Origin: Candidatus Poseidoniaceae archaeon
Lineage (GTDB): Archaea > Thermoplasmatota > Poseidoniia > Poseidoniales > Poseidoniaceae
DNA length: 64,000 nucleotides
Assembly: GCA_965662895.1 (NCBI GenBank)
Contig: CBFIJH010000010.1
Location: 4,563-68,562 of the forward strand
Reading direction: 5' to 3'
The first letter of the stretch is position 1. Every line of letters starts with the position of its first letter. A program made the position numbers and the translations under genes. The notes under the pieces were generated by a model. The model saw only the letters and a list, made by a program, of their open reading frames with translations. It had not been told where the DNA came from and ran no database searches. Positions 1 to 64,000 of this stretch are shown in pieces.

Positions 1-643
1 CGTAGCCCAAAAGGGCGTTGCAAGCCACTACAGCCACCTTTGCGAGAACAGTGACACGAACATGGTGATTCATTTCTCTGCTTCAACGCGTCACGGAGGA
101 GACGATGCCTCTCGGAAAGTGTCGGTCGGTCAAGCCTCCGAAGTTGCCTCGAGAGGCGCGCTCGGTGCATCGGCTCAGGTGAACATCGGCTCAGTCGGTG
201 AAGCAGCAATGTTGGAAGCGATGGGCAAACTCACGACGGAATGCCACCATCTTGAATTGCCTGTCCTTGGGATGGTCTATGCTCGTGGCCCAAATCTCAA
301 CCCAGTCGAGGGAGATGCTACCAATGGTGTTGCACATGCTGCACGCGTCGCATTCGAAATAGGCTGCGACGTCGGAAAGACGACGTGGACCGGCGATGAG
401 GCATCGTTTGCTCAAGTCACATCTGCAGTTCCAATACCTTTGCTTGTTGCAGGTGGAGCGAAAACCAATACGGAGGAGATGCTCATTATGGTCGAGAAGG
501 CGATGCAAAATGGAGCATCAGGAGTATGCATGGGCCGCCAGGTCTTTGCTCACCAATCCCCAGAGTTGGTCGCCAAGGCCCTTGTGATGATCGTCCACCA
601 AGGAAAATCTGCAGAACAGGCGATGAAAGCCGCAGGACTGTGA
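1..643 (+). CDS. aroA': 2-amino-3,7-dideoxy-D-threo-hept-6-ulosonate (ADH) synthase / class I DhnA-type aldolase, 5'-truncated by window edge
   Basis: The translation (MVIHFSAST...GMVYARGPN...LLVAGGAKTNTEEML...GASGVCMGRQVF) follows the archaeal DhnA/ADH-synthase fold pattern. The reading frame stays open to nt 2, so the N-terminus lies outside the window. It sits directly upstream of DHQ synthase II. Confidence 0.7.
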   Translation, partial: VAQKGVASHYSHLCENSDTNMVIHFSASTRHGGDDASRKVSVGQASEVASRGALGASAQVNIGSVGEAAMLEAMGKLTTECHHLELPVLGMVYARGPNLNPVEGDATNGVAHAARVAFEIGCDVGKTTWTGDEASFAQVTSAVPIPLLVAGGAKTNTEEMLIMVEKAMQNGASGVCMGRQVFAHQSPELVAKALVMIVHQGKSAEQAMKAAGL

Positions 644-652
644 GGCGTAGGC

Positions 653-1651
653 ATGGAAGTATGGCTCGATGCGCCGAGGAACAGCGTTCATCATGGTGTT
701 GACAGATTTTTTTCTGTTCACGAAGAGAACGACATTTTTTCGAAAGATGGCGTTTTGTATCGAAACGACGTCACCATCGGCGGCCATGTTCACATCGATT
801 CAGATGCAGCACAGTCCAAAGCTCGTAGTCTTGCTGGAACGGTTGAATGGATTCTGCTCACATTCGAAGATTGGTCGATGATTCCGATTGAAAATGTCAT
901 CGCTGCAGTCGATTCAACACCAACAAAGGTTGCTGCCCAAATCACTCAGCCTATCGAAGCACAAGGTGCTGGTTTTGCATTGGATATCGGTGTTGATGCA
1001 TTGCTCTGCTCAGAAGAATGCCTCGAGGCCGCATTGGTCGTCAAATCACAACGACTTGAGAAGATACAAACGACATCCGTTCGTCCCATGAAGCATCACG
1101 ATTCAATGCATCTTTCAACCATGACAATCGTTGAGATCGAGGAAGGACATTCGGGAGACAGAGTCTGTGTCGATTTATTGTCGCTGTTGAAGAAGGGCGA
1201 AGGGCTCCTCATAGGTTCGACATCCAAATCGTTCGTGATTGTCCATGGGGAGACAATTCCATCGAAATATGTCCCAACTCGGCCATTTCGAGTCAATGCA
1301 GGAAGTGTTGATGCCTACACGTATCTCGCTGATGGTACAACAAAATATCTGTGTGAATTAACATCAGGCGATGAAGTACGCATCATTGGTAGAGGAGGTA
1401 CAACTCGTACAGCCATCATTGGTCGAATGAAGATAGAAAAACGACCATTTCTTCTATTGAGATTCAAAGATGAAAATGCTAATGAAGGTCATGTCTTCAT
1501 TCAGCAAGCGGAGACGGTGCGCTTGATTTTCGGAGATGGTGAAGTCTGTTCTGTTACCGACTTAACGGTCGGTGACCAGATTCTTGGGTTCGCTTCCTCT
1601 ACCACACGCCACGTAGGACAGAGTATCTCAGCCCCGTCTGAGGAGCGTTGA
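653..1651 (+). CDS. aroB': 3-dehydroquinate synthase II (archaeal type)
   Basis: 332 aa. It sits between the ADH synthase and shikimate kinase, and its length and composition fit archaeal DHQ synthase II. It shows no similarity to bacterial AroB. Confidence 0.65.
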   Translation: MEVWLDAPRNSVHHGVDRFFSVHEENDIFSKDGVLYRNDVTIGGHVHIDSDAAQSKARSLAGTVEWILLTFEDWSMIPIENVIAAVDSTPTKVAAQITQPIEAQGAGFALDIGVDALLCSEECLEAALVVKSQRLEKIQTTSVRPMKHHDSMHLSTMTIVEIEEGHSGDRVCVDLLSLLKKGEGLLIGSTSKSFVIVHGETIPSKYVPTRPFRVNAGSVDAYTYLADGTTKYLCELTSGDEVRIIGRGGTTRTAIIGRMKIEKRPFLLLRFKDENANEGHVFIQQAETVRLIFGDGEVCSVTDLTVGDQILGFASSTTRHVGQSISAPSEER

Positions 1652-1654
1652 TGT

Positions 1655-2545
1655 ATGGCAGTTTTGGGCAAAGGCATAGCACACGGAGCTTGCAGCCTTC
1701 TTCACGCTGCGGGAACGGGTTATGGTGCAAGTATGGCGCTTGATTTGCCAATTCTTGTTCGAGTCCTTGATCGGAAAAGCAAACGAGAACTTCACGACAA
1801 AGACGGGGTGCTACCGCACATTGTCGAAGCGTGGAAAAGCGCTGGACACGATTTACCAATCGACGAGGAAGATTTGCACTGGTCTGTGCAATCAAGAATA
1901 CCGCCACGTGAAGGTTTGAAATCCTCATCTGCCCTTTGTGTTGCAGCGGTACGTGCACTCTGTGATGCGACGGACACCGCACTCGAATTGAACGAAATCG
2001 TCGCAATTGCTGTCGATGCTCAACTTCGGGCTGAAATTACACTAACGGGAAGTATTGACGACACCTGGGCGTGCGCAACAGGCGGATGGAAATTGATCAA
2101 TGCGAACGAACCCGACGTCGCTCAAGGCGTCCTGCTTGAGGGTGATGGTCCAAAAGGAGATGAATGGAAAGTACTGGTTGTATCACGTGGACCGAGAGAA
2201 ACACGACCTTCACTTGAAGACTTTCTACCACATCAGCAACAATTTATTCAAGCACTCACTGCAATCCAAGAAGAAAACGAATTGGTTGCTCTGACGCTCA
2301 ATGGCCGAGGCGTCATTGGAGCAACCAAAGACCATCGCGCACGAATTTTAACGAACGATGCGCTCGTCAATGGTGCTCGTGCAGCAGGCATCAGCGGCTC
2401 TGGAACTGCAATTATTATCGTCATACCGATTCAGTTGGAAGGTGTCATTCAACGAATAAAATCATGGTACACAAGCAAGCATCCTGAGTTTAATATTCTC
2501 GAAACACGATTCATCAACCCTGAGAAGATCGACTCCGAGGAGTAA
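1655..2545 (+). CDS. aroK: shikimate kinase, GHMP-kinase (archaeal) type
   Basis: 296 aa. The N-terminal GIAHGACSLLHAAGTGYGASMALDL and the SSALCVAAVRAL GHMP-kinase glycine/serine loop are present. The aro operon context supports the call. Confidence 0.7.
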   Translation: MAVLGKGIAHGACSLLHAAGTGYGASMALDLPILVRVLDRKSKRELHDKDGVLPHIVEAWKSAGHDLPIDEEDLHWSVQSRIPPREGLKSSSALCVAAVRALCDATDTALELNEIVAIAVDAQLRAEITLTGSIDDTWACATGGWKLINANEPDVAQGVLLEGDGPKGDEWKVLVVSRGPRETRPSLEDFLPHQQQFIQALTAIQEENELVALTLNGRGVIGATKDHRARILTNDALVNGARAAGISGSGTAIIIVIPIQLEGVIQRIKSWYTSKHPEFNILETRFINPEKIDSEE

Positions 2546-2595
2546 GGCTCAAGTTCTTGAACGCGTGTTGCGTGGTCTGGTTGAGCCCAATGAAG

Positions 2596-3663
2596 ATGCG
2601 CCTTGGCGAAACCTTGTCCATCACTCTGTTTGGGGAGAGCCATGGACACTTGGTTGGAGCACTTTTGGAAGGTGTTCCTGCTGGTCTTCAAATTGATGAA
2701 GAACGTATTGCTAAGCGCATGTTGACACGGCGACCAGGCGGCCACTTTGCCAGCAAACGTAAGGAGGATGACAAGGTCGAACTTCTTACTGGAGTTCACC
2801 AAGGATTCGCTACAGGCCAACCAATTTTAATCCAAATCCGGAACAAAGACGCTCGTACAAGCGACTACAGTTTCATTCCAAATCATCCTCGCCCGGGCCA
2901 TCAAGATCTGCTCATGCACCTTCGAACAGGCGGATTCGCCGATTTACGAGGAGGTGGTACCTCATCCGCCCGCCTTACAGCAGGAATCGTTGCTGCTGCT
3001 GCCATTGTTGAGCCCCTTCTTGGTGAGATTCAAATCGATGCCCACGTCGGAGCAATCGGCCCTGTTGAATCTGCACGGATCGATGAATGCCCAAAGGAGT
3101 GGTCGAACGAACTTTGTGAGCAACTCCGTTGCAGAGATCCTACCGTTGTTGAAGCAATGAAGGAGCACATTGAGACCGTTCGTAAACAAAGGAATTCAAC
3201 GGGGAGTAGGGTTGACGTTTTGATTTCGAATTTGCCACATGGCATAGGTGAGCCATGGTTTGACGGTCTCGAACCTGCTCTTGGCCGAGCGTATCTATCC
3301 ATCCCTGCATCGAGAGGTGTAGCCTTCGGGAATGGTTTTGAAGCCGTAAAAATGACCGGATTGGAACACAACAACCCGTGGACTGGAACACCCGAAACGC
3401 CTCTGCAAGGTGGAGAACGACCGGATGGAAGCATCGCTGGTCTATCTTCAGGTTCACCCCTTTACGTACAAATCGCGCTAAAACCGCCATCAAGCATCGC
3501 ACATGAGCAAACCACGCTGGATTTGAATGATGGTCAACAAAAACCCCTTGTCGTTAAGGGACGGCACGACCCAGTTCTGGGTCCAAGAGCGGTGAGCGTT
3601 GCACGAGCCATGACCACTCTGGTTCTATCCGATCTTCTCCTCAGGAAACGTGATGCGCTTTGA
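2596..3663 (+). CDS. aroC: chorismate synthase
   Basis: The N-terminal MRLGETLSITLFGESHG signature is present, and the length (~355 aa) fits. The start could also be the ATG at 2590; the ORF track begins at 2557. Confidence 0.85.
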   Translation: MRLGETLSITLFGESHGHLVGALLEGVPAGLQIDEERIAKRMLTRRPGGHFASKRKEDDKVELLTGVHQGFATGQPILIQIRNKDARTSDYSFIPNHPRPGHQDLLMHLRTGGFADLRGGGTSSARLTAGIVAAAAIVEPLLGEIQIDAHVGAIGPVESARIDECPKEWSNELCEQLRCRDPTVVEAMKEHIETVRKQRNSTGSRVDVLISNLPHGIGEPWFDGLEPALGRAYLSIPASRGVAFGNGFEAVKMTGLEHNNPWTGTPETPLQGGERPDGSIAGLSSGSPLYVQIALKPPSSIAHEQTTLDLNDGQQKPLVVKGRHDPVLGPRAVSVARAMTTLVLSDLLLRKRDAL

Positions 3664-4982
3664 GTCGTCGTATCGTCCACAAATTTGGAGGCTCATGCCT
3701 TCGTGAACCGGATGATATTGAAAAAATTGCAGAAGTCATACGCGGCAACGATCAGGCCATCCTCGTTGTATCTGCACTTTGGGGAACGACGGACCGTTTG
3801 TATCGCGCAGCCAAGGACCCTCGTTATGCAAGCCGTTTAGTGCAAGATTTGTCAAAACAGCATCTTCGCTTCGCACCAGGTCTTGATAATTCGAAGAATG
3901 CGCATCTCTTCTCAATGGTCCTCCACAATCTGAAGGAAGCATTACGTATGCTTGCACAGCATCCAGAAGATCAATCTGCTCTGAACAATCTCCTAGCCTC
4001 TGGAGAGCGATTGAGTGCACTCGTTGTCGCTCACCGGTTGCAAGAATATGGGTACGATGCCTACCCTCTTGGTGCTGAAGATATTGGTATTACGTTGGAA
4101 GGAATCTTTGAAGCAAATCACGTCGATTTACAGGCTTCAAGCACCAAACTTAACCGAGATACACTCCACGGCACACCGGTCATAACAGGGTGGTTTGGTG
4201 AGGGCCAAAATAAGGACATTGCAATCCTCAGTCGAGGGGGATCCGACCATTCAGCCACGGCAATTGCGCACCTCATTGAAGCTGAACGAGTCATCCTCTG
4301 GAAAGATGTTCCTGGTATTTTTCGATTGAATCCTCGATGGGGCGTACGTTCCGATACACTGGCCTACCTCACATATCAGGAAGCGATTGAGCTCTCATTG
4401 ATGGACACACCCGTATTGCACCCCTCAACCATTGAACCTTTGATTGAACCTCGAATTCAGATGGAAGTGCGACACCTGTACGATGCAAACAATGAGCAAA
4501 AAACCATCATCGGACCAGAGATTCATGAAAATCAATTGAAAGCAGTCGGTTGCCTACCGAACGTCATTAGTCTGGGATTTTCACATCATCACGTTGATGC
4601 GCATCAACGCCAACTCGTGAAAATACTCGGTGAAATGGCACAGAATGAAGTTCACTGGTGGGGATTGGAGTCAAGAATGGGAGACTCAAGACTGATCGTT
4701 TCACAACATGACATTCATCGTGCATCCTCAATTTTCGATCGATTTGGAATCGAAGCAAATCATCACCATCACCTTGGCCTTTTGTCGCTTATTGGTTGCA
4801 AAGAGAGCGATATGGGTGAAATCGACGCATTGTTCGAATCCACTGATTACGAACTCAGCTGGCTGAACAAAACAAATTCAGCTGCTCGGGTAGCCATCGA
4901 CGGGGAGGACTTGAGTCAAGCCTTGCAGATTTTGCATAGGTTCATTCTCGAAAAAACAGAGATTTTCATTCAAGAAAACTGA
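3660..4982 (+). CDS. aspartate kinase (amino-acid kinase fold plus C-terminal ACT-like regulatory region)
   Basis: The N-terminal IVHKFGGSCL matches the aspartokinase K-F-G-G-S motif. At 440 aa it has a C-terminal region compatible with ACT domains. The apparent start is TTG, overlapping the aroC stop by 4 nt, so the start is uncertain. Confidence 0.65.
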   Translation: MSRRIVHKFGGSCLREPDDIEKIAEVIRGNDQAILVVSALWGTTDRLYRAAKDPRYASRLVQDLSKQHLRFAPGLDNSKNAHLFSMVLHNLKEALRMLAQHPEDQSALNNLLASGERLSALVVAHRLQEYGYDAYPLGAEDIGITLEGIFEANHVDLQASSTKLNRDTLHGTPVITGWFGEGQNKDIAILSRGGSDHSATAIAHLIEAERVILWKDVPGIFRLNPRWGVRSDTLAYLTYQEAIELSLMDTPVLHPSTIEPLIEPRIQMEVRHLYDANNEQKTIIGPEIHENQLKAVGCLPNVISLGFSHHHVDAHQRQLVKILGEMAQNEVHWWGLESRMGDSRLIVSQHDIHRASSIFDRFGIEANHHHHLGLLSLIGCKESDMGEIDALFESTDYELSWLNKTNSAARVAIDGEDLSQALQILHRFILEKTEIFIQEN

Positions 4983-4984
4983 GA

Positions 4985-5905
4985 TCACTCATCGTTTCCT
5001 TCACGACGCTTTTGGATGTATGTTGGAAGGTCCAAAGCAAACAAACCGCCTACGACAATAAAGACAAACAGTGTTCCAAGGGCGACTCCGTAGACCGATC
5101 CGAGTTCAACCGATTCACTGAGACGGGTCGCAGTATCTTCGGATAGGATACCAACAATCCATGGCAAAATCGTATTTGCTGAAAGTACAAGCGTAGCCAA
5201 AATTGTCGCAACAACAGGATTGACAATCAAGGAACGATGGTATTTTCCAACAATCTTTTTTGGATTCATGACATAAACCTCGTTGGTGCGAATGCTCGTA
5301 TCCAGCATCGAGTAACGGAGCACACCATTTGATAATTCGAAATACATGATGAGGAGTACGGAGTAAATGACAACCAGTGAGGCGAGAATTGTCGGGCTAT
5401 CAGCGAGACCAAAGAGGTCATTAACACTGGTTTTTGATGATGCAAATCGCATGATTGCGAGGATAAACAGCACATAGGAGCCAAGCATATAACGAGCATC
5501 ACGTTGGTAGGCCCCCCAGAAACCAAGGCCAGTCGCCCCGATGATAATTCCAATCTGGAACAACAGGGCAAGGTCTGCACTACCGAGAAGCATGAACCAA
5601 ATCGTTCCTTCAGGGGGCGAGATGATGTAGGTGAGAAGTGCAAGTCCGACGAGGATGACGTAAACACCGAGTTGCATGTTCTGAACGAACTTGTCCGGAG
5701 GAAGGAACTTCATCTTTGGAACAATCGGTCCACCGATGAGGCTTTCAATGAAGGAAGGCATTTCCAATTCAGGAATCGCATCTTTCGGAATTTCGGAGCC
5801 AATACCGGCTTGCCCTGCGATTTTCTTCCGGCTTGGAGCAGATGATCGAACCACTTTACCGTCGTAGAGATGCGCAGTGTCTGAGGATGGTTTTCGCATT
5901 GTCAT
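4985..5905 (-). CDS. hypothetical polytopic membrane protein (distal gene of MoxR/DUF58 operon)
   Basis: 306 aa with several hydrophobic helices. It lies immediately downstream of the DUF58 gene on the same strand. I recognise no family. Confidence 0.5.
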   Translation of the reverse strand: MTMRKPSSDTAHLYDGKVVRSSAPSRKKIAGQAGIGSEIPKDAIPELEMPSFIESLIGGPIVPKMKFLPPDKFVQNMQLGVYVILVGLALLTYIISPPEGTIWFMLLGSADLALLFQIGIIIGATGLGFWGAYQRDARYMLGSYVLFILAIMRFASSKTSVNDLFGLADSPTILASLVVIYSVLLIMYFELSNGVLRYSMLDTSIRTNEVYVMNPKKIVGKYHRSLIVNPVVATILATLVLSANTILPWIVGILSEDTATRLSESVELGSVYGVALGTLFVFIVVGGLFALDLPTYIQKRREGNDE

Positions 5906-5914
5906 CGTCTCACC

Positions 5915-7228
5915 TCAGAATCCTCGTGCACCCGCGAGTGCTGTTGAAAGGAGCATATCAGGCTCCCAATCCATAATGTTGACACCAAGTCCACGAAGTT
6001 CACCAATCAGGACATCACGTTCTGTCTTCATCACTTCGTATCCAGTTCGATCGAGACGCTTTGCATCAAATTCGAACTCAAGCGATGATGGTGTGAGAAC
6101 GGTAACGTCGAAATCACGTGCACGGAAATCTCTCAAGGCGTTGACGATGGTTGGGTCATCTTCGAGATTGGACAAGAAGATGATTGGGCTACCCTTGTTG
6201 ATGTGAGGTAGGATTCGATTAACAACGACTTGAAGTGGAATGTTTCCACGTGCTACAGCCCCAGCAAGTTTGGTGAGGATGACGTAGAGTTGCTTCTTGC
6301 CTGTGTCTCTGTCGACGCTTACGACTTCATCACCGTACACAACCACTCCGACAGAGTCGCGTCGACCCAAGAAGTACTTGGCAAGTGAGGCAGCTGCCCG
6401 AGTTGAATACACCAACGCATTTCTACTGACTGGTCCGGTTTCACTGACAGCTCGAGAATCGATGATAATGATAACATCGGATACAGCGTCGCGTTCACGC
6501 TCGTTGACCATCAGTTTACCCGAACGTGCATATGCACTCCAGTTGATGGCGCGGAACGAATCGCCTTCGAAATACTCTCGGAGCGAATAGAACTCCGAAC
6601 CAGGACCAGGTTGTCGGATGTTGACCGCACCAGTGAAAATCTTCGGCACACGAGACTTAACGAAGGTCTCTTTGAGATCCTCCATCTTCGGGAACACAAG
6701 GAAATCGTTGTAGACATGCATTTCCTTTTCCTTGTGGAACAATCCAAATGGGTCTTGTATTCGTACAGCAACAGGACCTACGCTATAGAAACCTCGAAGG
6801 GGACACTCAAGCGTGTATTCGATGTAGGTCTCGCGACGAGGACCAAGTTCCATCAAAATGTAGTTGGAACCTTCCTTGATTCGCATGACTTCTGGAACGC
6901 GATCTCGAACTTCGAGAATCTTCGCAAGGCCAGAATTATTCTGCATACGTAACGTTACCGTCAATTCACCGTCTTCGAAGATGCGTGAACCTGAGAGCTT
7001 GCGCATGGCGAGAACGCTGCCTAAGGCAACCCCTTCTTCACCTGTCCACTCATCGGCTCGTCGTCCGCTGGAGGCGACGTCAGCATGGCCACCAAACAAG
7101 GCAGCCCATGTCAGGAAGACAAAGATCACAACAGCAATTGTGACCAATTGTGAATTCCTGAGCGTTAGGCCGAGAAGATACATGGCAACCGCCATGCTTC
7201 CTAGCATTGCTGATTTACGACTCCACAT
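5915..7228 (-). CDS. DUF58-family protein (vWA-like, MoxR partner)
   Basis: The DUF58 hallmark (FYSLREYFEGDSFRAINWSAYARSGKLMVNERERD) is present. An N-terminal TM segment is present, and the gene sits directly downstream of the MoxR ATPase. Confidence 0.8.
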   Translation of the reverse strand: MWSRKSAMLGSMAVAMYLLGLTLRNSQLVTIAVVIFVFLTWAALFGGHADVASSGRRADEWTGEEGVALGSVLAMRKLSGSRIFEDGELTVTLRMQNNSGLAKILEVRDRVPEVMRIKEGSNYILMELGPRRETYIEYTLECPLRGFYSVGPVAVRIQDPFGLFHKEKEMHVYNDFLVFPKMEDLKETFVKSRVPKIFTGAVNIRQPGPGSEFYSLREYFEGDSFRAINWSAYARSGKLMVNERERDAVSDVIIIIDSRAVSETGPVSRNALVYSTRAAASLAKYFLGRRDSVGVVVYGDEVVSVDRDTGKKQLYVILTKLAGAVARGNIPLQVVVNRILPHINKGSPIIFLSNLEDDPTIVNALRDFRARDFDVTVLTPSSLEFEFDAKRLDRTGYEVMKTERDVLIGELRGLGVNIMDWEPDMLLSTALAGARGF

Positions 7229-7264
7229 CCGTGAACACCTCTATTCAAGTATGATTCAACGATC

Positions 7265-8413
7265 TCAAACGGTAGGTACTGGAACTTCTCGTAGAATGCT
7301 TTGCATAACTTCGCCAGCCTCGAGACCCTTGATTTGGTGCTCAGGCTTGAGGATGATTCTGTGTGCAATCGCAAGTTCTGCAACCGACTTGATGTCATCA
7401 GGCGTCACAAAGTCACGACCGCGCATTGCGGCTGCTGCACGACCAGTCTTGAGCAATGCTTGGGAACCACGAGGCGAGGAGCCAACAAGAACACGAGGAT
7501 CTTCACGGGTGCGAGCAACGACTTCAACCATGTACATGCGAAGGGCAGGATCGACGTAGATGTCTTCACAAGCCTGTTGCATAGCGATAACACGTTGTGG
7601 GTCGGTAATAACGTCAACATCGACGGCGTCCTTACCACGTGTGATACGTCGAGCGAGAATCTCGTCTTCATCAGCACGGTCTGGGTAACCGACACTCATC
7701 TTGAACATGAAACGGTCAAGTTGAGCTTCAGGAAGTGGGTAGGTACCCTCTTGCTCGACTGGGTTCTGTGTTGCCATAACAATGAACGGAGCAGGGAGTT
7801 TGTGCGTAACGGTACCGATGGTCACTTGCTTCTCTTGCATAGCCTCAAGCAATGCAGCTTGTGTCTTTGGCGGTGCACGGTTAATCTCGTCAGCGAGAAG
7901 TAGGTTACAGAACAACGGTCCTGGCTTGAACGTAAATTCACCCTTCTTTGCATCGTAGATGTTGGTACCAGTAATGTCGGCAGGGAGCAAGTCAGGCGTG
8001 AATTGAACACGCTTGAAGTCACAACCGAGCGCGTCAGCGAACGTATTGGTCATCAATGTCTTCGCCAATCCAGGATAATCTTCGAAGAGAAGGTTACCGT
8101 TGGAGAGAATATTGATGAGAACGTTGTCGATGACGTGGCTCTTACCGATAATGACTTTCTGAACCTCAGCGCTGATCGCTTGTGCGATGGCGCCGACGGC
8201 GGAAAGTCGCTCACGGACTTCTGGGGTGCTTTGGTGCTTCGGCTGGGCCGGAGCGGCCGGTGCTGCAGGAGCGGCAGGCGCTGCTGGTGCTGCAGGTGCT
8301 ACAGGTGCGGCTGGTGCCGCAGGCATAGGTGCTGCAGGTGCAGGTGGCGCTGGTGCCGCTGGCGCTGCTGGCGCTGGCGCGGGCGGGGCTGCTGGTGGTG
8401 CGGGGGGTTGCAT
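7265..8413 (-). CDS. MoxR-like AAA+ ATPase with N-terminal Pro/Ala-rich low-complexity extension
   Basis: The MoxR core is clear: GKSHVIDNVLINILSNGNLLFEDYPGLAKT (Walker A-like), LLADEINRAPPKTQAALLEAMQE (Walker B / sensor) and a C-terminal lid. The first ~56 aa are (PA)n repeats. Confidence 0.9.
   Translation of the reverse strand: MQPPAPPAAPPAPAPAAPAAPAPPAPAAPMPAAPAAPVAPAAPAAPAAPAAPAAPAQPKHQSTPEVRERLSAVGAIAQAISAEVQKVIIGKSHVIDNVLINILSNGNLLFEDYPGLAKTLMTNTFADALGCDFKRVQFTPDLLPADITGTNIYDAKKGEFTFKPGPLFCNLLLADEINRAPPKTQAALLEAMQEKQVTIGTVTHKLPAPFIVMATQNPVEQEGTYPLPEAQLDRFMFKMSVGYPDRADEDEILARRITRGKDAVDVDVITDPQRVIAMQQACEDIYVDPALRMYMVEVVARTREDPRVLVGSSPRGSQALLKTGRAAAAMRGRDFVTPDDIKSVAELAIAHRIILKPEHQIKGLEAGEVMQSILREVPVPTV
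8245..8413 (-). repeat. tandem GCTGCAGGTGC-like repeats encoding the (Pro-Ala)n N-terminus of MoxR
   Basis: gctgcaggtgc / gcaggcgctgc units repeat across roughly 8240..8410. The antisense frames give artefactual Gly-Ala- and Cys/Arg/Trp-rich ORFs. Confidence 0.85.
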
Positions 8414-8434
8414 GTCATTTTCCTCCTTTTTTCT

Positions 8435-10033
8435 TCAGTTTCCCCAACGACGAATCAATGGGATAATGTCCCGTAGTTCTTCGTTGGAATAAGATCTTGC
8501 CGAACTTACAAGTTCGACAAGGCGTGGGTCACGAACCATCTGCATGATTTCAGCAGGGGTCTTTCGGGCGAATTCGTCCCGTGTGAGGTCGTTGAATTGC
8601 CGAACCTTTGAGAGAAAGGCCTCTCTGGTTCGGACTTGGTACAATGAACTGTCAACTTTGTTTGGACGTTCACGGAATCGGGTCAAATCAAAGACATGGC
8701 GCCAATTCTCCTTTTCTGGAACGACCATAATGGCGATAGCGAGGAGGGCAAACAAGTTGAGAATGATCAACCACTTGAGGTATGCGTCACTTGTCAAAAG
8801 AACGACTGCTCCAATGGCTTCTGTAAAGGGTTGTGTTGCAACGCTTGATATGTGGCGGCTTTCATCGAAAACGATGTTGAATTCATCGGTGTTTCTTGTA
8901 ATTTGGAGCGACAATTCATCGTTGTCGAATTCCATCATATCCCGAATAAGCGCTCGGAAATACAGCTGGTTTCCTCTCCAAGCAGTGTCGCCTTGAGCAG
9001 CAAGGAGACCGTCAGGATCTGAATTCCAGCAGGTGTGGCCGTTTTCTTGGTACAGGTCAGAACCACACTGTTGTTTTCCAGTCAAATCTGCATCTCCAGC
9101 ATCCCAGAGGTGGTTGGCGAAGACGGAATGGTCTGAGACAAACACAATGCTTCCGGTAACAGAAACTTCTCCGTTGTTACCGTCGGACTTGGTATCGTAT
9201 GCTTCGATGTTTGGATAATCAATTCGAACGATGAGGTCTGTTTTTCCTGTCTTTGGATTTGCGACGTTGTTGATGTCGAATCCAGAACGGGCAACGAAGG
9301 CTTGATCGCTTGCAGAGGCAAGGACATTGACGTCTCGTGTATCGTCTTCAATGTCCAGAACTTGAATGGCGGTTGGTGAGTGGAAAAGAACGGGCATCCG
9401 GCAGTTGTCGGTGACGCCTGAGGAGACCTCAGCCTCCGTACACGGTGTTCTTAGCGATGCCTCGTCCATGACATCGATATCTTCGCTTACTGATGCAACG
9501 GACCACAAGCGGGTTTCTTGCGGAGCGAGGCGAGCGCCGGTTTCATCGGTAACTTCGTAGAACCATTTTCCATCAGAAACCGGTGCATCGAAGTACAAGA
9601 CGCCGAATTCTTCTGCGACTCGCTTGGCATTGGTTGAATTTGCTGCAAGAATGACTTTACCGCCTTTTTCGGTGACGAAGTCATGAATGGCTTGTGCCTC
9701 AGCGGCATCGAATGGTTTCTCCGGTGCGGCGATAATTAGCATGGTTCGGTGAGGGTCTTGCCAATCGTTGACAAGCATCGGTGTCGACATTGTGTTGTAG
9801 ATTGAATATTTCTCTCCGGTTTTCCCATCTTCGCTTTCTCCAAGCGTGTCTCGCATTTTCGAAAGTTGCTGATACTGATAGTCTCCATCAGCATCTCGAA
9901 CGTACGGGGAAAAGACTGTTTCCTTGGATGAGGAAGCAAGAACAATGAGAACAGTTGAGAGGAGAATCGATACGACCAAACCCACCATGAGTTTCTTTTC
10001 AACAGAGAGTTTTGTTTTCTCTGTTTCAGCCAT
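8435..10033 (-). CDS. large membrane-anchored protein of MoxR operon (DUF4350-like: N-terminal TM, big extracytoplasmic domain, C-terminal TM)
   Basis: 532 aa. There is an N-terminal TM (LMVGLVVSILLSTVLIVLA) and a C-terminal TM (WLIILNLFALLAIAIMVV). Its position upstream of MoxR resembles DUF4350-type partners. The family call is tentative. Confidence 0.45.
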   Translation of the reverse strand: MAETEKTKLSVEKKLMVGLVVSILLSTVLIVLASSSKETVFSPYVRDADGDYQYQQLSKMRDTLGESEDGKTGEKYSIYNTMSTPMLVNDWQDPHRTMLIIAAPEKPFDAAEAQAIHDFVTEKGGKVILAANSTNAKRVAEEFGVLYFDAPVSDGKWFYEVTDETGARLAPQETRLWSVASVSEDIDVMDEASLRTPCTEAEVSSGVTDNCRMPVLFHSPTAIQVLDIEDDTRDVNVLASASDQAFVARSGFDINNVANPKTGKTDLIVRIDYPNIEAYDTKSDGNNGEVSVTGSIVFVSDHSVFANHLWDAGDADLTGKQQCGSDLYQENGHTCWNSDPDGLLAAQGDTAWRGNQLYFRALIRDMMEFDNDELSLQITRNTDEFNIVFDESRHISSVATQPFTEAIGAVVLLTSDAYLKWLIILNLFALLAIAIMVVPEKENWRHVFDLTRFRERPNKVDSSLYQVRTREAFLSKVRQFNDLTRDEFARKTPAEIMQMVRDPRLVELVSSARSYSNEELRDIIPLIRRWGN

Positions 10034-10160
10034 AATATCACCTCATTTTGCGGCAAGCGCAGTATGTTCTTTTCTACGGAATCACGATACACACATAATG
10101 ATTCTCCCTTGACGTTTAGTAGGATTTTTATGTCTCGGAGGACATTTTATCCCTTCCTAT

Positions 10161-11129
10161 TCAGTCAACGCCGAGGTGTTTTCGTCGAAGAAGAGCGACA
10201 ATTCCAAGCACGCCAATCAGCGTTTGTGCACCAAGCGAAGGAAGGGCGGATGAATCATCCGAATCGGATGCTGATTCTGATGAGCTCGAACCGGAATCTC
10301 CGGAATTCGAATCTGTGCTCCCGCCCGATTCATCAACATCAATACTGAACGACGTGCTGCGCTCCAAGCCGTTCCCTTCTGAAGTCACGACGATCGTGAC
10401 ATCACAAGTGCTGGATGAATGTGCAGTCGAAGGGGCAATTCTGAAACTCACCTCAAATGGCTCATTCCCATTGAGACCTGTTGGTTGGATTTGGGTGTCT
10501 TGTCCTGCTTCAAGACCTTCGATATCGAGAAGTGGGCAACTGCGAACATCGGCTTCAATTGTGGTCGCAGCATCGACAGTGTTGCCCATGTTGTTGAGAA
10601 GAAGGGTTTCTTCAATCCACGTCCCTGCATCAACGTTGCTTGCCACCAGTGTTACTTCTGGGAAGAGATTGTGATACCGAGGAACGTTGAGATTCGCATC
10701 GATTTCTTTCGGCGATACGGGAGCGCCTGCTGCGTTTTCTTCTGCGGTAACTTTGATGGTTATTTTCTCATTTGGATCATGACTTCGCACATCGTCTGCG
10801 CTCGATGTCAAAAGATTGATCGAGAACGTTTCGTTCGATTGGGCACTGACTGTAATGGACTCTTCATAGGACGGTTCGAGGAAATCAATATCGCCATCAA
10901 ATTCGACAGCAATCGTGAGACTGAGATCGTTGACTCGTGGGTTATCAACGAAGAAGACGAGCGTATCCTCGATTTTCCACTTTTCACCATCAAGAGCAAG
11001 ATCGTAGCTCGGCTCGACATCAGAATCCCAACCAAATTCCCATTCATTGTTGCCAGGAAACTGCCCCGATGTTGATGGAAGCACAGCACTCACAAGAATC
11101 AGAAGAACCAAAACTGCTCCTCGTTTCAT
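10161..11129 (-). CDS. secreted Ser/Asp-rich surface protein with signal peptide and PGF-CTERM-like C-terminal anchor
   Basis: A signal peptide (MKRGAVLVLLILVSAVLPSTSG) is followed by a Ser/Asp-rich linker (DESGGSTDSNSGDSGSSSSESASDSDDSS). The protein ends ALPSLGAQTLIGVLGIVALLRRKH, that is, a TM helix plus basic tail. Confidence 0.6.
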   Translation of the reverse strand: MKRGAVLVLLILVSAVLPSTSGQFPGNNEWEFGWDSDVEPSYDLALDGEKWKIEDTLVFFVDNPRVNDLSLTIAVEFDGDIDFLEPSYEESITVSAQSNETFSINLLTSSADDVRSHDPNEKITIKVTAEENAAGAPVSPKEIDANLNVPRYHNLFPEVTLVASNVDAGTWIEETLLLNNMGNTVDAATTIEADVRSCPLLDIEGLEAGQDTQIQPTGLNGNEPFEVSFRIAPSTAHSSSTCDVTIVVTSEGNGLERSTSFSIDVDESGGSTDSNSGDSGSSSSESASDSDDSSALPSLGAQTLIGVLGIVALLRRKHLGVD

Positions 11130-12106
11130 GCTTCATCACCAAGAATTTCTCGAAGACTACGCTTTGTGAGAACTCGGACCATCGATTTACGATACCTTGG
11201 AGGCAATGCAGTGTTGTTGACTGGTTTAACAGATTTCATCACGGCTTCTGAAAGTGGATTGATCAACGTGCTGGAAAATGCTTCATCAAACGCATCAATC
11301 TCGGCTTGGTGCGATTTTGGAATTGATTCCAAAGCAGTCGATGCGATGCGTAGGGACGAAGGGGTGCCAGGAATCCATGACGAGGCCACACCGGCTTCAG
11401 GGAAATCCCAAGATTCCCGGATTCTCAGTTTTTTGTAGGACCCAATCCGATCTTCAACGCCCTCTGGGAATGTAACTTTGAGCACAAATTCACCGGTTTC
11501 AAGAACGTTGCGAGTTATGCCATCAAGCTGGAAGAATTCATCCACGGGGACCTCACGCTGCCCGTTTGGGCCAATAATGTGAATCGTTCCTTCCAGAACC
11601 ATAAGTGATGGAGCAAGGTCGCCCTGATACGTTGCAACACAGAGCGTATTTTGATTCGGAATGACGCGGCAATCCGAGCCTGTTCCACAGTCCTCTTTGT
11701 GGCACCAATCGATTGATCGTCGCCAGTCTTCGCTTTGGTTGAACCAGAAACACCGCGTATCCAAACAGATGTTTCCACCGAGTGTAGCATTGTTTCGAAT
11801 TAAGGACGAGGCGATTTTGCTTGCTGCCTTCGCAATGAGAGGATGAACTGCATCGGACGAGGTCAATGCTCCCAATCGAGCCATAGCACCGATTTCATGC
11901 ATTGAAATCGTATCGATTCCATCGATTTGAGCGAGAGATATAACGTGTTTCTTCACGTTGATGTGCCACTTGTAATTCGGCAACAGGTCGGTTCCTCCTG
12001 CAACCCAATCGAACGCTTCCTCATTTGCTAGGAAGGTTGCGGCAAGTTCGCATGCCTCCTCAACAGTTTTCGGATGATGCAAATTAAAAGGTGGCATCAG
12101 CATCAT
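11126..12106 (-). CDS. FAD-binding medium subunit of molybdopterin dehydrogenase (CoxM/XdhB family)
   Basis: 326 aa. A FAD-binding PCMH-type N-terminus is present (AGGTDLLPNYK...ATLGGNICLDTRCFWFNQ). Its start overlaps the large-subunit stop. Confidence 0.8.
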   Translation of the reverse strand: MMLMPPFNLHHPKTVEEACELAATFLANEEAFDWVAGGTDLLPNYKWHINVKKHVISLAQIDGIDTISMHEIGAMARLGALTSSDAVHPLIAKAASKIASSLIRNNATLGGNICLDTRCFWFNQSEDWRRSIDWCHKEDCGTGSDCRVIPNQNTLCVATYQGDLAPSLMVLEGTIHIIGPNGQREVPVDEFFQLDGITRNVLETGEFVLKVTFPEGVEDRIGSYKKLRIRESWDFPEAGVASSWIPGTPSSLRIASTALESIPKSHQAEIDAFDEAFSSTLINPLSEAVMKSVKPVNNTALPPRYRKSMVRVLTKRSLREILGDEA

Positions 12107-14907
12107 TGATCACCTTCCATCTGTCGTTGTTCTTTCTTCAACCAAGCCTTTCCTGCAAGACCGAGTTCTGCCAATTGTTCTGGAACTGGTTCAACTGCGG
12201 ATTTCCATCCTTCAACCTGGTCCTCGAGTGGTTGATTGGGGTCAAATCCGAACAATACGCCGTTTACGTAAGCAGTGGTATCTTCGCTTCGTTGCCGGCG
12301 ACGGTCCCGCTCTTTGTGCTCTGTACCACGTTCGACCAAGGTTGCTTGAAGAGGACTGTGCTCAAGTCGAGGCGTGGGCAATTCTGCCTCATCAATACCA
12401 CCAAGTTCCTTGGTTTTCGCCGATATTGCTTTCCACACAACGTCTGGTGTAAGCGGTAGGCTTCGAATTCGGACACCAATCGCATCGTAGACAGCGTTGA
12501 CAACAGCCGGTAGAATCGGTAAGAGTGGTCCTTCGCCCGCTTCTTTTGCTCCGAATGGCCCTTCCGGATCGGAGGATTCGACAATGATTGGCGTCACGTG
12601 AGGCATTTCATGAACGGATGGAATTTTGTATTCTAGGAGATTTGGGTTTTGAAGGTGACCTGTTCGACCATACACCATTTTCTCCGAAAGCACCTGCCCC
12701 AATCCCATGTGACACGAACCAATAATCTGGCCTTCAACTGCAAGCGGATTCAACGCTTTTCCACAATCGTGAGCAGCCCAGACATTCGTGCACGAGACCA
12801 AACCGGTTTCGACGTCGACATCGACTTCAGCAACATACGCTGAAAAGGAATATGCAGGGGCGAGGCCAGCCGCAGCACCTTTGTGCACACCACCCATCGG
12901 TGGAGAGCGATATGCACCGCTCGAAATCAAGGAGCCTTTGTCCTCTTGTGCCTTGTGCAGTGCTTCAAGGTAGGAAACTCCAACGGCAGGGTCGTGTTTG
13001 TAATAGATTCGCCGATCGTTCAAGACCAGAACATCTGGGTGGTAACCCAGTATTTCCCACGCTGCGTTGAGAAGCTTTTCGCGAATGTCAAGCGCAGCAC
13101 GAATTGCTGCATTTGCGTTCATGAAGGTGACTCTGCTCGAATAGGAGCCGAGATCTACCGGACTGGTATCGCTTTCGTGAGAACGGACGTGAATCATCTC
13201 AATTGGAAGTGCGAGGACCTCGGAGACAACTTGAGCCACCGCTGTTGTCGAACCTTGACCGATATCAGCTGCGCCTGTATGAACAGTGACTCCACCGTCC
13301 ATGTCAATTTGCATGTGAACTGTGGCATGAGGGAAACGGTTCGGGTCCCAGTGAATAGGAAGACCCGACCCTGAAATGAAGAAACCACAACCAATTCCTA
13401 TGCCCTTTCCAAGAGGCAATTGACGGAATTTCTCATCCCAATTCGAACCTTCTCTCACTCGTTCAAGCGCCTCCCTCATCCCGTTTGAGGTGATGCGGAA
13501 ACCTGAGATGGTTCGGCTGTGTGGTGGCAACAAGTTTGCAAGACGCAAATCGATGGGGTCAACCTGCATTTGTTCTGCCATTTCATCGAGACCCACTTCA
13601 ACAGCACATCGCGTGTTGACTGCTCCATGGCCTCGCATGGCTCCACTTGCAGGTTTGTTTGTCCAAACTCGAGCACCCGTGTAATGGAACGAACCAAGTT
13701 CATATGGAGCGGTTGCGAGAACGCCGTTGTAATAGGATGTGACGTGTCCGAAGGAAGCAAAACCACCTCCATCGATCAATGCATCGATATCAAAGCCCGA
13801 TATTCGAGCCTCTTCGTCAGCTGTCATCTTCACTTCGATGTAACTTGGATGACGTCCACGATTAATCCAATAGACCTCTTCTCGTGTAAAGTTGATTCGA
13901 ACTGGACGTCCTGCCTTTCGAGAGAGAATTGCAGCACACATCTCGTGTGGGAATGGGTCCGATTTTCCACCAAAACCTCCGCCAACGAAGGTTCGAATGA
14001 CGTTGATTTGATGCATTGGAACTTCAAGCACAGTCGAAAGTGCTCGATGCGCATAGTGAGGAACTTGCTGGGGCGTGTACAGTTGAAGTCGTCCGTTCGG
14101 GTCCCAATGAGCGACAACAGCATGAGGTTCTGTGAATCCATGATGGACACCCTCCATCCGCCATTTTCCATGCGATGATGCGGTTGGATCGTCAACCAAA
14201 CTGCGATCACCAAATTCTTGGAAAACCCGCTTTTGGACGTTGGTTGTACCGACGTGGTATTTTCCACGCCAGTGAATCGGTTCGTCTTGATCTTCAAGTC
14301 CTTTTCGCGGGTCGAAAATAGGATCGAGAACTTCCCATTCAATTTCGAACAGATTGAGCGCTTCCATTGCAGTTGCCTCATCGATAGCTGCAACACATGC
14401 GACTAAATCCCCTACGTGACGAACTTTCTCAACCGCCATTGCATGCTCGTCTTTGGTCACTGGAAGAACTCCGAACGTATTCGGCGCATCCGCTCCAGTG
14501 GCGACAGCTAAGACGCCCGGCAAGGCTTCAACTTTGGACGTATCAATCGACTTGATCTTTGCATAATGATGCGGAGAACGTAGAATTTTTCCAATAATCT
14601 CATTCGGTAATCGAACATCATCCCCGTACCATGCTTGCCCTGTCACTTTGGCGTGCGAATCGACCAAAGCACGAGGCTTTCCGACTTCCGTTCCCGTTCG
14701 GTATCGGTCATGGATGTGTGAACCTGCGGGTTGGGGTTCTTTTCCTCCAACAGATTCAGGAATCGAGTCAAGGTCTCGAGGAGCCATGTTTGGTCGAGAA
14801 CCTCCAGAACCAGGTGGCGGGAATTTCTGTTTCCCTGCAACACGCTTTCCATCCTTTCGGGTCTCACCCGAGGATGCGCCTGGCTGTTGTCGGTAACCCC
14901 CTGCCAT
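12103..14907 (-). CDS. molybdopterin-binding large subunit of xanthine dehydrogenase/CO dehydrogenase family (CoxL/XdhA-like), with Gly/Pro-rich N-terminal extension
   Basis: The conserved start GKPRALVDSHAKVTGQAWYGDD is present, along with GGGFGGK and a long Moco-binding domain. I placed the start at the ATG at 14907, 4 nt after the CoxS stop. The ORF-track extension to 15129 overlaps coxS in another frame. Confidence 0.8.
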   Translation of the reverse strand: MAGGYRQQPGASSGETRKDGKRVAGKQKFPPPGSGGSRPNMAPRDLDSIPESVGGKEPQPAGSHIHDRYRTGTEVGKPRALVDSHAKVTGQAWYGDDVRLPNEIIGKILRSPHHYAKIKSIDTSKVEALPGVLAVATGADAPNTFGVLPVTKDEHAMAVEKVRHVGDLVACVAAIDEATAMEALNLFEIEWEVLDPIFDPRKGLEDQDEPIHWRGKYHVGTTNVQKRVFQEFGDRSLVDDPTASSHGKWRMEGVHHGFTEPHAVVAHWDPNGRLQLYTPQQVPHYAHRALSTVLEVPMHQINVIRTFVGGGFGGKSDPFPHEMCAAILSRKAGRPVRINFTREEVYWINRGRHPSYIEVKMTADEEARISGFDIDALIDGGGFASFGHVTSYYNGVLATAPYELGSFHYTGARVWTNKPASGAMRGHGAVNTRCAVEVGLDEMAEQMQVDPIDLRLANLLPPHSRTISGFRITSNGMREALERVREGSNWDEKFRQLPLGKGIGIGCGFFISGSGLPIHWDPNRFPHATVHMQIDMDGGVTVHTGAADIGQGSTTAVAQVVSEVLALPIEMIHVRSHESDTSPVDLGSYSSRVTFMNANAAIRAALDIREKLLNAAWEILGYHPDVLVLNDRRIYYKHDPAVGVSYLEALHKAQEDKGSLISSGAYRSPPMGGVHKGAAAGLAPAYSFSAYVAEVDVDVETGLVSCTNVWAAHDCGKALNPLAVEGQIIGSCHMGLGQVLSEKMVYGRTGHLQNPNLLEYKIPSVHEMPHVTPIIVESSDPEGPFGAKEAGEGPLLPILPAVVNAVYDAIGVRIRSLPLTPDVVWKAISAKTKELGGIDEAELPTPRLEHSPLQATLVERGTEHKERDRRRQRSEDTTAYVNGVLFGFDPNQPLEDQVEGWKSAVEPVPEQLAELGLAGKAWLKKEQRQMEGDQ

Positions 14908-14911
14908 GAAA

Positions 14912-15514
14912 TCACCTCGCATGTCCTGGGGGCATCGACGGTTCATCTGGCCCTTCAGGATGTGGATTTGGATGCGGGTCAGTTGCAGGCGCAGGTGCAG
15001 GCGCATCACCACGTTTGATTTCTGCTGCTGCTTCAATCGAATCGAGAATCTGTTGATATCCCGTGCAACGGCAAAGATTTCCTTCGATAGCACATGCGAT
15101 TTCTTCTCGGGTTGGATTTTCATTTTCATTGAGAAGCGCCTCAGCGCTCATGAGGAATCCGGGAGTGCAAAATCCACATTGTGAACCACCATGTGTTGCA
15201 AAACAGGTCTGGATTGGAGCAAGATGGGCGCCGTCGGCAAGACCTTCAACAGTTGTAATTGCTTGCCCTTCGACTTGACCAGCAAGGCAAAGACACGACA
15301 GTCTCGGTTCACCATCAATCATCACTGCACAACAGCCACAGGTGCCCAAATCACAACCGCGTTTGACACCAAGCATTCCGACTTCGTCTCGCAACACATC
15401 AAGAAGAATTGCATTTGTTGGTGCAATGGCTTGGACCTCTTGACCGTTCACGACTGCAGACCATATGGACTTTGGAGCGGAAGGGATCATTGTGACGTGT
15501 TCTTTTCCAACCAT
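14912..15514 (-). CDS. [2Fe-2S] small subunit of molybdopterin dehydrogenase (CoxS family) with Pro-rich C-terminal tail
   Basis: The two Fe-S cysteine clusters are present (GCDLGTCGCCAV and CGFCTPGF...CRCTGY). The C-terminus is APAPAPATDPHPNPHPEGPDEPSMPP. The start may be 15514 or 15490. Confidence 0.85.
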   Translation of the reverse strand: MVGKEHVTMIPSAPKSIWSAVVNGQEVQAIAPTNAILLDVLRDEVGMLGVKRGCDLGTCGCCAVMIDGEPRLSCLCLAGQVEGQAITTVEGLADGAHLAPIQTCFATHGGSQCGFCTPGFLMSAEALLNENENPTREEIACAIEGNLCRCTGYQQILDSIEAAAEIKRGDAPAPAPATDPHPNPHPEGPDEPSMPPGHAR

Positions 15515-15580
15515 ACAACGCACCTGTGTTAACCTTGAGAACTCCGTCTATGAATGTAAGGATTCACTCCACTGCAACGA

Positions 15581-17584
15581 TTATGCCTTTTCATCCCAGA
15601 ATGGATTCTCTGACAGGTCTGAATCAACAGCATCAACAATTTGCGCATCAAGATAGGACTTGAGGCCTTTACCAGCGAGGCTGCCTTCTTCGCGTGATGA
15701 AATGGTCGAAACCAAAAGAAGAACGACGAGGAAGAGGAGAATTCCAGCAACAGAAAAACCGACGATGGCGCCTGTGGAGAATCCGTCTTCTGACGCAGGC
15801 ATCACCGGGCTCGTATCGTCACTCATCACCATGATTTCTGCAGTTACAAGTGGTGATGCTGAGGTTGTGCCATCTTGGTACTGGACGCCGCGCAGTGAAA
15901 TCGTATGGTTGCCCATGATGGCAATGCCGGGCAAATGCTCGATTTGGTGAATGATGTCAATGATCGACAACTCACCTGTCGGCGATCCTGGTTCGTAGGT
16001 GTGAATGTTTGACCAATCATCGCGAAGATGATTGCTTCTCCATTGCACTGTTTCCATGTCCTCACTCACCTCAAAAGAGATGCTATCTCCACGCTCAAGA
16101 TGGATTCGGTTGTCAAGCGTTGTCGGCGTTGAAATCGTTACACTAAGGTTCGAATTGAACACATAATCACGTTCTGCAGCTTCAAGAAGCGCGTCAAGTG
16201 CACGAACTTCTCCGTGTCCGTATACGTTGTTTTGTCGATTCTTTGGAATCAAATCTTCAGCACAAGGCTCGTTGGCAGCCATGTAGTGACATTGGCGGTA
16301 TGTCGCTGTTTCTTGCATAATATTGCGAATGTCAAATGGCGAGAGGTCTGGATTTGCTTGCAACATGAGCGCAGCTACGCCAGCAGCCCCGGGTGTTGCC
16401 ATGCTGGTACCACTGAATGCGACATAACCATCACCGGTATTGTGGGCCACTGACATGACGTCTGAGCCTACATAGGCGATGTTTGGTTTAATTCGACCTT
16501 CTTCTGTTGGACCTTGACTGCTGTAAATGGCAATGCTTGAGTCTTTGTCCAAAGCTCCGACTGTGATGGCATCTTCTGCGCTTCCGGGAGTACCGATTTG
16601 AGCAGAGAAAGCGCTGTTTCCTGCTGCAATGAAGAGCGCGATGCCGGCGCGAACCATCTCGTTTGCATAACGGTTCACGCTGTCCTCTTCAGAAGATGTC
16701 CATTCGATTGCACCGGGGCCTCCAAGGCTCATTGATGCAGCGCGAATGTTGAATTCGTATCGCTTCTCAACGGTCCATTCCATTCCGGCCATGACAGTGG
16801 CAAACGAACCGCTTCCACCAGAATCGAGGACCTTAACACCAACCAACGAGGCTTGTGGAGCCATGCCAGGATGTTCGTAAGTTGGTGCACCAGTTCCTGC
16901 AGTCGTTCCAGCACAGTGCGAACCATGGCCTTGGTCATCGTAAGGGTACACCTCGGTACCGTTGGTCAGGCTAGGATTGTTGACTGGATCGTAGAAGGCG
17001 ATGACTTTCGGATCGTATGTGGCAGGATCATCATCTTGGTCGTCAAGACTGGAATGATTGCCATCGATTCCTGTGTCGATAATCGCTACTGTCGTTCCAG
17101 AACCGTCGTATCCTGTTTGAGCCCATGCGGTATCAACTCCATGAAGCACAGCAGCATCACCGTTTGCAACCGTCAAAATTCCATCAAGTTCGAGCATAAC
17201 AACCCCAGGTAACTGAGAAGTTTCGAGAACATTGCCTACCGGAACACGACCTGCAAGGGCATCAATTCCCTCAAGCGTCCATTGGTGTCGATAGTCAACA
17301 TGTTCTTGCAGCATTGCAATCTCTGCATCACCAGGCGTAAACGAGAAATCGATGATGAGTGGAAGCGTCTTTTCATCATCGAGGAAGAGTGGATTCTTTT
17401 GGTGCACCTCGATCATGTCACCGATTCCGTTTCCGTCTCGGTCGACGGTCGTCTCTACCCACCAGCCTTCTTCTTCCGATTCTTCAGGGGTTGCAACAGG
17501 TACTGTGGCCAAAACTGTCGGAAGTACAAACATGGCCAGACAGAGAATTGGTAACGTCAAACGTGGCATCTTCATACGGCTCAT
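15581..17584 (-). CDS. subtilisin-like serine protease (peptidase S8) with signal peptide and C-terminal TM anchor plus cytoplasmic tail
   Basis: The Asp/His/Ser triad motifs are present (VAIIDTGIDGNH, HGSHCAGT, GTSMATPGAAG). There is an N-terminal signal peptide and a C-terminal hydrophobic segment (AGILLFLVVLLLV). Confidence 0.85.
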   Translation of the reverse strand: MSRMKMPRLTLPILCLAMFVLPTVLATVPVATPEESEEEGWWVETTVDRDGNGIGDMIEVHQKNPLFLDDEKTLPLIIDFSFTPGDAEIAMLQEHVDYRHQWTLEGIDALAGRVPVGNVLETSQLPGVVMLELDGILTVANGDAAVLHGVDTAWAQTGYDGSGTTVAIIDTGIDGNHSSLDDQDDDPATYDPKVIAFYDPVNNPSLTNGTEVYPYDDQGHGSHCAGTTAGTGAPTYEHPGMAPQASLVGVKVLDSGGSGSFATVMAGMEWTVEKRYEFNIRAASMSLGGPGAIEWTSSEEDSVNRYANEMVRAGIALFIAAGNSAFSAQIGTPGSAEDAITVGALDKDSSIAIYSSQGPTEEGRIKPNIAYVGSDVMSVAHNTGDGYVAFSGTSMATPGAAGVAALMLQANPDLSPFDIRNIMQETATYRQCHYMAANEPCAEDLIPKNRQNNVYGHGEVRALDALLEAAERDYVFNSNLSVTISTPTTLDNRIHLERGDSISFEVSEDMETVQWRSNHLRDDWSNIHTYEPGSPTGELSIIDIIHQIEHLPGIAIMGNHTISLRGVQYQDGTTSASPLVTAEIMVMSDDTSPVMPASEDGFSTGAIVGFSVAGILLFLVVLLLVSTISSREEGSLAGKGLKSYLDAQIVDAVDSDLSENPFWDEKA

Positions 17585-17680
17585 GTTTAGGCCAAGAATT
17601 CCTAAGGTTTGAACTCTTTCAATCCGAGTGTTAAAAATTCAATCTGAAATGCTACTTGGGGTATTAATGCTGGGTGTTGT

Positions 17681-17688
17681 TTTATATC
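17681..17688 (+). promoter_or_regulatory. candidate TATA box (tttatatc) for the giant membrane protein gene
   Basis: It is an AT-rich octamer about 30 nt upstream of the first ATG (17717). It lies in the divergent intergenic region between the subtilase and the membrane protein. Confidence 0.3.
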
Positions 17689-17689
17689 C

Positions 17690-20600
17690 TTGACCTCGGA
17701 TGTCTTGCCGATTCAAATGCCGGCACCACAGAGGAAACCCCAGCAAATGGTCTCAATAGCAAACGACGCTATTTTTGCCAGTGAAGAGGAAGAAATACCG
17801 TTCAAGCCCGTCATCGTCCGGGCTCCAGGCGATACGAAAGGCGATTCACTCGAACGATTTACTGAAATCATCATGTTTGGCGTTGCAATGCTTGCAATAT
17901 GGACAGGACTTTTGGGAATCGCATTCAGTGAGAATGTGGGTGAAGAAAAATTCATGATTCTCTTCATTGGAGGTTTTGCCTCCTCCGCTATTGCTCTGTT
18001 TATGGTCGAGTTGCAAGCAAAGAAGAACGAGTATCGACTCATGATTTCTCAAAATTATCTCTTGGGTGTTTCGTTCTTCTTTATGGCAGTTGGAACACTT
18101 TGGGGCCTTCGATTCTTGGGAGGATATTTTACCCTACAAGGGTTTGAATTCGATGGAAGTGAATTTACCTTCCTCGGTGATGTTGGTTTCGATGATGCAG
18201 AAAACGAGATGTTCCTTGCCGGCCCGAATATGATTTACGTTCAGGCACTGGGAGCTGCGGCGATGTGGTTCGTGCATCGACGAATCCTTGATCGATACAA
18301 AGGTGACACGTCTTTTGGTTGGGCAGTGGCAAGTTACATCCCACTCGGATTGTTGCTCGTTGGTGTTGGCACTTGGATTGATTGGGCCAATAACGAAGTT
18401 TCCTACCCGCTTGGGATATCGATTGTCGGTTTGTGCGGTCTTGCGATGTACAGCGCATTGATGTCGAATAAATCCATCAATTTCGCAGTCGTTAGCGTCG
18501 TTTCAGGATTTATTCCCATCCTCTATGAAATCCTCAACGAAAACGCACCTCCTGGCGGCGAAGGTGGCGCAGTTTCGCTGCTTGTTTTCATTATCATCAT
18601 TCAAGGATATCTTGCAGGAAATGAACGTTTGAAGCAAACACTGGCTGAGAAAATGTCCTTCTTCATGATTGGAGCTGTTGTCATTGCAATGCTCATCGCG
18701 AGCATTCAAAATTGGAATCTTATCCTTGGCCCATTCAAACCAAACGAACTTGGAAGCGATGGTTTGGCGTCGTTGGTCACCCTCCCGGTTGCGCTTTGGA
18801 TTACCGTCTTGTGCGCCTATTTCCCCGCAACGCACAGAAACAGGGTTCCTGCAATGCCAATTGGACTGGCGTTCTCGTTGTGGACACTCAATGGCGATGA
18901 AGCAATTCTTCCTTGGGTCATCTCCATGGTTATGATATCGTACATGCTCTTTTTTGCCGAAGCAACCCGAAAATGGGTTGCAAACTTTACCATGTCTGCT
19001 CTGGCCTTCTCTTACCTTTTCAGCGACCAGATCGGATACGGTGTTGACCAAGTCGAGATGGATGCTGCGATTGCAATAGGCATCGTCATTATCGCCGAAA
19101 CGGCTCGGCGACTCGAAAAAGTATCAATTTGGAGCAGTGTACAAACCGTCACATTCATCGCACTCAGCAGCACAATTCTCGATTCGCCGTATTGGTTTGT
19201 TACCTGGCTGTTCGTGATTTACCTTCTCGGCATGGTCTACGAGTCAATGCTCAGGGCTCGAAAAGGAGACGATATGGAAAAGCGTAATGCCACGCTTGCA
19301 CTTCTCACGTCCCTGATTGTAAGCTCAGGACTGTTGTTGGCCAAGAAACTCGAAATTCCAGATGCGTACCAAATTGCTGGATTGAATGGCCTCTCTCTGG
19401 AATACCTGGTCCTCGGCGTGATTGTATATGCAATCTTCAACACTGTTCGCGATGTCGAAGTCGACATCGGTCGATTGTTATCGCTTCTTGAAACGAAGGC
19501 TTCAGGAGCATACACCTACGATTCTGAGACAAATGCATGGTACATCAAAGAGAAGCACGTCAAAGAAAAGGATGAAGTGGCAGCGACTGAAGAGGGTTCA
19601 TTCGGATCGATTGGCCGTATTTCACTTGCATTTTCGCTGTTGGCAGTAACAATTGGTATCAGCACACTCGATTCCTCCTTGCTGGAAGGTGACACATTCT
19701 ATCTCGTCGGGTTGTACATTATACCAATCGGTATCCTGTTTTGGGAAATCAATTCGATGGACGTCCTTTCCTCGCAAAGCCGGATGGTCGGGGCGTTTAT
19801 GTTGCTCATTGTTGCTGCCTCATCGATGCCAATGATGCTCCAAGTTGATCCCTCAGATGGGTTGTTTCGGGCAGGTATTTTGTATGACCTCATTTTCTTG
19901 TCAGCCCCGATTGGAGCCTTCGTCCTGATCAACAAACGAGGACTTGACAGAGATCATCTCAGCCGCCCCGCCGATCAGGTCATGCTTTGCGTCCTTTTGG
20001 TCATCGGAATGATGGACCAATCCGGCGGTTTACTCTTCCTCAGCATGTACGGTCTTGTTGCCTTAGTGGCGCTCCAATACCGACATCATGGCGTGACGAT
20101 GCTGGCACCAATAGCGACCATCTCGATGCATTGGCTAGGAGACCACGGCCTCGTATATTCTTTCTTGGATTCGTTCATTTTCTCAAATCCGGATCACATT
20201 TCAGAGATTCGAGTCCTTTGGTTTACGCGTGTTACTGGGATGCTTGTTGCTGCACACATGTTGATGCCAATGGCATGGAGCATTCTTGACCTTCAAAAGG
20301 ACGAATATGTGGAAAACCCATTCCCTTGGTTCTTACCCATGGTCTGGTTCTTGTTTGCAGTGTGGGCTGTTCTCCCAACTGCATCATGGTTGCCTCTCGT
20401 CGCATGTATCTTTGGCCTCCTGAACTCTTGGGTTCGTGGCGACATTAATCTTGTACCACTGCTGTCAGTTGGAATCATTTTCTCGTTCATGATTGGATTT
20501 ACAGATGGAGGATACTTCACTGGAGAAATCTTTGGCTATTCCATGCTCTTCTCTGGCATCATCATTTACCTGCTTTGGTTCGCGAATTCCCGTGGAATAA

Positions 20601-21718
20601 TGGAAATGAACGTCGTTGACAAAGCTCGATTGGATGCACTCATGCCTTACTCTCTCGATACGCAATTGCGTTTCCTTACGATTGCCACGCTTCTCCTTTC
20701 TTTCGATGTCGTCAACGGCATGGGTATGCTGGCAGGAAGCGGCTGGGCAACGTATGAAGCCATTCAGAAAGGCGACAAGATATCCATTCTCTTCCTACCA
20801 CTCATCGACGGTCTGACAGCTGCGAATCTGATCAATCAGTTTGAAATCGGCTCCGAGTCGATGCAGAGTTTCCTCATCGGTGGAATCTTCTTCATTGAAG
20901 GTGCTGTCATGATCTATCTCTCTTCGAGAACTGACAGCATCTATGATTCAGAGATCTTCGAATGGAAGGACGATGATGAATTCTTCAACTTCATTGAGTA
21001 CATGGGATTCTCGGGCGTTGCGTCGGCATTGACGGGTGTCATTTACGCCTTTGGAGAGGACCAAACAAACCTTGCATTCTTCCTTACAGCATTGATTCTT
21101 ACAGGACTCGCCATCACTGGTTTTGATAAATCACAAGCAGAAGTACGCTGGCGTCGAGGACTCGGCGTGTTTGGTTCAGTCCTCACATTGTTCATGCTGT
21201 TTTTGAGATTGGATGAGAACTCCGATGATGTATTGTTCAAGTACCTCACACTTGTTATCATCGGCTTGCTTGCGCTTGGATATGGTTTCCTTTACATGCA
21301 GCGAAGGTCAACTTACGACGTGCGAGATGTTGCCATTCCACAAGTCTTTGGTAATGTTGTTCCGAAAGCTCAACGCCAATCCTCTCCAAAACAGTCGAAA
21401 GATGAGGAAGAAGAGGTTGTTGAAGAGGAAGAAGAGGTTGTTGAAGAAGAAAACAACATGACTGTTGAAGAAAAGGAAATCCTCGAATTGGATGAAGCAT
21501 TCGAAGACGAATTGGATGAAATTATCGAGCCAATTGGTAATGCAACCACGGAAAACATTGGTTACATCGAGACCATGGAAGGATTCGATGTCCGTCTACC
21601 AAAGGAATCGATCGAACAAATCACTCGAACCATTGCAATGACACCTCATGAAGGGTTCAAACCGGTTGTTCGAGTCAACATGCTCGGACAAATCGTTCTC
21701 GACTTTGAACCAATTTGA
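17690..21718 (+). CDS. giant polytopic integral membrane protein (~1340 aa, >30 predicted TM helices) with acidic C-terminal soluble region; unknown function
   Basis: It is a single uninterrupted ORF. The track start is TTG at 17690, and the first ATG is at 17717. Hydrophobic helices occur throughout. The C-terminus carries EEEEVVEEEEEVVEEE followed by a ~100-aa soluble segment. Confidence 0.7.
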   Translation: MTSDVLPIQMPAPQRKPQQMVSIANDAIFASEEEEIPFKPVIVRAPGDTKGDSLERFTEIIMFGVAMLAIWTGLLGIAFSENVGEEKFMILFIGGFASSAIALFMVELQAKKNEYRLMISQNYLLGVSFFFMAVGTLWGLRFLGGYFTLQGFEFDGSEFTFLGDVGFDDAENEMFLAGPNMIYVQALGAAAMWFVHRRILDRYKGDTSFGWAVASYIPLGLLLVGVGTWIDWANNEVSYPLGISIVGLCGLAMYSALMSNKSINFAVVSVVSGFIPILYEILNENAPPGGEGGAVSLLVFIIIIQGYLAGNERLKQTLAEKMSFFMIGAVVIAMLIASIQNWNLILGPFKPNELGSDGLASLVTLPVALWITVLCAYFPATHRNRVPAMPIGLAFSLWTLNGDEAILPWVISMVMISYMLFFAEATRKWVANFTMSALAFSYLFSDQIGYGVDQVEMDAAIAIGIVIIAETARRLEKVSIWSSVQTVTFIALSSTILDSPYWFVTWLFVIYLLGMVYESMLRARKGDDMEKRNATLALLTSLIVSSGLLLAKKLEIPDAYQIAGLNGLSLEYLVLGVIVYAIFNTVRDVEVDIGRLLSLLETKASGAYTYDSETNAWYIKEKHVKEKDEVAATEEGSFGSIGRISLAFSLLAVTIGISTLDSSLLEGDTFYLVGLYIIPIGILFWEINSMDVLSSQSRMVGAFMLLIVAASSMPMMLQVDPSDGLFRAGILYDLIFLSAPIGAFVLINKRGLDRDHLSRPADQVMLCVLLVIGMMDQSGGLLFLSMYGLVALVALQYRHHGVTMLAPIATISMHWLGDHGLVYSFLDSFIFSNPDHISEIRVLWFTRVTGMLVAAHMLMPMAWSILDLQKDEYVENPFPWFLPMVWFLFAVWAVLPTASWLPLVACIFGLLNSWVRGDINLVPLLSVGIIFSFMIGFTDGGYFTGEIFGYSMLFSGIIIYLLWFANSRGIMEMNVVDKARLDALMPYSLDTQLRFLTIATLLLSFDVVNGMGMLAGSGWATYEAIQKGDKISILFLPLIDGLTAANLINQFEIGSESMQSFLIGGIFFIEGAVMIYLSSRTDSIYDSEIFEWKDDDEFFNFIEYMGFSGVASALTGVIYAFGEDQTNLAFFLTALILTGLAITGFDKSQAEVRWRRGLGVFGSVLTLFMLFLRLDENSDDVLFKYLTLVIIGLLALGYGFLYMQRRSTYDVRDVAIPQVFGNVVPKAQRQSSPKQSKDEEEEVVEEEEEVVEEENNMTVEEKEILELDEAFEDELDEIIEPIGNATTENIGYIETMEGFDVRLPKESIEQITRTIAMTPHEGFKPVVRVNMLGQIVLDFEPI
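21407..21448 (+). repeat. 2 x 21-nt tandem repeat (gaagaagaggttgttgaagag) encoding EEEVVEE units
   Basis: Direct tandem duplication in the acidic tail of the giant membrane protein. Confidence 0.8.
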
Positions 21719-23095
21719 TTATTCATCCTTGAAGATTGCAATGCGATCTGAGACAAGAGTCTCAACGGTTGCAGTAGGGTAGAGACCCCAGTAGGCTTCA
21801 CGGGCTTCTTGATTGATGTTCATGCAAAGAACAACATCACCGGGCCGGTCATCCATCGCTTGTGTTCCGTTAAGATGCATGAGCATTGGTTCAATGTTGG
21901 ACATGTTGACAACACCCCAACCCACCTGAGTGCATGGAGCAACAGGTGAAACTGGCGTGGTTCCAGACAGGGGATCCCACGTTGCAAACGAAGGATACCA
22001 TGCAGACAAATTCAATGCATTACGAACCTCTGCGTTTCGAATGGTGAAGGATTCACCATCACTCGTCGTTCCGTTAACGAGATAACCGCCTCGTTCTGTC
22101 GAAGCACCAGAACTGACATCATTGAATTCTTCTCGAAGTTCTTGAAGAATGAAGGAGAGAATACCAGCGGTTCGAGGCGTTGCAAAGGACGTCCCTGACG
22201 TCTCGTGGTAACCGTCTGTATCGTCATGATTTGGCAACACTTGTGTCCAATCGGCTGCAATATCTGGATAGGAACCACTCATGGTCTCTTTCTGGTCGTC
22301 GCCTTCCTCAGCGTATCCTGCAATACCAATGGACCATGGTGGACCCGCAGTTGCATCTTGAACGGCCGGTGAAGGTGTGTTATCAGCGGCACCAGTGTGA
22401 ATCTTGTTGTTGCCCACAACTGCTTCGTATGTCCCTGTCTCAATTCCTGGTACTGGAAGCGAACCAATCGCACCAAACGACGTGGAAATGATGTCAACAA
22501 GGGGTTGATTCGAAGCGGCCAGAACGGCTTCGGTTGAGAAACCTTCAACAAAGAAAATGACTGCATCTGGGTTTGCGTCCAAAACTGCACCCGTAACCGC
22601 CGTTCCGTGTCCATCTGAAGGGTCGTCAAGAATGTGGATATCCGTGCCTCCATCAGGCGATGTTCCAATGATTTTCGTTCCGTAAAAGTACACAATATCG
22701 GATGTCGTGATGTTATCCCAACAGTATTCTTTATCGGCTTGATATCGCTCTTCCCATGAACCTTCGAGCGTGATGTAGCACGTTTTGGTCACACCAAGCG
22801 ATTCAAGCAACCAGTTTGGATAGACCTCGTCGGTACGGAAATGATCGTGATAAACGTTGATACCCGTATCAACAGGTGCTACAACAGAGTAGTGCCTCCA
22901 ATCCGTATCTAAGTTAGCCTCTCCACTTCTGCTTTGGGTTTCATCCGCATCATCCCATGTCATTTGCCAGTAAACCAATGAGCCCGCAAGACCGAGAAGA
23001 ATGACAACGAGTAACGTACGTATTTTAGCAAAGAAAACCCAGAAGTCAAACACTTCAACACCGACATCAAGTAGGACATCAGCAGCATCGACCAT
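21719..23095 (-). CDS. divergent subtilase-like serine peptidase (S8 family) with N-terminal TM anchor
   Basis: The triad-like motifs are present (VAPVDTGINVYHDH, DGHGTAVTG, GTSFATPRTAG). There is an N-terminal hydrophobic anchor. It is convergent and abutting (0-nt gap) with the giant membrane protein gene. Confidence 0.7.
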   Translation of the reverse strand: MVDAADVLLDVGVEVFDFWVFFAKIRTLLVVILLGLAGSLVYWQMTWDDADETQSRSGEANLDTDWRHYSVVAPVDTGINVYHDHFRTDEVYPNWLLESLGVTKTCYITLEGSWEERYQADKEYCWDNITTSDIVYFYGTKIIGTSPDGGTDIHILDDPSDGHGTAVTGAVLDANPDAVIFFVEGFSTEAVLAASNQPLVDIISTSFGAIGSLPVPGIETGTYEAVVGNNKIHTGAADNTPSPAVQDATAGPPWSIGIAGYAEEGDDQKETMSGSYPDIAADWTQVLPNHDDTDGYHETSGTSFATPRTAGILSFILQELREEFNDVSSGASTERGGYLVNGTTSDGESFTIRNAEVRNALNLSAWYPSFATWDPLSGTTPVSPVAPCTQVGWGVVNMSNIEPMLMHLNGTQAMDDRPGDVVLCMNINQEAREAYWGLYPTATVETLVSDRIAIFKDE

Positions 23096-23165
23096 GCCAA
23101 AGCCTGTGACATCACCATCAAGAAGCCTACGCCGACTTCAAGAACCGAATTCTCTTCGCAAAAGC

Positions 23166-23714
23166 ATGGACGACCCCAACAAACGAATGGTATGGATTGA
23201 CCTTGAAATGACTGGTTTGGATTTGGAACGTGAAAGCATTATTGAAATTGCGACAATCATTACCGATTCTGAACTCAACATCATTGTAGAAGGACCAAAT
23301 CTTGCGATTTCAGTGTCTGAGGAACTCATTGAAGGGATGGATGAGTGGAATACGCGACATCATTTTGGAAGTGGATTAATCGATCGAGTTCGGAACAATT
23401 CCGTCAGTTTGGAAGAGGCTGAGCGCCAAACACTTGAGTTCATCCAGCAATATGTTCCAAGAAGAACCGCACCACTTTGTGGCAACTCAGTATGGAACGA
23501 CCGCCAATTTCTCGCTAAAGAGATGCCCAAGGTAGCGGATTACTTGCATTATCGCATGGTTGATGTCTCAACCATCAAGGAACTGGCTCGACGTTGGTAT
23601 CCAGAGCTACCCAAGTTTGAGAAAAAAGGGGCGCATCTTGCTCTCGATGATATCCGAGAATCTGTGTTTGAACTCGTTCACTTCCGAGAACATCTGTTCA
23701 TCGACCGTCCGTGA
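23166..23714 (+). CDS. orn: oligoribonuclease (DEDDh 3'-5' exonuclease)
   Basis: MVWIDLEMTGLD (Exo I motif with DxE), NSVWNDRQFL and the C-terminal H...D motifs are present. I moved the start to the ATG at 23166 to avoid overlap with the upstream convergent gene. The track ORF starts at 23001. Confidence 0.8.
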   Translation: MDDPNKRMVWIDLEMTGLDLERESIIEIATIITDSELNIIVEGPNLAISVSEELIEGMDEWNTRHHFGSGLIDRVRNNSVSLEEAERQTLEFIQQYVPRRTAPLCGNSVWNDRQFLAKEMPKVADYLHYRMVDVSTIKELARRWYPELPKFEKKGAHLALDDIRESVFELVHFREHLFIDRP

Positions 23715-24780
23715 CGAAATCTCTCCACCGACGCATGTAGTCAATAAACGTCGGGCTCAAATCGGCTTGTTGCAATTCCTTTGGCGTGAATGGTGGTCGA
23801 GAAGGACTGTATGTTGGATTGCTGACCATGGAAGCCCAATCCGGATGAGGCAGTGCAACTCGAGCAACGCCGACTGCTTGAGCCCCTTGATCGAGTACGA
23901 ACTGAGCATCTTCAGCAGTCCATACTGAACCCGTCGATACGATCGGAATGGATTCGGAATAGATGGAACAAAGTTCCTTCGTAATGGTTTGATTGTTGTC
24001 TTGTTTCTCAAAGACATCCCAGCACGAGATGTGGAGTGCATCGATCTTCTCCTTGATGAGCAGATCAATGACCTGCTTCGTATCTTCCATGGTGATTCCT
24101 ATTTCATCGGAAACTGGTGAAAGACGAACCATGATGGCAAATTCATCCCTAACAACATCCCGAATACCGCGAATAATGCGAAGAAGAAAGGTGCAACGTT
24201 GTTCAACATCGCCTCCAAATGCATCTTGGCGTCGATTGGTCTTTGAACCAAGGAATTGAGCGATAAGGTATCCATGAGCACCATGAAGTTCGACGCCATC
24301 AAATCCTGCTTCTTCACAACGTTTTGCTGCCTGGACAAAGGCGTTGATTGTCTCCTCAACCTCGCTCAATTCAAGGCTTCTCGAAAACCCCTCATGCTCA
24401 GAAATAAAATTCTCACTTGCGGAACAGGCTCGATGCCCAGTTATCGATGAAGGGGCACGCATTCCACCATGGAAGACTTGAACGAACGATTTGCATGGAT
24501 GTTCTTTCAACTGAGATGCAAGTAGAGTCAACCTTGGAAGATGGTGGTCGCTCCACACTCCGAACTCCCCTTCCCATCCTTGACCTGATTCTTGGACGTG
24601 CGATGCCGCCGTTGTAATGATGCCAAATCCTCCCTCAGCACGGCGTGTGAGGAAACGGATTTCTTCGTTTGAAAGTGTTCCATCAGCATGACTTTGTTTG
24701 TTGGTCATCGCAGCAAGAACACTACGATTAGGAATCATCAAACCGTTTCGCAGTTTCCATGATTCGTCCATTGCAACCAT
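23698..24780 (-). CDS. NADH:flavin oxidoreductase, Old Yellow Enzyme family
   Basis: TIM-barrel OYE motifs are present (VFHGGMRA, VELHGAHGYLIAQFLGSKTNRRQDAFGG). Confidence 0.8.
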   Translation of the reverse strand: MVAMDESWKLRNGLMIPNRSVLAAMTNKQSHADGTLSNEEIRFLTRRAEGGFGIITTAASHVQESGQGWEGEFGVWSDHHLPRLTLLASQLKEHPCKSFVQVFHGGMRAPSSITGHRACSASENFISEHEGFSRSLELSEVEETINAFVQAAKRCEEAGFDGVELHGAHGYLIAQFLGSKTNRRQDAFGGDVEQRCTFLLRIIRGIRDVVRDEFAIMVRLSPVSDEIGITMEDTKQVIDLLIKEKIDALHISCWDVFEKQDNNQTITKELCSIYSESIPIVSTGSVWTAEDAQFVLDQGAQAVGVARVALPHPDWASMVSNPTYSPSRPPFTPKELQQADLSPTFIDYMRRWRDFVTDGR

Positions 24781-24789
24781 ACAATGACC

Positions 24790-25659
24790 TCATTGGTCTC
24801 GCCAATTTGGAGCATGTACGTCGGCATCTTTGTGCATTGCCAATATTTCAGCAAGAACGGCAATGGCAATCTCTTCAGGCGATTCAGCACCAATGTTCAA
24901 TCCAATTGGGCATCGTACTTTGTCAAGCGTTGAGGATTGAATTCCAACTTCGATGCACGATTCCGTGAACGATTTCCACTTTGACCGACTACCGATAGCT
25001 CCAATGCGAGGAAAAGCCTTGCCATCGGGTGAAACGTCCGCAGCCTCTGCAAGTTGGAGTAGCCGTTGCAGTCGATCAAGATCTTCGGAGTAATCGTGCC
25101 CAAGCAAAAGAACATCTGAAAATCGCATCATTGATTCAACCGTTTCTCCTGAGAAAAATTCATCCACAGTTGAATGAGATCGTTCGATAGCCTCTGGATA
25201 GAGTTCACTCGTTGTGAACGGTTCACGAGTGTCTTGAACAGAGTAATTCCATCCCTTTTTTGGCAAGAGTTTGGTGATGGCTTCTGAGCAGTGTCCCCCT
25301 CCCATCAGTAGAATGTGTGGCATCGGTAGCATCAACTCAAGAGAAATGGTGACTTGTCCACCACAAAGTGAGTCGAGTGGTTGCACTTCATAGCCCTTCG
25401 CCCCTTTATTCAGACCAAAGGTGTGGACCTCAGATGTCGATTTTGATTGATGGATTAATTCTTTGCAGCGAGTGAGAATTCGATGTTCCAAACCGGCCCC
25501 TCCCACAGTTCCTACCCAGTTCTCGGACCGATTCATGGCCAAGCGTGCTCCAGATTTCCCAGGCACACTTCCTTTGGTCGCAACAACGGTAGCGAGAACA
25601 ACGGGCGAATTGTTTTGCAGTTGTTCCAACATCCATGCTAGAACCCTCGCCGTCATGGT
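24790..25659 (-). CDS. XdhC/CoxI-family molybdenum-cofactor insertion chaperone
   Basis: An XdhC_CoxI N-terminal region is followed by a Rossmann-like XdhC C-terminus (LLMGGGHCSEAI...IGAIGSRSK). Confidence 0.7.
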   Translation of the reverse strand, partial: TMTARVLAWMLEQLQNNSPVVLATVVATKGSVPGKSGARLAMNRSENWVGTVGGAGLEHRILTRCKELIHQSKSTSEVHTFGLNKGAKGYEVQPLDSLCGGQVTISLELMLPMPHILLMGGGHCSEAITKLLPKKGWNYSVQDTREPFTTSELYPEAIERSHSTVDEFFSGETVESMMRFSDVLLLGHDYSEDLDRLQRLLQLAEAADVSPDGKAFPRIGAIGSRSKWKSFTESCIEVGIQSSTLDKVRCPIGLNIGAESPEEIAIAVLAEILAMHKDADVHAPNWRDQ

Positions 25660-25692
25660 AGCGCCTCCATGAACACACACATACGATTTGCG

Positions 25693-26277
25693 CTAGAACC
25701 AATCTTCCTCTGATGCGGCGAGAAGGGCCGTCAAGTCAGGCTCAGTGTCGATGTTGAGGTGAAGCCACTTGAACTCGACAAGTAGAGGCTCTCTTCGGAC
25801 CAAAGAGGAGAGTGGGGCATCACGTTCAGCCAGATAAACGGTATTGATGTCCTCTCCTACAAGAACAAGTGGATGGCCGCCGCGTTGGTTCCATACTGGA
25901 CAAGCGCTGATGTCCGACTTCAACAGGTCTTGAACTAGTTCAATACTCCAACCTGGTCGATCTACAGGTGCGATGAGCACCTTTCGGGGCAATCGGCCAT
26001 TTCGCTCGAGAATGCTTGCAAGTCCGCATTGAATCGACCCTGTTCGACCTTTTTCAGGGTCAGGGTTCAGAACAACTTGAGCAGAGGGACATTGAAGCAC
26101 AATGTCTGCAAGAAGGTCGGTGTTGGTCACGATTGTCACCTCAACATACTTCAGACGAAGCAATCTGCTCACAAGTCGTTGAATCAAGGACTGGCCATGG
26201 ACATCGACAAGAGCCTTTGGTTGACCGAGACGAGAAGAGCGACCAGCCGCTATGAGAATCACATCGATGGCGCCCAT
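25693..26277 (-). CDS. molybdenum cofactor cytidylyltransferase / MobA-like NTP-transferase (MocA)
   Basis: IDVILIAAGRSSRLGQPKAL is the MobA-like nucleotide-binding N-terminus. I placed the start at the internal Met to avoid a non-conserved N-extension. Confidence 0.7.
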   Translation of the reverse strand: MGAIDVILIAAGRSSRLGQPKALVDVHGQSLIQRLVSRLLRLKYVEVTIVTNTDLLADIVLQCPSAQVVLNPDPEKGRTGSIQCGLASILERNGRLPRKVLIAPVDRPGWSIELVQDLLKSDISACPVWNQRGGHPLVLVGEDINTVYLAERDAPLSSLVRREPLLVEFKWLHLNIDTEPDLTALLAASEEDWF

Positions 26278-26343
26278 GTTCCAACGATGAACGGAACGAT
26301 GTTGACAATTTCGGTTCATATACCGTGGGTATGAGATGGAATT

Positions 26344-26988
26344 GTGCTTCAAGACATCGAACCTACTCCACATGAGAAATCTCTGCGGTTTCTTCGCGAT
26401 GTTTGCGCAATGGATGGCATTGAGTTAACCGAATCAGAATCGACTCCAAGCATCACGGTTCGAGTGAGAGGACGTTCAAGACGTCATTATGAGATTTTAG
26501 CCTCACGTCAAGTCGGAATCCTCGTCGATGAACCGTGGACGACGGAAATCACAGCTGCAGCATGGAAAAGTGACTTGATGTCGGAGCAGTCGCGTGCTTA
26601 CACGGCAAAGCTGTGTCTGAATATCCATCGCGAAAAGGAGCATCTCCCATTAGGGGATCAACTCGCTGCCCTCGCACTTAGCCTCCATAACGACATTCAA
26701 TTGGCAATGGACATTGCACTCGTCGCTCAGTTTATTGTTTGCCCAAGGGACGAACTCCTGAATGTCCATATCTTTCAAGATGAAATGGTTGTGACTGAAG
26801 AAATGATTGAAAATGGTGGTCCAAGTATTGATGTGAGTTTTGATGAAGGATTCGAATACGAGGATTTTTTCCAACACCTTTGCCCAGTCCATGAGCCTGA
26901 ACATCTTGACCTTGAATTGGGCAGCAGTAATTGGGCTCAAGACTTGGAAGATGATCTTATGCAGCGTTACGAACGAATGAACATCTAA
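26344..26988 (+). CDS. hypothetical acidic protein
   Basis: A 214-aa ORF fills an otherwise empty interval. I recognise no motifs. The start could be the downstream Met (MDGIEL). Confidence 0.35.
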   Translation: MLQDIEPTPHEKSLRFLRDVCAMDGIELTESESTPSITVRVRGRSRRHYEILASRQVGILVDEPWTTEITAAAWKSDLMSEQSRAYTAKLCLNIHREKEHLPLGDQLAALALSLHNDIQLAMDIALVAQFIVCPRDELLNVHIFQDEMVVTEEMIENGGPSIDVSFDEGFEYEDFFQHLCPVHEPEHLDLELGSSNWAQDLEDDLMQRYERMNI

Positions 26989-28137
26989 TCACAAATTTTT
27001 GGTGATTTCTCGACCAATAATCATACGTTGAACTTGACTGCTTCCCTCGTAAATCTGCATCACCTTTGCACCGCGCATAAGTCGCGCAACGGGATACTCC
27101 TCTGAATATCCATATCCACCATAGACTTGGACTGCATCGGTAGCGATCTGCATGGCAGTATCGGCTGCAAATCGTTTTGCGTGGGCTGCAGACTCAGTGT
27201 TTTTGACACCTGCATCTGCATCCGCTGCAGATTTCCAGGTTAGCATACGGCTTGCTTCGATGTTGGTCTTCATATCTGCAAGCATGAATTGAATCGCCTG
27301 ATGTTTATGCAAAGGCTTCCCAAACGTTTGGCGCTCGTGACTGTACTGTAGCGCATGCTCGTAAGCTGCACGTGAAAGCCCGGTTGCATGGGCTGCGATG
27401 TTGGGTCGGCTCAAATCAAATGCATTCATTGCATTCATCCATCCACCTGATTCACTCTCTCCGACCAGTTGGTTCGCAGGGACCCGAACGTTGTTGAAGG
27501 TTATACTGCGTGTGTCACTGCAACGTTGCCCCATATTGGTCTCTTTCTTACCAAGCGAAAGTCCTTCAGCATTGGACTCTACAATGAATCCGGACATGCC
27601 TCGATATCCTGCATCAGGATCGGTTTTGGCCAGTACGAAGAAGAAATCTGCGTATCCGGCTCCAGTAATCCACATCTTCGATCCATTGATGATATAATCA
27701 TCTCCGTCACGAACCGCCGTAGTCTGAATTGCTGCAACATCTGAACCAGCGCCTGGCTCTGTAACGGCGTACGAAGCGAGCGCTCCTTCTTCTGCAACTT
27801 TGCGTAACCAGACGTTCTTTTGCTCCTCTGTTGCTCCGGTAATAATCGGAGCGCATGCAAGGGCTGTAGCGTAAGCAGCGGTGGCGAACCCTGGATCGCC
27901 CCAAGCCAATTCCTCATTGACGAGCACTTCTTCCATGCAACCGAGACCAGGCCCTCCATATGCTTCAGGAATATGGAGATTGAGAAGACCCAATTCATGG
28001 GCCATTTGTATAGCCTCTTTCGGATAGATGGATTCCTCATCCCAATGTTCTGCATGTGGGCGGATTTCGTCCCGTGCAAATTCGCGAGCAAGTTCACGCA
28101 ACATCTCTTGCATCTCATCCAATTGGAAGTCGACCAT
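26989..28137 (-). CDS. acyl-CoA dehydrogenase
   Basis: 382 aa. The ACAD N, middle and C domains are present (YAVTEPGAGSD, GSKMWITG, YGGYGYSEEYPVARLMRGAKV.QIYEG). Confidence 0.85.
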   Translation of the reverse strand: MVDFQLDEMQEMLRELAREFARDEIRPHAEHWDEESIYPKEAIQMAHELGLLNLHIPEAYGGPGLGCMEEVLVNEELAWGDPGFATAAYATALACAPIITGATEEQKNVWLRKVAEEGALASYAVTEPGAGSDVAAIQTTAVRDGDDYIINGSKMWITGAGYADFFFVLAKTDPDAGYRGMSGFIVESNAEGLSLGKKETNMGQRCSDTRSITFNNVRVPANQLVGESESGGWMNAMNAFDLSRPNIAAHATGLSRAAYEHALQYSHERQTFGKPLHKHQAIQFMLADMKTNIEASRMLTWKSAADADAGVKNTESAAHAKRFAADTAMQIATDAVQVYGGYGYSEEYPVARLMRGAKVMQIYEGSSQVQRMIIGREITKNL

Positions 28138-28184
28138 ACCATGCCCACATGGAAGTCGGACATAAGTCTTGATTTGGAATCAAG

Positions 28185-29288
28185 TCAACGATTCAGTTGC
28201 AAAACGACCAAGAAGATGAGATAAAACAAAACCATACAGGCACCTTCCCAGCGTTCGAACCTGTACGTTCGCCGCATGAAAAACAATGCGAGGAGTACAC
28301 CGAGAACGGTTGCAGGAGCGATAATGTCCATGGTCAAACCATTGTCTGACGGCGAGATAGATAAAGGATGAATCATCGAAGCGATACCAACGGAAAGAAG
28401 CGGATCGGTAATGTTCGACCCAATCAGTGTACCAATAGCAACGCCTTTGCTTCGTTTTGCGGCCATAATAGCGATTGTTAATTCTGGGAGAGAGGTTCCA
28501 ATTCCAGACACTGTTGTTCCGATAACAGAATGTGGAACCTTCAGTCGCTCTGCGAGCTCATAGGCTTGTTCAACGAGGATGTTCGCAGAATAGACAGCGA
28601 AAGCAAGTCCAAGAAAAATCATAATCATGTAAGCAGTTGAACTCCAGTTTGACCCTCGAACTTCGTATTCACCCGCTTCTTCAACCTCTTCCTGACGGAT
28701 TGCCTCTCGCTTCATCAATAACCAAACAATGTACACGACATAGAGCGATGCAAGGATGGCTCCTTCCCATCGCTCGAGCGAGTTGTTTGTCCAGACAAAA
28801 AACAGCATGAGGATGACCGCAAGCAGCATGATTACGCCATCGCGATTCAGCCACGATGGTCGAACTTTCACCGCTCGAGTCATGACAACGATACCCAGGA
28901 TAAGTGTGATTTGAACCAGAACTGAACCCAGAATACTTCCTATTGCAAAGTCAGCCGCTCCTTGTTTTCCTTGGCTTGCTTCGTATGCTGCACTTCCAGA
29001 GACAAGGATTTCGGGAAGGGAAGTCCCGATTGAAACAATTGTTAACCCGATGACGATTTCTGCTATACCTGCGCGACGTGCAAGCCCTTTCGCCCCCTCG
29101 ATGAAAAAATCAGCACTCGTGATGAGCAAACCGAGGGAAAGCAGAAGAATGATGCTCACAACAAGCATTGAGTTTGATTGTCCAAGATATTTGAGAAGGA
29201 CAATCGCAAAGAAGAGAGCACCAGTGATTAACATAGCGTTGAAGTGTATGAGTTGAGGAATTCCCATCAACTCATCCTTCTGCTCCAT
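28185..29288 (-). CDS. Ca2+/cation antiporter (CaCA family, YrbG-like)
   Basis: It has two alpha-repeat motifs (GTSLPEILVS and GTSLPELTIA) and about 10 TM helices. Confidence 0.8.
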   Translation of the reverse strand: MEQKDELMGIPQLIHFNAMLITGALFFAIVLLKYLGQSNSMLVVSIILLLSLGLLITSADFFIEGAKGLARRAGIAEIVIGLTIVSIGTSLPEILVSGSAAYEASQGKQGAADFAIGSILGSVLVQITLILGIVVMTRAVKVRPSWLNRDGVIMLLAVILMLFFVWTNNSLERWEGAILASLYVVYIVWLLMKREAIRQEEVEEAGEYEVRGSNWSSTAYMIMIFLGLAFAVYSANILVEQAYELAERLKVPHSVIGTTVSGIGTSLPELTIAIMAAKRSKGVAIGTLIGSNITDPLLSVGIASMIHPLSISPSDNGLTMDIIAPATVLGVLLALFFMRRTYRFERWEGACMVLFYLIFLVVLQLNR

Positions 29289-29368
29289 AATCCTCCCATG
29301 GGTTATGGGTTTTGATGCTTCTGTCCTTCTATGGAGGTAAGATGATGTTCTGATTTGTTTTCGATAGA

Positions 29369-29980
29369 ATGATGTGGAAACGCGGAAGCATCGAAGCCTT
29401 TGGAACCCTCATCATGGTTCTTGCTGGATGTGGAAGCGTTGCATTAGAACGATCAAGTGTTGAGGTTTCACTTGCCTTTGGAGCCTCTGTAGCCATCGTC
29501 ATCTTAACCATCGGACGATGGACGGGAGCGCACATTAATCCTGCAGTATCCATTGCATTCTGGTACAGAGGAGACCTTGCTTCGAAGGATGCAACAGCCC
29601 ACGTGTTGGGTCAATTGATTGGTGCACTTTGTGCCGCTTTGATTCTTCAAGGTGCGGGTCCTACCACGCGAAATACATCGTGGATGAACCTAATTGGCAT
29701 TGAAGTTCTCATCACCTTTGTTCTGATGGCATCGATTTTATGGATCATTCGTCAAACGGATGAATGGTTTCCAATTGCTGTTGTCGTTGGTTCAACCGTA
29801 GCAGTTCTTGCCTTTGTTTTTGGAAAATATACGGGTGCAAGTATGAATCCAGCTCGAACTTTTGGTCCAAATCTCATATCTGGTGATGTGACAATTATAC
29901 CCATCTACTTTGTCTGCACGATAGTTGGGGCTTTGCTTGCAGTTGCAGCAGAGCGGTTCATTGCACCAAGTTCTGAATGA
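29369..29980 (+). CDS. aquaporin/MIP-family channel (short)
   Basis: Two NPA boxes are present (HINPAVS and SMNPART) with 6 hydrophobic segments. At 203 aa it is shorter than typical AqpM. Confidence 0.7.
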   Translation: MMWKRGSIEAFGTLIMVLAGCGSVALERSSVEVSLAFGASVAIVILTIGRWTGAHINPAVSIAFWYRGDLASKDATAHVLGQLIGALCAALILQGAGPTTRNTSWMNLIGIEVLITFVLMASILWIIRQTDEWFPIAVVVGSTVAVLAFVFGKYTGASMNPARTFGPNLISGDVTIIPIYFVCTIVGALLAVAAERFIAPSSE

Positions 29981-32582
29981 CTCGTGTTACGTGTTCAACC
30001 GAAGGAATGGTGTGGTTTTCAAGTGGTGGAGAAAATGGTACTGGTGTATCTAAAGCACCAATAACGACCGGTTGGGCTTCGAGTTGGTAAAACGTCGATT
30101 CGAGAATCCGGGATTGAATGGTATGACCCAAACCTCCGTGCCATTGTCCTTCTTGCAGGACAACGAGTCGGCCAGTCTTTTGCACAGAGGCAATACAAGA
30201 CGCTGCATCAAACGGCAAAAGGGTTCGCAAATCGAGAATTTCAACCTCAATCCCACTTTTGCTAAGTTCTTCAGCGGCCTCTGCAGCAAGGTGTACCATC
30301 GCACCCCACGTGACAAGGGTTACGTCATCACCTTCACGACGAAGGGACGCTCGACCAATTGAATGACGTTCCCCTTTCTCAATCGAATCGTGGACAGATT
30401 TTGTATCGACCTTTTGGTTGATGTTTTGGCCCCAACCCGTTTTTCCACCTCGCAATCCGTACAATCCAATATGTTCGAGAAACAAGACCGGATCATCAAG
30501 ATGTGCTGCTTCAATCAACAAATCGTATGCATCCTGAGGAGTTGCAGGTGCAAGCACAACCAAACCTGGGTCATTTGCAAACCATGATTCAATCATGTTC
30601 GCATGAAATGGTCCTGAACGCGTTTTTGCTCCAAGTGGAATTCGAATGGTCATGGGACAGTCTGCGCCCCAACGCCATCTCAACATCGCTGCATTGTTGA
30701 TGAGGGCATTGAATCCGAGTGCAGCAAAGCCTCCAAATTGTATCTCGACCATGGGGCGCATACCCGACAAGGCTGCTCCAACCCCAGCATGAACGATGAT
30801 CGCTTCGCAAAGAGGCATATCAACAAGTTTCTCTTGATGACCTGCATTTTTGAGAGCCATATTCATTCCAAAGGCCCCTGCAACTTCCATATCTTCACCA
30901 ATAAAGACGCAATCCTCTCCATAGGAATGCGCAATATCGACCATCGCTTGTTGAATCGCACGAGCATATGTCCATCCTCCGGTTTCGACATAATCGAGTG
31001 GATTGAAAGATGCGATGGATGCAACATCCGTGCTTATTTCCATTGCAGCAAGATGGTCCTCGTGGGTTCGTGCATCATGAAGCGAAGTGATTCCTTTGGT
31101 AACAGTCTCAGGTTTTGGCCATTCCATCTGCTCAACAATTGTTCGTGCTTCATCAACAAGTTCTTGCTCTTCAGATTCCATTTGAGCAAGTTCTTCTTCG
31201 GTTATTCCGAGTGTCATTAACAGGGTTCGATGCGATGGAATCGGATCCTTATCGGCCCAATATTCCAATAAATCACGATCAACATATCCAGGTGGCGTAC
31301 CTGTTTCAGAACCAAGATAGAGATCGTCATGGTGATGGGCGTGACCGCACCCACGCATGGTTTCGACATGGATCATGGTTGGCCCACCTCCTTCAAGTCC
31401 AAATTCACGAGCTGTCGCGACACTTGCATGCCATGCTGCTGGATCTGAACCGTCAATTGTCCATGAAGGGAAACCCATCGCCACAGCTTTGTCAGCCCAC
31501 AATTCGACGCCGGACTGATGCGCTGGTGGCGTATCGAGTGCAATCTGATTGTTCTGAAGAATGTAGCAGATTGGTAGTCCTCGTGCACCCGCTAAGTTGA
31601 TCGCTTCCCAATACTCACCAGAGGATGAGGCTCCTTCTCCAATGCATGCAACGTGGAAGCGGTCAAGCGATTGTTTCCAGCCCGCAAAAGCAAGACCTGT
31701 CATGGTTGCACTGGCAATGGGAAGAGGTGCTGTAGGTGGAAGTACACCAACGTGCCAAGCACCAATGTGAAGATCTCGTCCACCCGCTCCTTCGTGACCA
31801 CCGTTCTGATTCGATCCTGCTTTACCCATCTGGGCGGCCATCACATCAACCACTGTATCACCCATCGCAAGACCAAGTCCGACATCTCGAATCATGGGTG
31901 CAACCAAGTCCCCATCGTATCCATTTCCAGGGGTATGCGCCTTGTTTGGTTCTTCAGTTCGCTTCAATGCGGTTGCAACAGCGACCACACCCTCTTGCCA
32001 AGTTGATCGAAATCCTTTACCCCCAAATCGAGAACCATCGGGAGTTTCCATGCCGGAAAAAAACACCTCTTTCAGGTGCGCATCCATCGCCCGTGTACGG
32101 GTCATGAGCCTCTGCCACTCAAGACGATGGTCCATCGTTGTCGACATGTAGTGAGCAAGACGACGGAGACAAAGCCGAAGATCAACGATGAGATGCGAAA
32201 TTCGGCGTTCAAGATGCTCAGTTATGCTACGTCGCGGCATAACTTCTGCATCGAGAATGGTTGAGATCTTGTGCGAATTTTGGGCTTCAAATCCCCGTTT
32301 GAATGCATCAACAAACCGTTCACTAAACGCATGCCATGATTCACCATCGAAAGAATGTTGACCATCGGCGTGGAGATGATCCCATATGTTTGCAGCAAGG
32401 AAAACGTGCCCTTCATGGCGCTCCGCAAAAAAACGCATAACTTCAGCTCGTGCAGCATCAAAAAGAAGAGGTTGGCTGAAGGTTAACGCCACACGAGGCT
32501 TCCAGTCCGCTCCATGAATTTCCGGCTGTGCACCCTGTGTCATAGCCCCGCCCCGTTCTTGCGAAGAAGCCCCTTGTTTCAA
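29958..32582 (-). CDS. fused alpha-beta E1 component of a 2-oxoacid (pyruvate/branched-chain/acetoin) dehydrogenase, with ~180-aa N-terminal extension
   Basis: The TPP-binding alpha region (GEGASSSGEYWEAINLAGARGLPICYILQNNQIAL) is followed by beta-subunit-like transketolase pyrimidine-binding and C-terminal domains in one 874-aa ORF. Confidence 0.7.
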   Translation of the reverse strand: MKQGASSQERGGAMTQGAQPEIHGADWKPRVALTFSQPLLFDAARAEVMRFFAERHEGHVFLAANIWDHLHADGQHSFDGESWHAFSERFVDAFKRGFEAQNSHKISTILDAEVMPRRSITEHLERRISHLIVDLRLCLRRLAHYMSTTMDHRLEWQRLMTRTRAMDAHLKEVFFSGMETPDGSRFGGKGFRSTWQEGVVAVATALKRTEEPNKAHTPGNGYDGDLVAPMIRDVGLGLAMGDTVVDVMAAQMGKAGSNQNGGHEGAGGRDLHIGAWHVGVLPPTAPLPIASATMTGLAFAGWKQSLDRFHVACIGEGASSSGEYWEAINLAGARGLPICYILQNNQIALDTPPAHQSGVELWADKAVAMGFPSWTIDGSDPAAWHASVATAREFGLEGGGPTMIHVETMRGCGHAHHHDDLYLGSETGTPPGYVDRDLLEYWADKDPIPSHRTLLMTLGITEEELAQMESEEQELVDEARTIVEQMEWPKPETVTKGITSLHDARTHEDHLAAMEISTDVASIASFNPLDYVETGGWTYARAIQQAMVDIAHSYGEDCVFIGEDMEVAGAFGMNMALKNAGHQEKLVDMPLCEAIIVHAGVGAALSGMRPMVEIQFGGFAALGFNALINNAAMLRWRWGADCPMTIRIPLGAKTRSGPFHANMIESWFANDPGLVVLAPATPQDAYDLLIEAAHLDDPVLFLEHIGLYGLRGGKTGWGQNINQKVDTKSVHDSIEKGERHSIGRASLRREGDDVTLVTWGAMVHLAAEAAEELSKSGIEVEILDLRTLLPFDAASCIASVQKTGRLVVLQEGQWHGGLGHTIQSRILESTFYQLEAQPVVIGALDTPVPFSPPLENHTIPSVEHVTRVIQNLVQ

Positions 32583-32609
32583 GGCTATGGATTCAAAATT
32601 GTGGAAGAA

Positions 32610-33416
32610 TTACTCATCCTCTCCAATGGTTTGTTTAAGGACACGAATTGAAGTTCTCGTGACAAGAACCGTCACGATGACAGTAGCGAGAATCCCAACC
32701 AGAAGCAAAACAAGGCCGCTATTTGATTGCGTTAATCCACTCATTCCTGACTGACCAAGAGCAAGAGAACCGAGCGCATGTCCATAATATGCATAAATCA
32801 GACAGTAGATCAAACTCGAGGTGTTTGAAATCAAGAACACCCTTAGCGACACGGGTGTTGCTGACATAATGTAATTCAGCCATTCATCAGGAAGGATTGG
32901 TGAGAGACGGACCAGTACAGAAATACGCATCGCATCCTCTTCCAAAGCAGATTCAATGCTCAACATACGCTGGTCGTTCTGTATGGCTTCTCGAATCGAA
33001 TCACGAAACAACCATCTTCCCAGAACAAAGGCCAAGAAACCGCCAACCATCGATGCGACAAAGTTCACTGCCACTGCAATCCAGAAGGGGAAAATGGCTC
33101 CTGCTCCAACCTTAACGAATGGTGTTGGAAGCAAAAGAACAATTCCAAGAGAAAGGGCAACCGTAAACAAGACTGGAGACCAAATTCCAAATCCCTTGAA
33201 CCAGTCAATGATGTTGGAAGCATCTTGGAACAGGAAGTACCCAGCAGTTCCACACAACATGAGTGCGATTAAACCAAACGCTGCACGCCATTGATACACG
33301 CCGACCTTCTGTTGTTTCATCTGCTGAAGATTCTTCCGACCATCGATGAGGTGGAGTTCGGAGGGACGTGGAAATTGAGGTACAGAGGATTGTGAACGTT
33401 TGTTCAAACTTTTCAC
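32610..33416 (-). CDS. DedA/TVP38/SNARE-associated family membrane protein
   Basis: Its topology and composition are consistent with the DedA family. The call is of moderate strength. Confidence 0.5.
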   Translation of the reverse strand: MKSLNKRSQSSVPQFPRPSELHLIDGRKNLQQMKQQKVGVYQWRAAFGLIALMLCGTAGYFLFQDASNIIDWFKGFGIWSPVLFTVALSLGIVLLLPTPFVKVGAGAIFPFWIAVAVNFVASMVGGFLAFVLGRWLFRDSIREAIQNDQRMLSIESALEEDAMRISVLVRLSPILPDEWLNYIMSATPVSLRVFLISNTSSLIYCLIYAYYGHALGSLALGQSGMSGLTQSNSGLVLLLVGILATVIVTVLVTRTSIRVLKQTIGEDE

Positions 33417-34447
33417 TCCTCTTCTGATTCAGGTAAAGAAGAAAGAACATCACCAAGCATTTCTGCTGCGTCTTCGATTCGTGTCATGAGCGTCGTATCA
33501 GCAACTGCACCTGGGCGCCCAAGATCCCACATCAATTCGTGAACCATTTCGGTCGTCAACCGAGTCATTCGAAGAACTTGCGGATCGATTCTCTCCAAAT
33601 CATCATCCGGCAGGAGTGCAACCTGTTCAGGAGCTTCATCGAGAATGTCGTCCATCTTTGCTTCAATTTCATCAGCGATGTTCGCAGCTTGTTGTTCAAG
33701 AATGGATTCCATTCCACCTTGCGAAAGCGGTGTTGGTTGTTCGTTGAGATTACCGAGCGATTTTTTCTTCTTCAAGTCTTCAAACGAAGGTCCTTTGGCA
33801 TCGCCAGTTTCGCTCCCATCTTGTACCAATTGATTCAGTGCAACTCGCAACAGATTGGAGAGATCTGTTGCTTCCAAGTCAAGATCGACCTCCATTCCTT
33901 GCTCTCCCATTTGTGCAAGAATATCGTTGATGAATGATTCATTGATTCGATCGGGTCCGACAAGACCCTTGAGCATGGGAAGAGCCCATCCTCCTCCACC
34001 CGCCATAACTGCAACATCAAACGAGCCCCCTCCGGATTCGAGTGTCACATCTGCTGGCGGCGGGACAAATTGTTTGCGAGCATGTTTCCAAAGTTGTTCG
34101 GTCAGTGCCTTCATATCAACTGGTTTACCGATGACCTCGTGGATTCCTGCCTTCGCAGCGACGAGCATAAAGTCAGGACTTGTGGAACGTGAAAGGAGGA
34201 CGATGCGACATTTGAAAGCAAACTCGGGGTCGCCCATCAATCGTTGAGCTGCATCAATCGCATCACCTGATTTCCACTCACCATCAAGCAAAACAACCTC
34301 TGGCATAACCGCAAGCGCTGTACCTTCCGCTTGTCGCAAGGTACCTGCTCGCGTTACGTCAAATCCTTCACGTTCAAGTGTTGATGCGAGAAGGGTTCGA
34401 CGGCCCTGGTTCTCGTCAGCAACAATGACTTTGCCCATGATGACCAA
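33413..34447 (-). CDS. response-regulator receiver (CheY-like REC) protein with uncharacterised acidic C-terminal domain
   Basis: KVIVADE...VVLLDGEW...GKPV fit the REC fold positions (Asp pocket, phospho-Asp, Lys). The C-terminal 200 aa have no recognisable motif. Confidence 0.65.
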   Translation of the reverse strand: MVIMGKVIVADENQGRRTLLASTLEREGFDVTRAGTLRQAEGTALAVMPEVVLLDGEWKSGDAIDAAQRLMGDPEFAFKCRIVLLSRSTSPDFMLVAAKAGIHEVIGKPVDMKALTEQLWKHARKQFVPPPADVTLESGGGSFDVAVMAGGGGWALPMLKGLVGPDRINESFINDILAQMGEQGMEVDLDLEATDLSNLLRVALNQLVQDGSETGDAKGPSFEDLKKKKSLGNLNEQPTPLSQGGMESILEQQAANIADEIEAKMDDILDEAPEQVALLPDDDLERIDPQVLRMTRLTTEMVHELMWDLGRPGAVADTTLMTRIEDAAEMLGDVLSSLPESEEE

Positions 34448-34488
34448 TATGAAACGAAGAGTCCGGCTCTTTGAACCTCACCCTCAAT

Positions 34489-35643
34489 TCAGCCATGAAC
34501 AACGTCTTCTGGAGCCATCTGACTCCATGCCATGATTCCACCCGTGAGATTGTACAATCGGCTTGGGTCAATACCCGATTGGTTGAGCAACAAAATTGCC
34601 ATTTGAGAACGCATGCCGCTACGACACATGACGACGACGTCACGGTCGTGAGGAATGCTATCAATTGCGGAATTCGCAACATCGTGGACAACATGCAAAT
34701 CAAAGGTTGCAAGACGGATCTGTTCGAGTTCTTCGTCACTACGCACATCAATAATGAATGGTTCCCATCCTGTTTGTTGTTTGGATTTCAATTCAGGTAC
34801 GGTCATGGATTGCATCATAATTTTCCCTGTCACATCGTCTTCTTGAACTTGCTGAGGGCGAGGAGTGCAGTAAGCAGGGTCATCAAACAACGCTTGTGCG
34901 AACGATAAATCTGTGATTTCGGGTTTTGAATCCAAAGCCCCAAATTGCAACGATTGCATGGTCATCGATTCGGCATCGTACAAGAGCAAGCGACCGATGA
35001 GGCTTGATTTCATGCCAACAATATGTTTGATCACCTCCGTCGCTTGAAGACTACCAACAACACCGGGAAGAACACCAAACACACCCGCTTCGGCACAGTT
35101 TTGCAGCGCTCCAGCCGGAGGTGCATCAGGAAACAAATCTCGATAGCGACGATCTTCTTTTGTCGAGAAAAACGAGACTTGGCCTTCAAATCGATGGATT
35201 GAACCATACACCCAAGGAATCGAAAGCAGATGGCAAGCATCGTCGATGAGATATCGAGTTGGAATGTTGTCGGTTCCATCGACAATCACGTCCCAACCGT
35301 TGAACAATTCAAGTGCATTTTCAGGGCTGAGTCGTTGCTTATATTCGAGGATGGTTACGTTTGGATCGAGATCGAGAAGTTTCTCCTTTGCAGATTCCAC
35401 TTTCATCCGACCAACGTCTTCGGTTCGATGGAGGACTTGTCGCTGAAGATTCGAAATATCGACTCGATCATCGTCGATGATACCAATCGTACCAATGCCC
35501 GCTGCAGCAAGATAGAGGAGAACAGGGCTACCAAGTCCACCCGCACCAACAACGAAGACCTTGGCCTTCGCCAACTTCTCTTGCCCTTCAACTCCAACCT
35601 GCGGTAGGACAAGATGACGAGCGTGTCGTTGCATATCGACCAT
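34489..35643 (-). CDS. MoeB/ThiF/UbaA-type E1-like adenylyltransferase with C-terminal rhodanese domain
   Basis: A Rossmann nucleotide loop (VFVVGAGGLGS) is present, and a C-terminal rhodanese active-site loop (CRSGMRS). I placed the start at MVDMQRHARHL to avoid overlap with trxB. Confidence 0.8.
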   Translation of the reverse strand: MVDMQRHARHLVLPQVGVEGQEKLAKAKVFVVGAGGLGSPVLLYLAAAGIGTIGIIDDDRVDISNLQRQVLHRTEDVGRMKVESAKEKLLDLDPNVTILEYKQRLSPENALELFNGWDVIVDGTDNIPTRYLIDDACHLLSIPWVYGSIHRFEGQVSFFSTKEDRRYRDLFPDAPPAGALQNCAEAGVFGVLPGVVGSLQATEVIKHIVGMKSSLIGRLLLYDAESMTMQSLQFGALDSKPEITDLSFAQALFDDPAYCTPRPQQVQEDDVTGKIMMQSMTVPELKSKQQTGWEPFIIDVRSDEELEQIRLATFDLHVVHDVANSAIDSIPHDRDVVVMCRSGMRSQMAILLLNQSGIDPSRLYNLTGGIMAWSQMAPEDVVHG

Positions 35644-35683
35644 GTTGATGCGTATTGATGCTTCATCAAATAGACATCGTTGC

Positions 35684-36613
35684 TCAATGAACATTTTCTT
35701 CAAGCCACTTTTCAGCATCCATAGCGGCTTGGCATCCCATTCCAGCAGCCGTGATGGCTTGCTTGTATCGGGTATCAACAACATCGCCTGCTGCAAACAC
35801 ACCATCGACCGAAGTCATGGTGTGGCTCTTGTGAAGGATGTAGCCGTTTTCATCGGTTTCAACTTGTCCACCAAGGAAGCTTGTAATGGGTTTGTGACCG
35901 ATGGCAATGAATGCCCCTGTGGCAGCGATTTCTTCTGTAGAGCCATCTCTTGGATCTTCAAGAATTGCCCCAGTCAATCCCTTTTCATCGCTCAGCCACT
36001 CCTTAACTTGGCGGAAGGTTTTAATCTCGATTTTGGGATGATTTGCAGCACGCTCGTACATGATTGTCGAGGCTCGGAAGACATCTCGACGATGAACCAG
36101 TGTCACCTTTGAAGCAAAACGTGTGAGGAACGTTGCTTCTTCGCAAGCAGAATCGCCACCGCCCACAACGAGGACTTCTTCATTCCGGAAGAAAGCACCA
36201 TCACAAGTTGCACACGTCGATATTCCACGACCTTTTTGTTCCGCCTCACCCGGAGCATCAAGCCAAATGGATTCTGCTCCTGTACAAACAATAAGAGAAT
36301 GGGCGAAGAAATCCTCACCTTCAACCGTGACCTTGAACGGTCGAGAGGATGTGTCAACGGATTCGACATTTTTGTCCTGAACGTTCAAACCGAATCGTTC
36401 TGCTTGCTCACGGAGTTGCATCATCATTTCAGGGCCACCGATTCCTTCTGGATAGCCGGGGAAGTTCTCGATATCACTGGTCAGCATCAATTGGCCGCCA
36501 GACATGTATCCAGCAAACATGAGCGGTTCGAGCATGGCTCGAGCAGCGTACAAACCGGCAGTGTATCCAGCAGGTCCTGAACCGATAACAATGACATTGT
36601 GAACATCCGACAT
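35684..36613 (-). CDS. trxB: thioredoxin-disulfide reductase
   Basis: The FAD loop VIVIGSGPAGYTAG and the redox CATCDG motif are present. A second NAD(P) Rossmann (VVGGGDSA) is also seen. I placed the start at MSDVHNV. Confidence 0.85.
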   Translation of the reverse strand: MSDVHNVIVIGSGPAGYTAGLYAARAMLEPLMFAGYMSGGQLMLTSDIENFPGYPEGIGGPEMMMQLREQAERFGLNVQDKNVESVDTSSRPFKVTVEGEDFFAHSLIVCTGAESIWLDAPGEAEQKGRGISTCATCDGAFFRNEEVLVVGGGDSACEEATFLTRFASKVTLVHRRDVFRASTIMYERAANHPKIEIKTFRQVKEWLSDEKGLTGAILEDPRDGSTEEIAATGAFIAIGHKPITSFLGGQVETDENGYILHKSHTMTSVDGVFAAGDVVDTRYKQAITAAGMGCQAAMDAEKWLEENVH

Positions 36614-36740
36614 TTGACTCACTCTACGACCAACACCCCGATGGACTTGAACATTATCCCTGTGTTTTCTCGACCTCGAACTCGACTCTTGTATCTCAGT
36701 CATAGGTGATGTCACAATTTATCGTTGCCCATCTCTCCCA

Positions 36741-37292
36741 TTGCTCATGGATGTCGCATCACACTGGTTGATGGGTTCGGGTGCCACGAACGGGCGGACA
36801 AAGTTCTGGGTAGCAGGACTCATGGGCGTCCTTCCAGATCTTTTGGTTTTCATTCCAAATTCCTTCTTGTTGGATGAGCGACCTGAAATAACCGATGAAA
36901 CTATAACTGCAGATTTTGGTTGGTATGCTTGGGAAGCATACCAAGTCACACATAGCCTTGTTTGGGCAACGATTGGATTTCTTTTCACATGGATTTTCTT
37001 CGAGAAGAGAGGCGTATCCCAGCGATTGTTCACCAACGATGCACTCTCGGCGCGAGATGCGGCAATCTGGCTTTGGCTTCCCTGGTTTATTCATATTTTC
37101 AACGACATTCCGACACACACTGCGAAGTTCTTCCCAACCCCCTTCTTGGCGCCGTTTAGTGACGTACGAGTTGATGGATATCGCTGGAGTACACCTTGGG
37201 TTTGGTTCACGAATCTTGCGATCATCCTCGCAATATGGTCGTATGTGTTTTACAAGAAACGAAAGCAATCACTCGTCGAGAAAGGGACGTAG
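36741..37292 (+). CDS. hypothetical membrane protein (possibly DUF457/YdjM-like membrane-bound hydrolase)
   Basis: 183 aa with 4-5 hydrophobic helices and conserved-looking His residues. I preferred it over the overlapping antisense ORF. Confidence 0.45.
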   Translation: MLMDVASHWLMGSGATNGRTKFWVAGLMGVLPDLLVFIPNSFLLDERPEITDETITADFGWYAWEAYQVTHSLVWATIGFLFTWIFFEKRGVSQRLFTNDALSARDAAIWLWLPWFIHIFNDIPTHTAKFFPTPFLAPFSDVRVDGYRWSTPWVWFTNLAIILAIWSYVFYKKRKQSLVEKGT

Positions 37293-37670
37293 TGCGTCCA
37301 CTGCAGCTGTTGCATGTGGCCCAATTCGAGGGTTGATGTGTTCAGGTAATGCACCTGGTCCGATAATACCCAAACCGATTGGTTTGTTGTGAACCAATTG
37401 CAATTCAAGAATCGTCTTGACAACGCCTTGGCCCATCACGAGACCATGGTCTGTCTCGCCCTTTTCGATAATCCCGAGACAAAATGCACCATCGATGTCC
37501 TCACTCGAGAGGACTCTGTCGAGTGCCAGAGGAATCTCCATACAGCCTGGAACTCGAACAACATCGACAAGGTTGTACCCCAAATCTTCTGCTTGAGAGC
37601 TAGCGATTGTCAACATTCTCTCCATTTCATCCAAGTGGTACATTGCACATACTGCTACGATATTTGTCAT
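37269..37670 (-). CDS. ribH: 6,7-dimethyl-8-ribityllumazine synthase
   Basis: 133 aa. VVRVPGCMEIPLAL and GLVMGQGVVKTILELQL match the lumazine-synthase fold. It is in riboflavin-cluster context. Confidence 0.75.
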   Translation of the reverse strand: MTNIVAVCAMYHLDEMERMLTIASSQAEDLGYNLVDVVRVPGCMEIPLALDRVLSSEDIDGAFCLGIIEKGETDHGLVMGQGVVKTILELQLVHNKPIGLGIIGPGALPEHINPRIGPHATAAVDALRPFLDE

Positions 37671-37672
37671 GT

Positions 37673-38272
37673 TTATTTCTCCTTCATCATTCGTTCAACG
37701 GTTTCAACAATCATCATGGTTGTTGAATCGATTTCAAGATTGACTGCGTCACCGATTTGTTTCTCACCGATGGTCGTCAGTCGAAGCGTTTCTGGAATCA
37801 AATGCAAGTCAAAGTGGTTCTCTGAAACTTCGCCTATGGTCAGAGAAATACCGTCGATTCCAATGTACCCTTTGCTGACGATGTACTTTCGGACATCTGG
37901 AGGTACAATAATCGAATACTGGGCACCATCACCAACACCGTCCGCTTTGCTGATGAGACCTCGTCCAATGATGTGTCCTGAAAGCAGATGTCCTCCAATC
38001 TCGTCTCCATATCGCAATGATCGCTCCACATTCACAGAATGGCCTTGTTCAAGTTGGCCCAAGGTTGTCTTTTCGAGGGTTTCTGGGATGACGTCGAACG
38101 AAACAATGTTGTCTGAGAATTCTGTTGCTGTTAAGCAAACACCATCGATGGAAATACTTGCTCCAATCTGCAATCCTTCCGTTGATGGGACGCGAATTCG
38201 AAGCGTTGTAATCTCGTTTCCAGTTTCGATGGAAACGATTTCACCCCGGCCCTGAACGATACCCGTGAACAT
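37673..38272 (-). CDS. ribE: riboflavin synthase alpha chain, bacterial/eukaryotic trimeric type
   Basis: It has the N-terminal MFTGIVQGRGEI signature and an internal duplication of the lumazine-binding barrel (second GYIGIDGISLT repeat). Confidence 0.85.
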   Translation of the reverse strand: MFTGIVQGRGEIVSIETGNEITTLRIRVPSTEGLQIGASISIDGVCLTATEFSDNIVSFDVIPETLEKTTLGQLEQGHSVNVERSLRYGDEIGGHLLSGHIIGRGLISKADGVGDGAQYSIIVPPDVRKYIVSKGYIGIDGISLTIGEVSENHFDLHLIPETLRLTTIGEKQIGDAVNLEIDSTTMMIVETVERMMKEK

Positions 38273-38724
38273 CAGAATTCACCGCCTTTCGCTCGCTCAA
38301 CAATACGAGCAATAATCTTCCGCGTACCATCCAAATCATCGCTCAGACCTTCAACCCGAACGACATCAATCGATGAATAGCCTCGTTCTTCCAAGGCTGT
38401 GCGGATTCGATCTTCTGCATGTTCTTGGTCGTATCCTAAAGCAATCACCGAAGGTTGGATTTCTGGAAGAATATCGAAAATGGGGACATCGGGTGGGTTC
38501 CCAACGCAAGCAACATCAACTGGCTTCAAACCTTCAACCATTCGACGTCGCAAGTCTTGGTTGGTGACAGGTTCGTGTTTTCGCTTACGAACTGTATCGT
38601 CGTGCGCAACGACCACAGTCAAGTGGTCCCCGAGATTTTTGGCTTGTTCCAAATAATGTAAGTGGCCAGCGTGAAGGAGGTCAAAAACTCCAACTGCCAT
38701 GACCTTACGCATCGTGTCCACCAA
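38272..38724 (-). CDS. ribL: FAD synthetase (FMN adenylyltransferase), archaeal RibL type (cytidylyltransferase-like)
   Basis: The nucleotidyltransferase motif (AVGVFDLLHAGHLHYLEQAK) is present, and at ~145 aa the size matches RibL. Confidence 0.7.
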   Translation of the reverse strand: MVDTMRKVMAVGVFDLLHAGHLHYLEQAKNLGDHLTVVVAHDDTVRKRKHEPVTNQDLRRRMVEGLKPVDVACVGNPPDVPIFDILPEIQPSVIALGYDQEHAEDRIRTALEERGYSSIDVVRVEGLSDDLDGTRKIIARIVERAKGGEF

Positions 38725-38753
38725 AGTACAGCAATTGAATCATGTTCTTGATG

Positions 38754-39461
38754 TTAACCGTGCAATGCTGCGATGACTTCTGCACCTTCCAAAAATGGAA
38801 TTCCACGTTCGTTCGCCCATGCACGGGCATCACCAACTGAGAGTGCACCATCTCCATCTGGTTGCAACATTTCTGCACCAATAACAACAGGCGTAAGCCC
38901 CGCAAGTCGGGCAATACCGACTGCAAGTTCAGTATGACCCTGACGGGTTAGCAAACCACCTTCGGATTCTCGACAGACCGGAATATGACCAGGTGTTCGA
39001 AACTCCGCACCCATGCGACGCTGAGCCTCGCTCTTTGGAAGGTTGTCCTCAAAAACAATTGATGTTAATTCAGCAAAACGCCGGGTTGTAAGCGCACGGT
39101 CATGATCGGTAATGCCGGTGTATGTTTCACGATGATTAAGCGAAAGTGTGAATGCTGACCGTGAATCATAGCGCAAATCATTTGTTTTCAGTTCAGCGAG
39201 AACTGGGTATTCCGTGGTCAAGGCATCATGCGTGTGCAGATCTTGCAAAAACGGCAATCCAAATGCTTCGCCAACGTCGTGGCCGATTGCAAGGAAGAGG
39301 AGCCCCCCGCAATCTTGGCGAAGTTGTCGCATGGTTGCAGGCTTAGCAAATGAAGCCGGGAACAGAAGGTCGGTTTCTCCTTCTCGTTTGTCCGAGTCAA
39401 ACAAACAGACCGGGTCGCCTCGACGGAAAGCTTCGATTGCTGCTTTCACCGTTTCCGCCAT
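38754..39461 (-). CDS. ribB: 3,4-dihydroxy-2-butanone 4-phosphate synthase
   Basis: IEAFRRGDPVCLFDSDKREGETDL and the downstream DHBP synthase motifs are present. I placed the start at MAETVKA; the track ORF extends upstream to 39713. Confidence 0.8.
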   Translation of the reverse strand: MAETVKAAIEAFRRGDPVCLFDSDKREGETDLLFPASFAKPATMRQLRQDCGGLLFLAIGHDVGEAFGLPFLQDLHTHDALTTEYPVLAELKTNDLRYDSRSAFTLSLNHRETYTGITDHDRALTTRRFAELTSIVFEDNLPKSEAQRRMGAEFRTPGHIPVCRESEGGLLTRQGHTELAVGIARLAGLTPVVIGAEMLQPDGDGALSVGDARAWANERGIPFLEGAEVIAALHG

Positions 39462-39585
39462 AGTCCGTGCTTTTGTTTCACCTTCATGAACCGTCGTATT
39501 GCAATGTATGTACAGAATTCCGGCAAACGATTGACGGAAAGGGGTTAATGTAGGGAACGGCTTGGCTTGTACTCGCGGGGGTGGA

Positions 39586-40734
39586 ATGATGGGTGTAAAA
39601 CTAGGTCCAGCGGGCGTACCTTTGTCTTGTAAAGGACGTACAATCGTCGAAGGCATGGACGACATTATTGCTCTCGGACTCGAAACAATGGAAGCGCAAA
39701 CGGTCCGACTCATCCAACCTCAACACTTCGAACAATACTGGCAAGCAGGCGTGCTCGCCAACAAAGCAGATTTTGAGATGAACATTCACGGACCATACTA
39801 TTCGGAACTCCTTGGTAATCGAGTTGAACGAGGTCGATCTCTTGCCAAAATAGAAGCGACATTGCAAGCAGCAAGGACCATTAACGCACGACATGTTACA
39901 TTGCACACTGGACACTACGGTGATTTTGGGCGAGGCACTGCTGCGAACGAACAACTTGCCAACATCTTCTCCAGTATTGTTGAACGTGTTCACGATATTT
40001 GGCACGATGATGAGGACGAATTTCCCGTATTCCCTTGGATAAAAAACGGAACGCCCTCGAAAATTGGCATTGAAACATCCGGTCGCCAGGAATTGTGGGG
40101 TACCCTCGAAGAAGTCATCGAAGTGGTTAATCACGTTGAAGGGACCATTCCCGTTCTCAACATCGCCCACATTCACGCCCGTGGCCACGGACGAATGAAG
40201 ACCTCCGAAGACTATGGCGAGTTGTTTGACATGGTTCGAGAGTCGATTGGTACCAAGGAATTCTATTGCCACTTCTCAGGTGTTGAGCACCGAACTGGAA
40301 ATGCAATGCATTACACGCAGATTAAGAAATCTGACCTAAATTTTGAACCGTTAGCGGAGTTCATTGTCGAGGACGGTGGGTGGTTGGACATCACCCTGAT
40401 ATCAGATTCACCTCTCTTGGAACACGATGCAATGTATATGCTACAAAACATCGACAAAGCCAAACACAAGCAACTTGAACGCAAGGCTCGAGAGGATCGT
40501 CGCCGTGCGCTCGCTGCTCAAACAGGAACATCGGTCGAAGATCTTCAACGTCGTGAAGAAGAAATGGCGAAATTGCGAACACAAGGTGCACCTGAAGAAA
40601 AGCCGGCTGAAAAAGCAAAACCTGAACCTGTCAAGGAAAAGAAACAGGCAAAAAAGAAGACGGCCGCTTCAAAGAAGAAAGAAGAAGAAGACGTCTTCTC
40701 GTTTGATGAAGAAGACGATGACGACTTATTTTGA
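39586..40734 (+). CDS. xylose-isomerase-like TIM-barrel protein, probable endonuclease IV-family AP endonuclease, with Lys-rich then acidic C-terminal tail
   Basis: HGPYYSEL and HTGHYGDF resemble the metal-binding HxxY/HxGxH patterns of Nfo. The C-terminal 90 aa are KEKKQAKKKTAASKKKEEEDVFSFDEEDDDDLF. Confidence 0.5.
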   Translation: MMGVKLGPAGVPLSCKGRTIVEGMDDIIALGLETMEAQTVRLIQPQHFEQYWQAGVLANKADFEMNIHGPYYSELLGNRVERGRSLAKIEATLQAARTINARHVTLHTGHYGDFGRGTAANEQLANIFSSIVERVHDIWHDDEDEFPVFPWIKNGTPSKIGIETSGRQELWGTLEEVIEVVNHVEGTIPVLNIAHIHARGHGRMKTSEDYGELFDMVRESIGTKEFYCHFSGVEHRTGNAMHYTQIKKSDLNFEPLAEFIVEDGGWLDITLISDSPLLEHDAMYMLQNIDKAKHKQLERKAREDRRRALAAQTGTSVEDLQRREEEMAKLRTQGAPEEKPAEKAKPEPVKEKKQAKKKTAASKKKEEEDVFSFDEEDDDDLF

Positions 40735-40824
40735 GTCGGCGATTCAATTCTTGAGCAAAAAAGAGGATTTCTCCCTTCCAATTAGGGAATGCACATAAGG
40801 ACAAAGAGTTCGAAGTCCCGAGTC

Positions 40825-41823
40825 ATGGCACACATCGCGGTGTTAGGATTGGGAAATTGGGGGACTGCAATTGGTCGACTCTGGTTGATGGAAGGCCATC
40901 ATGTCAAAGGGTGGACGATTGAGCAAGAAGTGTATGAATCGATTACAATGGATGGAGTCAATCGAAAGTACCTTCCACAACATTCAGTCGAGGGCATGGA
41001 AGTAACAATGCATCTGGAAGAGGCAGTGGATGGTGTCGAAATCGTTGTTTTGGCCATTCCATCTTCCGTCATCTTGGATGTCGTTCACGATGTCATCCCA
41101 TATCTTCGTCCGGGGCATGTCTTGCTCGATTTAGCAAAAGGTCTTGCCCCAGGTAAACGGCTCATCTCACAGGCGATTCATCAAGCTCTGAGAGAAGCTG
41201 ATTGCTCAAACCCAATGGCGGTCCTTACCGGTCCGACGATTGCACCAGAAGCCGCTGGAGGAGTTATGACAACTGCTCTGGTCGCATCAGAAGACCTTTC
41301 CGTTGCTGAACGTCTTGCAGATACCCTGTCGACTCCAACACTCCTCCTTCATGCTGCATCAGATCCAGAAGGTGCTGAATTATGGGGTGCATTCAAGAAT
41401 GTCGTTGCCCTTGCATGTGGACTAGTTGACGGATTGAAAACGATAGGAACGCTCGGAGGAGACAATCTGAAGGCAGCAATTTTCAGTGCAGGATTCAAGG
41501 AAGGATGCATCCTTTTGCCCTTACTCGGAGCTCGAGCAGAGGTTGCATTTGGCCCTGCAGGCCTCGGCGACCTCTACGTAACCGCCACGTCCCCTTATGG
41601 TAGGAACAGGACGATGGGTGAGAAACTTGGAACTGGTAAGAATTTGGAGCAAGCACTCGCTGAAATGACCATGGTGGCTGAAGGCGTACGGGCTGCGAGA
41701 ATGTTCCGAGACCGCGCAATCGATCAAGGAATTGAGATTCCGTTTACGAAAGCGCTCAATACCCTTCTTGATGGGGCAATCGAAGCAGAAGAATGCTGTC
41801 GCCGTATGGTTCTCTTGGGATAA
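40825..41823 (+). CDS. gpsA: NAD(P)H-dependent glycerol-3-phosphate dehydrogenase (bacterial GpsA type)
   Basis: An N-terminal Rossmann (IAVLGLGNWGTA) is present, along with the central GAFKNVVALACGLVDGL and GDLYVTATSPYGRNR. These are characteristic of GpsA. Confidence 0.75.
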   Translation: MAHIAVLGLGNWGTAIGRLWLMEGHHVKGWTIEQEVYESITMDGVNRKYLPQHSVEGMEVTMHLEEAVDGVEIVVLAIPSSVILDVVHDVIPYLRPGHVLLDLAKGLAPGKRLISQAIHQALREADCSNPMAVLTGPTIAPEAAGGVMTTALVASEDLSVAERLADTLSTPTLLLHAASDPEGAELWGAFKNVVALACGLVDGLKTIGTLGGDNLKAAIFSAGFKEGCILLPLLGARAEVAFGPAGLGDLYVTATSPYGRNRTMGEKLGTGKNLEQALAEMTMVAEGVRAARMFRDRAIDQGIEIPFTKALNTLLDGAIEAEECCRRMVLLG

Positions 41824-41838
41824 GGCCGATTTCCTCAT

Positions 41839-42090
41839 ATGGAGGTAGGATATCCTCCAAACATGTCAGATGACGACTCCTCTGATTTGACCGATTTTGA
41901 AGAGGGCCTGCTTGAATGGTTGTGTGAAAACAACTTCCATGTTGAACCTTGGTCAACAAAGAAGGCTGCAAAGCAATTCTACGTTGAAGAAGAAGCAATT
42001 TACGAAGCAATTGCTGCTTTGACACGAAAGGTTCCACTGCGGATTCAAGTCTTTTACAAGAATGGGGCACTTCACATCGCTGCAGATTAG
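41839..42090 (+). CDS. small acidic hypothetical protein (83 aa)
   Basis: A clean ORF fills the interval between gpsA and the convergent permease gene. Confidence 0.35.
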   Translation: MEVGYPPNMSDDDSSDLTDFEEGLLEWLCENNFHVEPWSTKKAAKQFYVEEEAIYEAIAALTRKVPLRIQVFYKNGALHIAAD

Positions 42091-42094
42091 AAAA

Positions 42095-42970
42095 TTACTC
42101 CGAAGCCTCATCTGCCGTTCTAGACTTCATCAGAAAGTTCAGCCATTTTGGTTGGCGTACTTCTCCGTCATCCGTCACGAATGAACGAATCATTAACGAA
42201 AGCAAGTCAATGATGATGACCACAATAAAGATGAGAATGAGTAAAGCAAGCACCTTGTCGTATTGTAAGAGTTTGAGATACGTATTGATGTAGAAACCAA
42301 TACCCCCTGCTCCAACAAGACCAATCACTGTACCATGTCGAACATTGTATTCAAACATAAACATGAGTTGGCTAAGCAGATGATTCCCCGTCTCGGGAAT
42401 GACGACGGAAGTGAAGATGGTTGGATGAGAAATGCCCATCGCTTTGCTGACATCAAGAGAATCACTGGGCATGCCCTCAAAGGCCTCGTACTGTAATTTT
42501 CCAAGATAGCCAACCGTGTAGAAGGTCATGGCGAGAACACCCGCCAAAGGACCGACGCCGATAACGATGACGAAGATTATTGCCCAGATGAGTGACGGGA
42601 GGCTTCGGATGGCCGATAGCACAATTCGGAATACTAGAGCAATGGGCATAGGCATCAGGTTTTTTGCTGCAAAAGAGGAAAGAGAAAGTGCTCCAATGAA
42701 CCCAAGAATTGTGGCAACAAAGGCGATTTTGATTGTTTCAACCATGCCTACGTATCCAACCGAACAAAGCAATTCAATGTCTTTCTCACAAACGGGATAC
42801 GATTGTGCTTCCAAAACAGACCAGTTCGGCGGCCACATGCTGTCATGAATGAAGGTTGACAGGTTGTCAAATCCTCCACCTAATCGCCCCCAATCACCAG
42901 CCAAATCGCTGAGAACGAGAAGAGTAAGGAACAACAAACCGCCGGCAGCGGCGATGAAGCCCTTTCTCAT
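42095..42970 (-). CDS. ABC transporter permease, PhnE-like (phosphonate/phosphite family)
   Basis: It has a binding-protein-dependent permease fold with the EAA-like loop region. It is in an operon with a PhnC-like ATPase and a PhnD-like binding protein. Confidence 0.7.
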   Translation of the reverse strand: MRKGFIAAAGGLLFLTLLVLSDLAGDWGRLGGGFDNLSTFIHDSMWPPNWSVLEAQSYPVCEKDIELLCSVGYVGMVETIKIAFVATILGFIGALSLSSFAAKNLMPMPIALVFRIVLSAIRSLPSLIWAIIFVIVIGVGPLAGVLAMTFYTVGYLGKLQYEAFEGMPSDSLDVSKAMGISHPTIFTSVVIPETGNHLLSQLMFMFEYNVRHGTVIGLVGAGGIGFYINTYLKLLQYDKVLALLILIFIVVIIIDLLSLMIRSFVTDDGEVRQPKWLNFLMKSRTADEASE

Positions 42971-43644
42971 TCCTCTTCCTCCTGCATTTTCTGCCATTGT
43001 TCGATGGACATGTCGAGAAGTTGTTTGTCTTCGATCAACCAAATTCTTGTGGCAATCATCTCAACATTCTCTTCATGATGCTCAACCATTATGATCGAAT
43101 TTCCTGATTCGATGAGGGTTTGTACTGCTTCGGTAACAACGTCCACGGTTGAATGATCGAGTTCGCTCAAAAATTCGTCAGCCAACAAGAGCTTTGGCCG
43201 TTGTGCCAAAGCACGAGCTGTTGCAACCCTTCGCATTTGCCCACCTGATAATCGCCGAATAGGCTCACGGATTTTCTCTTTCAAGCCGACCGCGGAAAGA
43301 GCTGACACAACTCGTTCCATTCGCTCTTCTCGCTTCCCTTTCAGCAGTGGAAGACTGGCTCGTGCCCCCAGATTTACATTGTGATAGACGCTTGCGTGAC
43401 GAACCAAACCAAGTCGTTGTGGAATGTAGCCCAGTCCACCTTGTGATGAAAGTTGAAGTTCCAACGTACCCTGTCGTGGAGGAACCAAGCCTGCAATGGT
43501 TCGAACAAGCGTGGTCTTTCCGATGCCTGATGGGCCGAGAACAGCGATAATCTCACCAGAGTGAACCTCCAATGAAATATCCCGAACCAAATCTTCCTTG
43601 AATCCGATGCTCAAATCCGAAATGGTGAGGAGTGGTTCAGCCAT
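42967..43644 (-). CDS. ABC transporter ATP-binding protein, PhnC-like
   Basis: Walker A (GPSGIGKTT), ABC signature (LSGGQMRRV) and Walker B (LLLADE) are present. It carries a single nucleotide-binding domain. Confidence 0.85.
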   Translation of the reverse strand: MAEPLLTISDLSIGFKEDLVRDISLEVHSGEIIAVLGPSGIGKTTLVRTIAGLVPPRQGTLELQLSSQGGLGYIPQRLGLVRHASVYHNVNLGARASLPLLKGKREERMERVVSALSAVGLKEKIREPIRRLSGGQMRRVATARALAQRPKLLLADEFLSELDHSTVDVVTEAVQTLIESGNSIIMVEHHEENVEMIATRIWLIEDKQLLDMSIEQWQKMQEEEE

Positions 43645-43661
43645 GTGCATCAACCTCTTGT

Positions 43662-44807
43662 TCATGATGAGATGTCGTATTTCGTATCGAAATAGTTCGA
43701 AATTCCAGGTATTGAACCGATGAGTGAACCATATATTCCGAGGTGTGTTTCCGTATCTGCTTGAACCAAACCATTCGTATTGAGGATGTTCGAAAGGATG
43801 TAATCGCCACATTGTGAGCGAGATGTGTCTTCATCAACGTTGTTCTCATTCACATCAAGGCATCCAGTAACAATGGAATCACCAACGACGCCATCTTCGA
43901 TGTACGTCTCATTGTTGAGTGCAAGTAGGGCATCAAGTACGAGACGTTGCTCATCTTCATCGAGGAAATCAGGATTAAACATAACTGGATGCGAAGGCGC
44001 TTGACCATAGGACGGTAAGAGGATGTACTCATCCAAACCAAGACACCAATCCTCGTTCGCAGCAGGGTCGTCGAATCCACAATAGGTCGAAACCGATGAA
44101 TCCTTGACAAACGCAACATCACCTGTCCCATCCGACAAACAGTGAAGGGCACCACCATAGGACGAATATGGTGTGCCCGAATCCGGAATGCTTGCATCCT
44201 CACTGAAGTACGAAAAGATGGTTGATCTGAGCGATTCAATGTCATCTTCAGGACCGACAACAGGTGCGTATCCTTCCGAGATAAGGAAACCCATTGGAAG
44301 CAACATTCCCGCCGACTTCAGCCATCCTGTATGGCAAGGCGTTGTTCCTTCCAGTGTTGCAAACGGGTCTGTTGAAGCGTTGTCATCGAGGTAAGCGTTT
44401 GCTGCATCTGAACCGTTGAGAACAACTGCATGCGCATTGTAATAGCTACGGCCATCGGATTTTGTATCGGCTGCGAGAACTTCCAATCCATATTGTTGCC
44501 AACCCATCCATGCAGCTCCTGCATCCATGAACGCTATATCCGCATGGCCAAAGCGCAATGCTTCAATGATTGCTCCCTCTGAAGTGATCGGATAGAGTTC
44601 AACTTCAAGACCGGTCTGTTCGCTCACAAAATCTGCAAAAATTTGTGGGTTGGCATCGACATTTGTATAGTCGTCTTTTATTTCAAATGCGATTCGGAGG
44701 GTTTCAAGTTCGGAATCTTGACCGTCGTCCCCAATGCAGCCAGCAAGCGATCCTAAAACAATCAAGAAGGCGAGCAGTATCGATATTTTTGCCGTTTTCC
44801 ACATCAT
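43662..44807 (-). CDS. substrate-binding lipoprotein, PhnD-like (phosphonate/phosphite/phosphate-ester)
   Basis: A lipobox (LGSLAGCIG) follows the signal sequence, and there is a periplasmic-binding-protein type 2 fold with acidic insertions. Confidence 0.6.
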   Translation of the reverse strand: MMWKTAKISILLAFLIVLGSLAGCIGDDGQDSELETLRIAFEIKDDYTNVDANPQIFADFVSEQTGLEVELYPITSEGAIIEALRFGHADIAFMDAGAAWMGWQQYGLEVLAADTKSDGRSYYNAHAVVLNGSDAANAYLDDNASTDPFATLEGTTPCHTGWLKSAGMLLPMGFLISEGYAPVVGPEDDIESLRSTIFSYFSEDASIPDSGTPYSSYGGALHCLSDGTGDVAFVKDSSVSTYCGFDDPAANEDWCLGLDEYILLPSYGQAPSHPVMFNPDFLDEDEQRLVLDALLALNNETYIEDGVVGDSIVTGCLDVNENNVDEDTSRSQCGDYILSNILNTNGLVQADTETHLGIYGSLIGSIPGISNYFDTKYDISS

Positions 44808-44827
44808 CACCTCACCGTTTTCGGTCG

Positions 44828-44868
44828 CCCTAAAAAACTGAAGTATATAATTTTAGGGTTCCCTAAAA
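44828..44868 (-). promoter_or_regulatory. promoter/operator: CCCTAAAA(A2)-N13-TTTTAGGG-TT-CCCTAAAA overlapping palindromes flanking a tatata box upstream of the phn-like operon
   Basis: Plus strand: ccctaaaaaa at 44828-44837, tatata at 44844-44849, ttttaggg at 44851-44858, and ccctaaaa at 44861-44868. On the minus strand the TATA lies about 35-40 nt upstream of the binding-protein ATG. Confidence 0.55.
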
Positions 44869-45810
44869 CTACGCATCAATCCACGCATTCACCAAGGATT
44901 CTGCGTATGGGTCCGTGGTGAGACCGTCGTGGAAAGACGGGCGAACAACAACCAGCATCTCGACGGTGCCACCCCAATTCGGTTGCCCGACGACGACAAC
45001 CTCAGCAACTCTGGTTCCATCTGGATCTGTTCCTGAAGTGGTGTAACAATCGTACACCCAAACGTTGAGTTCGACATCGCCTGAACTTGGCCGGAACGTA
45101 TGTGGCTGAGCATCCTCTTTTTGATCAAGTCGGAAGGCTTCGCTATCGATACGAATCGGAACGCGCTCATCGACCAAATCGATGGCTAGACGCATTCTTG
45201 ATTCTTGCATGCCAAGTAGAGAAGAAATCCAGATTGATGATTCAACTTGGAGGAACGAGTTTTGTTGATGAGGCGTGCGTAAAGAAAGACTCTGAACAAC
45301 CTCGAAATTTGTCGGATCTAATGGTTCCACGAAGATCCATGTGTATTGTTCACTGCTTGGCCAAGCAGGTGCATAGGGGTTCTCTGTTGCGAACGGTTCG
45401 CCCCATTGTTCTGGAGCTCTAGGGGATTCAGCAGGTATCAATCCAGAGGCGCCGAGCATCAACAAGACCAACATTCCAGTGATGATTCGCCGATTCCGGA
45501 ATTCGCTCCAATCCATCCTTCCAGCAGGACTTGCGAAGGAGAGCGCAACAACGACTGGGAGAACGACAAGTGTTCCATATGGAACAACGAGCAAAAGAAT
45601 GAGACTAAGAAATGCGTACCTGGTAGTTTTTTCTCCCAAGAACGATGACATCTCGAGAGATTCGTCTTTCACTCGAAGCCGGATGACGCCATATGCGAGG
45701 GGAATCGAAACGAGAATGAGGAGAAAGCCAACTGCATCAAGAGCCACTCCCATGCCGATTGAACGAAAATCAACCATCATATGCGTTTGGGAGTACGCCG
45801 TGAAAAACAA
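44869..45810 (-). CDS. hypothetical membrane protein
   Basis: 313 aa with N-terminal TM helices and a soluble C-terminal region. I recognise no family. The start is uncertain. Confidence 0.4.
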   Translation of the reverse strand: MFFTAYSQTHMMVDFRSIGMGVALDAVGFLLILVSIPLAYGVIRLRVKDESLEMSSFLGEKTTRYAFLSLILLLVVPYGTLVVLPVVVALSFASPAGRMDWSEFRNRRIITGMLVLLMLGASGLIPAESPRAPEQWGEPFATENPYAPAWPSSEQYTWIFVEPLDPTNFEVVQSLSLRTPHQQNSFLQVESSIWISSLLGMQESRMRLAIDLVDERVPIRIDSEAFRLDQKEDAQPHTFRPSSGDVELNVWVYDCYTTSGTDPDGTRVAEVVVVGQPNWGGTVEMLVVVRPSFHDGLTTDPYAESLVNAWIDA

Positions 45811-45843
45811 AGCATTTGAGACATGTGGCTCCTAAGCCGTAGC

Positions 45844-46854
45844 ATGGGGGATGGTATTGCTTTGCAGTTTACCTCCATCGGGTACCGCCATGAAATTTCA
45901 GATCCAACATGGTACGATCCGTTCAAGAAACGCAAAGGGGCAGGCATCTCACATGTCGATTTGTCCATCCACAAGGGAAGTATTGTAGGACTGGTTGGCA
46001 CAAACGGAGCGGGAAAAACCACGCTCTTGCGAATGATTTCAGGCATATTACCGCTTGAAGAGGGGAACGCTTCCAAAAACGACCTCCCTCTTGAAGTCGA
46101 AACATTACGTTCAATCGTTGGGTTCATGCCTGAACAAGTTCGCTGGTCAGGCCAACAGACCGTGCGTCAGACAATTATCGAATTCGCACATTTACGTGGC
46201 TGCTCAGTCCAATCAGCGACGGATGTCCTCAACGTTGTTGGATTAAAGAACCGAGCCGACGTTTCGCTTGATTCACTGAGCCAAGGAATGCGACAACGCC
46301 TCTCGCTTGGGGTCGCATTGCTCGGGTCGCCTGAACTCCTCGTACTTGACGAACCGTTTAACGGAATGGATCCAGTGGCGATTGATGCGTTCAAACGATT
46401 GTTACGAACCATGGCGAAAAAAGGGATATCCATCGCCATTTCAAGCCACCACTTGACCGAATTGGATGGTCTCGTGGATACGATTGCTTTGCTTCATCGT
46501 GGCCAATTGTTGGCCCATGAAACGGTTGAATCGCTTCAACAATCGCTTGGTTTTGATCGTGTGACTGAACTGGTTCTTGATAGAAAAATCCCATCCGAAA
46601 TGGAGAATACACTGAATGTACTCGATTACAGCGAGACTACAAAGCAGCATCGCTACATCATCAAGTCAGCACATCCAGAACTTCTCAACCAATTGGTGGA
46701 AGATGGTTTTCATATCTCCACATGGCGGGTTGTTCCTCCAACACTGATTGAATTGCTCTGTGCTGCAACCGGACTTGATCGAGAATCGATTGGCATGGAT
46801 GTTGAACAAAGCAGTATGATTCCATTGAGGCCCGTCGGAGGTGAAGAAGAATGA
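45844..46854 (+). CDS. ABC-2-type transporter ATP-binding protein
   Basis: Walker A (GTNGAGKTT), signature (LSQGMRQRL) and Walker B (LLVLDEP) are present, with a C-terminal extension. Confidence 0.85.
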   Translation: MGDGIALQFTSIGYRHEISDPTWYDPFKKRKGAGISHVDLSIHKGSIVGLVGTNGAGKTTLLRMISGILPLEEGNASKNDLPLEVETLRSIVGFMPEQVRWSGQQTVRQTIIEFAHLRGCSVQSATDVLNVVGLKNRADVSLDSLSQGMRQRLSLGVALLGSPELLVLDEPFNGMDPVAIDAFKRLLRTMAKKGISIAISSHHLTELDGLVDTIALLHRGQLLAHETVESLQQSLGFDRVTELVLDRKIPSEMENTLNVLDYSETTKQHRYIIKSAHPELLNQLVEDGFHISTWRVVPPTLIELLCAATGLDRESIGMDVEQSSMIPLRPVGGEEE

Positions 46855-47681
46855 CCCCCACGAAACGGATGTTTTCCCTCACCTATGCGCTGGCAAGGGA
46901 GCGTTTCTTCTCAACACGGATGCTCATCATGTTGCCGATTCTTCTCCTCTTTATTCCTGGGATGGCTTGGGGATTTTCGGACCCAAACATCCAACTGCCT
47001 GCGGATCAAATCCCTGAAAATGCGACGGAAACGATGTTCCTTGCAAGCATAGGCATTGTGTTCGCAGGAACGATGGCTGCGGTTCTGATCGCACATGATG
47101 GCATAAGTCGAGATCGAGCAAGTGGTGTCCTCGAAATCCGCCTCTCGCAACCTATGCCTCGTTGGCGACAGGGATTCACTTTGATTGCAGGCCACTGGAT
47201 GAGTATTGCAGCCCCCGTAACGGGACTTCTTGTCATCTCAATGCTTCTCGTTGGCTACCGTAGTGGAATGTACATCCCACTTCTTGATGCTGTCGTCTAC
47301 ATCGTCGCAGCAATGTTGATCTTGCTGTGGTACACGGTATTTGCTCTACTTGCCTCAAGTATTGCAAGAGAGCAGGGTTCAGCAATCGCTTTCTCGATTG
47401 GGCTTTGGTTTCTTTTTACATTACTATGGGTTCTTTTCACAACACTTCTCGCAGCCCTCAATGGCGTACCTGTAGGGGACAGTCAAGACCAGAGTTTCCT
47501 CGCATTTGAGGGTCGATTGGACCTTCTTTCTCCAAATGGTGTGTATCATCACCTGCTTGAGACCCGTTTGGATGGCGTGGAACGTGGCGTCTCCGCCTTC
47601 GGAGCCTACATTGCTGCTGTCCTTTGGACACTACTTCCACTTTACTTCTTCCAGCGAAGGATGAATCGGCTCGTTCCATGA
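46851..47681 (+). CDS. ABC-2-type transporter permease
   Basis: It is a 6-TM protein, and its start overlaps the ATPase stop. Confidence 0.65.
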   Translation: MTPTKRMFSLTYALARERFFSTRMLIMLPILLLFIPGMAWGFSDPNIQLPADQIPENATETMFLASIGIVFAGTMAAVLIAHDGISRDRASGVLEIRLSQPMPRWRQGFTLIAGHWMSIAAPVTGLLVISMLLVGYRSGMYIPLLDAVVYIVAAMLILLWYTVFALLASSIAREQGSAIAFSIGLWFLFTLLWVLFTTLLAALNGVPVGDSQDQSFLAFEGRLDLLSPNGVYHHLLETRLDGVERGVSAFGAYIAAVLWTLLPLYFFQRRMNRLVP

Positions 47682-47727
47682 CGATTCGTAACCAAGCATT
47701 GATGAACAAAGTCGTTGTCGTACAACC

Positions 47728-49644
47728 ATGATACCAGTTCTCATCATGATGCTCCTTGCTCTAATGAGCCCATCGATTGAAATGTCCACTTTGGAAGATG
47801 GCGACGCTGTACAAAACACATCCGGACGTCAAGGAAGTCTCGATGTTGATTGCAGTGGATACACATTTGAGGACCTGTTTGAATACAATTTTGCGCTCTT
47901 CACTCTTGACGTCAACGACGATTGGGCGACTGGCGTAATGGATGCGAAAGCCTGGGTCAACGGGAGTAAATCTGCCATTGTACGAGATAACCTCGACAGC
48001 CTCTTCGAAGGCGTTCCCGGTGGCGATGATGACTGGATTTCCACCGACGAGCGAGAGGCAGTACGCCAGATTGGCCCGAGATGTATTGCTGACATGGAAA
48101 CACGGCTTGGAATCCGTGAGGGGCCATCTCATCGAGGCAATGTCGATTGGAATGACCTTGAGTTCGTTGAAGACGGTATTGCACTTGACGAAGTAAACCT
48201 CGTTCCTGCAGGACACGAGCAAGAACGAGATTGTACTGCCCTACTTTCCGATGATGGATGCAAAGAGGTTCCAGTATCCATAACAGATGATCTTGAGATT
48301 CATCTCCTCCTTGCAGACGATCAAAACAACAACGTGCGATTTGACCAACTTCCGAATCAAGGGAGTTCGAATTTTACGCTTGCGATGAACATTACCAACA
48401 TTACCGACGCACGATTGGTCATGACCTTCCCTGTTCAGCAAGGCCTTCGAGTTGCCGAAATGGGTTTCTTTGATGACGGAGTGCTCAACGAAAACCTTGC
48501 AGCTCCTGTTAGCGAATTCCTTCCTGATGGAAGACTACGTATCGTAGCGGATGTTGATTACCCTCTTGGCTCCTATCCAATGATACGAAATCTCTTCGTT
48601 GACTTTACAACAATGGCGCCATTCACGAACGATAACCCAGTGTGGAGTGCTACGGCTCCTGCCGATGGGACAATCATCCCTGTCGGAACAACCAATGGCG
48701 AGATGCTTGCAACTGAAGCTGCAGGCATGTGGGTGATCGATGAAAGTGGTTGGAGTTTGCAATGCGACTTCGCAGATGCAGGTTGGGATGTTCGAATGGA
48801 TGAAAATGCCGCACTGTTCGTAACGGCAAACGGTGATTCAGCCGTAGCCCAATGCGCAGGTGTTGATGCGTATGGTGCCGAAACAGAAGAACATCGGAAC
48901 TACACGTTTGGCAAAGTGATGGACGCGAGTGCAGTCTTGTCAACCGATGGAGATGTCATTGAGTTTTCGCCAACCTCGACAGGTCTTGTTCCCAGCGTGA
49001 CCGTAACGGCACATGCTCACCAGATGTCAAAGACAGGACCTGATGCAACCGCTGTTGCAAATGCGAACGGTGTGGTCATGGAACTGTCCATGTCTGGTCT
49101 TTCACCCGGAGATGTCATGATCATGGGCACGGCTACCGCAAATGGTATGCTTGACTACAACTTCATGCTCGACTTAGGAATCGAAAAAATGAACAAACCT
49201 CCTGCCATTACCATCAACACAAACCTTCAGGGAGAAGAAGCTGAATGGGAACTCGATGGATTGAAGTTTACACTCAATGGAAATGTGATTGATCCAGACG
49301 GCCAGGACGTAACCATGACGCTCAGTATTTGCAACGGTCAAACTTCGAATTTCAATCGAGACAATCTTGCATGGGAAATTCAAGTTTCGATTGCAAATTG
49401 CATCCAGAATAATGTTGAATCACCATACACAGTTACCATCATCGCAGAGGATGAGTCACTGGAAAAAACCACCCTCACCATCGAAGTTGCTGATCCAAAC
49501 ACAGGAGGCAGTGATGCGAGCGATGACTCAAGCAATTCCGATACTGATGCAGAGGGGGGTAACATCCTCCCTGCACCGGGATTAATTGCAACCCTCATGA
49601 TTGGATTTTTAGCGGCAGGATGGGTTTCATCCCGCCGAACTTGA
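47728..49644 (+). CDS. large secreted surface protein with signal peptide, acidic Ser/Asp linker and PGF-CTERM-like anchor
   Basis: A signal peptide ([16 protein letters not shown]) is present. The C-terminus is [46 protein letters not shown]. Confidence 0.6.
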
Positions 49645-49663
49645 CCAACAGACTCAAACATGG

Positions 49664-50650
49664 TTGGCAGACAGAGCGGGAATGAGGGCTATGTTTCGAG
49701 GCACTGTTGACCGCTCAAGCCATGAAGGTGGCCTCCTCGTGAAATTCAGTGGTTCATCACCCGCTCTCGGATCAATTATCGTTCGTGAAGAGGATGGCCA
49801 TTACATTGGCAAAATTGATGCTGTTCTCGGTTCAACAGACTCACCATTAGCGCATGTTGCTCACCTCGATCGTAAGCAGGACAATGCATCCTTCTTGGGT
49901 TCAACTGTCATCGTTCGAGCCAAGAAAGAACGTGAAGAACGCCCTCCTCGTCATGAGCAACGAAACGATCGTCGACAAGAACGAAATGAGCGTTCCTTTG
50001 ACCGTCGAGATGGCCGTTCAAGAAATGACGCTCAAAAAGACGATTGGGTATGTGCATCGTGTGAAAATGTCAACTTCTCATGGAGAAAGGAATGCAACAG
50101 TTGCGGTAAATCCAAAGATGGTAATGTGAAAGAATACAAGTCATCGTTCAGAAATGACAACCATTCCAACAATCGCCGTGAACGGCCTCGTCAGGAAAAC
50201 CATGGCCGGAACGACTGGGAATGCCCTGCATGCAACAATATCAATTTCTCATTCCGAACGGAATGCAACAAATGTGGAAAACCGAAACCAGGGGGTCGAG
50301 GCGGTGGACATTCACGTGGAGGACGTGATTCCAACCGTCGTGGTGGTTTCCGTGGAGGACGTGATTCTAACCGACGTGGTGGAAACCGAGACAGAGGGCG
50401 AAACTTTGGAGGAAATCGAGACGGTCGTGATTCCGACCGTCGTGGTGGAAACCGAGACAGAGGGCGAAACTCTGGAGAAAACAGAGGTGATCGAGATTCA
50501 GGACGAGGTCGGTCAAATCGTGATCGTGACAATCAACGTCCGAATGAGCGCTATCGAAAGGCTCGAGGAAAGCGACCTGGACATGCACACAATCGAGGTC
50601 CACAACCTATCCGGCCGCGGCGATATCAACGAAGAGATCAAGACGATTGA
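49664..50650 (+). CDS. Gar1-like H/ACA RNP domain fused to two RanBP2-type zinc fingers and an RGG/RDS-repeat tail
   Basis: The N-terminal ~85 aa match the Gar1 barrel pattern ([18 protein letters not shown]...[18 protein letters not shown]...FLGSTVIV). The first zinc finger is [22 protein letters not shown] (50045-50104) and the second is [22 protein letters not shown] (50216-50281). Both fit W-x-C-x2-C-x3-N-x6-C-x2-C exactly. An ([11 protein letters not shown])n tail follows. Confidence 0.7.
50285..50534 (+). repeat. nested ~46- and ~66-nt tandem DNA repeats encoding the RGG/RDS tail
   Basis: ggaggacgtgattc[c/t]aaccg[t/a]cgtggtgg is duplicated, and cgtggtggaaaccgagacagagggcgaaact occurs twice (~50375 and ~50441). 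Confidence 0.8.
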
Positions 50651-50661
50651 GGTGAAAAAAC

Positions 50662-51699
50662 GTGACAGCAGAATCACACTATCTCGATGCACTCGAAGCA
50701 CTGGAAGCGGATGAACGAGATGAAGCATTGAAGCATGCTCGAAAAGCTGTCAAGCTCGATTCGGAGCATGCTGATGCTTGGAGAATCATCTCTGATGCAA
50801 GCCTTCCTGGTCAACGGAAACAGCCAACACTGAAGCAGGCGGCTTCTTCTCTTTCTGCCGCAAAAAAAGTTGTCGCCCTTCAACCTGATGATTTGGCTAT
50901 GTGGGTTCGCGGTGGGCGTTTGCTCTCAGATGAACTTGGCCTGTATATGGACGCCCTTCAGTGGTGGCAGGATGCTCGACATCATGCACCTGACGAAGTA
51001 ACACCCATCGTTGAGCAAGCAGCAATATTGGCAGATATGGGACTTTACGGAGAAGCGAGTGAACGACTTCAATCCATCTTCGATGAGAATATGGATCTTG
51101 CTACAACACAATACGCACGGGTCGCTCGTTTGCATCAAATGTGTCAATTGGCCAGTGAGCAACCCTCCTCTGAGCACTTCAAACCGTGGGAAAAGCATCA
51201 CGATGGTTGGGAAGCAATCAAATTGCGAATGAACAAACCTCCGATTAGTGAATCGAAGATTTTCCTTCTTGTTACAACACCTATTCTGATGCTTGAAGTC
51301 ATCATGGCGCCTCAAGTCTTTGGTTCGAGTTTTGGAGGATTCTGTTTAACATCCGCACTTATTTTGTTCACGGTTATCATCGGAATGCGAATCTCACGAC
51401 GATGGTTCCAACGACTGAATCGTCCTGCATTCAATCTCCTACGGGCCATGGACTTCGAAACCGCAACCGGATACGTCGTCATTCCTGAAGAAATCCGTAT
51501 CTCCAAACTGTCCATGTTTATCTTGAGCAGAAGACCACCTGCGTTTCAAGAACGCATGCTGAAGATTGTAGAATCGAAAGAGACATTCAAGGGAGATTGG
51601 AAACCAAAACTCCCCGATTTTTCTTCCCATATTACGGATATGGAACCTTTCTGGGAAGAAGACTCTGAGGATGAACTCAGTTCATTCGAAGAGGAATAA
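50662..51699 (+). CDS. hypothetical protein with N-terminal TPR-like helical region, central TM segments and acidic C-terminus
   Basis: A helical-repeat N-terminus (ALKHARKAVKLDSEHADAWRI) is present, and hydrophobic helices at about aa 190-245. The final 345-aa ORF ends EDELSSFEEE. Confidence 0.45.
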   Translation: MTAESHYLDALEALEADERDEALKHARKAVKLDSEHADAWRIISDASLPGQRKQPTLKQAASSLSAAKKVVALQPDDLAMWVRGGRLLSDELGLYMDALQWWQDARHHAPDEVTPIVEQAAILADMGLYGEASERLQSIFDENMDLATTQYARVARLHQMCQLASEQPSSEHFKPWEKHHDGWEAIKLRMNKPPISESKIFLLVTTPILMLEVIMAPQVFGSSFGGFCLTSALILFTVIIGMRISRRWFQRLNRPAFNLLRAMDFETATGYVVIPEEIRISKLSMFILSRRPPAFQERMLKIVESKETFKGDWKPKLPDFSSHITDMEPFWEEDSEDELSSFEEE

Positions 51700-51725
51700 T
51701 CCTCTCATGCTTTGGTTGCTCGCAT

Positions 51726-52973
51726 TCAGAGCGCAGCTTGGAATGCATCGATGACTTCTTGTTTTAGTTTCTCCCAAGGAAAGGTCGCTCCCGAAGGTTG
51801 ACGGCCGAAGTGACCACCTGCAGCAGTAACACCGTAGATAGGTGCTGCGAGCCCGAGATCACGAATGATATGCCCCGGTTTGAACGAAAAGTGCGCATCA
51901 ACAAGTTGAGCGATGGCATCGTCTGAGATTCTACCACTTCCAAAGGTGTCAACACGGATACTAACAGGGTCTGCAACACCAATCGCATAAGCCAGTTGAA
52001 TCTCGCATTCTGTCGATAGCCCTGCGGCTACGACGTGTTTCGCTGCCCAGCGGGCAGCATAAGCAGCAGAACGATCGACCTTTGTCGGGTCCTTGCCAGA
52101 AAACGCTCCACCACCATGCCGTCCACGACCACCGTACGTATCGACAATGATTTTTCGTCCAGTTAGGCCTGCATCTGCATAAGGACCACCTGGATCTGCG
52201 AACCGACCGGTTGAATTTACGTGAATTGTCGTCTTCTCTTCAAGGATGAGAGTTGATGGGACAACAGGTTCGATGATGTGTTGAATGACTTGTTCACGTA
52301 TCCAAGCCTGTTCTGCCTGCTCTGAGCCAAATTCTGCAATCATATCTTGATGCTGAACTGCAATAACGATGTTATCGGCATAAAGCGGTTGACCGTCCGT
52401 GCCATGCATCAGTGTCACCTGAGATTTCGCATCAGGTCGAGCCCATGGAAGTGTTCCATCGAGACCCGCTTTGCTCACTTTACGAGTTAACGCTTGAGAG
52501 AGTGCAATAGCCAAAGGCATCCAACGTCCTTGATGTTCGGGATAAGATTCGGTCTCATCGCATGCATAACCGAACATGAGTCCTTGATCGCCAGCACCTT
52601 GCTCATCAATGGACTGAACAACACCACGGTTGATATGAGCAGATTGATTTGTGATTAATTCCGTCACCTCGCACAGTTCTTCTGATGTTGCATCCATACC
52701 AATACTGTGCGATGTGTATCCAATGTTGGCTGCAGTTTTTCGGGCGATGGCGACATAATCTGGAGCATCGATACCGGTTGCAAGTTTCACCTCACCAGCA
52801 AGCACAATGTGTGAACGATCTTCTCGACCTTTTACGAGAGTTTCAACAGCAACCTTCGCTTTTGGGTCAAGTGAGAGACAAGCATCAACAATGGCATCAG
52901 AAATAGCATCGCATAATTTGTCAGGGTGGCCTGCAGCCACTGACTCAGAGGTAAACAACCAGTTTTGTGCCAT
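51726..52973 (-). CDS. metK: S-adenosylmethionine synthetase, bacterial/eukaryotic MetK type
   Basis: ESVAAGHPDKLCDAISDAIVDA and the GAGDQGLMFGYA signature are present, plus the C-terminal GGGAFSGKDPTKVDRSAAY. Confidence 0.9.
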   Translation of the reverse strand: MAQNWLFTSESVAAGHPDKLCDAISDAIVDACLSLDPKAKVAVETLVKGREDRSHIVLAGEVKLATGIDAPDYVAIARKTAANIGYTSHSIGMDATSEELCEVTELITNQSAHINRGVVQSIDEQGAGDQGLMFGYACDETESYPEHQGRWMPLAIALSQALTRKVSKAGLDGTLPWARPDAKSQVTLMHGTDGQPLYADNIVIAVQHQDMIAEFGSEQAEQAWIREQVIQHIIEPVVPSTLILEEKTTIHVNSTGRFADPGGPYADAGLTGRKIIVDTYGGRGRHGGGAFSGKDPTKVDRSAAYAARWAAKHVVAAGLSTECEIQLAYAIGVADPVSIRVDTFGSGRISDDAIAQLVDAHFSFKPGHIIRDLGLAAPIYGVTAAGGHFGRQPSGATFPWEKLKQEVIDAFQAAL

Positions 52974-53102
52974 AAATGGCCCCTATCCCATCCGCTATTC
53001 AAGACTTGCTGTAGGTGTACTCTTCGATACTGCTCCACATCCAGGATGAATCCAAACTTCATCGGATGCGGATTGATGGTAGGTTCGGACAACAACTGAA
53101 CA

Positions 53103-54377
53103 TCAGGTTCCGATGGTGTAATCATCCTGATAGGCGATTTGGGCATCGGTTAGTTTGTCGATTCGGAAGCCAAGTGTTGCGAGTTTTGTTGTTGCAAGTT
53201 CTTCATCTTGCTCTCTGGTAATATCGTAGACTTCAGGACCCATCGAACTCCCGTCTTTTGCGAGACGGCAAAGAGAGAGGAACTGATTTGCAAACGACAT
53301 GTCCATCACCTCTGAAGGATGTCCTTCAGCAGCGGCAAGATTGACCAGACGACCCCGTGCAAGCAAGAAGATTCGACGACCATCAGGCATGAGGAATTCT
53401 TCGTTATCTTGTCGAATGGTGCGGACAGATTCAGCCTGTGCTTCCAAATCTGTAATTTTTATTTCACAATCGTAATGCCCTGTATTGCAGACAATTGCTC
53501 CGTCTTTCATAACGGCAAAGTGACGATCAACAATGATGTCTTCCATACCGGTTGCTGTACAGAAGATGTCACCCAAGGCTGCTGCTTCATCCATTGGCAT
53601 AACACGGTATCCGTCCATAACAGCACGTAGTGCTGCAAGGGGGTCAACTTCAGTGACAATCACGTTCGCTCCAAGCCCTTGAGCACGCATAGCAACACCT
53701 TTTGCACAATGCCCATATCCTGCAACAACCATGGTTTTTCCTGCAATCAATACTGAGGTCGCTCGCAAGATACCGTCCATTGTTGATTGGCCTGTCCCAT
53801 AGACGTTATCAAAATCCCATTTTGTAATGGCGTCATTGACAGCTATGACAGGGTACTTGAGATCACCTGCAGCAGCCATAGCTCGAAGACGATGTACACC
53901 AGTTGTTGTCTCTTCAGTTCCACCGATGACACCTTCAGCATATTCTGAGCGGTCACCATGAACCCGAACAATCAAGTCTGCACCATCATCAAGAGTCAGC
54001 GTCGGTTTGAACTCGAGCGTCTTATCGATGCACCAATAGAAGTCATCAACACTTTGTCCGTGCCATGCATAAACTGAGTATCCTTCACGAGCAAGCCAAG
54101 CAGCGACGTCATCTTGTGTCGAGAGAGGGTTGCAGCCAGACCAGGAGAGTTCCGCACCTGCTGCTGCTATCGTCTCGATGAGGACAGCCGTTTCTTTGGT
54201 CACGTGAAGGCATCCAGCCACTCGCATGCCAGCGAGCGGCTTGCTTCGTTCTGCTTCTTCTCTTAAGGCAGAAAGCACCGGCATTCTTGAGCGTGCCCAG
54301 TCAACTCTCAGTGATCCTTCTTCAGCAAGCTCAATGTCTCGGACAGCGTAGCCGTCACCGGTATCCAAACCTTCCAT
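53103..54377 (-). CDS. ahcY: adenosylhomocysteinase
   Basis: HVTKETAVLIETIAAAGAEL, the NAD-binding GYGHCAKG, and a length of 424 aa all fit SAH hydrolase. Confidence 0.85.
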   Translation of the reverse strand: MEGLDTGDGYAVRDIELAEEGSLRVDWARSRMPVLSALREEAERSKPLAGMRVAGCLHVTKETAVLIETIAAAGAELSWSGCNPLSTQDDVAAWLAREGYSVYAWHGQSVDDFYWCIDKTLEFKPTLTLDDGADLIVRVHGDRSEYAEGVIGGTEETTTGVHRLRAMAAAGDLKYPVIAVNDAITKWDFDNVYGTGQSTMDGILRATSVLIAGKTMVVAGYGHCAKGVAMRAQGLGANVIVTEVDPLAALRAVMDGYRVMPMDEAAALGDIFCTATGMEDIIVDRHFAVMKDGAIVCNTGHYDCEIKITDLEAQAESVRTIRQDNEEFLMPDGRRIFLLARGRLVNLAAAEGHPSEVMDMSFANQFLSLCRLAKDGSSMGPEVYDITREQDEELATTKLATLGFRIDKLTDAQIAYQDDYTIGT

Positions 54378-54438
54378 AACCTGCCCGGTCGTTTGGGGTT
54401 TTTCAACCCATCTTCACGACCATGGGGCTTTGGGGAGG

Positions 54439-57400
54439 CTATTGTTGCTGTTGCGCTTGAGCAGCATATTGTTGAGCATACTGTGCAGCCGTTGCCTCAT
54501 CGTAACCTTGCGCTACGAACTGTTGGTAGTACTGATTGTAGTATTGCGTGTACAAATCATTGCTCGCAGCGGGTGCAGCAGCAGCGGCAGGAGCCGCAGC
54601 AGCCTGTCCAACATACTGAGCGGCATAAGCTCGTGCGGTTTCCTCAGGATATCCTTGAGCAATCAATTGTTGCACATACTGTTCAGTCATGTCCATCTCT
54701 TGTCCATAACCAGCAGCAGCTGCACTCAAGTTGTCGATCTTCTCGCCGCTACCTCCACGGAGGAAGAGTACGGAAACAACGAGGAGCACCAAGACTGAGG
54801 CGATGATTCCTATGATGAGCATCATGCTATCGTCTTCTGTTTCTTCGCTTGATTGTTCGTTGTTTGACTGTTCAGTCCACTCGCCGGTTTCTGGGTCGTA
54901 GGTCCAATCACCATTTTCTGAAATCCAATCACACTGCAAGGTGGTAGTGTTCCAAACGAAACCACCGCCGGCAAGGGCAGCGCTTGAATTGGCAAGAACG
55001 CCACGACAGATACTCAATTTCACTCCTACCGACTTGGTAAGGTTGTCCGACCAACGCTCGTCATCACCTTCGTACACTCGAACCCAAATCTCTACTACTT
55101 CGCTTGTGTTGCTGTATCGGTCGCCGATGAAGAGCGACAATTCGAACGATTCTGAGTCGGAAAGAGCTTCCGTTCGGTCAAATCTGTTGTTGGATTGAAG
55201 ATTGTACTTCTCAATTGCAGATGCTTTGAAATCATCCTTGTTGAATGCTGCTTCAACATAGACTTCACCAGTTTCAGAACCTGAGAGTATGGTTCCAGTA
55301 ATGGTGTAGGTTTGATCGGAAACAAATCCGGACTCATTTGAGAAATCATCGTATTGGACTTCAGGCATTTCATCACCAAAACCATCAGGAACGACGACGA
55401 AATACATTCTGTATTTGTCAGAGAATTTGCCGGATGCGTCGTAAACGCGCAGTTCCATACGGATTTGAGACTCCGCTGTTCCTGAATCATCGACGGTTAC
55501 GTTCTTGAATCTGTAGGAGAAGAGTCCATTGCTTGCAGCGGTTTCCTCGAATGTGTGACCTTCCAAATTGAACGATGTGTCACCATAAGGCGCATCAAAG
55601 AAGATCTTCCATTCGTAGGTGACAATACCGTTGCTTCCGTCGATAGCGTCCGCATCGAAGGATTCACTAGCATCAAAGTGAACAACAAGTTCACCAGATT
55701 CAGGTAAAATGATTCGGTTGACGTCCCATTCCGCGCTCGATACGGTCTTCGTTCCAGTGAACTCAATGTTGTCAACATACTCATCTCGCATGTCAATGCT
55801 CATGTTTGCTTCAGGTGCAAATGCATCGGCCAGTACATCGTTTGTTTCAACAACTACCGAGATGATTCGAGCGTGACCTGCCTCATCATGAAGCATGAGC
55901 GTCACAGTCCATTGCGCACCCTGGAGACAACCTGTTGCTGAAGACAGGTCGGTCTTACAGAAGGTTGCTGTCGGGGACGCTTCGGAGATATGATCGGTTC
56001 CAGTCGCCATCGTCTGTCCCATCCAGTCGGTTGGGCCATCAAGAATCCAGTCTGCAGTTAATGGTACAGAGGTCCCTGTCATGTAAGCGAAATTGACCGT
56101 CGCATCGCTCTTCATGTAATGCGTTGCGTATCCACCGGTCGATGGGTCGATACCTGGCATCTCATCGTCAATTTTGAGGCCAAGATCTTGTCCCATCGAG
56201 CCAAAGCCTTCAGGATACGGCGTTACTGAGAATTCCAACATGTTTCCGAGAAGCGGGAAGGTTGTGCTGTCGGCTCGTGAGGAATACGTTGCAACATCGA
56301 TGGTCGAGACAATCATACCACCTTGGTAGTAGCTGCACGTACCCATAATGACGTCTTTGCTGTTTTCGCTTGTTCTCAAGAGGCTCTGGAAGTATCCACC
56401 GTCCTCCATGTAACCGTTGCAAACACCAGGAACATTCTGTGTGCTGACCGAGTTCGTATTGAGAACCGCAGTTGCAACCGTTCCATCGCCCTCAAATCCT
56501 TGGAAGGCTGTCGTTGAAACGTTGTCCATGATTGGGTGGAACGGATCAGCGATGTCGAGACCTGTGTACAGAATCTTCGTTCCGGGTGTGTCTCGGCTCT
56601 GAACGTCCATTCCGAACGGCAATCGACCGTTCAATCCGACATCAAGACCGTAAATTTGCGTACCTTGTGGACCAAGGTGTGCTTGGACGGTACCACCAGC
56701 GGACATGAACGACTCGAGAGTCTGTCGGTTGGCAGTTGACCCCAATTTTTGATAATAGCCACGGCCACCGCTTTCAACGTCTTTCGCTGCTACATCATCC
56801 TGCCATGGAAGGAGAATCTTGTCGTAATGCGTCATCCATCCAGAATCGAGATACGTGGTCCAATCGTTGATTGCAAACTGTGTGTAACTCATTCCTAGCG
56901 TTTGCAAGTCTTCCTTGATGGTGGAGGTTCGAGCGGTTGAATCGCTTAGGATAGCAACATCGATCTGATCGGCAAAGGTCGCGTGGAAATAACGAACGTT
57001 TCCACTCGGGTTTCCGTTTGCAAGTTCTGCGTGGAAGCTGATGTTGTAGGTATGGCCATCCATCCAATTGTTGAAGGAAGGGAACGTCAAATCAATTCGT
57101 TCGTTTGAGGCAAGTGCCGTGGTCGTCGAAGAGGATGATGCTTGATGGACTTGCATTCCGTCAGTTTCGTCAAAGACCGTCATGTAGAACATGTAATCTC
57201 CGCCGAGCACTCCGTTTGTTGCCCTGAGGTCCCAACTGTGGGCTAGACTACCATCGATTGGTAGAACACACTCGTAGGTACCATCATCAAGACATGCAAG
57301 TGTGCTCGGTTTACCGAGCGTGATGTCGACAGATTCGACGTTGAAAATCACCTGTTCGATGTTGTTCGAATCGCTCAACTCATTGTCACCAAACCAAGGG

Positions 57401-60400
57401 ACTCCCGCTGTCGTGTTGTCAAAAATCGTTTCAGCACGAATCATGTAAACGCCTGAGAAGAATTCGTGGTTTGCAACGGTTGTGGTCGCAACGTCTTCTG
57501 CATCAACGTTGGTGCGGGACGTGGTGTAGGAGGCTTCTTCAAAGAACGTAAATTCTTGCAGTGTGATGTTGTTAAACGCCACACCCTTGAAGCCATCGTT
57601 GACCCCGTTTCGACCATCGCCATCGCTCTGGAATTCAAAGTTGATGTCAACCGTTGAACCTGCTAATGAGATGCACTCGCGGAACCACTGTAGGCTGTCG
57701 GCGGCTGTGTTGTTGAGAACATAAAGATGCGTCAAGTCAATGCTTCTGGTAAGTACAAGATCGTCTGTGTTGAAGAAAACGTTGTAATTTCCACCGGAGC
57801 CATCCGTGCTTGATGAATCGCCAATGAATGAGATTTCTGCTTGATTGACGGATTCGCTTGAGTTTGTTACCCCATCATCGTTGTCGTCGTTTCGGCATGT
57901 GCCATCCTCGTCGTAATCGTTCCACTGTCCGAGAAGAACCGCTGAGTACGAATCTGAACCCTTGGTGAAGTCGACGTTAATCGATGCGTAGTCGTTCACG
58001 TCGACAATCGAGGTTCCATCGACATCGATACCATAGAAGGTGTCAGCGTAGTACTCGAAGTTCAACGAAACGAAATCTCCGGACATTCCTGTCAAATCGA
58101 CGTTCGGAATTGTGAGCGTTTCATTTTCCCAGAGGTCGCCATAACCTTGCGTAGCAGTATCACAGGGGTGGCCAAACCAATACGCATTGTTGTTGAAGAT
58201 TGGATCGTTGCACGTGGCTTCGTTGTAGATTGCTCCTTGTGGGTTGCCATCATCGCTGTAGACGTATCCTTCAGCTCCACCTTCGAACGATTCCTTACAG
58301 ATAACCGCTGGTGCGCTACACAACACATCGGACGGTGTTGCAGAGAAGACTGTCGCTTCAATGTCAAAGTCAACCATGGTATTGCCCCAGTTGTTGGTGA
58401 CAACATCGATGTCAAACAGCCCTTCAGCATACAATCCACCAGGATTGAAGTACTCGATTCCTTCGATGGTAGGGTCGTAGAGGTTGAACGGTTGTACGTA
58501 GCCGATGATGTCATCGTTAACGGATTGCTCATCCCATGCATGATTGCTCAGTGTTGCTGAAATTCGGTAGATTGTATCGTTGAGTAGATTTGCAGAAATG
58601 TTTGCAGTCTCTGTTTCACCCGGCCCAAGATTCTGGAGACTGAGTTGGCGCTGAAGCGTTTGTGGGTTCGGGAAATATGCAGTGTTCTGTTTGTAGATGG
58701 TAACGTTATCAATGGCATATCCATCACGACCGGTCCACAGCGACTCGTTATCATCAGCGATGGAACCTTCAAACCCGGAACGGAGTCGGAAACGAATGTC
58801 GACCGTTTCACCGGCCCATGGTGAAAGATCGAATTCACCGACGCCATCTTGCGTAAAGTTGTCCCATCCATAATATGTACCGGAGCTGTAGAGGCCGTAA
58901 TAGTAGACACCTTCGGCGACACCTCCGATGCCGTTGATCTTGAACGCCCGATCGTTGTCGTACCCGCCCCAAAGAGTGGAGCCTGAAAGACAAGCACCAG
59001 CAACTTGTGCAGAGGTTGGACATGCGATGACCGACCATCCAGTTTCGTCAGACCCGACTTCAATCATCGCCACATCGTCCCATAGTTCTCCAATGAGCCA
59101 TTGTCCAGTTGTAGCGTCAACAGAACCCAAGGCTCCAAAGCCAAGGTGGCGGAACAACTCAACGCTGAGGAAGGCTCGGTCAGAGCCAGTCAAATCAACA
59201 TCTGTCAATGTCAAGGCATCGTCCCAATGTCGGCCGTAACCAGACCAGAGGTCTCCACTGCTGTTGGTCTTGTATTCCCCTGCCCACATGAAGTCGGTTG
59301 GGTTCTGGTAGTTCGCAGATAGGTTCGGCGCGTTGTTTCCGTCGGTTGCACCCACGGAATTGTTCGTTTCAAGAATCCAGCTCGAGGATTGATCGACATA
59401 CTCGTCAAAGGACCACGTACATCCTCCACCGCAACCTGTTGCATCTGCAGGAGTATCGAAGTCGTGCGTAAATACTGTGGAATTCGATGAGTTGGCTTCG
59501 TCGACGACCTTGAGTTCAACATCGAGCGTCGCTGTTTGTGTGAGCGTGTCCATTCCAGTGTTTGTGACGGTGACATTGATTTCACGAGTACCTTCACCGA
59601 CTGCACCAAAGAAACGGTCAACAGGATTGATGTCTATGCCAGTAATCGCAATGTCTTTGTTGTCCATTTCGACAACAGTGACATAGTCGTACTGACCATC
59701 CCATCCAAGGTTATCAATCCAACTTCCGAAACTGTAGGACGCATGTCCAACAACGATATCAGGTGCAGAGTTCGAAGCACCCGCAAGTTGTCCAACAACG
59801 GCGATGTTTGGTCGACGGCCGGCCTCGTAGGAGAGTGGTGTCACGTAGCCACCCGATCCATCGGAGAGGGTGACTTGAACAGTTGTTGGGAAGTTGAGCC
59901 AGAAGGAGGATGTTGAACCCCCAGCTGAGTCCGATGTGTTTTGTTGGTAAGCAACGGTTGGGTTGACGAAGTCTGGTTCGCCATCGCCGTTGATGTCTGC
60001 GACAGTGACGTCATAGGAGATGTACGGCCCAAAGTAAGCAAGTGTGGGATTCGACCAGGTTCCAACCGTTGATGATGTTGAATACGTGATGTTCTCCAGA
60101 TTCCCTTGCGTCATAGCGATGGTGTCGATTGTTCCATCGTCATCGATATCACCGATGTCGAATGCTCCAAACGTGTTGGCCATGTTCACGACGTGAGTGT
60201 CGATTTGATTGGTTCCGTAAGCATAGGTTGTTGGGAATTGGTTTGAAAGACAATTGAATTCGATGATTGTAACGTTGTCGTCGTTACCCGGGTTTGTGGT
60301 TTGACCGGTCGTGTAGTCAACACCTTCGCTCCTTAGGAGCCAAATGTCCTCGTCGACGCAGGTGGTTCCAATCCCTTGTGTTTCGCCCCAATCGCCGATT

Positions 60401-61104
60401 TCGAGATCTCTGTAGGCGTTCGTGTTCGACGTTCCCAACGATGTTGTCAGTGGCGTTGTACTCGCTCCGATTGGGCCGAGGTAGGTGACGACACGTTGAT
60501 TTGAGATATCGTTGAGCAGGTCGAGGATAACGACGTCATCGTTTCCATCCTGGTTAACGTCCCCGACGGCGAGGTCCCATGCCCAAAAGTGGGTGAATCG
60601 TTGGCCGATGGTGAAGGAGTTGCTGCTGCACCCATCGTTTTCAAGGATGGTCAAGTTACCTGGTTCGCCAGCCGGCGCACCGTTATCGTCTCTCTTGAAC
60701 GGGTTGTTTCTCTGGAAAATGACGATGTCTGCCACACCATCGCCATCGAAATCACCGACTTCGAGGAATTGAACGTTGGAGAACTCATCCCATTCTGCGT
60801 TACGCGAGGTGTTCTTCGAAACCCATACGTCGTAGCGCTCAGAGAAATCTCCGTTACCATCGTTGAGGAGAATGGAGATGGTGTGCGTACCGTCTGTTGC
60901 AATCGCCATGTCGTTGTGACCATCGCAATTGAAGTCGGCAATACCGATGTCAATCGGATCACGATTTGTTGTGTAATTTCGGGCAGCGGAGGCGCTTGCA
61001 TTGGTTGCAAATGCAGCCGTCGTCGATAGAACCATAATGAGAACGAGGAAAATACTCTGAAGTTTTGACCCGATTTGGTTTGTCTTTGTTTGCATCAATA
61101 TCAC
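54439..61104 (-). CDS. giant (2221 aa) cell-surface protein with N-terminal FG-GAP/integrin-alpha-like repeats, long beta-rich ectodomain, C-terminal TM helix and repetitive cytoplasmic tail
   Basis: A signal peptide is present. FG-GAP-like DxDxDG motifs follow (DFNCDGHNDMAI, GDFDGDGVADIV, GDVNQDGNDDVV, DINGDGEPDFV). A TM helix (LIIGIIASVLVLLVVSVLFL) is followed by a 106-aa Ala/Gln/Tyr-rich tail. Confidence 0.75.
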   Translation of the reverse strand: MILMQTKTNQIGSKLQSIFLVLIMVLSTTAAFATNASASAARNYTTNRDPIDIGIADFNCDGHNDMAIATDGTHTISILLNDGNGDFSERYDVWVSKNTSRNAEWDEFSNVQFLEVGDFDGDGVADIVIFQRNNPFKRDDNGAPAGEPGNLTILENDGCSSNSFTIGQRFTHFWAWDLAVGDVNQDGNDDVVILDLLNDISNQRVVTYLGPIGASTTPLTTSLGTSNTNAYRDLEIGDWGETQGIGTTCVDEDIWLLRSEGVDYTTGQTTNPGNDDNVTIIEFNCLSNQFPTTYAYGTNQIDTHVVNMANTFGAFDIGDIDDDGTIDTIAMTQGNLENITYSTSSTVGTWSNPTLAYFGPYISYDVTVADINGDGEPDFVNPTVAYQQNTSDSAGGSTSSFWLNFPTTVQVTLSDGSGGYVTPLSYEAGRRPNIAVVGQLAGASNSAPDIVVGHASYSFGSWIDNLGWDGQYDYVTVVEMDNKDIAITGIDINPVDRFFGAVGEGTREINVTVTNTGMDTLTQTATLDVELKVVDEANSSNSTVFTHDFDTPADATGCGGGCTWSFDEYVDQSSSWILETNNSVGATDGNNAPNLSANYQNPTDFMWAGEYKTNSSGDLWSGYGRHWDDALTLTDVDLTGSDRAFLSVELFRHLGFGALGSVDATTGQWLIGELWDDVAMIEVGSDETGWSVIACPTSAQVAGACLSGSTLWGGYDNDRAFKINGIGGVAEGVYYYGLYSSGTYYGWDNFTQDGVGEFDLSPWAGETVDIRFRLRSGFEGSIADDNESLWTGRDGYAIDNVTIYKQNTAYFPNPQTLQRQLSLQNLGPGETETANISANLLNDTIYRISATLSNHAWDEQSVNDDIIGYVQPFNLYDPTIEGIEYFNPGGLYAEGLFDIDVVTNNWGNTMVDFDIEATVFSATPSDVLCSAPAVICKESFEGGAEGYVYSDDGNPQGAIYNEATCNDPIFNNNAYWFGHPCDTATQGYGDLWENETLTIPNVDLTGMSGDFVSLNFEYYADTFYGIDVDGTSIVDVNDYASINVDFTKGSDSYSAVLLGQWNDYDEDGTCRNDDNDDGVTNSSESVNQAEISFIGDSSSTDGSGGNYNVFFNTDDLVLTRSIDLTHLYVLNNTAADSLQWFRECISLAGSTVDINFEFQSDGDGRNGVNDGFKGVAFNNITLQEFTFFEEASYTTSRTNVDAEDVATTTVANHEFFSGVYMIRAETIFDNTTAGVPWFGDNELSDSNNIEQVIFNVESVDITLGKPSTLACLDDGTYECVLPIDGSLAHSWDLRATNGVLGGDYMFYMTVFDETDGMQVHQASSSSTTTALASNERIDLTFPSFNNWMDGHTYNISFHAELANGNPSGNVRYFHATFADQIDVAILSDSTARTSTIKEDLQTLGMSYTQFAINDWTTYLDSGWMTHYDKILLPWQDDVAAKDVESGGRGYYQKLGSTANRQTLESFMSAGGTVQAHLGPQGTQIYGLDVGLNGRLPFGMDVQSRDTPGTKILYTGLDIADPFHPIMDNVSTTAFQGFEGDGTVATAVLNTNSVSTQNVPGVCNGYMEDGGYFQSLLRTSENSKDVIMGTCSYYQGGMIVSTIDVATYSSRADSTTFPLLGNMLEFSVTPYPEGFGSMGQDLGLKIDDEMPGIDPSTGGYATHYMKSDATVNFAYMTGTSVPLTADWILDGPTDWMGQTMATGTDHISEASPTATFCKTDLSSATGCLQGAQWTVTLMLHDEAGHARIISVVVETNDVLADAFAPEANMSIDMRDEYVDNIEFTGTKTVSSAEWDVNRIILPESGELVVHFDASESFDADAIDGSNGIVTYEWKIFFDAPYGDTSFNLEGHTFEETAASNGLFSYRFKNVTVDDSGTAESQIRMELRVYDASGKFSDKYRMYFVVVPDGFGDEMPEVQYDDFSNESGFVSDQTYTITGTILSGSETGEVYVEAAFNKDDFKASAIEKYNLQSNNRFDRTEALSDSESFELSLFIGDRYSNTSEVVEIWVRVYEGDDERWSDNLTKSVGVKLSICRGVLANSSAALAGGGFVWNTTTLQCDWISENGDWTYDPETGEWTEQSNNEQSSEETEDDSMMLIIGIIASVLVLLVVSVLFLRGGSGEKIDNLSAAAAGYGQEMDMTEQYVQQLIAQGYPEETARAYAAQYVGQAAAAPAAAAAPAASNDLYTQYYNQYYQQFVAQGYDEATAAQYAQQYAAQAQQQQ

Positions 61105-61198
61105 TCATCTAAGCCAGCCATACTTCCACTATAACCCCTTTGATGCCACGCTTCGCAAAAAGGGAGGCGAATGTGCGATAATGCTCGCCAATTCTAAC

Positions 61199-61858
61199 TT
61201 AACCAAGCCACCGAGGAGAAGGACCCCAACCGGTTGCATCTCCACCGTGAATCTTGACAAGTTTACCCGCAGCAAAAAGCGAATCGAGCCATACGCTGAG
61301 TTCAACACCGGAACGCCCACCGAGCTTGGCTCCTGCGACCTCTTCGATGGTCTCGGTTGCAAGAGCGGTTCGACCCCCTTCTCGCACAACAAGTCGCATC
61401 AATTCCTTCAGCCATGCCTCCGCCATCGGATCGACGCTCATCTCGCCTTGGATTGGACGCGGCTCATCAAGTTCTGAGAAAGCATCCATCAGTTCGAAAA
61501 CGTCGTTCGCACTTGGTGGTTCAAGCCCTATTTTCTCGATTTCGAGTTCGATGTTCAAAGCCCCGATTGGGCGTTTTACGACAGGAATACGGCTTGGATC
61601 TGGCTCTGGCCCCATATCGCTTGGAGGAGCGAGCATTGCCCCCTCGCTTTCGTCGTTTTCTGAATCCCCAGCGATCTCATTTGAGGACGGTTTTCCAAGA
61701 GACATCATCGTGCCGACATCCGACAGACCAAGATCATCGACAATGGATTGGACCCAAGCTTTCTTGCCTTCAATGGTCACATTCACATCGAGTTCATCGG
61801 AGCGAAAGGTGTATTGAACATCGTTGGATGACACGTCACCGACTCCATTTGGTTTCAT
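61199..61858 (-). CDS. hypothetical protein downstream of aconitase
   Basis: I trimmed the ORF to the Met at 61858 so it starts 2 nt after the aconitase stop. I recognise no motifs. Confidence 0.35.
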   Translation of the reverse strand: MKPNGVGDVSSNDVQYTFRSDELDVNVTIEGKKAWVQSIVDDLGLSDVGTMMSLGKPSSNEIAGDSENDESEGAMLAPPSDMGPEPDPSRIPVVKRPIGALNIELEIEKIGLEPPSANDVFELMDAFSELDEPRPIQGEMSVDPMAEAWLKELMRLVVREGGRTALATETIEEVAGAKLGGRSGVELSVWLDSLFAAGKLVKIHGGDATGWGPSPRWLG

Positions 61859-61859
61859 T

Positions 61860-64000
61860 TCAAGATGTCGATTCCGAGGTCGCCGCGAGCTGTCGCAGGA
61901 CGGTGTGAAGGATTCCACCATTGCGATAGTATTCGACTTCAACCGGTGTATCAAGCCGCACAGATGCGTTGAAATCGACGGTTGTACCATCGATGCGTGT
62001 TGCCGTGATTGTAAGTTCTTGGAGAGGTTGCACGTCGTTTGTAATTGGAATCGAAAACGATTCCGTTCCGTCCAGTCCAAGGGTTTCATGCGATTCCCCT
62101 TCATTAAACGTCAGCGGTAAAACACCCATTCCGACGAGGTTGGATCGGTGGATACGTTCGAACGATGTTGCAAGAACGGCCTTAACACCCAAAAGATAGG
62201 TCCCTTTTGCAGCCCAATCGCGTGAAGAGCCTGTTCCATACTGCGAGCCTGCTAAGACGACCATTGGGCCATCGTGGCTCATTGCGGCATCGTACACTGA
62301 GGTCACTTCACCGGTCGCATGGTTGAGAGCATAACCGCCCTCAGTTCCAGGTGCGAGTTGGTTTCGTATTCGCACGTTGGCAAACGTTCCACGCATCATG
62401 ATTTCATGATTGCCTCGGCGACTACCAAATGAATTGAAATCGGCTTTTGCTACTCCGCGCTCGACCAGCCACTGCCCCGCAGGCCCGCTTTCTGGGAAAG
62501 AGCCAGCAGGCGATATGTGGTCTGTGGTTATGGAATCACCAAGTTTCAGCAAGACCTTTGCATCGGTGATCGGTTCGATCGGGTCGGCTTCAGCAGAGAG
62601 ATTCTGGAAGAATGTCGGCAGACGAATGTAGGTCGAATCTTCATCCCATGGATAAAGCGGGCTTGGTTCGGAAGGAATTGAATCCCATCGTGGCTCATTC
62701 ATTGCATCGGCATAACGTTGTTTGAACATCTCTGGCGTAATCGCAGAGCGGGCCGCTTCAATCTCCGCAGTTGATGGCCATAGATCTGAAAGCATGACTG
62801 GAGATCCATCGGTTGCTGTACCAATTGGTTCAGTTGTCAAATCGATTTCAAGCGTTCCTGCCAAAGCATAAGCAACGACAAGAGGCGGGGAAGCAAGATA
62901 GGATGCTTTGACTTTCCCGTGGACTCGTCCCTCGAAATTTCTGTTTCCGGACAAGACGCTTCCAACAATTAAGTTCCCTTCATCAATAGCCGCATCAACT
63001 TCCTCGGGGAGAGGTCCTGAATTTCCGATACAGGTCGTGCATCCGTAACCAACGACGTTGAAGCCGAGGGCGTTTAGGTCGTCCTGGAGGCCGGTCGCCT
63101 CGTAGTATTCGGTGACAACTCGGCTACCTGGGGCTAGTGAGGTGCGAACCCAAGGCTTGACGCTGAGACCAAAGGAACGTGCTTTTCGGGCGACAAGCCC
63201 TGCTGCAAGCATAACGTCTGGATTTGAGGTGTTCGTACAGGAGGTTATCGCTGCAATCACAACATCACCATGATTCAAATCATAGATTTCTCCATCGTGT
63301 TCAACAATGGCACCGTTGTTTAATTCCGACGCATCAAGGCCATGTCCTTCAAATCCGAGATCGTTGGTGAGGGAGTGAATGAAATGGGATTTCATATCTT
63401 TCAGATCAACTCGATCCTGCGGACGCTTCGGTCCTGCAAGAGCAGGAAGGATTGTACCCAAATCCAATTCAAGAACATCCGTATAGGATTTTTCAGCATC
63501 GCTTGCATCGTACCATAGACCTTGAGCCTTGGAGAATGCTTCAACACCAGCAAGCGCTTCTTCATCACGACCCGTCAATCGAAGGTACTCGATGGTTCGT
63601 TCATCGACTGGGAAAAATCCACAGGTTGCACCATATTCAGGCGCCATGTTTGCGATGGTGGCTCGATCCGCAAGAGAAAGCGCAGCCATTCCTTCACCAA
63701 AGAATTCAACGAATTTTCCGACAACACCGTGTTCCCGAAGCATTTCAACGATTCGAAGTGTCATGTCGGTCGCGGTAACACCTTCATTGAGTGTTCCAGT
63801 CAAGCGTACACCAACAACGTCCGGCGAGAGCATGTAGATTGGTTGCCCGAGCATCACTGCTTCGGCCTCAATTCCACCAACACCCCATCCAAGGACACCG
63901 AGTCCGTTGACCATGGTCGTATGCGAATCGGTTCCGACAAGCGTATCGGCAAGCCAGATGTTGTTTTCAGCTCGTGCTACGCTGGCGAGGAATTCAAGAT
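61860..64000 (-). CDS. acnA: aconitate hydratase A, C-terminal ~710 aa (N-terminus beyond window)
   Basis: Aconitase domain 3/4 motifs are present (SGNRNFEGR, the swivel domain, and C-terminal VLPLTF...GGILHTVLR). The reading frame is open to the window end. Confidence 0.85.

Follow-up and report, generated by a model that had tools for sequence, protein, structure and literature searches.

Gene content of the locus

The window analysed, 64,000 nucleotides of a Candidatus Poseidoniaceae contig (order Poseidoniales, or Marine Group II (MGII), whose two families MGIIa and MGIIb were compared), contains five minus-strand genes that the first-pass annotation had described as one MoxR–DUF58 cluster, and the ORF listing has all five exactly where they had been placed (Table 1). 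Independent gene calls on public contigs carrying an identical 306-aa protein reproduced all five gene lengths, and homologues occur in the same order in 163 of 163 related loci of testable length. Judged by this comparison, the five ORFs are genuine conserved genes, and chance ORFs are excluded. Pfam searches upheld the proposed families for three of the products: MoxR for the 382-aa protein (AAA_3, 216 bits, E = 1.4e-64; AAA_lid_2, 78 bits, E = 4e-22), DUF58 for the 437-aa protein (PF01882, 52 bits against a cut-off of 23.4, E = 6e-14) and, barely above the cut-off of 30.4, DUF4350 for the 532-aa protein (PF14258, 31.0 bits). DUF4129, also named beforehand, matched none of the cluster proteins in profile searches, and the 306-aa and 322-aa proteins had zero Pfam matches. 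Hydropathy bears out the earlier description of two membrane proteins and a secreted, anchored protein.

Table 1. Features of the DUF4350–MoxR–DUF58 locus and the adjoining surface-protein gene (window positions unless given as residues).
Feature	Position	Strand	Basis
Ig-like surface protein, 322 aa, secreted and C-terminally anchored	10161-11129	-	hydropathy and AF2
BRE/TATA-like box GAGAATCATTATGTGTG	10090-10106	-	127-nt spacer upstream of DUF4350 gene; conserved
Shine-Dalgarno GAGGTGA of DUF4350 gene	10037-10043	-	sequence
DUF4350 / arCOG01314-type, GldG-like two-anchor membrane protein, 532 aa	8435-10033	-	Pfam and topology
Shine-Dalgarno GGAGG of MoxR gene	8422-8426	-	8 nt ahead of ATG at 8413
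MoxR-family AAA+ ATPase, 382 aa	7265-8413	-	Pfam AAA_3 and AAA_lid_2
MoxR Pro/Ala-rich N-terminal extension, ~58 aa	8240-8413	-	translation
MoxR Walker A PGLAKT	residues 114-119
MoxR Walker B LLLADE	residues 171-176
MoxR sensor 1 ATQNP	residues 214-218
MoxR Arg finger region QLDRF	residues 231-235
MoxR sensor 2 SSPRG	residues 312-316
DUF58 protein, 437 aa	5915-7228	-	Pfam PF01882
Orphan membrane subunit, 306 aa	4985-5905	-	hydropathy; no Pfam family

Protein features and predicted topology

All catalytic motifs of the MoxR protein are intact in its sequence, and its closest solved structure is 2r44 (E = 4e-80); the conflict-system Pfam model bpMoxR also matches it above its cut-off of 27, at 40.9 bits, against 216 for AAA_3. 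Its N-terminus has proline or alanine at 53 of the first 60 residues, an extension coded by an imperfect 9-nt tandem array (8246-8395, Tandem Repeats Finder) and followed by a conserved QPKHQSTPEVRERL. Nearly all MGIIa loci have the extension, as do most loci of the deep (MGIIb-containing) clade, with varying copy number.

The DUF58 protein consists of an N-terminal transmembrane (TM) hairpin (~8-23 and ~28-46), an Ig-like region and a vWA-like domain, and carries, ahead of the last, the hallmark motif GPGSEF..REY..GD..R.I.W, with GPGSEF at 208-213. At the MIDAS position it reads D257-S-R-A-V-S262, so the canonical motif is absent; in an alignment with haloarchaeal DUF58 proteins D257 and R259 are invariant, and DxSxS is missing. 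The globular part has the composition of a cytoplasmic protein (K+R 13.3%, pI 6.0), unlike the predicted ectodomains of the 322-aa, 532-aa and 667-aa proteins of this organism (K+R 4-8%, pI 4.1-4.3), and both prediction and composition support its placement in the cytoplasm. The first hydrophobic segment is short (16 residues) and falls under the TM threshold used; on hydropathy alone, the protein may instead span the membrane once with its globular part outside, as Makarova et al. read it.

The 532-aa DUF4350 protein is predicted by hydropathy to have one TM segment at 15-33 and another at ~421-439, which bracket an acidic 371-aa ectodomain (pI 4.3) with four invariant cysteines; a basic 92-aa tail (pI 10.2) is predicted to lie in the cytoplasm. 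PF14258 is precomputed on nearly all of its homologues, and ABC_transp_aux scores 29.2 bits, under the Pfam cut-off of 34.7.

In the 306-aa protein, a basic 72-aa N-terminus, predicted to be cytoplasmic, precedes five or six TM segments (hydropathy), and two motifs are conserved, ELSNGVLRYSMLDTSIRTNEVYVM (190-213) and ESVELGSVYGVALG (264-277). The protein matches nothing in Pfam, NCBIfam or PADLOC, and its low-confidence AF2 model gave no fold match. Among 1.84 billion representative proteins it had 67 matches, nearly all of them fragments, and none of the family was found there beyond Poseidoniales; by these searches it is a member of an orphan family.

In the 322-aa protein a signal peptide is followed by a strongly acidic body, which has two beta-sandwich domains in the AF2 model (pLDDT ~90 for domain 2), and then by a disordered Ser/Asp-rich linker and a C-terminal end composed of LPSLG (296-300), a TM segment and RRKH. 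Foldseek returned only generic Ig-like, PapD-like, integrin and cadherin matches for the model, and the NCBIfam family choice_anch_T was hit weakly in three orthologues (24.7, 23.1 and 46.3 bits; cut-off 70). The earlier label PGF-CTERM-like survives as a resemblance, in that an MGIIb orthologue ends in LPSPGF, a TM segment and RRE, but not as a profile match, the NCBIfam PGF-CTERM model never having been matched.

Operon structure

The single five-gene cluster proposed earlier splits, on spacing, a promoter-like box and oligo-T tracts, into two units: an operon of four genes, which runs from DUF4350 through MoxR and DUF58 to the 306-aa membrane protein, and the surface-protein gene. Neighbouring core genes are separated by 9-36 nt, with the 306-aa gene starting 9 nt past the DUF58 stop. 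The 322-aa gene shares its first 4 nt with the upstream FAD-subunit gene, and the gap between it and the DUF4350 gene measures 127 nt here and, apart from a single outlier of -14 in the closest tier of loci, almost always 111-291 nt. Within that gap lies a BRE/TATA-like box that is conserved, and many genera have an oligo-T tract there too. Because of the overlap and the contents of the gap, we delimit the core as four genes; the 322-aa gene probably closes the upstream molybdenum-dehydrogenase operon, to which it is translationally coupled, and its membership in the core operon is unlikely. The box keeps its distance in both groups, taking the form GAG[CA]AA[TC][CT]ATTATG[TA]GTG in MGIIa and, among deep-clade loci, GCAAC(C)TATATGCGT, and it is conserved despite saturated fourfold sites; it may well act as the promoter of the core operon.

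The upstream genes encode the Fer2, Mo and FAD subunits of a dehydrogenase and lie directly upstream in 59 of 59 testable MGIIa loci and in the deep-clade loci that extend that far. The enzyme resembles 4-hydroxybenzoyl-CoA reductase and xanthine dehydrogenase (772 bits) rather than CO dehydrogenase (275-291 bits), and its large subunit is highly conserved (82-88%).

Conservation across Poseidoniales

The four core genes occur in order in 104 of 104 testable MGIIa and MGIIb loci. Neighbours are also kept with MoxR elsewhere, the DUF4350–MoxR–DUF58 triad recurring in archaea beyond this order (PMC5898192) and, as Rv3691-Rv3693, in mycobacteria (PMC8191103). MoxR and DUF58 are 90-97% identical, compared with 41-61% for neighbouring enzymes, while fourfold-degenerate sites are saturated (26-42% identity in DUF58 and neighbouring genes, up to 54% in MoxR); purifying selection, and not recent transfer, is therefore the cause.

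Cytoplasmic parts are much better conserved than extracellular parts. In other MGIIa genera, the MoxR core is 94% and the DUF58 vWA domain 96% identical (the whole DUF58 protein 90-95%), TM2 and the tail of the DUF4350 protein are 90% and 84% identical against 59% for its ectodomain, and identity in the 306-aa protein reaches 95.5% in the cytoplasmic loop (196-224) but 61-72% in the TM regions; the Ig-like 322-aa protein stands at 32-36% in the same comparison. In the deep clade the MoxR core is still 88.5% identical. The 322-aa protein evolves fast, with 30-38% identity where DUF58 has 94%. We caution that the entire 15-kb region is collinear within Poseidoniales, unrelated convergent biosynthetic genes included, so a functional partnership of the 306-aa and 322-aa proteins is unprovable from synteny.

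Relation to known systems

MoxR–DUF58 modules are, as the first-pass annotation stated, widespread and mechanistically uncharacterised. The closest match is the archaeal arCOG01314 system (PMC5898192), which has the same parts in one neighbourhood: a DUF4350/GldG-like anchored protein, MoxR (COG0714), a protein with Ig and vWA (DUF58-type) domains, an Ig-like secreted protein and a membrane protein with about five TM segments. arCOG01314 was marked absent from Thermoplasmata in Table 1 of that study, whose genome set was without Poseidoniales (PMC5898192). The Poseidoniales locus differs in that its multi-TM subunit belongs to an orphan family, its MoxR bears the Pro/Ala-rich extension, its DUF58 protein is placed by composition in the cytoplasm whereas it was drawn outside, and its Ig-like gene apparently belongs to the upstream operon.

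The mycobacterial cluster Rv3689-Rv3695, co-regulated in transcriptomes (PMC8191103), is bacterial but has the same order of DUF4350 (Rv3691), MoxR (Rv3692) and DUF58 (Rv3693), together with further integral membrane proteins; its SpoIIM-like Rv3694c and RDD protein Rv3695 have no Poseidoniales counterpart, the 306-aa protein matching neither family. Haloarchaeal plasmid clusters (Haloarcula, Halobaculum, Haloferax) combine DUF4129, DUF58 and a small multi-TM protein with MoxR. Their DUF58 proteins are 22-26% identical to the Poseidoniales one over the full alignment and share the hallmark motif and the D-x-R at the MIDAS position, and a multi-TM gene likewise directly follows DUF58, although hhalign detected no homology between its product and the 306-aa protein (probability 0.1). 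Unlike in Poseidoniales, no DUF4350 gene is annotated in these clusters, a DUF4129 protein being found instead, and MoxR is on the opposite strand.

The NorQ/NorD, CbbQ/CbbO and RavA/ViaA pairs resemble the Poseidoniales one in joining a hexameric ATPase of the MoxR class to one vWA adaptor, and NorQD, a MoxR hexamer with one vWA protein, works on the cytoplasmic side to remodel an integral membrane protein (PMC9976466). NorQ is from another MoxR subfamily, however, and the client of NorQD is cNOR. NorD has a canonical MIDAS, which is essential and its grip on the target, where the Poseidoniales DUF58 has D-S-R-A-V-S; the missing DxSxS counts against a NorD-like role.

The 532-aa protein shares N- and C-terminal anchors and a large outside domain with GldG of the gliding ABC transporter GldA-GldF-GldG, to which arCOG01314 is similar by HHpred (PMC5898192), but that ATPase is of the ABC type whereas the Poseidoniales ATPase is MoxR AAA+, and the 306-aa protein is not an ABC-2 permease. 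A genuine and separate trio of ABC ATPase, ABC-2 permease and anchored protein lies elsewhere in the window (45823-49644). The bifidobacterial PFNA cluster comprises a Ser/Thr kinase, an FN3 surface protein, MoxR, DUF58 and a transglutaminase, its FN3 beta-sandwich protein lying directly upstream and being comparable to the Ig-like protein here. The Bacteroides Bat (aerotolerance) operon encodes MoxR, DUF58 and BatA-E. Both place the MoxR–DUF58 pair beside surface or envelope proteins, as in Poseidoniales, but searches of Pfam and NCBIfam found no kinase, transglutaminase, BatA/B-type vWA membrane protein or TPR protein in the Poseidoniales cluster.

Interpretation of the locus

The DUF4350(arCOG01314)–MoxR–DUF58 set was predicted in 2015 to form a secretion or membrane-remodelling complex (Makarova, Galperin and Koonin; PMC5898192). 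Our best explanation, to which we give about even chances, is that the locus is the Poseidoniales version of this archaeal membrane system, a four-gene operon with its own promoter that works by remodelling. A MoxR hexamer would form in the cytoplasm, with DUF58, tethered to the inner membrane face by its N-terminal hairpin, acting as its vWA-type adaptor, the part that NorD plays for NorQ. Assembly or conformational switching of a complex of the DUF4350 and 306-aa proteins would then be driven by ATP hydrolysis, with contacts at the conserved basic cytoplasmic tail of the former and at the conserved cytoplasmic loop and the N-terminus of the latter. Gene content, domains, operon structure and conservation pattern are established by the analysis, and the topology this scheme requires is supported by prediction and composition; the protein contacts, the direction of action and the client are inferred.

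An alternative interpretation, which we regard as rather unlikely, is a trans-membrane signalling relay, in which the GldG-like ectodomain, with or without the variable Ig-like protein, senses an external cue and passes it through the conserved TM2 and tail to MoxR–DUF58, which switches a cytoplasmic output. In the actinomycetotal Esr system, reported in 2026, a conserved MoxR and vWA pair stands between a sequence-divergent surface sensor of Ig-like repeats and cytoplasmic signalling proteins (PMC13622651), a variable-outside, conserved-inside pattern also seen at the Poseidoniales locus, and the PFNA cluster likewise joins an FN3 surface protein to MoxR and DUF58. However, no output module, whether kinase, phosphatase, FHA protein, transcription factor or another kind, is present in the cluster or its flanks, the match of MoxR to bpMoxR (41 bits) is weaker than that to AAA_3 (216), and neither AF2 nor Foldseek gave the 322-aa protein a beta-propeller or other recognisable sensing head.

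We consider it quite improbable that the locus is a novel secretion system, with DUF58 and the Ig-like protein outside forming an export apparatus with the DUF4350 and multi-TM proteins, which MoxR assembles or regulates from inside, although this was the published prediction for the same gene set (PMC5898192, section 3.2, Table 2 and Fig. 2B), the majority of the components sit in the membrane or at the surface, and the DUF4350 protein has a relative in GldG (ABC_transp_aux, 29 bits), which is accessory to the gliding/T9SS-linked ABC transporter. In composition and conservation the globular part of DUF58 matches cytoplasmic proteins, and an extracellular vWA adaptor would be unable to touch the cytoplasmic MoxR ring as in NorQD. 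Moreover, no pore-forming or translocase-like component was recognised (the 306-aa protein has a poor model and no fold match), and no cargo was identified.

CoxD and CoxE insert or repair the cofactor of aerobic CO dehydrogenase, and the adjoining dehydrogenase genes, of which the one for the large subunit is highly conserved, would suit a comparable maturation role for MoxR and the vWA-like protein. We nevertheless judge this very improbable: the enzyme is of another type than CO dehydrogenase, no CoxE-type vWA match exists among the cluster proteins, as they gave no further Pfam models, and a membrane-tethered DUF58 and two membrane-protein genes out of four would be superfluous for a soluble enzyme. 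Promoter-like and terminator-like elements also lie between the two units, the triad is found elsewhere without such an enzyme, and unrelated flanking genes are just as syntenic. A role in conflict or anti-virus defence, as a system of the MoxR–vWA ternary type, is disfavoured and scarcely credible. Predicted conflict systems do have such pairs at their core (PMC7159879), bpMoxR exceeds its cut-off (40.9 against 27 bits) and the adjoining surface protein evolves fast. However, PADLOC matched none of the five proteins, no beta-propeller, effector or toxin domain was found, and a variable defence island would look quite the reverse of this fixed, universal locus under extreme purifying selection in a conserved housekeeping neighbourhood.

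The observation behind the first-pass annotation is confirmed and its interpretation partly supported; an envelope protein as the client is plausible. The conservation pattern of MoxR and DUF58, the contrast between inside and outside, the Pro/Ala extension, the non-canonical MIDAS and cytoplasm-like composition of DUF58 and the orphan status of the 306-aa family were absent from the sources searched. Under the remodelling explanation, the DUF4350/306-aa complex would display a large acidic GldG-like domain at the cell surface, and a candidate for its partner there is the adjoining anchored Ig-like protein, which evolves fast. The system type has been known computationally, though uncharacterised, since 2015, and the Poseidoniales locus adds a member to it.

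Gene content and relation to known systems

The five consecutive minus-strand genes that the first-pass annotation had placed at 4985-11129 are present as claimed, with 322, 532, 382, 437 and 306 codons in the ORF listing, and public assemblies carrying an identical 306-aa protein show the same five gene lengths by independent gene calling. Judged by the names of its close homologues, the organism belongs to Candidatus Poseidoniales / Poseidoniaceae, Marine Group II. Pfam profiles bear out all three family assignments proposed earlier. MoxR matches AAA_3 (PF07726) at 216 bits (cut-off 27, E 1.4e-64) over the whole 131-position model and the AAA lid domain AAA_lid_2 (PF17863) at 78 bits, the DUF58 protein matches PF01882 at 52.1 bits against a cut-off of 23.4, and the 532-aa protein matches DUF4350 (PF14258) marginally, its 31.0 bits lying just over the 30.4 cut-off; of the 120 homologues listed, nearly all carry a precomputed PF14258 annotation. 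DUF4129, also suggested at first pass, gave no hit to the five proteins (E up to 0.1) or to members of the 306-aa family (E up to 5). No tRNA or Rfam element was matched anywhere in the window.

A DUF4350 (arCOG01314)-MoxR-Ig/vWA neighbourhood has been described across many archaea (Makarova et al. 2015, PMC5898192), and the present genes have its parts, in the order DUF4350-MoxR (COG0714)-DUF58 (Ig+vWA), with accessory proteins, one anchored with tandem beta-sandwich domains and one with 5-6 transmembrane (TM) segments, that match by type. The same triad occurs in mycobacteria, where Rv3691 (DUF4350), Rv3692 (MoxR) and Rv3693 (DUF58) are co-regulated with adjacent membrane proteins, whereas haloarchaeal replicons share the MoxR and DUF58 core but have other membrane partners. 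This type of system was thus predicted by computation in 2015, although the lineage studied here lies outside the coverage of that paper (PMC5898192). As annotation the finding is ordinary, as a standard pipeline and the 2015 paper would yield the first-pass calls; the observation made then is confirmed, and its interpretation as a whole is partly supported.

Features of the cluster and of the window discussed in the text. Identity is against the window proteins in other MGIIa genera (MGIIa and MGIIb being two families of Poseidoniales); spacers run to the next gene downstream and were measured over 163 related loci.
Feature	Position	Strand	Length (aa)	Identity	Spacer (nt)
Mo hydroxylase, three subunits	11126-15514	-			
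Fer2 subunit	14912-15514	-			
Mo subunit	12103-14922	-			-4 to -1
FAD subunit	11126-12106	-			median -4 to 14
Ig-like surface protein	10161-11129	-	322	30-38%	111-291 in almost all loci; window 127; one outlier -14
Box GAGAATCATTATGTGTG, in the 322-aa gene-DUF4350 spacer	10090-10106	-			
DUF4350 protein	8435-10033	-	532	64-66%	~17-26; window 21
MoxR ATPase	7265-8413	-	382	~94% (core)	~33-36; window 36
MoxR Pro/Ala extension	8240-8413	-			
DUF58 protein	5915-7228	-	437	90-95%	~9-11
306-aa membrane protein	4985-5905	-	306	70-75%	
Chorismate synthase				55-61%	
Aspartate kinase		+		41-50%	
1342-codon ORF	17690-21718	+			
ABC ATPase, ABC-2 permease and secreted protein	45823-49644	+			
FG-GAP surface protein	54439-61104	-	2221		

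Spacers and a conserved box suggest two transcription units

The first-pass annotation had described the five genes as one cluster. The spacers, together with a promoter-like box, instead point to two, [Fer2-Mo subunit-FAD subunit-322-aa gene] and [DUF4350-MoxR-DUF58-306-aa gene]. The box, found 60-75 nt ahead of the DUF4350 start, has the consensus GAG[CA]AA[TC][CT]ATTATG[TA]GTG, or GCAAC(C)TATATGCGT in the deep clade; both families conserve it, with the same spacing to the start codon, despite saturated fourfold-degenerate sites, and it looks like an archaeal BRE/TATA element, which makes it a putative promoter. The ATG inside it opens a tiny ORF in the window (ATG TGT GTA TCG TGA, MCVS*). 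In many genera GTGTAATTTTT follows the 322-aa gene. The DUF4350 and MoxR starts each have a good Shine-Dalgarno sequence ahead of them, that of the MoxR ATG being a strong GGAGG. At the other end of the operon, the stop codons of the 306-aa gene and of the convergent aspartate kinase gene are 2 nt apart (4982-4985) and therefore leave no space for separate terminators. The 322-aa gene is translationally coupled to the FAD-subunit gene, the last of the molybdenum hydroxylase, an odd pairing. The large subunit of this enzyme is 82-88% identical across MGIIa genera; its true gene has 939 codons, a 1008-codon ORF being over-extended. Apparent insertions that split DUF58 or widen the MoxR-DUF58 spacer in two loci, L009 (12913-13250) and L078 (13300-13640), are N runs (scaffold gaps or masking) and not biology, and a third locus, L125, has a similar gap (MoxR end 708, DUF58 start 1118).

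The core operon is order-wide and under purifying selection

Related loci were collected from one genome-collection and one metagenome scan (160 loci) and by look-up of encoding contigs (three more). The four core genes occur in the same order in 104/104 testable loci, including the deep clade, whose 90%-identity cluster includes a protein named Candidatus Thalassarchaeaceae (MGIIb). The flanks are also collinear, with the Mo dehydrogenase upstream in 59/59 testable MGIIa loci and, downstream, chorismate synthase in 101/101 loci and aspartate kinase in 95/101, so that synteny inside the order does not in itself prove the 322-aa protein, the 306-aa protein or the Mo enzyme to be functionally linked. 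A tblastn search of plasmids for the DUF4350 context in independent lineages gave no match and the lone genome-collection scan returned Poseidoniaceae loci only; the context outside the order therefore comes from the literature and the haloarchaeal DUF58 loci.

Recent horizontal transfer was considered as a source of the ~95% identity of MoxR and DUF58 and rejected because fourfold-degenerate sites are saturated: there MoxR is 26-54% identical, and DUF58 and the neighbouring genes 26-42%. Purifying selection thus accounts for the high identity of the proteins. Within proteins, predicted cytoplasmic segments are far more conserved than outside ones: in the DUF4350 protein the second TM segment (TM2) is 90% and the tail 84% identical against 59% for the ectodomain, and in the 306-aa protein the loop at 196-224 is 95.5% identical against 61-72% for the TM regions.

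A MoxR ATPase with intact motifs and a DUF58 protein lacking a canonical metal site

The nearest solved relative of MoxR is 2r44 (E 4e-80), and its catalytic motifs, identified by visual comparison with the known MoxR consensus, are intact: Walker A (PGLAKT, 114-119), Walker B (LLLADE, 171-176), sensor 1 (ATQNP, 214-218), the arginine finger (QLDRF, 231-235) and sensor 2 (SSPRG, 312-316). The DUF58 gene starts 36 nt past the MoxR stop, in keeping with a DUF58 gene directly downstream as the hallmark of the MoxR-proper subfamily, in the account of Snider & Houry (2006) cited in PMC12067865. The MoxR N terminus carries ~58 residues that are nearly all Pro or Ala (53 of the first 60 positions). 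An imperfect tandem array of 9-nt units encodes them, with a copy number that differs among relatives; the extension is retained in MGIIa and most MGIIb loci and is absent from the deepest loci. It may give each hexamer subunit a rigid spacer arm.

The DUF58 protein carries the family motif G-x-G-x-EF...R-x-Y-x-x-GD...R-x-I-x-W, which is conserved against haloarchaeal DUF58 proteins. Its MIDAS position reads D257-S-R-A-V-S262 and that of the haloarchaeal homologues D-A/V-R-x-x-A, only D and R being invariant; since both thus have D-x-R there, the canonical DxSxS metal site is absent. Pfam VWA models did not match the protein. The composition of its globular part (K+R 13.3%, pI 6.0) resembles that of MoxR and cytoplasmic enzymes, whereas predicted ectodomains of the same genome are very acidic (K+R 4-8%, pI 4.1-4.3). 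Because of this composition, two hydrophobic segments at the N terminus (the first one short) and evolution as slow as that of MoxR, the Ig/vWA part is probably cytoplasmic and tethered to the membrane by a hairpin, in contrast to the 'likely secreted' label of the 2015 paper (PMC5898192). Sequence comparison of the DUF58 and DUF4350 proteins with solved structures gave nothing significant; the sole trace, a non-significant one to IFT52 at E 0.76, is consistent with a GldG/IFT52 link but is no evidence for it.

The DUF4350 protein and an orphan membrane subunit

The DUF4350 protein is predicted to have a TM segment at 15-33, a 371-373-aa acidic domain and a C-terminal TM segment at ~421-439, a layout that fits the family architecture, and it shows a sub-threshold Pfam match to ABC_transp_aux (GldG-type). 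Its ectodomain, otherwise variable, contains four invariant Cys and the invariant polar motifs NTMSTPMLVNDW, PEKPFD, KGGKV, SIVFV.DHS..ANHLW and VFDESRH (residues 80-127, 293-310 and 388-394), which could mark a site of binding or catalysis.

The 306-aa protein has a basic 72-residue N terminus followed by 5-6 TM segments in hydropathy plots. It belongs to no Pfam, NCBIfam or PADLOC family, and four diverse members of its family scanned at E up to 5 likewise had no family match. A phmmer search of 1.84 billion representative proteins found 67 relatives, nearly all fragments of close homologues. The AF2 model is poor (pLDDT 58.6), and Foldseek against the PDB gave nothing below E 0.5, matches being meaningless for such a model; comparison with the membrane proteins that follow DUF58 in haloarchaea gave an hhalign probability of 0.1. 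Lacking a family match, with few relatives and no fold match, the protein is an orphan family.

The adjacent surface protein and its C-terminal signal

In the AF2 prediction the 322-aa protein has a signal peptide, then two beta-sandwich domains, a Ser/Asp linker that is disordered, and a helix at the C terminus; Foldseek returned generic Ig-like folds only. The protein and two diverged orthologues score 24.7, 23.1 and 46.3 bits against choice-of-anchor T (NF041740), nearly full-length matches that are all below the 70-bit cut-off. The description of this protein as PGF-CTERM-like is fair for its architecture, as the C terminus (...SSALPSLG, 14 hydrophobic residues, RRKH) fits the tripartite plan of a short Pro-Gly motif, a hydrophobic helix and a basic cluster with a low-complexity linker before it. 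Orthologues are built alike, their linker being acidic or rich in Ser and leading into L-P-x-x-G/S, the helix and the basic residues, with LP[STA]LG and LPW[IV]G tails and, in one MGIIb orthologue, a literal LPSPGF. Family membership finds no profile support: at thresholds as loose as E 10, the NCBIfam PGF-CTERM model matched neither this protein nor two of its orthologues. A scan of 10 further window proteins, all membrane or secreted, detected no archaeosortase, and the literature searched contained no work joining Poseidoniales with MoxR or archaeosortase.

Elsewhere in the window, a trio of an ABC ATPase, an ABC-2 permease (PF12679) and a 638-aa secreted protein of no family has a layout like GldA/F/G, but its 638-aa protein is unrelated to the DUF4350 protein, paralogy of the two being rejected at BLASTP E 1.9. 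The C terminus of the 638-aa protein resembles the LPSLG, TM and RRKH tail of the 322-aa protein, a likeness that hints at a sorting signal common to both in this organism. The window also encodes a 1342-codon ORF, matched by neither Pfam nor NCBIfam models, with ~24 predicted TM segments, and a giant secreted surface protein with FG-GAP repeats near the N terminus and a Gln/Tyr/Ala-rich C-terminal tail.

A possible trans-membrane assembly device

In NorQ/NorD the pore of the MoxR hexamer is plugged by one vWA protein, and from the cytoplasm the two together remodel a membrane-integral protein (PMC9976466). By analogy, MoxR and the membrane-tethered DUF58 protein would act on two targets, the DUF4350 protein at its conserved cytoplasmic tail and the 306-aa protein at its conserved loops, and the outcome would be assembly or switching of a membrane complex with a GldG-like domain facing outward. 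The 322-aa protein, though its gene is probably tied transcriptionally to the upstream operon, is a candidate for the partner outside; Ig/FN3 surface proteins recur in the literature beside MoxR-DUF58 modules (PMC5898192; Esr work, PMC13622651; the bifidobacterial PFNA cluster). A bolder reading would make the operon an order-wide, probably essential, ATP-driven envelope-assembly device peculiar to Marine Group II, in which a cytoplasmic MoxR ring with six rigid Pro/Ala arms and a MIDAS-less tethered DUF58 adaptor exert force across the membrane, via the invariant TM2 and tail of the DUF4350 protein and the orphan 6-TM subunit, so that fast-evolving Ig-like surface proteins are mounted, turned over or re-shaped. 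We think this unlikely; if true, the device would be a trans-membrane assembly or secretion machine without a Sec-, ABC- or T4P-type motor.

Two rivals are a signalling relay resembling the actinobacterial Esr pathway (PMC13622651) and the original secretion-system model of Makarova et al. 2015 (PMC5898192). A third interpretation, that the operon matures the neighbouring Mo enzyme in the manner of CoxD/CoxE, is disfavoured because that enzyme is HcrA/XdhA-like, its closest match being the alpha subunit of 4-hydroxybenzoyl-CoA reductase with 772 bits (cut-off 995), whereas CO dehydrogenase reaches 275-291 bits, and because no CoxE-type vWA model in Pfam is matched by the cluster proteins. A MoxR-vWA-beta-propeller ternary conflict system is likewise disfavoured, as MoxR scores 40.9 bits against bpMoxR versus 216 against AAA_3, the cluster has no beta-propeller, effector or PADLOC match, and the locus behaves as fixed core genome.

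Several features were not found noted in the sources searched: the order-wide presence of the operon, the extreme purifying selection on MoxR and DUF58, the gradient from inside to outside, the Pro/Ala arm of MoxR, the MIDAS-less and probably cytoplasmic DUF58 protein, the orphan 306-aa subunit and the split into two units. The locus would not surprise a specialist, and it is a good target for work on the MoxR-DUF58 mechanism.

Marine Group II are among the most abundant planktonic archaea and are still uncultured; to our knowledge, almost nothing is known of their cell envelope and surface biology. MoxR-DUF58 modules occur across bacteria and archaea (mycobacteria, Bacteroides and bifidobacteria), and we know of none with an established mechanism. 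With MoxR and DUF58 ~95% identical across genera, the neighbouring biosynthetic enzymes only ~41-61%, and the operon present in every testable locus, the operon must be under very strong constraint, and its role is probably central to the cell. The pattern of conservation inside and variability outside, together with the predicted topology, yields hypotheses that can be tested in the class as a whole: that the adaptor is cytoplasmic, that contact runs through the DUF4350 tail and that the vWA-like domain is independent of metal.

What the first reader, a model, noticed from the sequence alone, without database searches (positions are those of the whole stretch)
15581..23095. Two membrane-anchored subtilases bracketing a 1342-aa, >30-TM membrane protein of unknown function
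A C-terminally anchored S8 protease (15581-17584, minus strand) is transcribed divergently from a giant polytopic membrane protein (17690-21718). A second, N-terminally anchored S8-like peptidase (21719-23095) abuts that protein's 3' end with zero spacing. A single protein with this many helices and an acidic EEEVV-repeat C-terminal domain matches no transporter or biosynthetic family I can recognise. The arrangement suggests a surface-proteolysis or protein-export/processing system centred on the giant membrane protein.
Basis: partly seen in the sequence, partly recalled or inferred. Interest (0 to 1): 0.7.

Follow-up and report, generated by a model that had tools for sequence, protein, structure and literature searches.

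The report
Orphan ~37-helix archaeal membrane protein
A marine Group II archaeon encodes a 1,333-residue membrane protein with about 37 membrane-spanning helices and no detectable relatives outside its order; it often sits between two ordinary membrane-tethered subtilisin-type proteases, but that pairing is not obligatory.

Summary
All three genes are real. S8a (15581-17584, minus) is a standard subtilase with a signal peptide and a C-terminal membrane anchor. S8b (21719-23095, minus) is a divergent subtilase with an intact catalytic triad and an N-terminal anchor. The giant gene probably starts at ATG 17717, giving 1,333 aa. It has about 36-38 conserved hydrophobic helices, an acidic linker and a 50-aa conserved C-terminal mini-domain.

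The organism is a Poseidoniaceae (Marine Group II) archaeon. The giant protein occurs across the order Poseidoniales. It matches nothing in Pfam, NCBIfam or PDB sequences. In 1.84 billion representative proteins, only 179 matched, and every one checked is a family member or a fragment of one.

AlphaFold models resemble only soluble or designed helical-repeat solenoids, not any membrane-protein fold.

Of 63 related loci assessable on both sides, 44 keep both proteases, 7 keep only S8a and 12 have neither. The last group includes the genus Poseidonia and the family Thalassarchaeaceae. The trio also sits inside a larger conserved gene block, and S8b is convergent with the giant gene, so it is not co-transcribed.

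The "protease system" idea is only partly supported. The giant protein is a true orphan. My best guess, at low confidence, is a membrane-embedded helical scaffold.

The parts
15581..17584 (-). S8a: a subtilase with a signal peptide, pro-region, S8 catalytic domain, C-terminal beta-rich region, one TM anchor (residues 607-625) and a 42-aa acidic cytoplasmic tail
   Evidence: Pfam PF00082 at E=2e-51. The best PDB sequence match is 3afg, Tk-SP of Thermococcus kodakarensis, at 8.5e-50.
17585..17716 (.). 132-bp divergent intergenic region. It contains the palindrome TTGAACTCTTTCAA (17609-17622) and a TATA-like TTTTATAT (17680-17687) about 30-37 nt upstream of the giant gene's ATG.
   Evidence: The sequence is. 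The TATA-like element and the 'TGATT' just before the ATG recur in homologous loci, including S8-less ones. The palindrome sits at -108/-109 in the 58-85%-identity loci that carry it (23 of 26 examined) and at -102 in L007 and L038. Overall it occurs in 25 of 65 loci, against 0.016 expected per 220 nt.
17717..21718 (+). Giant orphan membrane protein of 1,333 aa, counted from the conserved ATG. The mechanical ORF begins at TTG 17690.
   Evidence: Full-length homologues of 98% to 27% identity occur only in Poseidoniales. Pfam, NCBIfam and PDB give no hit.
17846..21307 (+). Membrane-embedded region (residues 53-1206 in ORF numbering). It has about 36-38 helices joined by very short loops and two small beta-hairpins (about residues 163-177 and 608-619).
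   Evidence: The full AlphaFold model has pLDDT 75 and pTM 0.53. The model of residues 40-470 has pLDDT 88 and pTM 0.87.
21308..21553 (+). Basic juxtamembrane stretch followed by a variable acidic low-complexity linker, predicted cytoplasmic. It contains a 21-nt tandem duplication at 21404-21451.
   Evidence: The cytoplasmic location is inferred from the positive-inside rule (QRR...K..R...K..K directly after the last helix).
21554..21715 (+). Conserved C-terminal mini-domain of about 50 aa (IET..GF.[IV]RLP......I..TI..TPH.GF.PV.....G...L.FEP)
   Evidence: It is conserved from 98% to 30% identity, including in Thalassarchaeaceae homologues. It has no Pfam match.
21719..23095 (-). S8b: a divergent subtilase with an N-terminal signal-anchor helix (residues 18-36) and no recognisable pro-domain. 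It is convergent with the giant gene.
   Evidence: Pfam PF00082 scores 28.4 bits against a cut-off of 21.8. D76, H163, N239, S303 and four Cys are invariant in orthologues. PDB sequence matches are weak only; the best is Tk-subtilisin at 0.0075.

Best explanation
These are three separately transcribed genes of a Poseidoniaceae (Marine Group II) archaeon, not an obligate three-part machine.

Shown:
- S8a and S8b are subtilases with complete catalytic residues, each held at the membrane by a single helix.
- The giant protein defines an orphan family found only in Poseidoniales. It has about 36-38 TM helices, very short loops, its own promoter-like element, and no sequence or predicted-fold relative among known membrane-protein families.

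Inferred:
- By the positive-inside rule, both protease domains face outward. They most likely digest extracellular protein, in line with the proteolytic lifestyle proposed for this group.
- Both ends of the giant protein, including the acidic linker and the C-terminal mini-domain, are cytoplasmic.
- The AlphaFold models stack successive up-down helical hairpins like a solenoid. Order-wide conserved residues are mainly Trp, Gly, Pro and interfacial Arg. On this basis I think the protein is most likely a membrane-embedded structural or organising scaffold (a helical-repeat 'wall' in the bilayer) rather than a transporter or enzyme. Its cytoplasmic mini-domain would act as a docking site.
- The link to the proteases is inherited synteny within part of Poseidoniaceae. 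There may be shared regulation of the divergent S8a-giant pair through a conserved palindrome. At most, the scaffold optionally hosts the proteases' single anchors.

My confidence in the descriptive claims is about 0.85. My confidence in the scaffold role is about 0.3.
For: - ORFs and domains.
- Taxonomy and family range.
- No known family: Pfam on the whole protein, on five pieces and on 26 members; NCBIfam; PDB profile search. A profile search of 1.84 billion representatives gave only 179 hits; those I checked by name are Poseidoniales or unclassified Thermoplasmatota/Euryarchaeota 'hypothetical proteins', and about 25 clusters are full length.
- Conservation: 76 columns are conserved at >=77%, dominated by W, G, P and L. 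Only R141, S323 and D733 are polar and lie mid-helix.
- Own promoter-like element, also present in S8-less lineages.
- Neighbourhood counts: with contexts.
- A subtilase is reported among highly transcribed MGII protease/peptidase genes (PMC9723583).
Against: - The scaffold role is inferred from negative evidence and from a predicted structure. The full-length model has pTM of only 0.53.
- AlphaFold may idealise hairpin packing when the alignment is shallow (34-46 sequences).
- A conserved buried Asp (D733), the invariant R-x-P-x-MPIGLA short-helix motif (residues 385-394) and D-x-SGG (776-780) could mark an active or ion-binding site, which would favour a transporter or enzyme.
- S8a stays next to the giant gene in 57 of 71 assessable loci, even where it has been inverted (L061, L084) or where an acyltransferase gene has been inserted beyond it. 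The shared palindrome also hints at a real functional link.
- The AlphaFold-database fold libraries were unavailable, and no profile-profile search against Pfam or PDB could be run. Remote homology is therefore not excluded.
Confidence: 0.5

Rival explanations
1. The giant protein is the hub of a surface-proteolysis or protein export/processing complex. S8a and S8b dock on it through their single TM helices, much as the membrane-anchored subtilase mycosin sits on the ESX/type VII secretion membrane complex.
For: - The trio is kept in 44 of 63 fully assessable loci, across giant-protein identities from 85% down to about 32%.
- S8a remains adjacent even after inversion (L061, L084).
- The S8a-giant intergenic region carries a conserved palindrome.
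- Both proteases are membrane-anchored.
- The best NCBIfam partial hit for both proteases is T7SS mycosin.
Against: - 12 of 63 loci have neither protease and 7 lack S8b. L076 and L078 keep the giant gene in the same slot without either protease.
- Poseidonia-like and Thalassarchaeaceae homologues sit among unrelated genes.
- The adjacency is part of a larger syntenic block.
- S8b is convergent with the giant gene.
- The mycosin scores are 83.6 and 22 bits against a cut-off of 278.75, so neither protease qualifies.
- No ATPase, EccB/C/D-like or substrate genes lie nearby.
- The giant protein has almost no extracellular surface for protease domains to act on or bind.
Confidence: 0.2
2. The giant protein is a new kind of transporter or channel, for example for ions, peptides released by the ectoproteases, or lipids. 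The conserved short-helix motifs would form the permeation or binding site.
For: - The protein is massively polytopic.
- The invariant R385-x-P-x-MPIGLA motif forms a 12-residue short helix that could be re-entrant.
- D776-x-SGG is conserved in a loop between helices.
- A conserved Asp (D733) and Pro (P740) lie mid-helix.
- Its location beside proteases would suit peptide uptake.
Against: - Pfam and NCBIfam give no transporter match, even at E<=10 on pieces of the protein.
- There is no internal duplication or inverted repeat of the kind typical of secondary transporters. The self-alignment score of 82.7 is matched by a reversed-sequence control at 76.0.
- Very few conserved polar residues lie inside helices.
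- No ATPase or binding-protein partner genes are nearby.
Confidence: 0.2
3. The giant protein acts like Piezo, as a curvature-sensing or mechanosensitive membrane protein built from serial TM hairpin units.
For: - Its helix count of about 37-38 is similar to Piezo's 38 (the Piezo figure is from my own knowledge).
- The models show serial hairpin stacking.
- A structural or mechanical role would suit a possibly wall-less planktonic archaeon. This is speculation.
Against: - No Piezo Pfam domains were found.
- No sequence-level repeat unit was detected.
- There is no recognisable pore module or large extracellular cap.
Confidence: 0.05
4. The giant protein is a very divergent GT-C-type glycosyltransferase, polymerase or flippase involved in building the cell envelope.
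For: Large polytopic archaeal proteins of unknown function often turn out to be envelope-biosynthesis enzymes (general knowledge). The protein is restricted to one lineage and evolves fast, as surface-related functions often do: 27-85% identity against 62-92% for its neighbours.
Against: - No Pfam or NCBIfam match to any GT-C, Wzy or flippase family.
- There is no conserved acidic motif in an early outward-facing loop, and no sizeable outward-facing soluble domain.
- No glycosylation genes are nearby in any of the five gene contexts seen.
Confidence: 0.05

Closest known systems
Tk-SP / subtilisin-like serine proteases of Thermococcus kodakarensis (PDB 3afg), MEROPS family S8
   Same: S8a shares the S8 catalytic domain (phmmer E=8.5e-50, residues 111-428 aligned), the Asp/His/Asn/Ser catalytic residues and an extra C-terminal region after the catalytic domain.
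   Different: S8a has a C-terminal TM anchor and an acidic cytoplasmic tail. S8b is far more divergent: its best PDB E-value is 0.0075, it is anchored at the N-terminus and it has no recognisable pro-domain.
Mycosin (MycP) of ESX / type VII secretion, a membrane-anchored subtilase associated with a polytopic membrane complex
   Same: It is a single-pass-anchored S8 protease encoded next to polytopic membrane proteins. It is also the best partial NCBIfam hit.
   Different: The scores of 83.6 and 22 bits are far below the 278.75-bit cut-off. No EccB/C/D/E, FtsK-type ATPase or WXG100 genes are present. The host is an archaeon. The adjacency is not conserved wherever the giant protein occurs.
Piezo mechanosensitive channels (eukaryotic, 38 TM helices)
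   Same: The number of TM helices in a single chain is comparable, and both are built from serial helical units.
   Different: There is no sequence, Pfam or predicted-fold match. No detectable repeat unit exists. The protein is half Piezo's size, has almost no extramembrane domains and is prokaryotic.
Soluble alpha-solenoids (HEAT/ARM/TPR) and de novo designed helical repeat proteins (e.g. PDB 5k7v, 8ga7, 8g9k)
   Different: Those proteins are water-soluble, whereas here every helix is hydrophobic and long enough to span a membrane. Sequence identity is 4-10%, so the resemblance is geometric and not evidence of homology.
Poseidoniales-specific hypothetical protein families (Meheust et al. 2022, PMC9258230)
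   Same: That study reports 199 protein families consistently associated with Poseidoniales, and notes that lineage-specific hypothetical proteins are often membrane proteins. This protein fits that category.
   Different: The paper text and supplements I searched do not describe this family or its size and helix count.

Membership tests
Peptidase S8 (subtilase): S8a | Match to the Pfam PF00082 model above its gathering score | tested here: met
   175.4 bits against a cut-off of 21.8, covering the full-length model 1-288
Peptidase S8 (subtilase): S8a | Catalytic Asp-His-Ser in that order, plus the oxyanion Asn | tested here: met
   D170 (IIDTG), H220 (HGSHCAG), N323 (AAGNS) and S394 (GTSMATP)
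Peptidase S8 (subtilase): S8b | Match to the Pfam PF00082 model above its gathering score | tested here: met
   28.4 bits against a cut-off of 21.8, a marginal pass. PDB subtilases match only weakly, at E=0.0075 or worse.
Peptidase S8 (subtilase): S8b | Catalytic Asp-His-Ser plus the oxyanion Asn, conserved in orthologues | tested here: met
   D76, H163, N239 and S303 are invariant in 8 orthologues of 61-83% identity
Type VII secretion mycosin (TIGR03921) | Score above the NCBIfam equivalog cut-off | tested here: not met
   S8a scores 83.6 bits and S8b 22 bits, against a cut-off of 278.75
Type VII secretion mycosin (TIGR03921) | Neighbouring ESX core genes (EccB/C/D/E, WXG100 substrates) | tested here: not met
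   The flanking genes are a CoxS/L/M-like dehydrogenase, an RNase T-like exonuclease, an OYE flavoprotein, XdhC and others
Any curated membrane-protein, transporter or enzyme family (Pfam-A, NCBIfam): giant protein | Significant profile match | tested here: not met
   No family matched the whole protein. Five sub-fragments gave none at E<0.01; the weak matches listed at E<=10 are all far below their cut-offs. None of 26 order-wide members matched.
Any solved membrane-protein fold (PDB): giant protein | Sequence-profile or structural similarity to a solved membrane protein | tested here: not met
Piezo | Repeated 4-TM units and a C-terminal pore module; Piezo Pfam domains | tested here: not met
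   No Pfam hit. The self-alignment signal equals the reversed-sequence control. No Piezo chain appears in the fold-search lists.
Conserved gene-neighbourhood module (S8a-giant-S8b) | Co-location wherever the central gene occurs | tested here: not met
   44 of 63 loci have both proteases, 7 have S8a only and 12 have neither. Thalassarchaeaceae and Poseidonia-like contexts are unrelated.
Polytopic membrane protein with >30 TM helices | More than 30 hydrophobic helices long enough to span a membrane | tested here: met
   32 clear helices plus about 6 short ones from AlphaFold DSSP with hydropathy. About 37 conserved hydrophobic segments in the order-wide alignment. DeepTMHMM and TOPCONS were not available.

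The most novel reading that the evidence does not exclude
The giant protein is the first example of a natural membrane-embedded alpha-solenoid. It would be a single chain of about 19 stacked TM hairpins forming a long wall or arc in the bilayer of one of the ocean's most abundant archaeal groups. It would act as an integral membrane skeleton or platform that organises single-pass ectoenzymes such as S8a and S8b and recruits cytoplasmic partners through its C-terminal mini-domain.
Probability: 0.2. Interest if true: 0.8.

Novelty: categorically new. Interest (0 to 1): 0.55.

Why it matters
Poseidoniales are among the most abundant planktonic archaea and have never been cultured. What we know of their cell envelope and of how they degrade protein comes almost entirely from gene annotation.

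A single-chain protein with about 37 TM helices is rare in prokaryotes. This one occurs in both families of the order, yet has no relative in Pfam, NCBIfam, the PDB or 1.84 billion representative proteins. That makes it a well-defined piece of membrane-protein 'dark matter'.

If the predicted solenoid-like stacking of TM hairpins is correct, it would be an architecture so far seen mainly in designed proteins. It would also be a good cryo-EM target.

The negative result is useful too. The two flanking subtilases are ordinary membrane-tethered ectoproteases, and their link to the giant protein is lineage-restricted synteny. They should not be annotated as a dedicated 'system'.

The novelty claimed here is at the level of protein family and predicted fold. 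No new mechanism has been shown.

Tried and rejected
1. Internal sequence repeats in the giant protein. hhalign self-comparison of the 21-sequence alignment found nothing. With the order-wide alignment, a shift of about 112 residues scored 82.7 (Prob 94%), but the reversed-sequence control scored 76.0 (Prob 92%). The signal is compositional, so I rejected it.
2. Pfam on five overlapping fragments at E<=10 gave only noise. Pfam on 26 diverse members gave nothing, and NCBIfam gave nothing.
3. A PDB sequence-profile search gave only E>=0.5 noise.
4. The AlphaFold-database fold libraries (afdb50, afdb_sample) were not installed.
5. I looked for domain fusions in distant members. The 1,812-aa variant P0287 has no Pfam domain.
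6. A viral origin or a phage-carried copy: there are no relatives in IMG/VR contigs.
7. A homologue search with S8b returned only close orthologues of >=75% identity, so it said nothing about where distant S8b relatives sit.
8. I looked for features of the giant protein that track protease presence, such as the outward beta-hairpins. The second hairpin is kept in the S8-less P0108 and lost in some other lineages, so there is no correlation.
9. Literature searches found only general statements about MGII peptidases and lineage-specific hypothetical families.
10. tRNA and Rfam scans of the window found nothing.
11. The TTGAA-N3-6-TTCAA palindrome as a window-wide regulatory motif: there are 6 matches against 1.2 expected, but by their coordinates the other five appear to fall inside ORFs listed. 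Only its conserved position upstream of the giant gene is noteworthy.


Full report
**Observation**

S8a (15581-17584, minus strand, 667 aa) is a clear subtilase. Its Pfam Peptidase_S8 match is E=2e-51. Its closest solved relative is Tk-SP of Thermococcus kodakarensis (3afg, E=8.5e-50). It has an N-terminal hydrophobic signal segment and a C-terminal TM helix at residues 607-625, followed by a 42-aa acidic tail. The catalytic residues D170, H220, N323 and S394 are present.

S8b (21719-23095, minus strand, 458 aa) passes the Pfam S8 cut-off only narrowly, at 28.4 against 21.8 bits. It has one N-terminal TM helix. In eight orthologues of 61-83% identity, D76, H163, N239, S303 and four cysteines are invariant. 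It therefore looks catalytically competent and is strongly conserved.

The central ORF (17690-21718, plus strand) has no Pfam or NCBIfam match.

- All homologues start at M10 (MPAPxR). A TATA-like TTTTATAT lies about 30-37 nt upstream of that ATG and overlaps the TTG. The real start is therefore almost certainly ATG 17717, giving 1,333 aa.
- S8b is convergent with the giant gene. The stop codons abut, so zero spacing does not mean co-transcription.

**Helix count**

- A strict single-sequence hydropathy scan gives 24 peaks.
- AlphaFold helices filtered by hydropathy give 32 clear TM helices plus about six shorter ones.
- Hydropathy averaged over an order-wide alignment gives about 37 conserved hydrophobic segments.

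Loops are mostly under 10 residues. The N-terminal 50 residues and the stretch after the last helix (QRR...K..R..K..K) are basic, while several alternate loops are acidic. By the positive-inside rule, both ends are therefore cytoplasmic. This is an inference. '>30 TM' is confirmed within the limits of these methods.

The C-terminus has two parts. The first is a variable acidic low-complexity linker, which in this genome contains a 21-nt tandem duplication at 21404-21451. The second is a conserved mini-domain of about 50 aa.

**Who has it**

The best hits carry names such as Candidatus Poseidoniaceae or 'Euryarchaeota archaeon UBA443'.

A scan of one genome per GTDB species returned 79 loci. 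Nearly all are labelled Poseidoniales or Poseidoniaceae, or more loosely as Thermoplasmatota, Methanobacteriota or Euryarchaeota archaea. Two contigs are binned into bacterial MAGs.

An exhaustive HMMER profile search of 1.84 billion cluster representatives found only 179 proteins. About 25 are full-length clusters of 1,218-1,390 aa, one is 1,812 aa, and the rest are fragments. The most distant clusters are named Thalassarchaeaceae or 'Thermoplasmatota archaeon', and all are annotated as 'hypothetical protein'. They are colinear with the window protein from the N-terminal helices to the C-terminal mini-domain.

The family therefore spans both families of the order and was not detected outside it. 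It evolves much faster than its neighbours. Where the giant protein is 27-38% identical, S8a, S8b, the ferredoxin-like subunit and the exonuclease are 62-78% identical.

**What it resembles**

It resembles nothing known.

Sequence searches:
- The PDB profile search gave E>=0.5.
- Pfam on fragments and on 26 diverse members gave nothing.

Structure predictions:
- The AlphaFold model of residues 40-1215 has pLDDT 75 and pTM 0.53.
- A model of the best-conserved N-terminal third (residues 40-470), built from a more diverse 46-sequence alignment, is confident, with pLDDT 88 and pTM 0.87.

Fold searches:
- Foldseek returns TPR/HEAT proteins with TM-scores of 0.1-0.3.
- No natural membrane-protein family appears in any top list.

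The resemblance is geometric: successive up-down hairpins stacked side by side, at 4-10% identity. I read this as a predicted 'transmembrane solenoid'. Two caveats apply. AlphaFold may idealise such packing, and the AlphaFold-database libraries could not be searched.

No internal sequence repeat exists. An apparent shift match of about 112 residues (score 82.7) is reproduced by a reversed-sequence control (score 76.0).

Order-wide conserved positions are dominated by Trp, Gly, Pro, Leu and interfacial Arg. The only conserved mid-helix polar residues are R141, S323 and D733. The most striking motifs are R385-x-P-x-MPIGLA, which forms a 12-residue short helix, R427-x-W, D776-x-SGG and W1154-R-R.

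**Is it a three-gene system?**

In the window and most Poseidoniaceae the gene order is: CoxM/L/S-like dehydrogenase, then an acyltransferase in some lineages, then S8a(-), giant(+), S8b(-) and an RNase T-like exonuclease(+). The trio is thus part of a larger syntenic block.

Counts across related loci:
- 57 of 71 loci with enough upstream sequence have S8a next to the giant gene.
- 50 of 71 loci with enough downstream sequence have S8b.
- Of 63 loci assessable on both sides, 44 have both, 7 have S8a only, none has S8b only and 12 have neither.

These loci are phylogenetically related, so the counts do not represent independent events.

Informative exceptions:
- L019, L036, L060, L067 and L086 lost S8b, and the exonuclease lies directly downstream.
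- L076 and L078 have neither protease, although the giant gene still sits between the ferredoxin-like gene and the exonuclease.
- L061 and L084 have S8a inverted but still adjacent.
- In the 43-45%-identity clade, which includes a 'Poseidonia sp.' MAG, the gene lies either between an aminotransferase or TauE gene and SRP19, or between a DNA methylase and SAM synthetase.
- In Thalassarchaeaceae it lies between RNase PH and a cold-shock protein.

No region of the giant protein tracks protease presence. The giant gene carries its own TATA-like element and a 'TGATT' just before the ATG in all of these contexts.

One point favours a link. A palindrome, TTGAAC/GTCTTTCAA, sits at -108/-109 from the giant ATG in the 58-85%-identity loci that carry it (23 of the 26 examined). 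That position is about 25 nt upstream of the S8a ATG. A similar palindrome sits at -102 in the S8-less L007 and L038. Overall it occurs in 25 of 65 loci, against 0.016 expected per 220 nt. This could be a regulator site shared by the divergent pair.

**Most likely mechanism**

Shown: two catalytically intact, single-pass-anchored subtilases, and an orphan protein of about 37 TM helices with its own promoter-like element.

Inferred: the protease domains face outward (positive-inside rule; conserved cysteines in S8b). They contribute to the extracellular protein degradation proposed for MGII. A subtilase is listed among highly transcribed MGII protease genes in PMC9723583.

For the giant protein I commit, at about 0.3, to a structural or organising role. 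On this view it is a membrane-embedded helical-repeat scaffold whose cytoplasmic mini-domain docks partners. The supporting points are the solenoid-like prediction, the scarcity of conserved polar residues within the membrane, the absence of transporter-type internal symmetry, the near-absence of extramembrane domains and the fast sequence drift.

A novel transporter or channel is the main rival at about 0.2, because of D733 and the two conserved short motifs. Piezo-like mechanosensing and GT-C-like enzymology are at about 0.05 each.

**Comparison with known systems**

- S8a is a new member of family S8, close to Tk-SP.
- S8b is a divergent S8 member.
- Neither is a mycosin, since their scores are far below the cut-off and there are no ESX genes.
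- The giant protein fails every membership test I could run.
- It fits the category of Poseidoniales-specific hypothetical membrane families noted by Meheust et al. 2022 (PMC9258230), but I found no description of it there.

**Verdict**

The 'system' interpretation is only partly supported. The central protein is a true orphan with an unusual predicted architecture. I score interest at 0.55. The protein is rare and unexplained, and it occurs in an ecologically dominant lineage. However, its function is unknown and the structural claim rests on prediction.

Noticed in passing
window 17609-17622: The perfect palindrome TTGAACTCTTTCAA lies in the S8a-giant intergenic region. It is conserved at -108/-109 from the giant ATG in the 58-85%-identity loci that carry it (23 of 26 examined). 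A similar palindrome (TTGAACTTGATTCAA at -102, plus a second at -65) occurs in the S8-less loci L007 and L038. It may be a transcription-factor site.
   Followed up: partly
window 21404-21451: A 21-nt tandem duplication (2.3 copies, 96% match) encodes the EEEEVVE repeat in the acidic linker of the giant protein. The linker varies in length and sequence between homologues.
   Followed up: yes
window 11126-15523 and 24790-26373: The trio, an RNase T-like exonuclease and an OYE flavoprotein sit between the structural genes of a CoxS/L/M- or xanthine-dehydrogenase-type molybdoenzyme and its likely maturation genes (XdhC-like, NTP_transf_3/MobA-like). The mechanical 1008-aa ORF for the large subunit (12103-15129) overlaps the ferredoxin-like subunit ORF (14912-15523), and homologues are 934-939 aa.
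   Followed up: partly
window 23001-23714: The RNase T/oligoribonuclease-like ORF as listed overlaps the 5' end of S8b by 95 nt. Homologues are 182-204 aa, so the true start is probably Met56 (about 23166). That would leave a divergent intergenic region of about 70 bp with S8b.
   Followed up: partly
window 54439-61104: A 2,221-aa ORF carries FG-GAP repeats at its N-terminus and is probably a giant surface or adhesion protein. Two ORFs beside it (51726-52973 and 53103-54377) have the same lengths, 415 and 424 aa, as the SAM synthetase and AdoHcy hydrolase that flank the giant membrane gene in the rearranged locus L007. I did not run domain searches on these two window ORFs.
   Followed up: no
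L012 (CAXQWT010000088.1) and L035 (CALDQY010000030.1): Contigs carrying this archaeal locus at 78-80% protein identity are deposited in MAGs labelled Salipiger bermudensis and Rhodobiaceae bacterium. This is probably binning contamination in public assemblies.
   Followed up: no
L007:8790-9239: In the Poseidonia-like lineage, the C-terminal linker of the giant protein carries a Cys/His-rich insertion (CSQVGCSALAYRSTDFCLRH). It could be a small zinc-binding element and is absent from the window protein.
   Followed up: no
L051 and L057 (both from MAG SI034_bin128): One MAG holds two contigs, each with a copy of the S8a-giant locus at similar identity. This could be strain heterogeneity, a duplicated assembly or a real paralogue.
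   Followed up: no
window 5915-10033: Genes encoding DUF58 and DUF4350/ABC_transp_aux-like proteins lie upstream. The arrangement resembles a MoxR/BatA-type cluster and is unrelated to this finding.
   Followed up: no

Follow-up and report, generated by a model that had tools for sequence, protein, structure and literature searches.

The gpsA locus

The window, which is the whole 64-kb stretch of DNA analysed here, carries on its forward strand at 40825..41823 the gene gpsA, a coding sequence of 332 codons plus stop that Pfam and NCBIfam matches, the predicted fold and dN/dS assign to an NAD(P)H-dependent sn-glycerol-3-phosphate (G3P) dehydrogenase (G3PDH). Open reading frame analysis of the window places this gene within a longer frame at 40789..41823 on the same strand, the in-frame 5′ extension of which (40789..40824), opened by an alternative ATG at 40789, is probably untranslated. 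Translation from the ATG at 40825 gives a protein of 332 aa starting with MAHIAVLGLGNWG, a length shared with most gene-caller annotations of the homologues, whereas 344 aa occur only in the two closest clusters, the only ones to have the upstream ATG in common with the window gene. As 332 aa is the usual length among homologues and the first Rossmann β-strand in the AlphaFold2 model starts at residue 3 of this form, 40825 is taken as the correct start, and the gene boundaries 40825-41823 of the initial annotation are retained on the grounds of homologue length and predicted strand position.

When one representative genome of each prokaryotic species was scanned, 407 loci encoding a relative were identified, the best 80 of which were compared with the window. 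Among these 80, the gene order around gpsA is kept over ~20 kb in essentially all sufficiently long loci and the chromosomal position of gpsA is fixed across the family, with ribE, a ribL-like gene and ribB on the reverse strand, followed by a gene for a TIM-barrel protein, gpsA and an 83-aa open reading frame on the forward strand, and the phosphonate-type ABC transporter genes phnECD again on the reverse strand.

The gene upstream of gpsA (39586..40734, forward strand) encodes a TIM-barrel protein (PF01261 at 2.2e-10) with a long charged C-terminal tail, which resembles endonuclease IV and is annotated by JGI as 'deoxyribonuclease-4', although its match to nfo is faint (E = 0.002). It adjoins gpsA in 72 of the best 80 of the 407 loci, with 79-98% identity and a near-invariant catalytic domain; its AlphaFold2 model is poor (pLDDT 43.8), and neither profile nor sequence searches against the PDB gave a match. 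A partnership with GpsA, for instance as a sugar-phosphate isomerase, is unsupported, the only specific resemblance being to endonuclease IV, and this conserved neighbour is probably unrelated to GpsA function. On the other side, the 83-aa open reading frame (41839..42090, forward strand) starts 16 nt past the gpsA stop, lies directly 3′ of gpsA in 75 of the best 80 of the 407 loci and is possibly co-transcribed with it; Pfam and NCBIfam gave no match for its product. The cytidylyltransferase encoded on the reverse strand at 38272-38724 was considered as a G3P cytidylyltransferase, but TagD covers its N-terminal half only (1.5e-9) whereas the best match, the Thermoplasma protein 3glv (1e-25), is full length; because of this match and of its location between ribE and ribB, an archaeal FAD synthase of the RibL type is preferred. 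The conserved neighbours of gpsA give no hint of its function.

Pfam was used to annotate ~47 open reading frames of the window. No egsA or other Fe-ADH-type G1P dehydrogenase (G1PDH), no GGGPS and no GlpK or GlpA/D were found among these ~47 frames in 64 kb, nor were the families PlsX, PlsY and PlsC, which are the G3P-using partners of GpsA in bacteria. The window does encode an acyl-CoA dehydrogenase and a single MIP-family channel (29369-29980), situated 11 kb from gpsA, which scores higher against aquaporin Z (67.8 bits) than against the aquaglyceroporin model (34 bits). Nothing in the 64-kb window decides the fate of the G3P made by GpsA.

Family assignment and active site

The protein shows the two domains characteristic of G3PDHs, the N-terminal NAD-binding domain PF01210 at residues 4-160 (E ~2e-33) and the C-terminal domain PF07479 at residues 180-324 (E = 3.5e-36), and in addition matches the bacterial-type C-terminal sub-domain PF20618 at residues 245-310 (E = 2.4e-15). 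Its top 14 NCBIfam matches are all named 'NAD(P)H-dependent glycerol-3-phosphate dehydrogenase', and it passes two GpsA models, both of them at subfamily level, with 261.8 bits for NF000942 (cut-off 257) and 213.9 bits for NF000940 (cut-off 202), scores that lie well outside what chance would give; that none of the equivalog-level NCBIfam cut-offs is reached fits a divergent, lineage-specific form of GpsA. While the G3PDH models of Pfam and NCBIfam score between 1e-33 and 1e-78, families other than G3PDH reach 3e-7 or worse, and the Rossmann families among them match, according to Pfam, only the N-terminal 100 residues.

By sequence, the nearest solved structures are the GpsA enzymes of Coxiella (3k96, 1.2e-41) and Thermotoga (1.5e-30), and the G3PDHs of Archaeoglobus fulgidus and Leishmania are matched at ~1e-27. 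An AlphaFold2 model built on an alignment of 66 diverse GpsA sequences, with identity down to 31%, has a pLDDT of 95.5 and a pTM of 0.91, and a Foldseek search of the PDB with this model returned NAD-dependent G3PDHs as its first 26 matches (E 1e-29 to 8e-20, TM 0.82-0.90). The next fold class, which includes 3-hydroxyisobutyrate, mandelate and ketopantoate dehydrogenases, begins at E = 5e-9 with a TM of ~0.5-0.6, a gap of 11 orders of magnitude in E-value. The bacterial enzymes of Coxiella burnetii (3k96) and Thermotoga maritima (1z82) have the same two domains, the same catalytic residues and the same fold (TM 0.84-0.91) as the window protein, from which bacterial GpsA nevertheless differs in sequence (~29-40% identity) and by the separate, long-branched clade to which the window protein belongs. 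The A. fulgidus enzyme (1txg), likewise archaeal, is of the same family and fold (TM 0.90).

The residues expected of a functional enzyme were located by alignment with five solved G3PDHs (Coxiella, Thermotoga, A. fulgidus, Leishmania and human). The dinucleotide-binding motif G8-L-G10-N-W-G13 (GxGxxG; 40846..40863, forward strand, as are all motifs given here) aligns to GAGSWG of the Coxiella and Thermotoga enzymes, and the model shows a β-α-β unit from residue 3 onwards; across the 66 diverse GpsA sequences G10 and G13 never vary, and G8 is conserved to at least 90%. Lys105 in LAKGL (41137..41139), assigned as the substrate-binding/catalytic lysine, corresponds in all PDB G3PDHs compared to the lysine of their KG motif, and the catalytic pair Lys191-Asn192 in FKNV (41395..41400) matches (V/L)KN in each of the five solved enzymes. 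Asp249, Thr253 and Arg260-Asn261 in GLGDLYVTATSPYGRN (41569..41607), which form the phosphate/substrate-binding loop, align to GDL..T....RN of the solved G3PDHs. K105, K191, N192, D249, T253, R260 and N261 are all invariant, both in 80 Poseidoniales orthologues and in the 66 diverse homologues; their roles we take to be those described for the Leishmania and human GPDH structures. R260 aligns with the arginine of the GRNR motif of human GPD1L, presumably the Arg269 that is mutated in PDB 6pyp.

As a member of this family, the window protein would catalyse the NAD(P)H-dependent reduction of DHAP, with sn-glycerol-3-phosphate as the product (EC 1.1.1.94); a characterised GpsA enzyme from Poseidoniales was not found in the literature searched. 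EgsA, the G1PDH of the Fe-ADH/DHQS-like superfamily, resembles GpsA in its substrate DHAP, in its cofactor class and in determining which stereochemistry the lipid backbone takes, but is unlike it in having an unrelated fold and the opposite stereochemical product.

The initial annotation had claimed a clear GpsA in an archaeal-looking genome, and had itself raised the possibilities that the protein is another dehydrogenase of the 6PGDH fold or that the contig is bacterial. Weak secondary matches to the F420_oxidored, NAD_binding_2 and prephenate dehydrogenase models could point to such a misassignment, but they extend over no more than the generic Rossmann domain and score ~1e-7 or worse, whereas the window protein has the G3PDH-specific C-terminal domains and catalytic residues, and structures outside the G3PDHs come no closer than a TM of ~0.5-0.6. 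The identification as GpsA is accordingly upheld by Pfam, NCBIfam and Foldseek, through both G3PDH domains, the NCBIfam cut-offs, the catalytic residues and the fold. A bacterial or chimeric contig could be suspected because two of the related loci stem from MAGs that carry the names Salipiger bermudensis and Rhodobiaceae. The two contigs in question are, however, collinear with the window over their full length at ~80% nucleotide identity, and because of this collinearity they are regarded as Poseidoniales contigs mis-binned into bacterial MAGs. Almost all of the best 80 loci, with 79-95% identity, bear the label Poseidoniales, Poseidoniaceae or MGIIa or an older synonym; one of these loci is that of the closed MG-II genome CM001443, the GpsA of which is 81% identical. 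The best family matches at the start of the window are ADH synthase, 3-dehydroquinate synthase II and an archaeal GHMP-type shikimate kinase, a combination known as the archaeal shikimate route, and the GC content of 0.46-0.51 is even along the window, which argues against a chimera; scans for tRNAs and Rfam families in the window gave nothing taxonomically informative. The labels of the best 80 of the 407 loci, the synteny and the archaeal-type shikimate genes thus agree with an archaeal genome, and the reading as a misassigned dehydrogenase or a bacterial or chimeric contig, to which a negligible probability is given, is effectively refuted.

Ancestry of gpsA in Poseidoniales

gpsA is clearly under strong purifying selection. 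Compared with close orthologues, dN amounts to 0.03-0.08 and dS to >1.6, and the resulting ω of 0.016-0.047, a rough value as dS is saturated, lies far below 1 in spite of this saturation.

From 1.84 billion representatives, searched exhaustively with HMMER, 10,882 relatives were obtained, along which identity falls from 66% in Poseidoniales clusters to 40% directly outside the clade and then stays on a plateau of 31-39%. The phylogenetic placement that the initial annotation had suggested as a check gave a divided answer, in that the Poseidoniales sequences of a 151-taxon distance tree form an isolated, long-branched clade in 199 of 200 bootstraps, whereas the deeper position of this clade among the 151 sequences has at most 27% bootstrap support. 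Among the named sequences within the clade, all 300 bootstraps recovered both the Poseidoniaceae (MGIIa) and the Thalassarchaeaceae (MGIIb) group. The closest named relatives from outside Poseidoniales are bacterial, namely Anaerotignum (37%) and Nomurabacteria, and the other relatives checked are metagenomic proteins.

Of the five references, the A. fulgidus enzyme lies farthest away, at a distance of 1.70 as against 1.48-1.57 for those from bacteria and eukaryotes, and it groups with the Poseidoniales sequences in just 3 of 200 bootstraps; both observations argue against a shared archaeal origin. A. fulgidus keeps a normal G1P pathway. Archaeal GpsA sequences in general occur sporadically across classes, in a tree that is poorly resolved but includes transfers from bacteria to archaea (Coleman et al., 2019, PMC6431249).

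In MGIII, the opposite constellation has been reported, with egsA present and gpsA absent (Rinke et al., 2018, supplement, PMC6461757). The coherent clade with its split into MGIIa and MGIIb, together with an MGIII that lacks gpsA, would most simply be accounted for if gpsA had entered the Poseidoniales stem once, long ago, and had been inherited vertically from then on. Tree and published gene distributions taken together thus suggest that gpsA was probably acquired a single time, anciently and after the split from MGIII, and has descended vertically since then.

Possible roles of the glycerol-3-phosphate

The occurrence of gpsA in Poseidoniales and its bearing on the lipid divide are already known from literature dating from 2016-2018. 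Archaeal backbone enzyme was reported from 0 of 270 Poseidoniales MAGs in a study in ISME J, and G3P dehydrogenase from all genera of the order, with the genus Q1 excepted in the main text (Rinke et al., 2018, PMC6461757). The supplement of that study gives the gene names as gpsA (K00057) and egsA (K00096) and records plsC homologues in most Poseidoniales genera. In line with this, an MGII gene set in which G1PDH is absent and GGGPS, DGGGPS and PlsC are present is ascribed to Villanueva et al. (2017, Environ Microbiol 19:54) by later papers citing that work (PMC7852524, PMC6962369). A membrane role of patchily distributed bacterial-type genes in archaea has, on the other hand, been doubted (Coleman et al., 2019, PMC6431249), water dominated by MGII contained neither archaeal IPL-GDGTs nor unusual mixed lipids (Besseling et al., 2020, PMC6962369), and tetraether synthase was found in only 1 of 231 MGII MAGs (Zeng et al., 2022); a 2026 review still presents the MGII case as genomic inference. 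The two options that the initial annotation had put forward, the lipid divide or glycerol catabolism, coincide with those of the published discussion of gpsA in Poseidoniales (PMC7852524, PMC6461757, PMC6962369).

The gpsA (K00057) described for Poseidoniales (MGII) is the same gene as that of the window, which is 79-95% identical to those of named Poseidoniaceae MAGs and lies in the same neighbourhood; there is no substantive difference, and the window contributes one more species-level orthologue. With respect to enzyme identity and lineage, the window gene is very probably the MGIIa (Poseidoniaceae) orthologue of a gpsA that belongs to the core genes of the order Poseidoniales. A somewhat lesser, still considerable confidence attaches to the explanation as a whole, by which a core gpsA of Poseidoniales, acquired long ago and passed on by vertical descent, is the likely source of glycerophosphate for lipids.

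In mechanistic terms, GpsA would produce sn-G3P from DHAP and NAD(P)H, and this G3P would be the best candidate for the glycerophosphate of Poseidoniales membrane lipids, since the surveys in the literature list no G1P dehydrogenase for 270 MAGs and yet record genes of the GGGPS, DGGGPS and PlsC type. The lipids formed in this way might be isoprenoid ethers with G3P as their backbone, acyl esters or a combination of the two. Such a role in the lipid backbone, which is suggested by the order-wide pattern of gpsA presence and egsA absence, is put forward tentatively, its probability being judged to fall somewhat short of even. Slightly more caution still is due for the stricter version already present in the literature, that GpsA may be the sole glycerophosphate source and that Poseidoniales membranes may be built on sn-G3P altogether.

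Two other uses of the G3P have to be weighed against a lipid-backbone role, which would rank first in likelihood, ahead of the supply of head groups combined with another G1P route and, in last place, a catabolic or redox function. By the former of these alternatives, GpsA would be biosynthetic, providing G3P for polar head groups and other reactions, while the G1P backbone would come from an egsA-independent enzyme. A lack of egsA is no proof that G1P is lacking, because an egsA-independent route to G1P appears to exist in E. coli and perhaps in Cloacimonetes (PMC7852524, PMC6431249). The failure to observe unusual lipids in MGII-rich water also speaks for this alternative (PMC6962369). In addition, archaea with G1P lipids such as A. 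fulgidus (1txg) also keep a GpsA, in a distribution that is sporadic across classes (PMC6431249). The glycerophosphate of archaetidylglycerol-type lipids, moreover, derives from sn-G3P. Against this stands that no candidate G1P-forming enzyme is known in the 270 MAGs (PMC6461757), and that gpsA has been kept and egsA lost throughout the order, with the reverse in the sister group MGIII, which looks like replacement rather than coincidence; a mere head-group role is therefore considered unlikely, although it is the more serious of the two alternatives.

The catabolic alternative, in which GpsA would mainly convert G3P from imported glycerol, degraded phospholipids or glycerophosphodiesters to DHAP for glycolysis or gluconeogenesis, accords with the description of Poseidoniales as degraders of proteins and lipids with genes for fatty-acid degradation (PMC6461757). 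In the window itself, the acyl-CoA dehydrogenase and the MIP-family channel could be seen in the same light, but this sole channel, 11 kb away, is closer to aquaporin Z than to aquaglyceroporins, and no glpK, glpA/glpD or glpF-type gene is located next to gpsA in the window. Bacterial glycerol catabolism proceeds by GlpK and the flavoprotein GlpD/GlpABC, with GpsA running in the biosynthetic direction, and it is the models of the biosynthetic NAD(P)H-dependent GpsA that the window protein matches. A mainly catabolic or redox function is thus regarded as quite improbable, about half as probable as the supply of head groups.

Should the membranes of Poseidoniales indeed be based on sn-G3P, these archaea, which in surface seawater belong to the most abundant ones, would provide an exception to the stereochemical 'lipid divide' that exists in nature and spans a whole order. 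Most models of eukaryote origin require a membrane switch from G1P to G3P, for which an archaeal order without G1P dehydrogenase and with a universal GpsA would be the best natural candidate, and the interpretation of marine archaeal lipid proxies such as TEX86 would be affected as well. This significance lies with the published work, to which the window adds one orthologue. With its intact active site, its strong constraint and, by all appearances, its vertical inheritance, the window gene is a good candidate for heterologous expression.

Relatives of the Poseidoniales GpsA in eukaryotic and bacterial datasets

The sole close outgroup to the Poseidoniales GpsA clade (47-52% identity) is P0122, a 390-aa GpsA from the transcriptome of the euglenid Petalomonas cantuscygni (EukProt EP01013), which aligns to window 40825-41820 and carries a 27-aa Ala-rich insertion. 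It was placed as sister to the Poseidoniales clade in 200/200 bootstraps, its nearest relatives anywhere being the GpsA proteins of MGIIb at ~50% identity, and no second eukaryotic homologue was found. The source of P0122 could be an unsampled Poseidoniales-like archaeon present in the culture, or the gene could have been transferred from an archaeon to the euglenid.

Two of the related loci, L003 (1-5245 of contig CAXQWT010000081.1) and L004 (1-11544 of contig CALDQY010000088.1), belong to public MAGs labelled as the bacteria Salipiger bermudensis and uncultured Rhodobiaceae, respectively. Window 34.4-42.4 kb is collinear with both contigs at ~80% nucleotide identity; both are Poseidoniales contigs mis-binned into bacterial MAGs. 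Such contigs could give rise to false 'bacterial' matches for MGII genes.

Genes near gpsA

Immediately 5' of gpsA, on the + strand, a TIM-barrel (PF01261) protein is encoded at 39586-40734, which is more conserved than gpsA itself, with 79-98% identity across Poseidoniaceae and a nearly invariant catalytic domain. Its His/Glu motifs IHGPYY, LHTGH, ETSG, AHIHARGH and CHFSG resemble the metal-ligand motifs of endonuclease IV; the match to nfo is faint, a search for sequence relatives in the PDB found none and the AF2 model is poor. The protein ends in a Lys/Glu-rich tail of ~90 aa with DDDDLF as the last residues. Downstream, starting 16 nt past the gpsA stop, lies an 83-aa ORF (41839-42090, +) without matches in Pfam and NCBIfam, which is kept in 75 of the 80 best of the 407 related loci and may be co-transcribed with gpsA.

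A small cytidylyltransferase-like protein is encoded between the genes for riboflavin synthase and DHBP synthase (38272-38724, -). Its top structural relative is the Thermoplasma protein 3glv (1e-25), and TagD, a G3P cytidylyltransferase, matches only in part. The protein is probably RibL, the FAD synthase of archaea; the curated RibL models gave no match.

Other genes in the window

As far as is known, most archaea use an archaeal-type MAT, distinct from the MetK type. The S-adenosylmethionine synthetase at 51726-52973 (-), the gene of which adjoins an AdoHcy hydrolase gene, belongs to the MetK type found in bacteria and eukaryotes (440 bits with TIGR01034, cut-off 309) and would be a further bacterial-type housekeeping enzyme in this archaeon.

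The - strand at 5915-10033 encodes a MoxR-type AAA+ ATPase (AAA_3), the N-terminus of which is rich in Pro and Ala, and then DUF58 and DUF4350 proteins; together these look like a MoxR-DUF58 chaperone-like cluster. A molybdoenzyme of the xanthine dehydrogenase/aldehyde oxidase family, composed of a FAD-binding subunit and a 1008-aa MoCo subunit, is encoded at 11126-15129 (-); XdhC and MobA-like cofactor maturation genes are found at a distance of ~10 kb (24790-26373, -). Two giant ORFs encode a 1342-aa polytopic membrane protein, for which a Pfam search gave no match (17690-21718, +), and a protein of 2221 aa, secreted or anchored, that contains FG-GAP repeats and has a transmembrane segment at its C-terminus (54439-61104, -). 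The RanBP2-type zinc ribbon is better known in eukaryotes; the protein encoded at 49664-50650 (+) has two such ribbons (PF00641) and, after them, a long low-complexity region rich in Arg, Gly and Asp.
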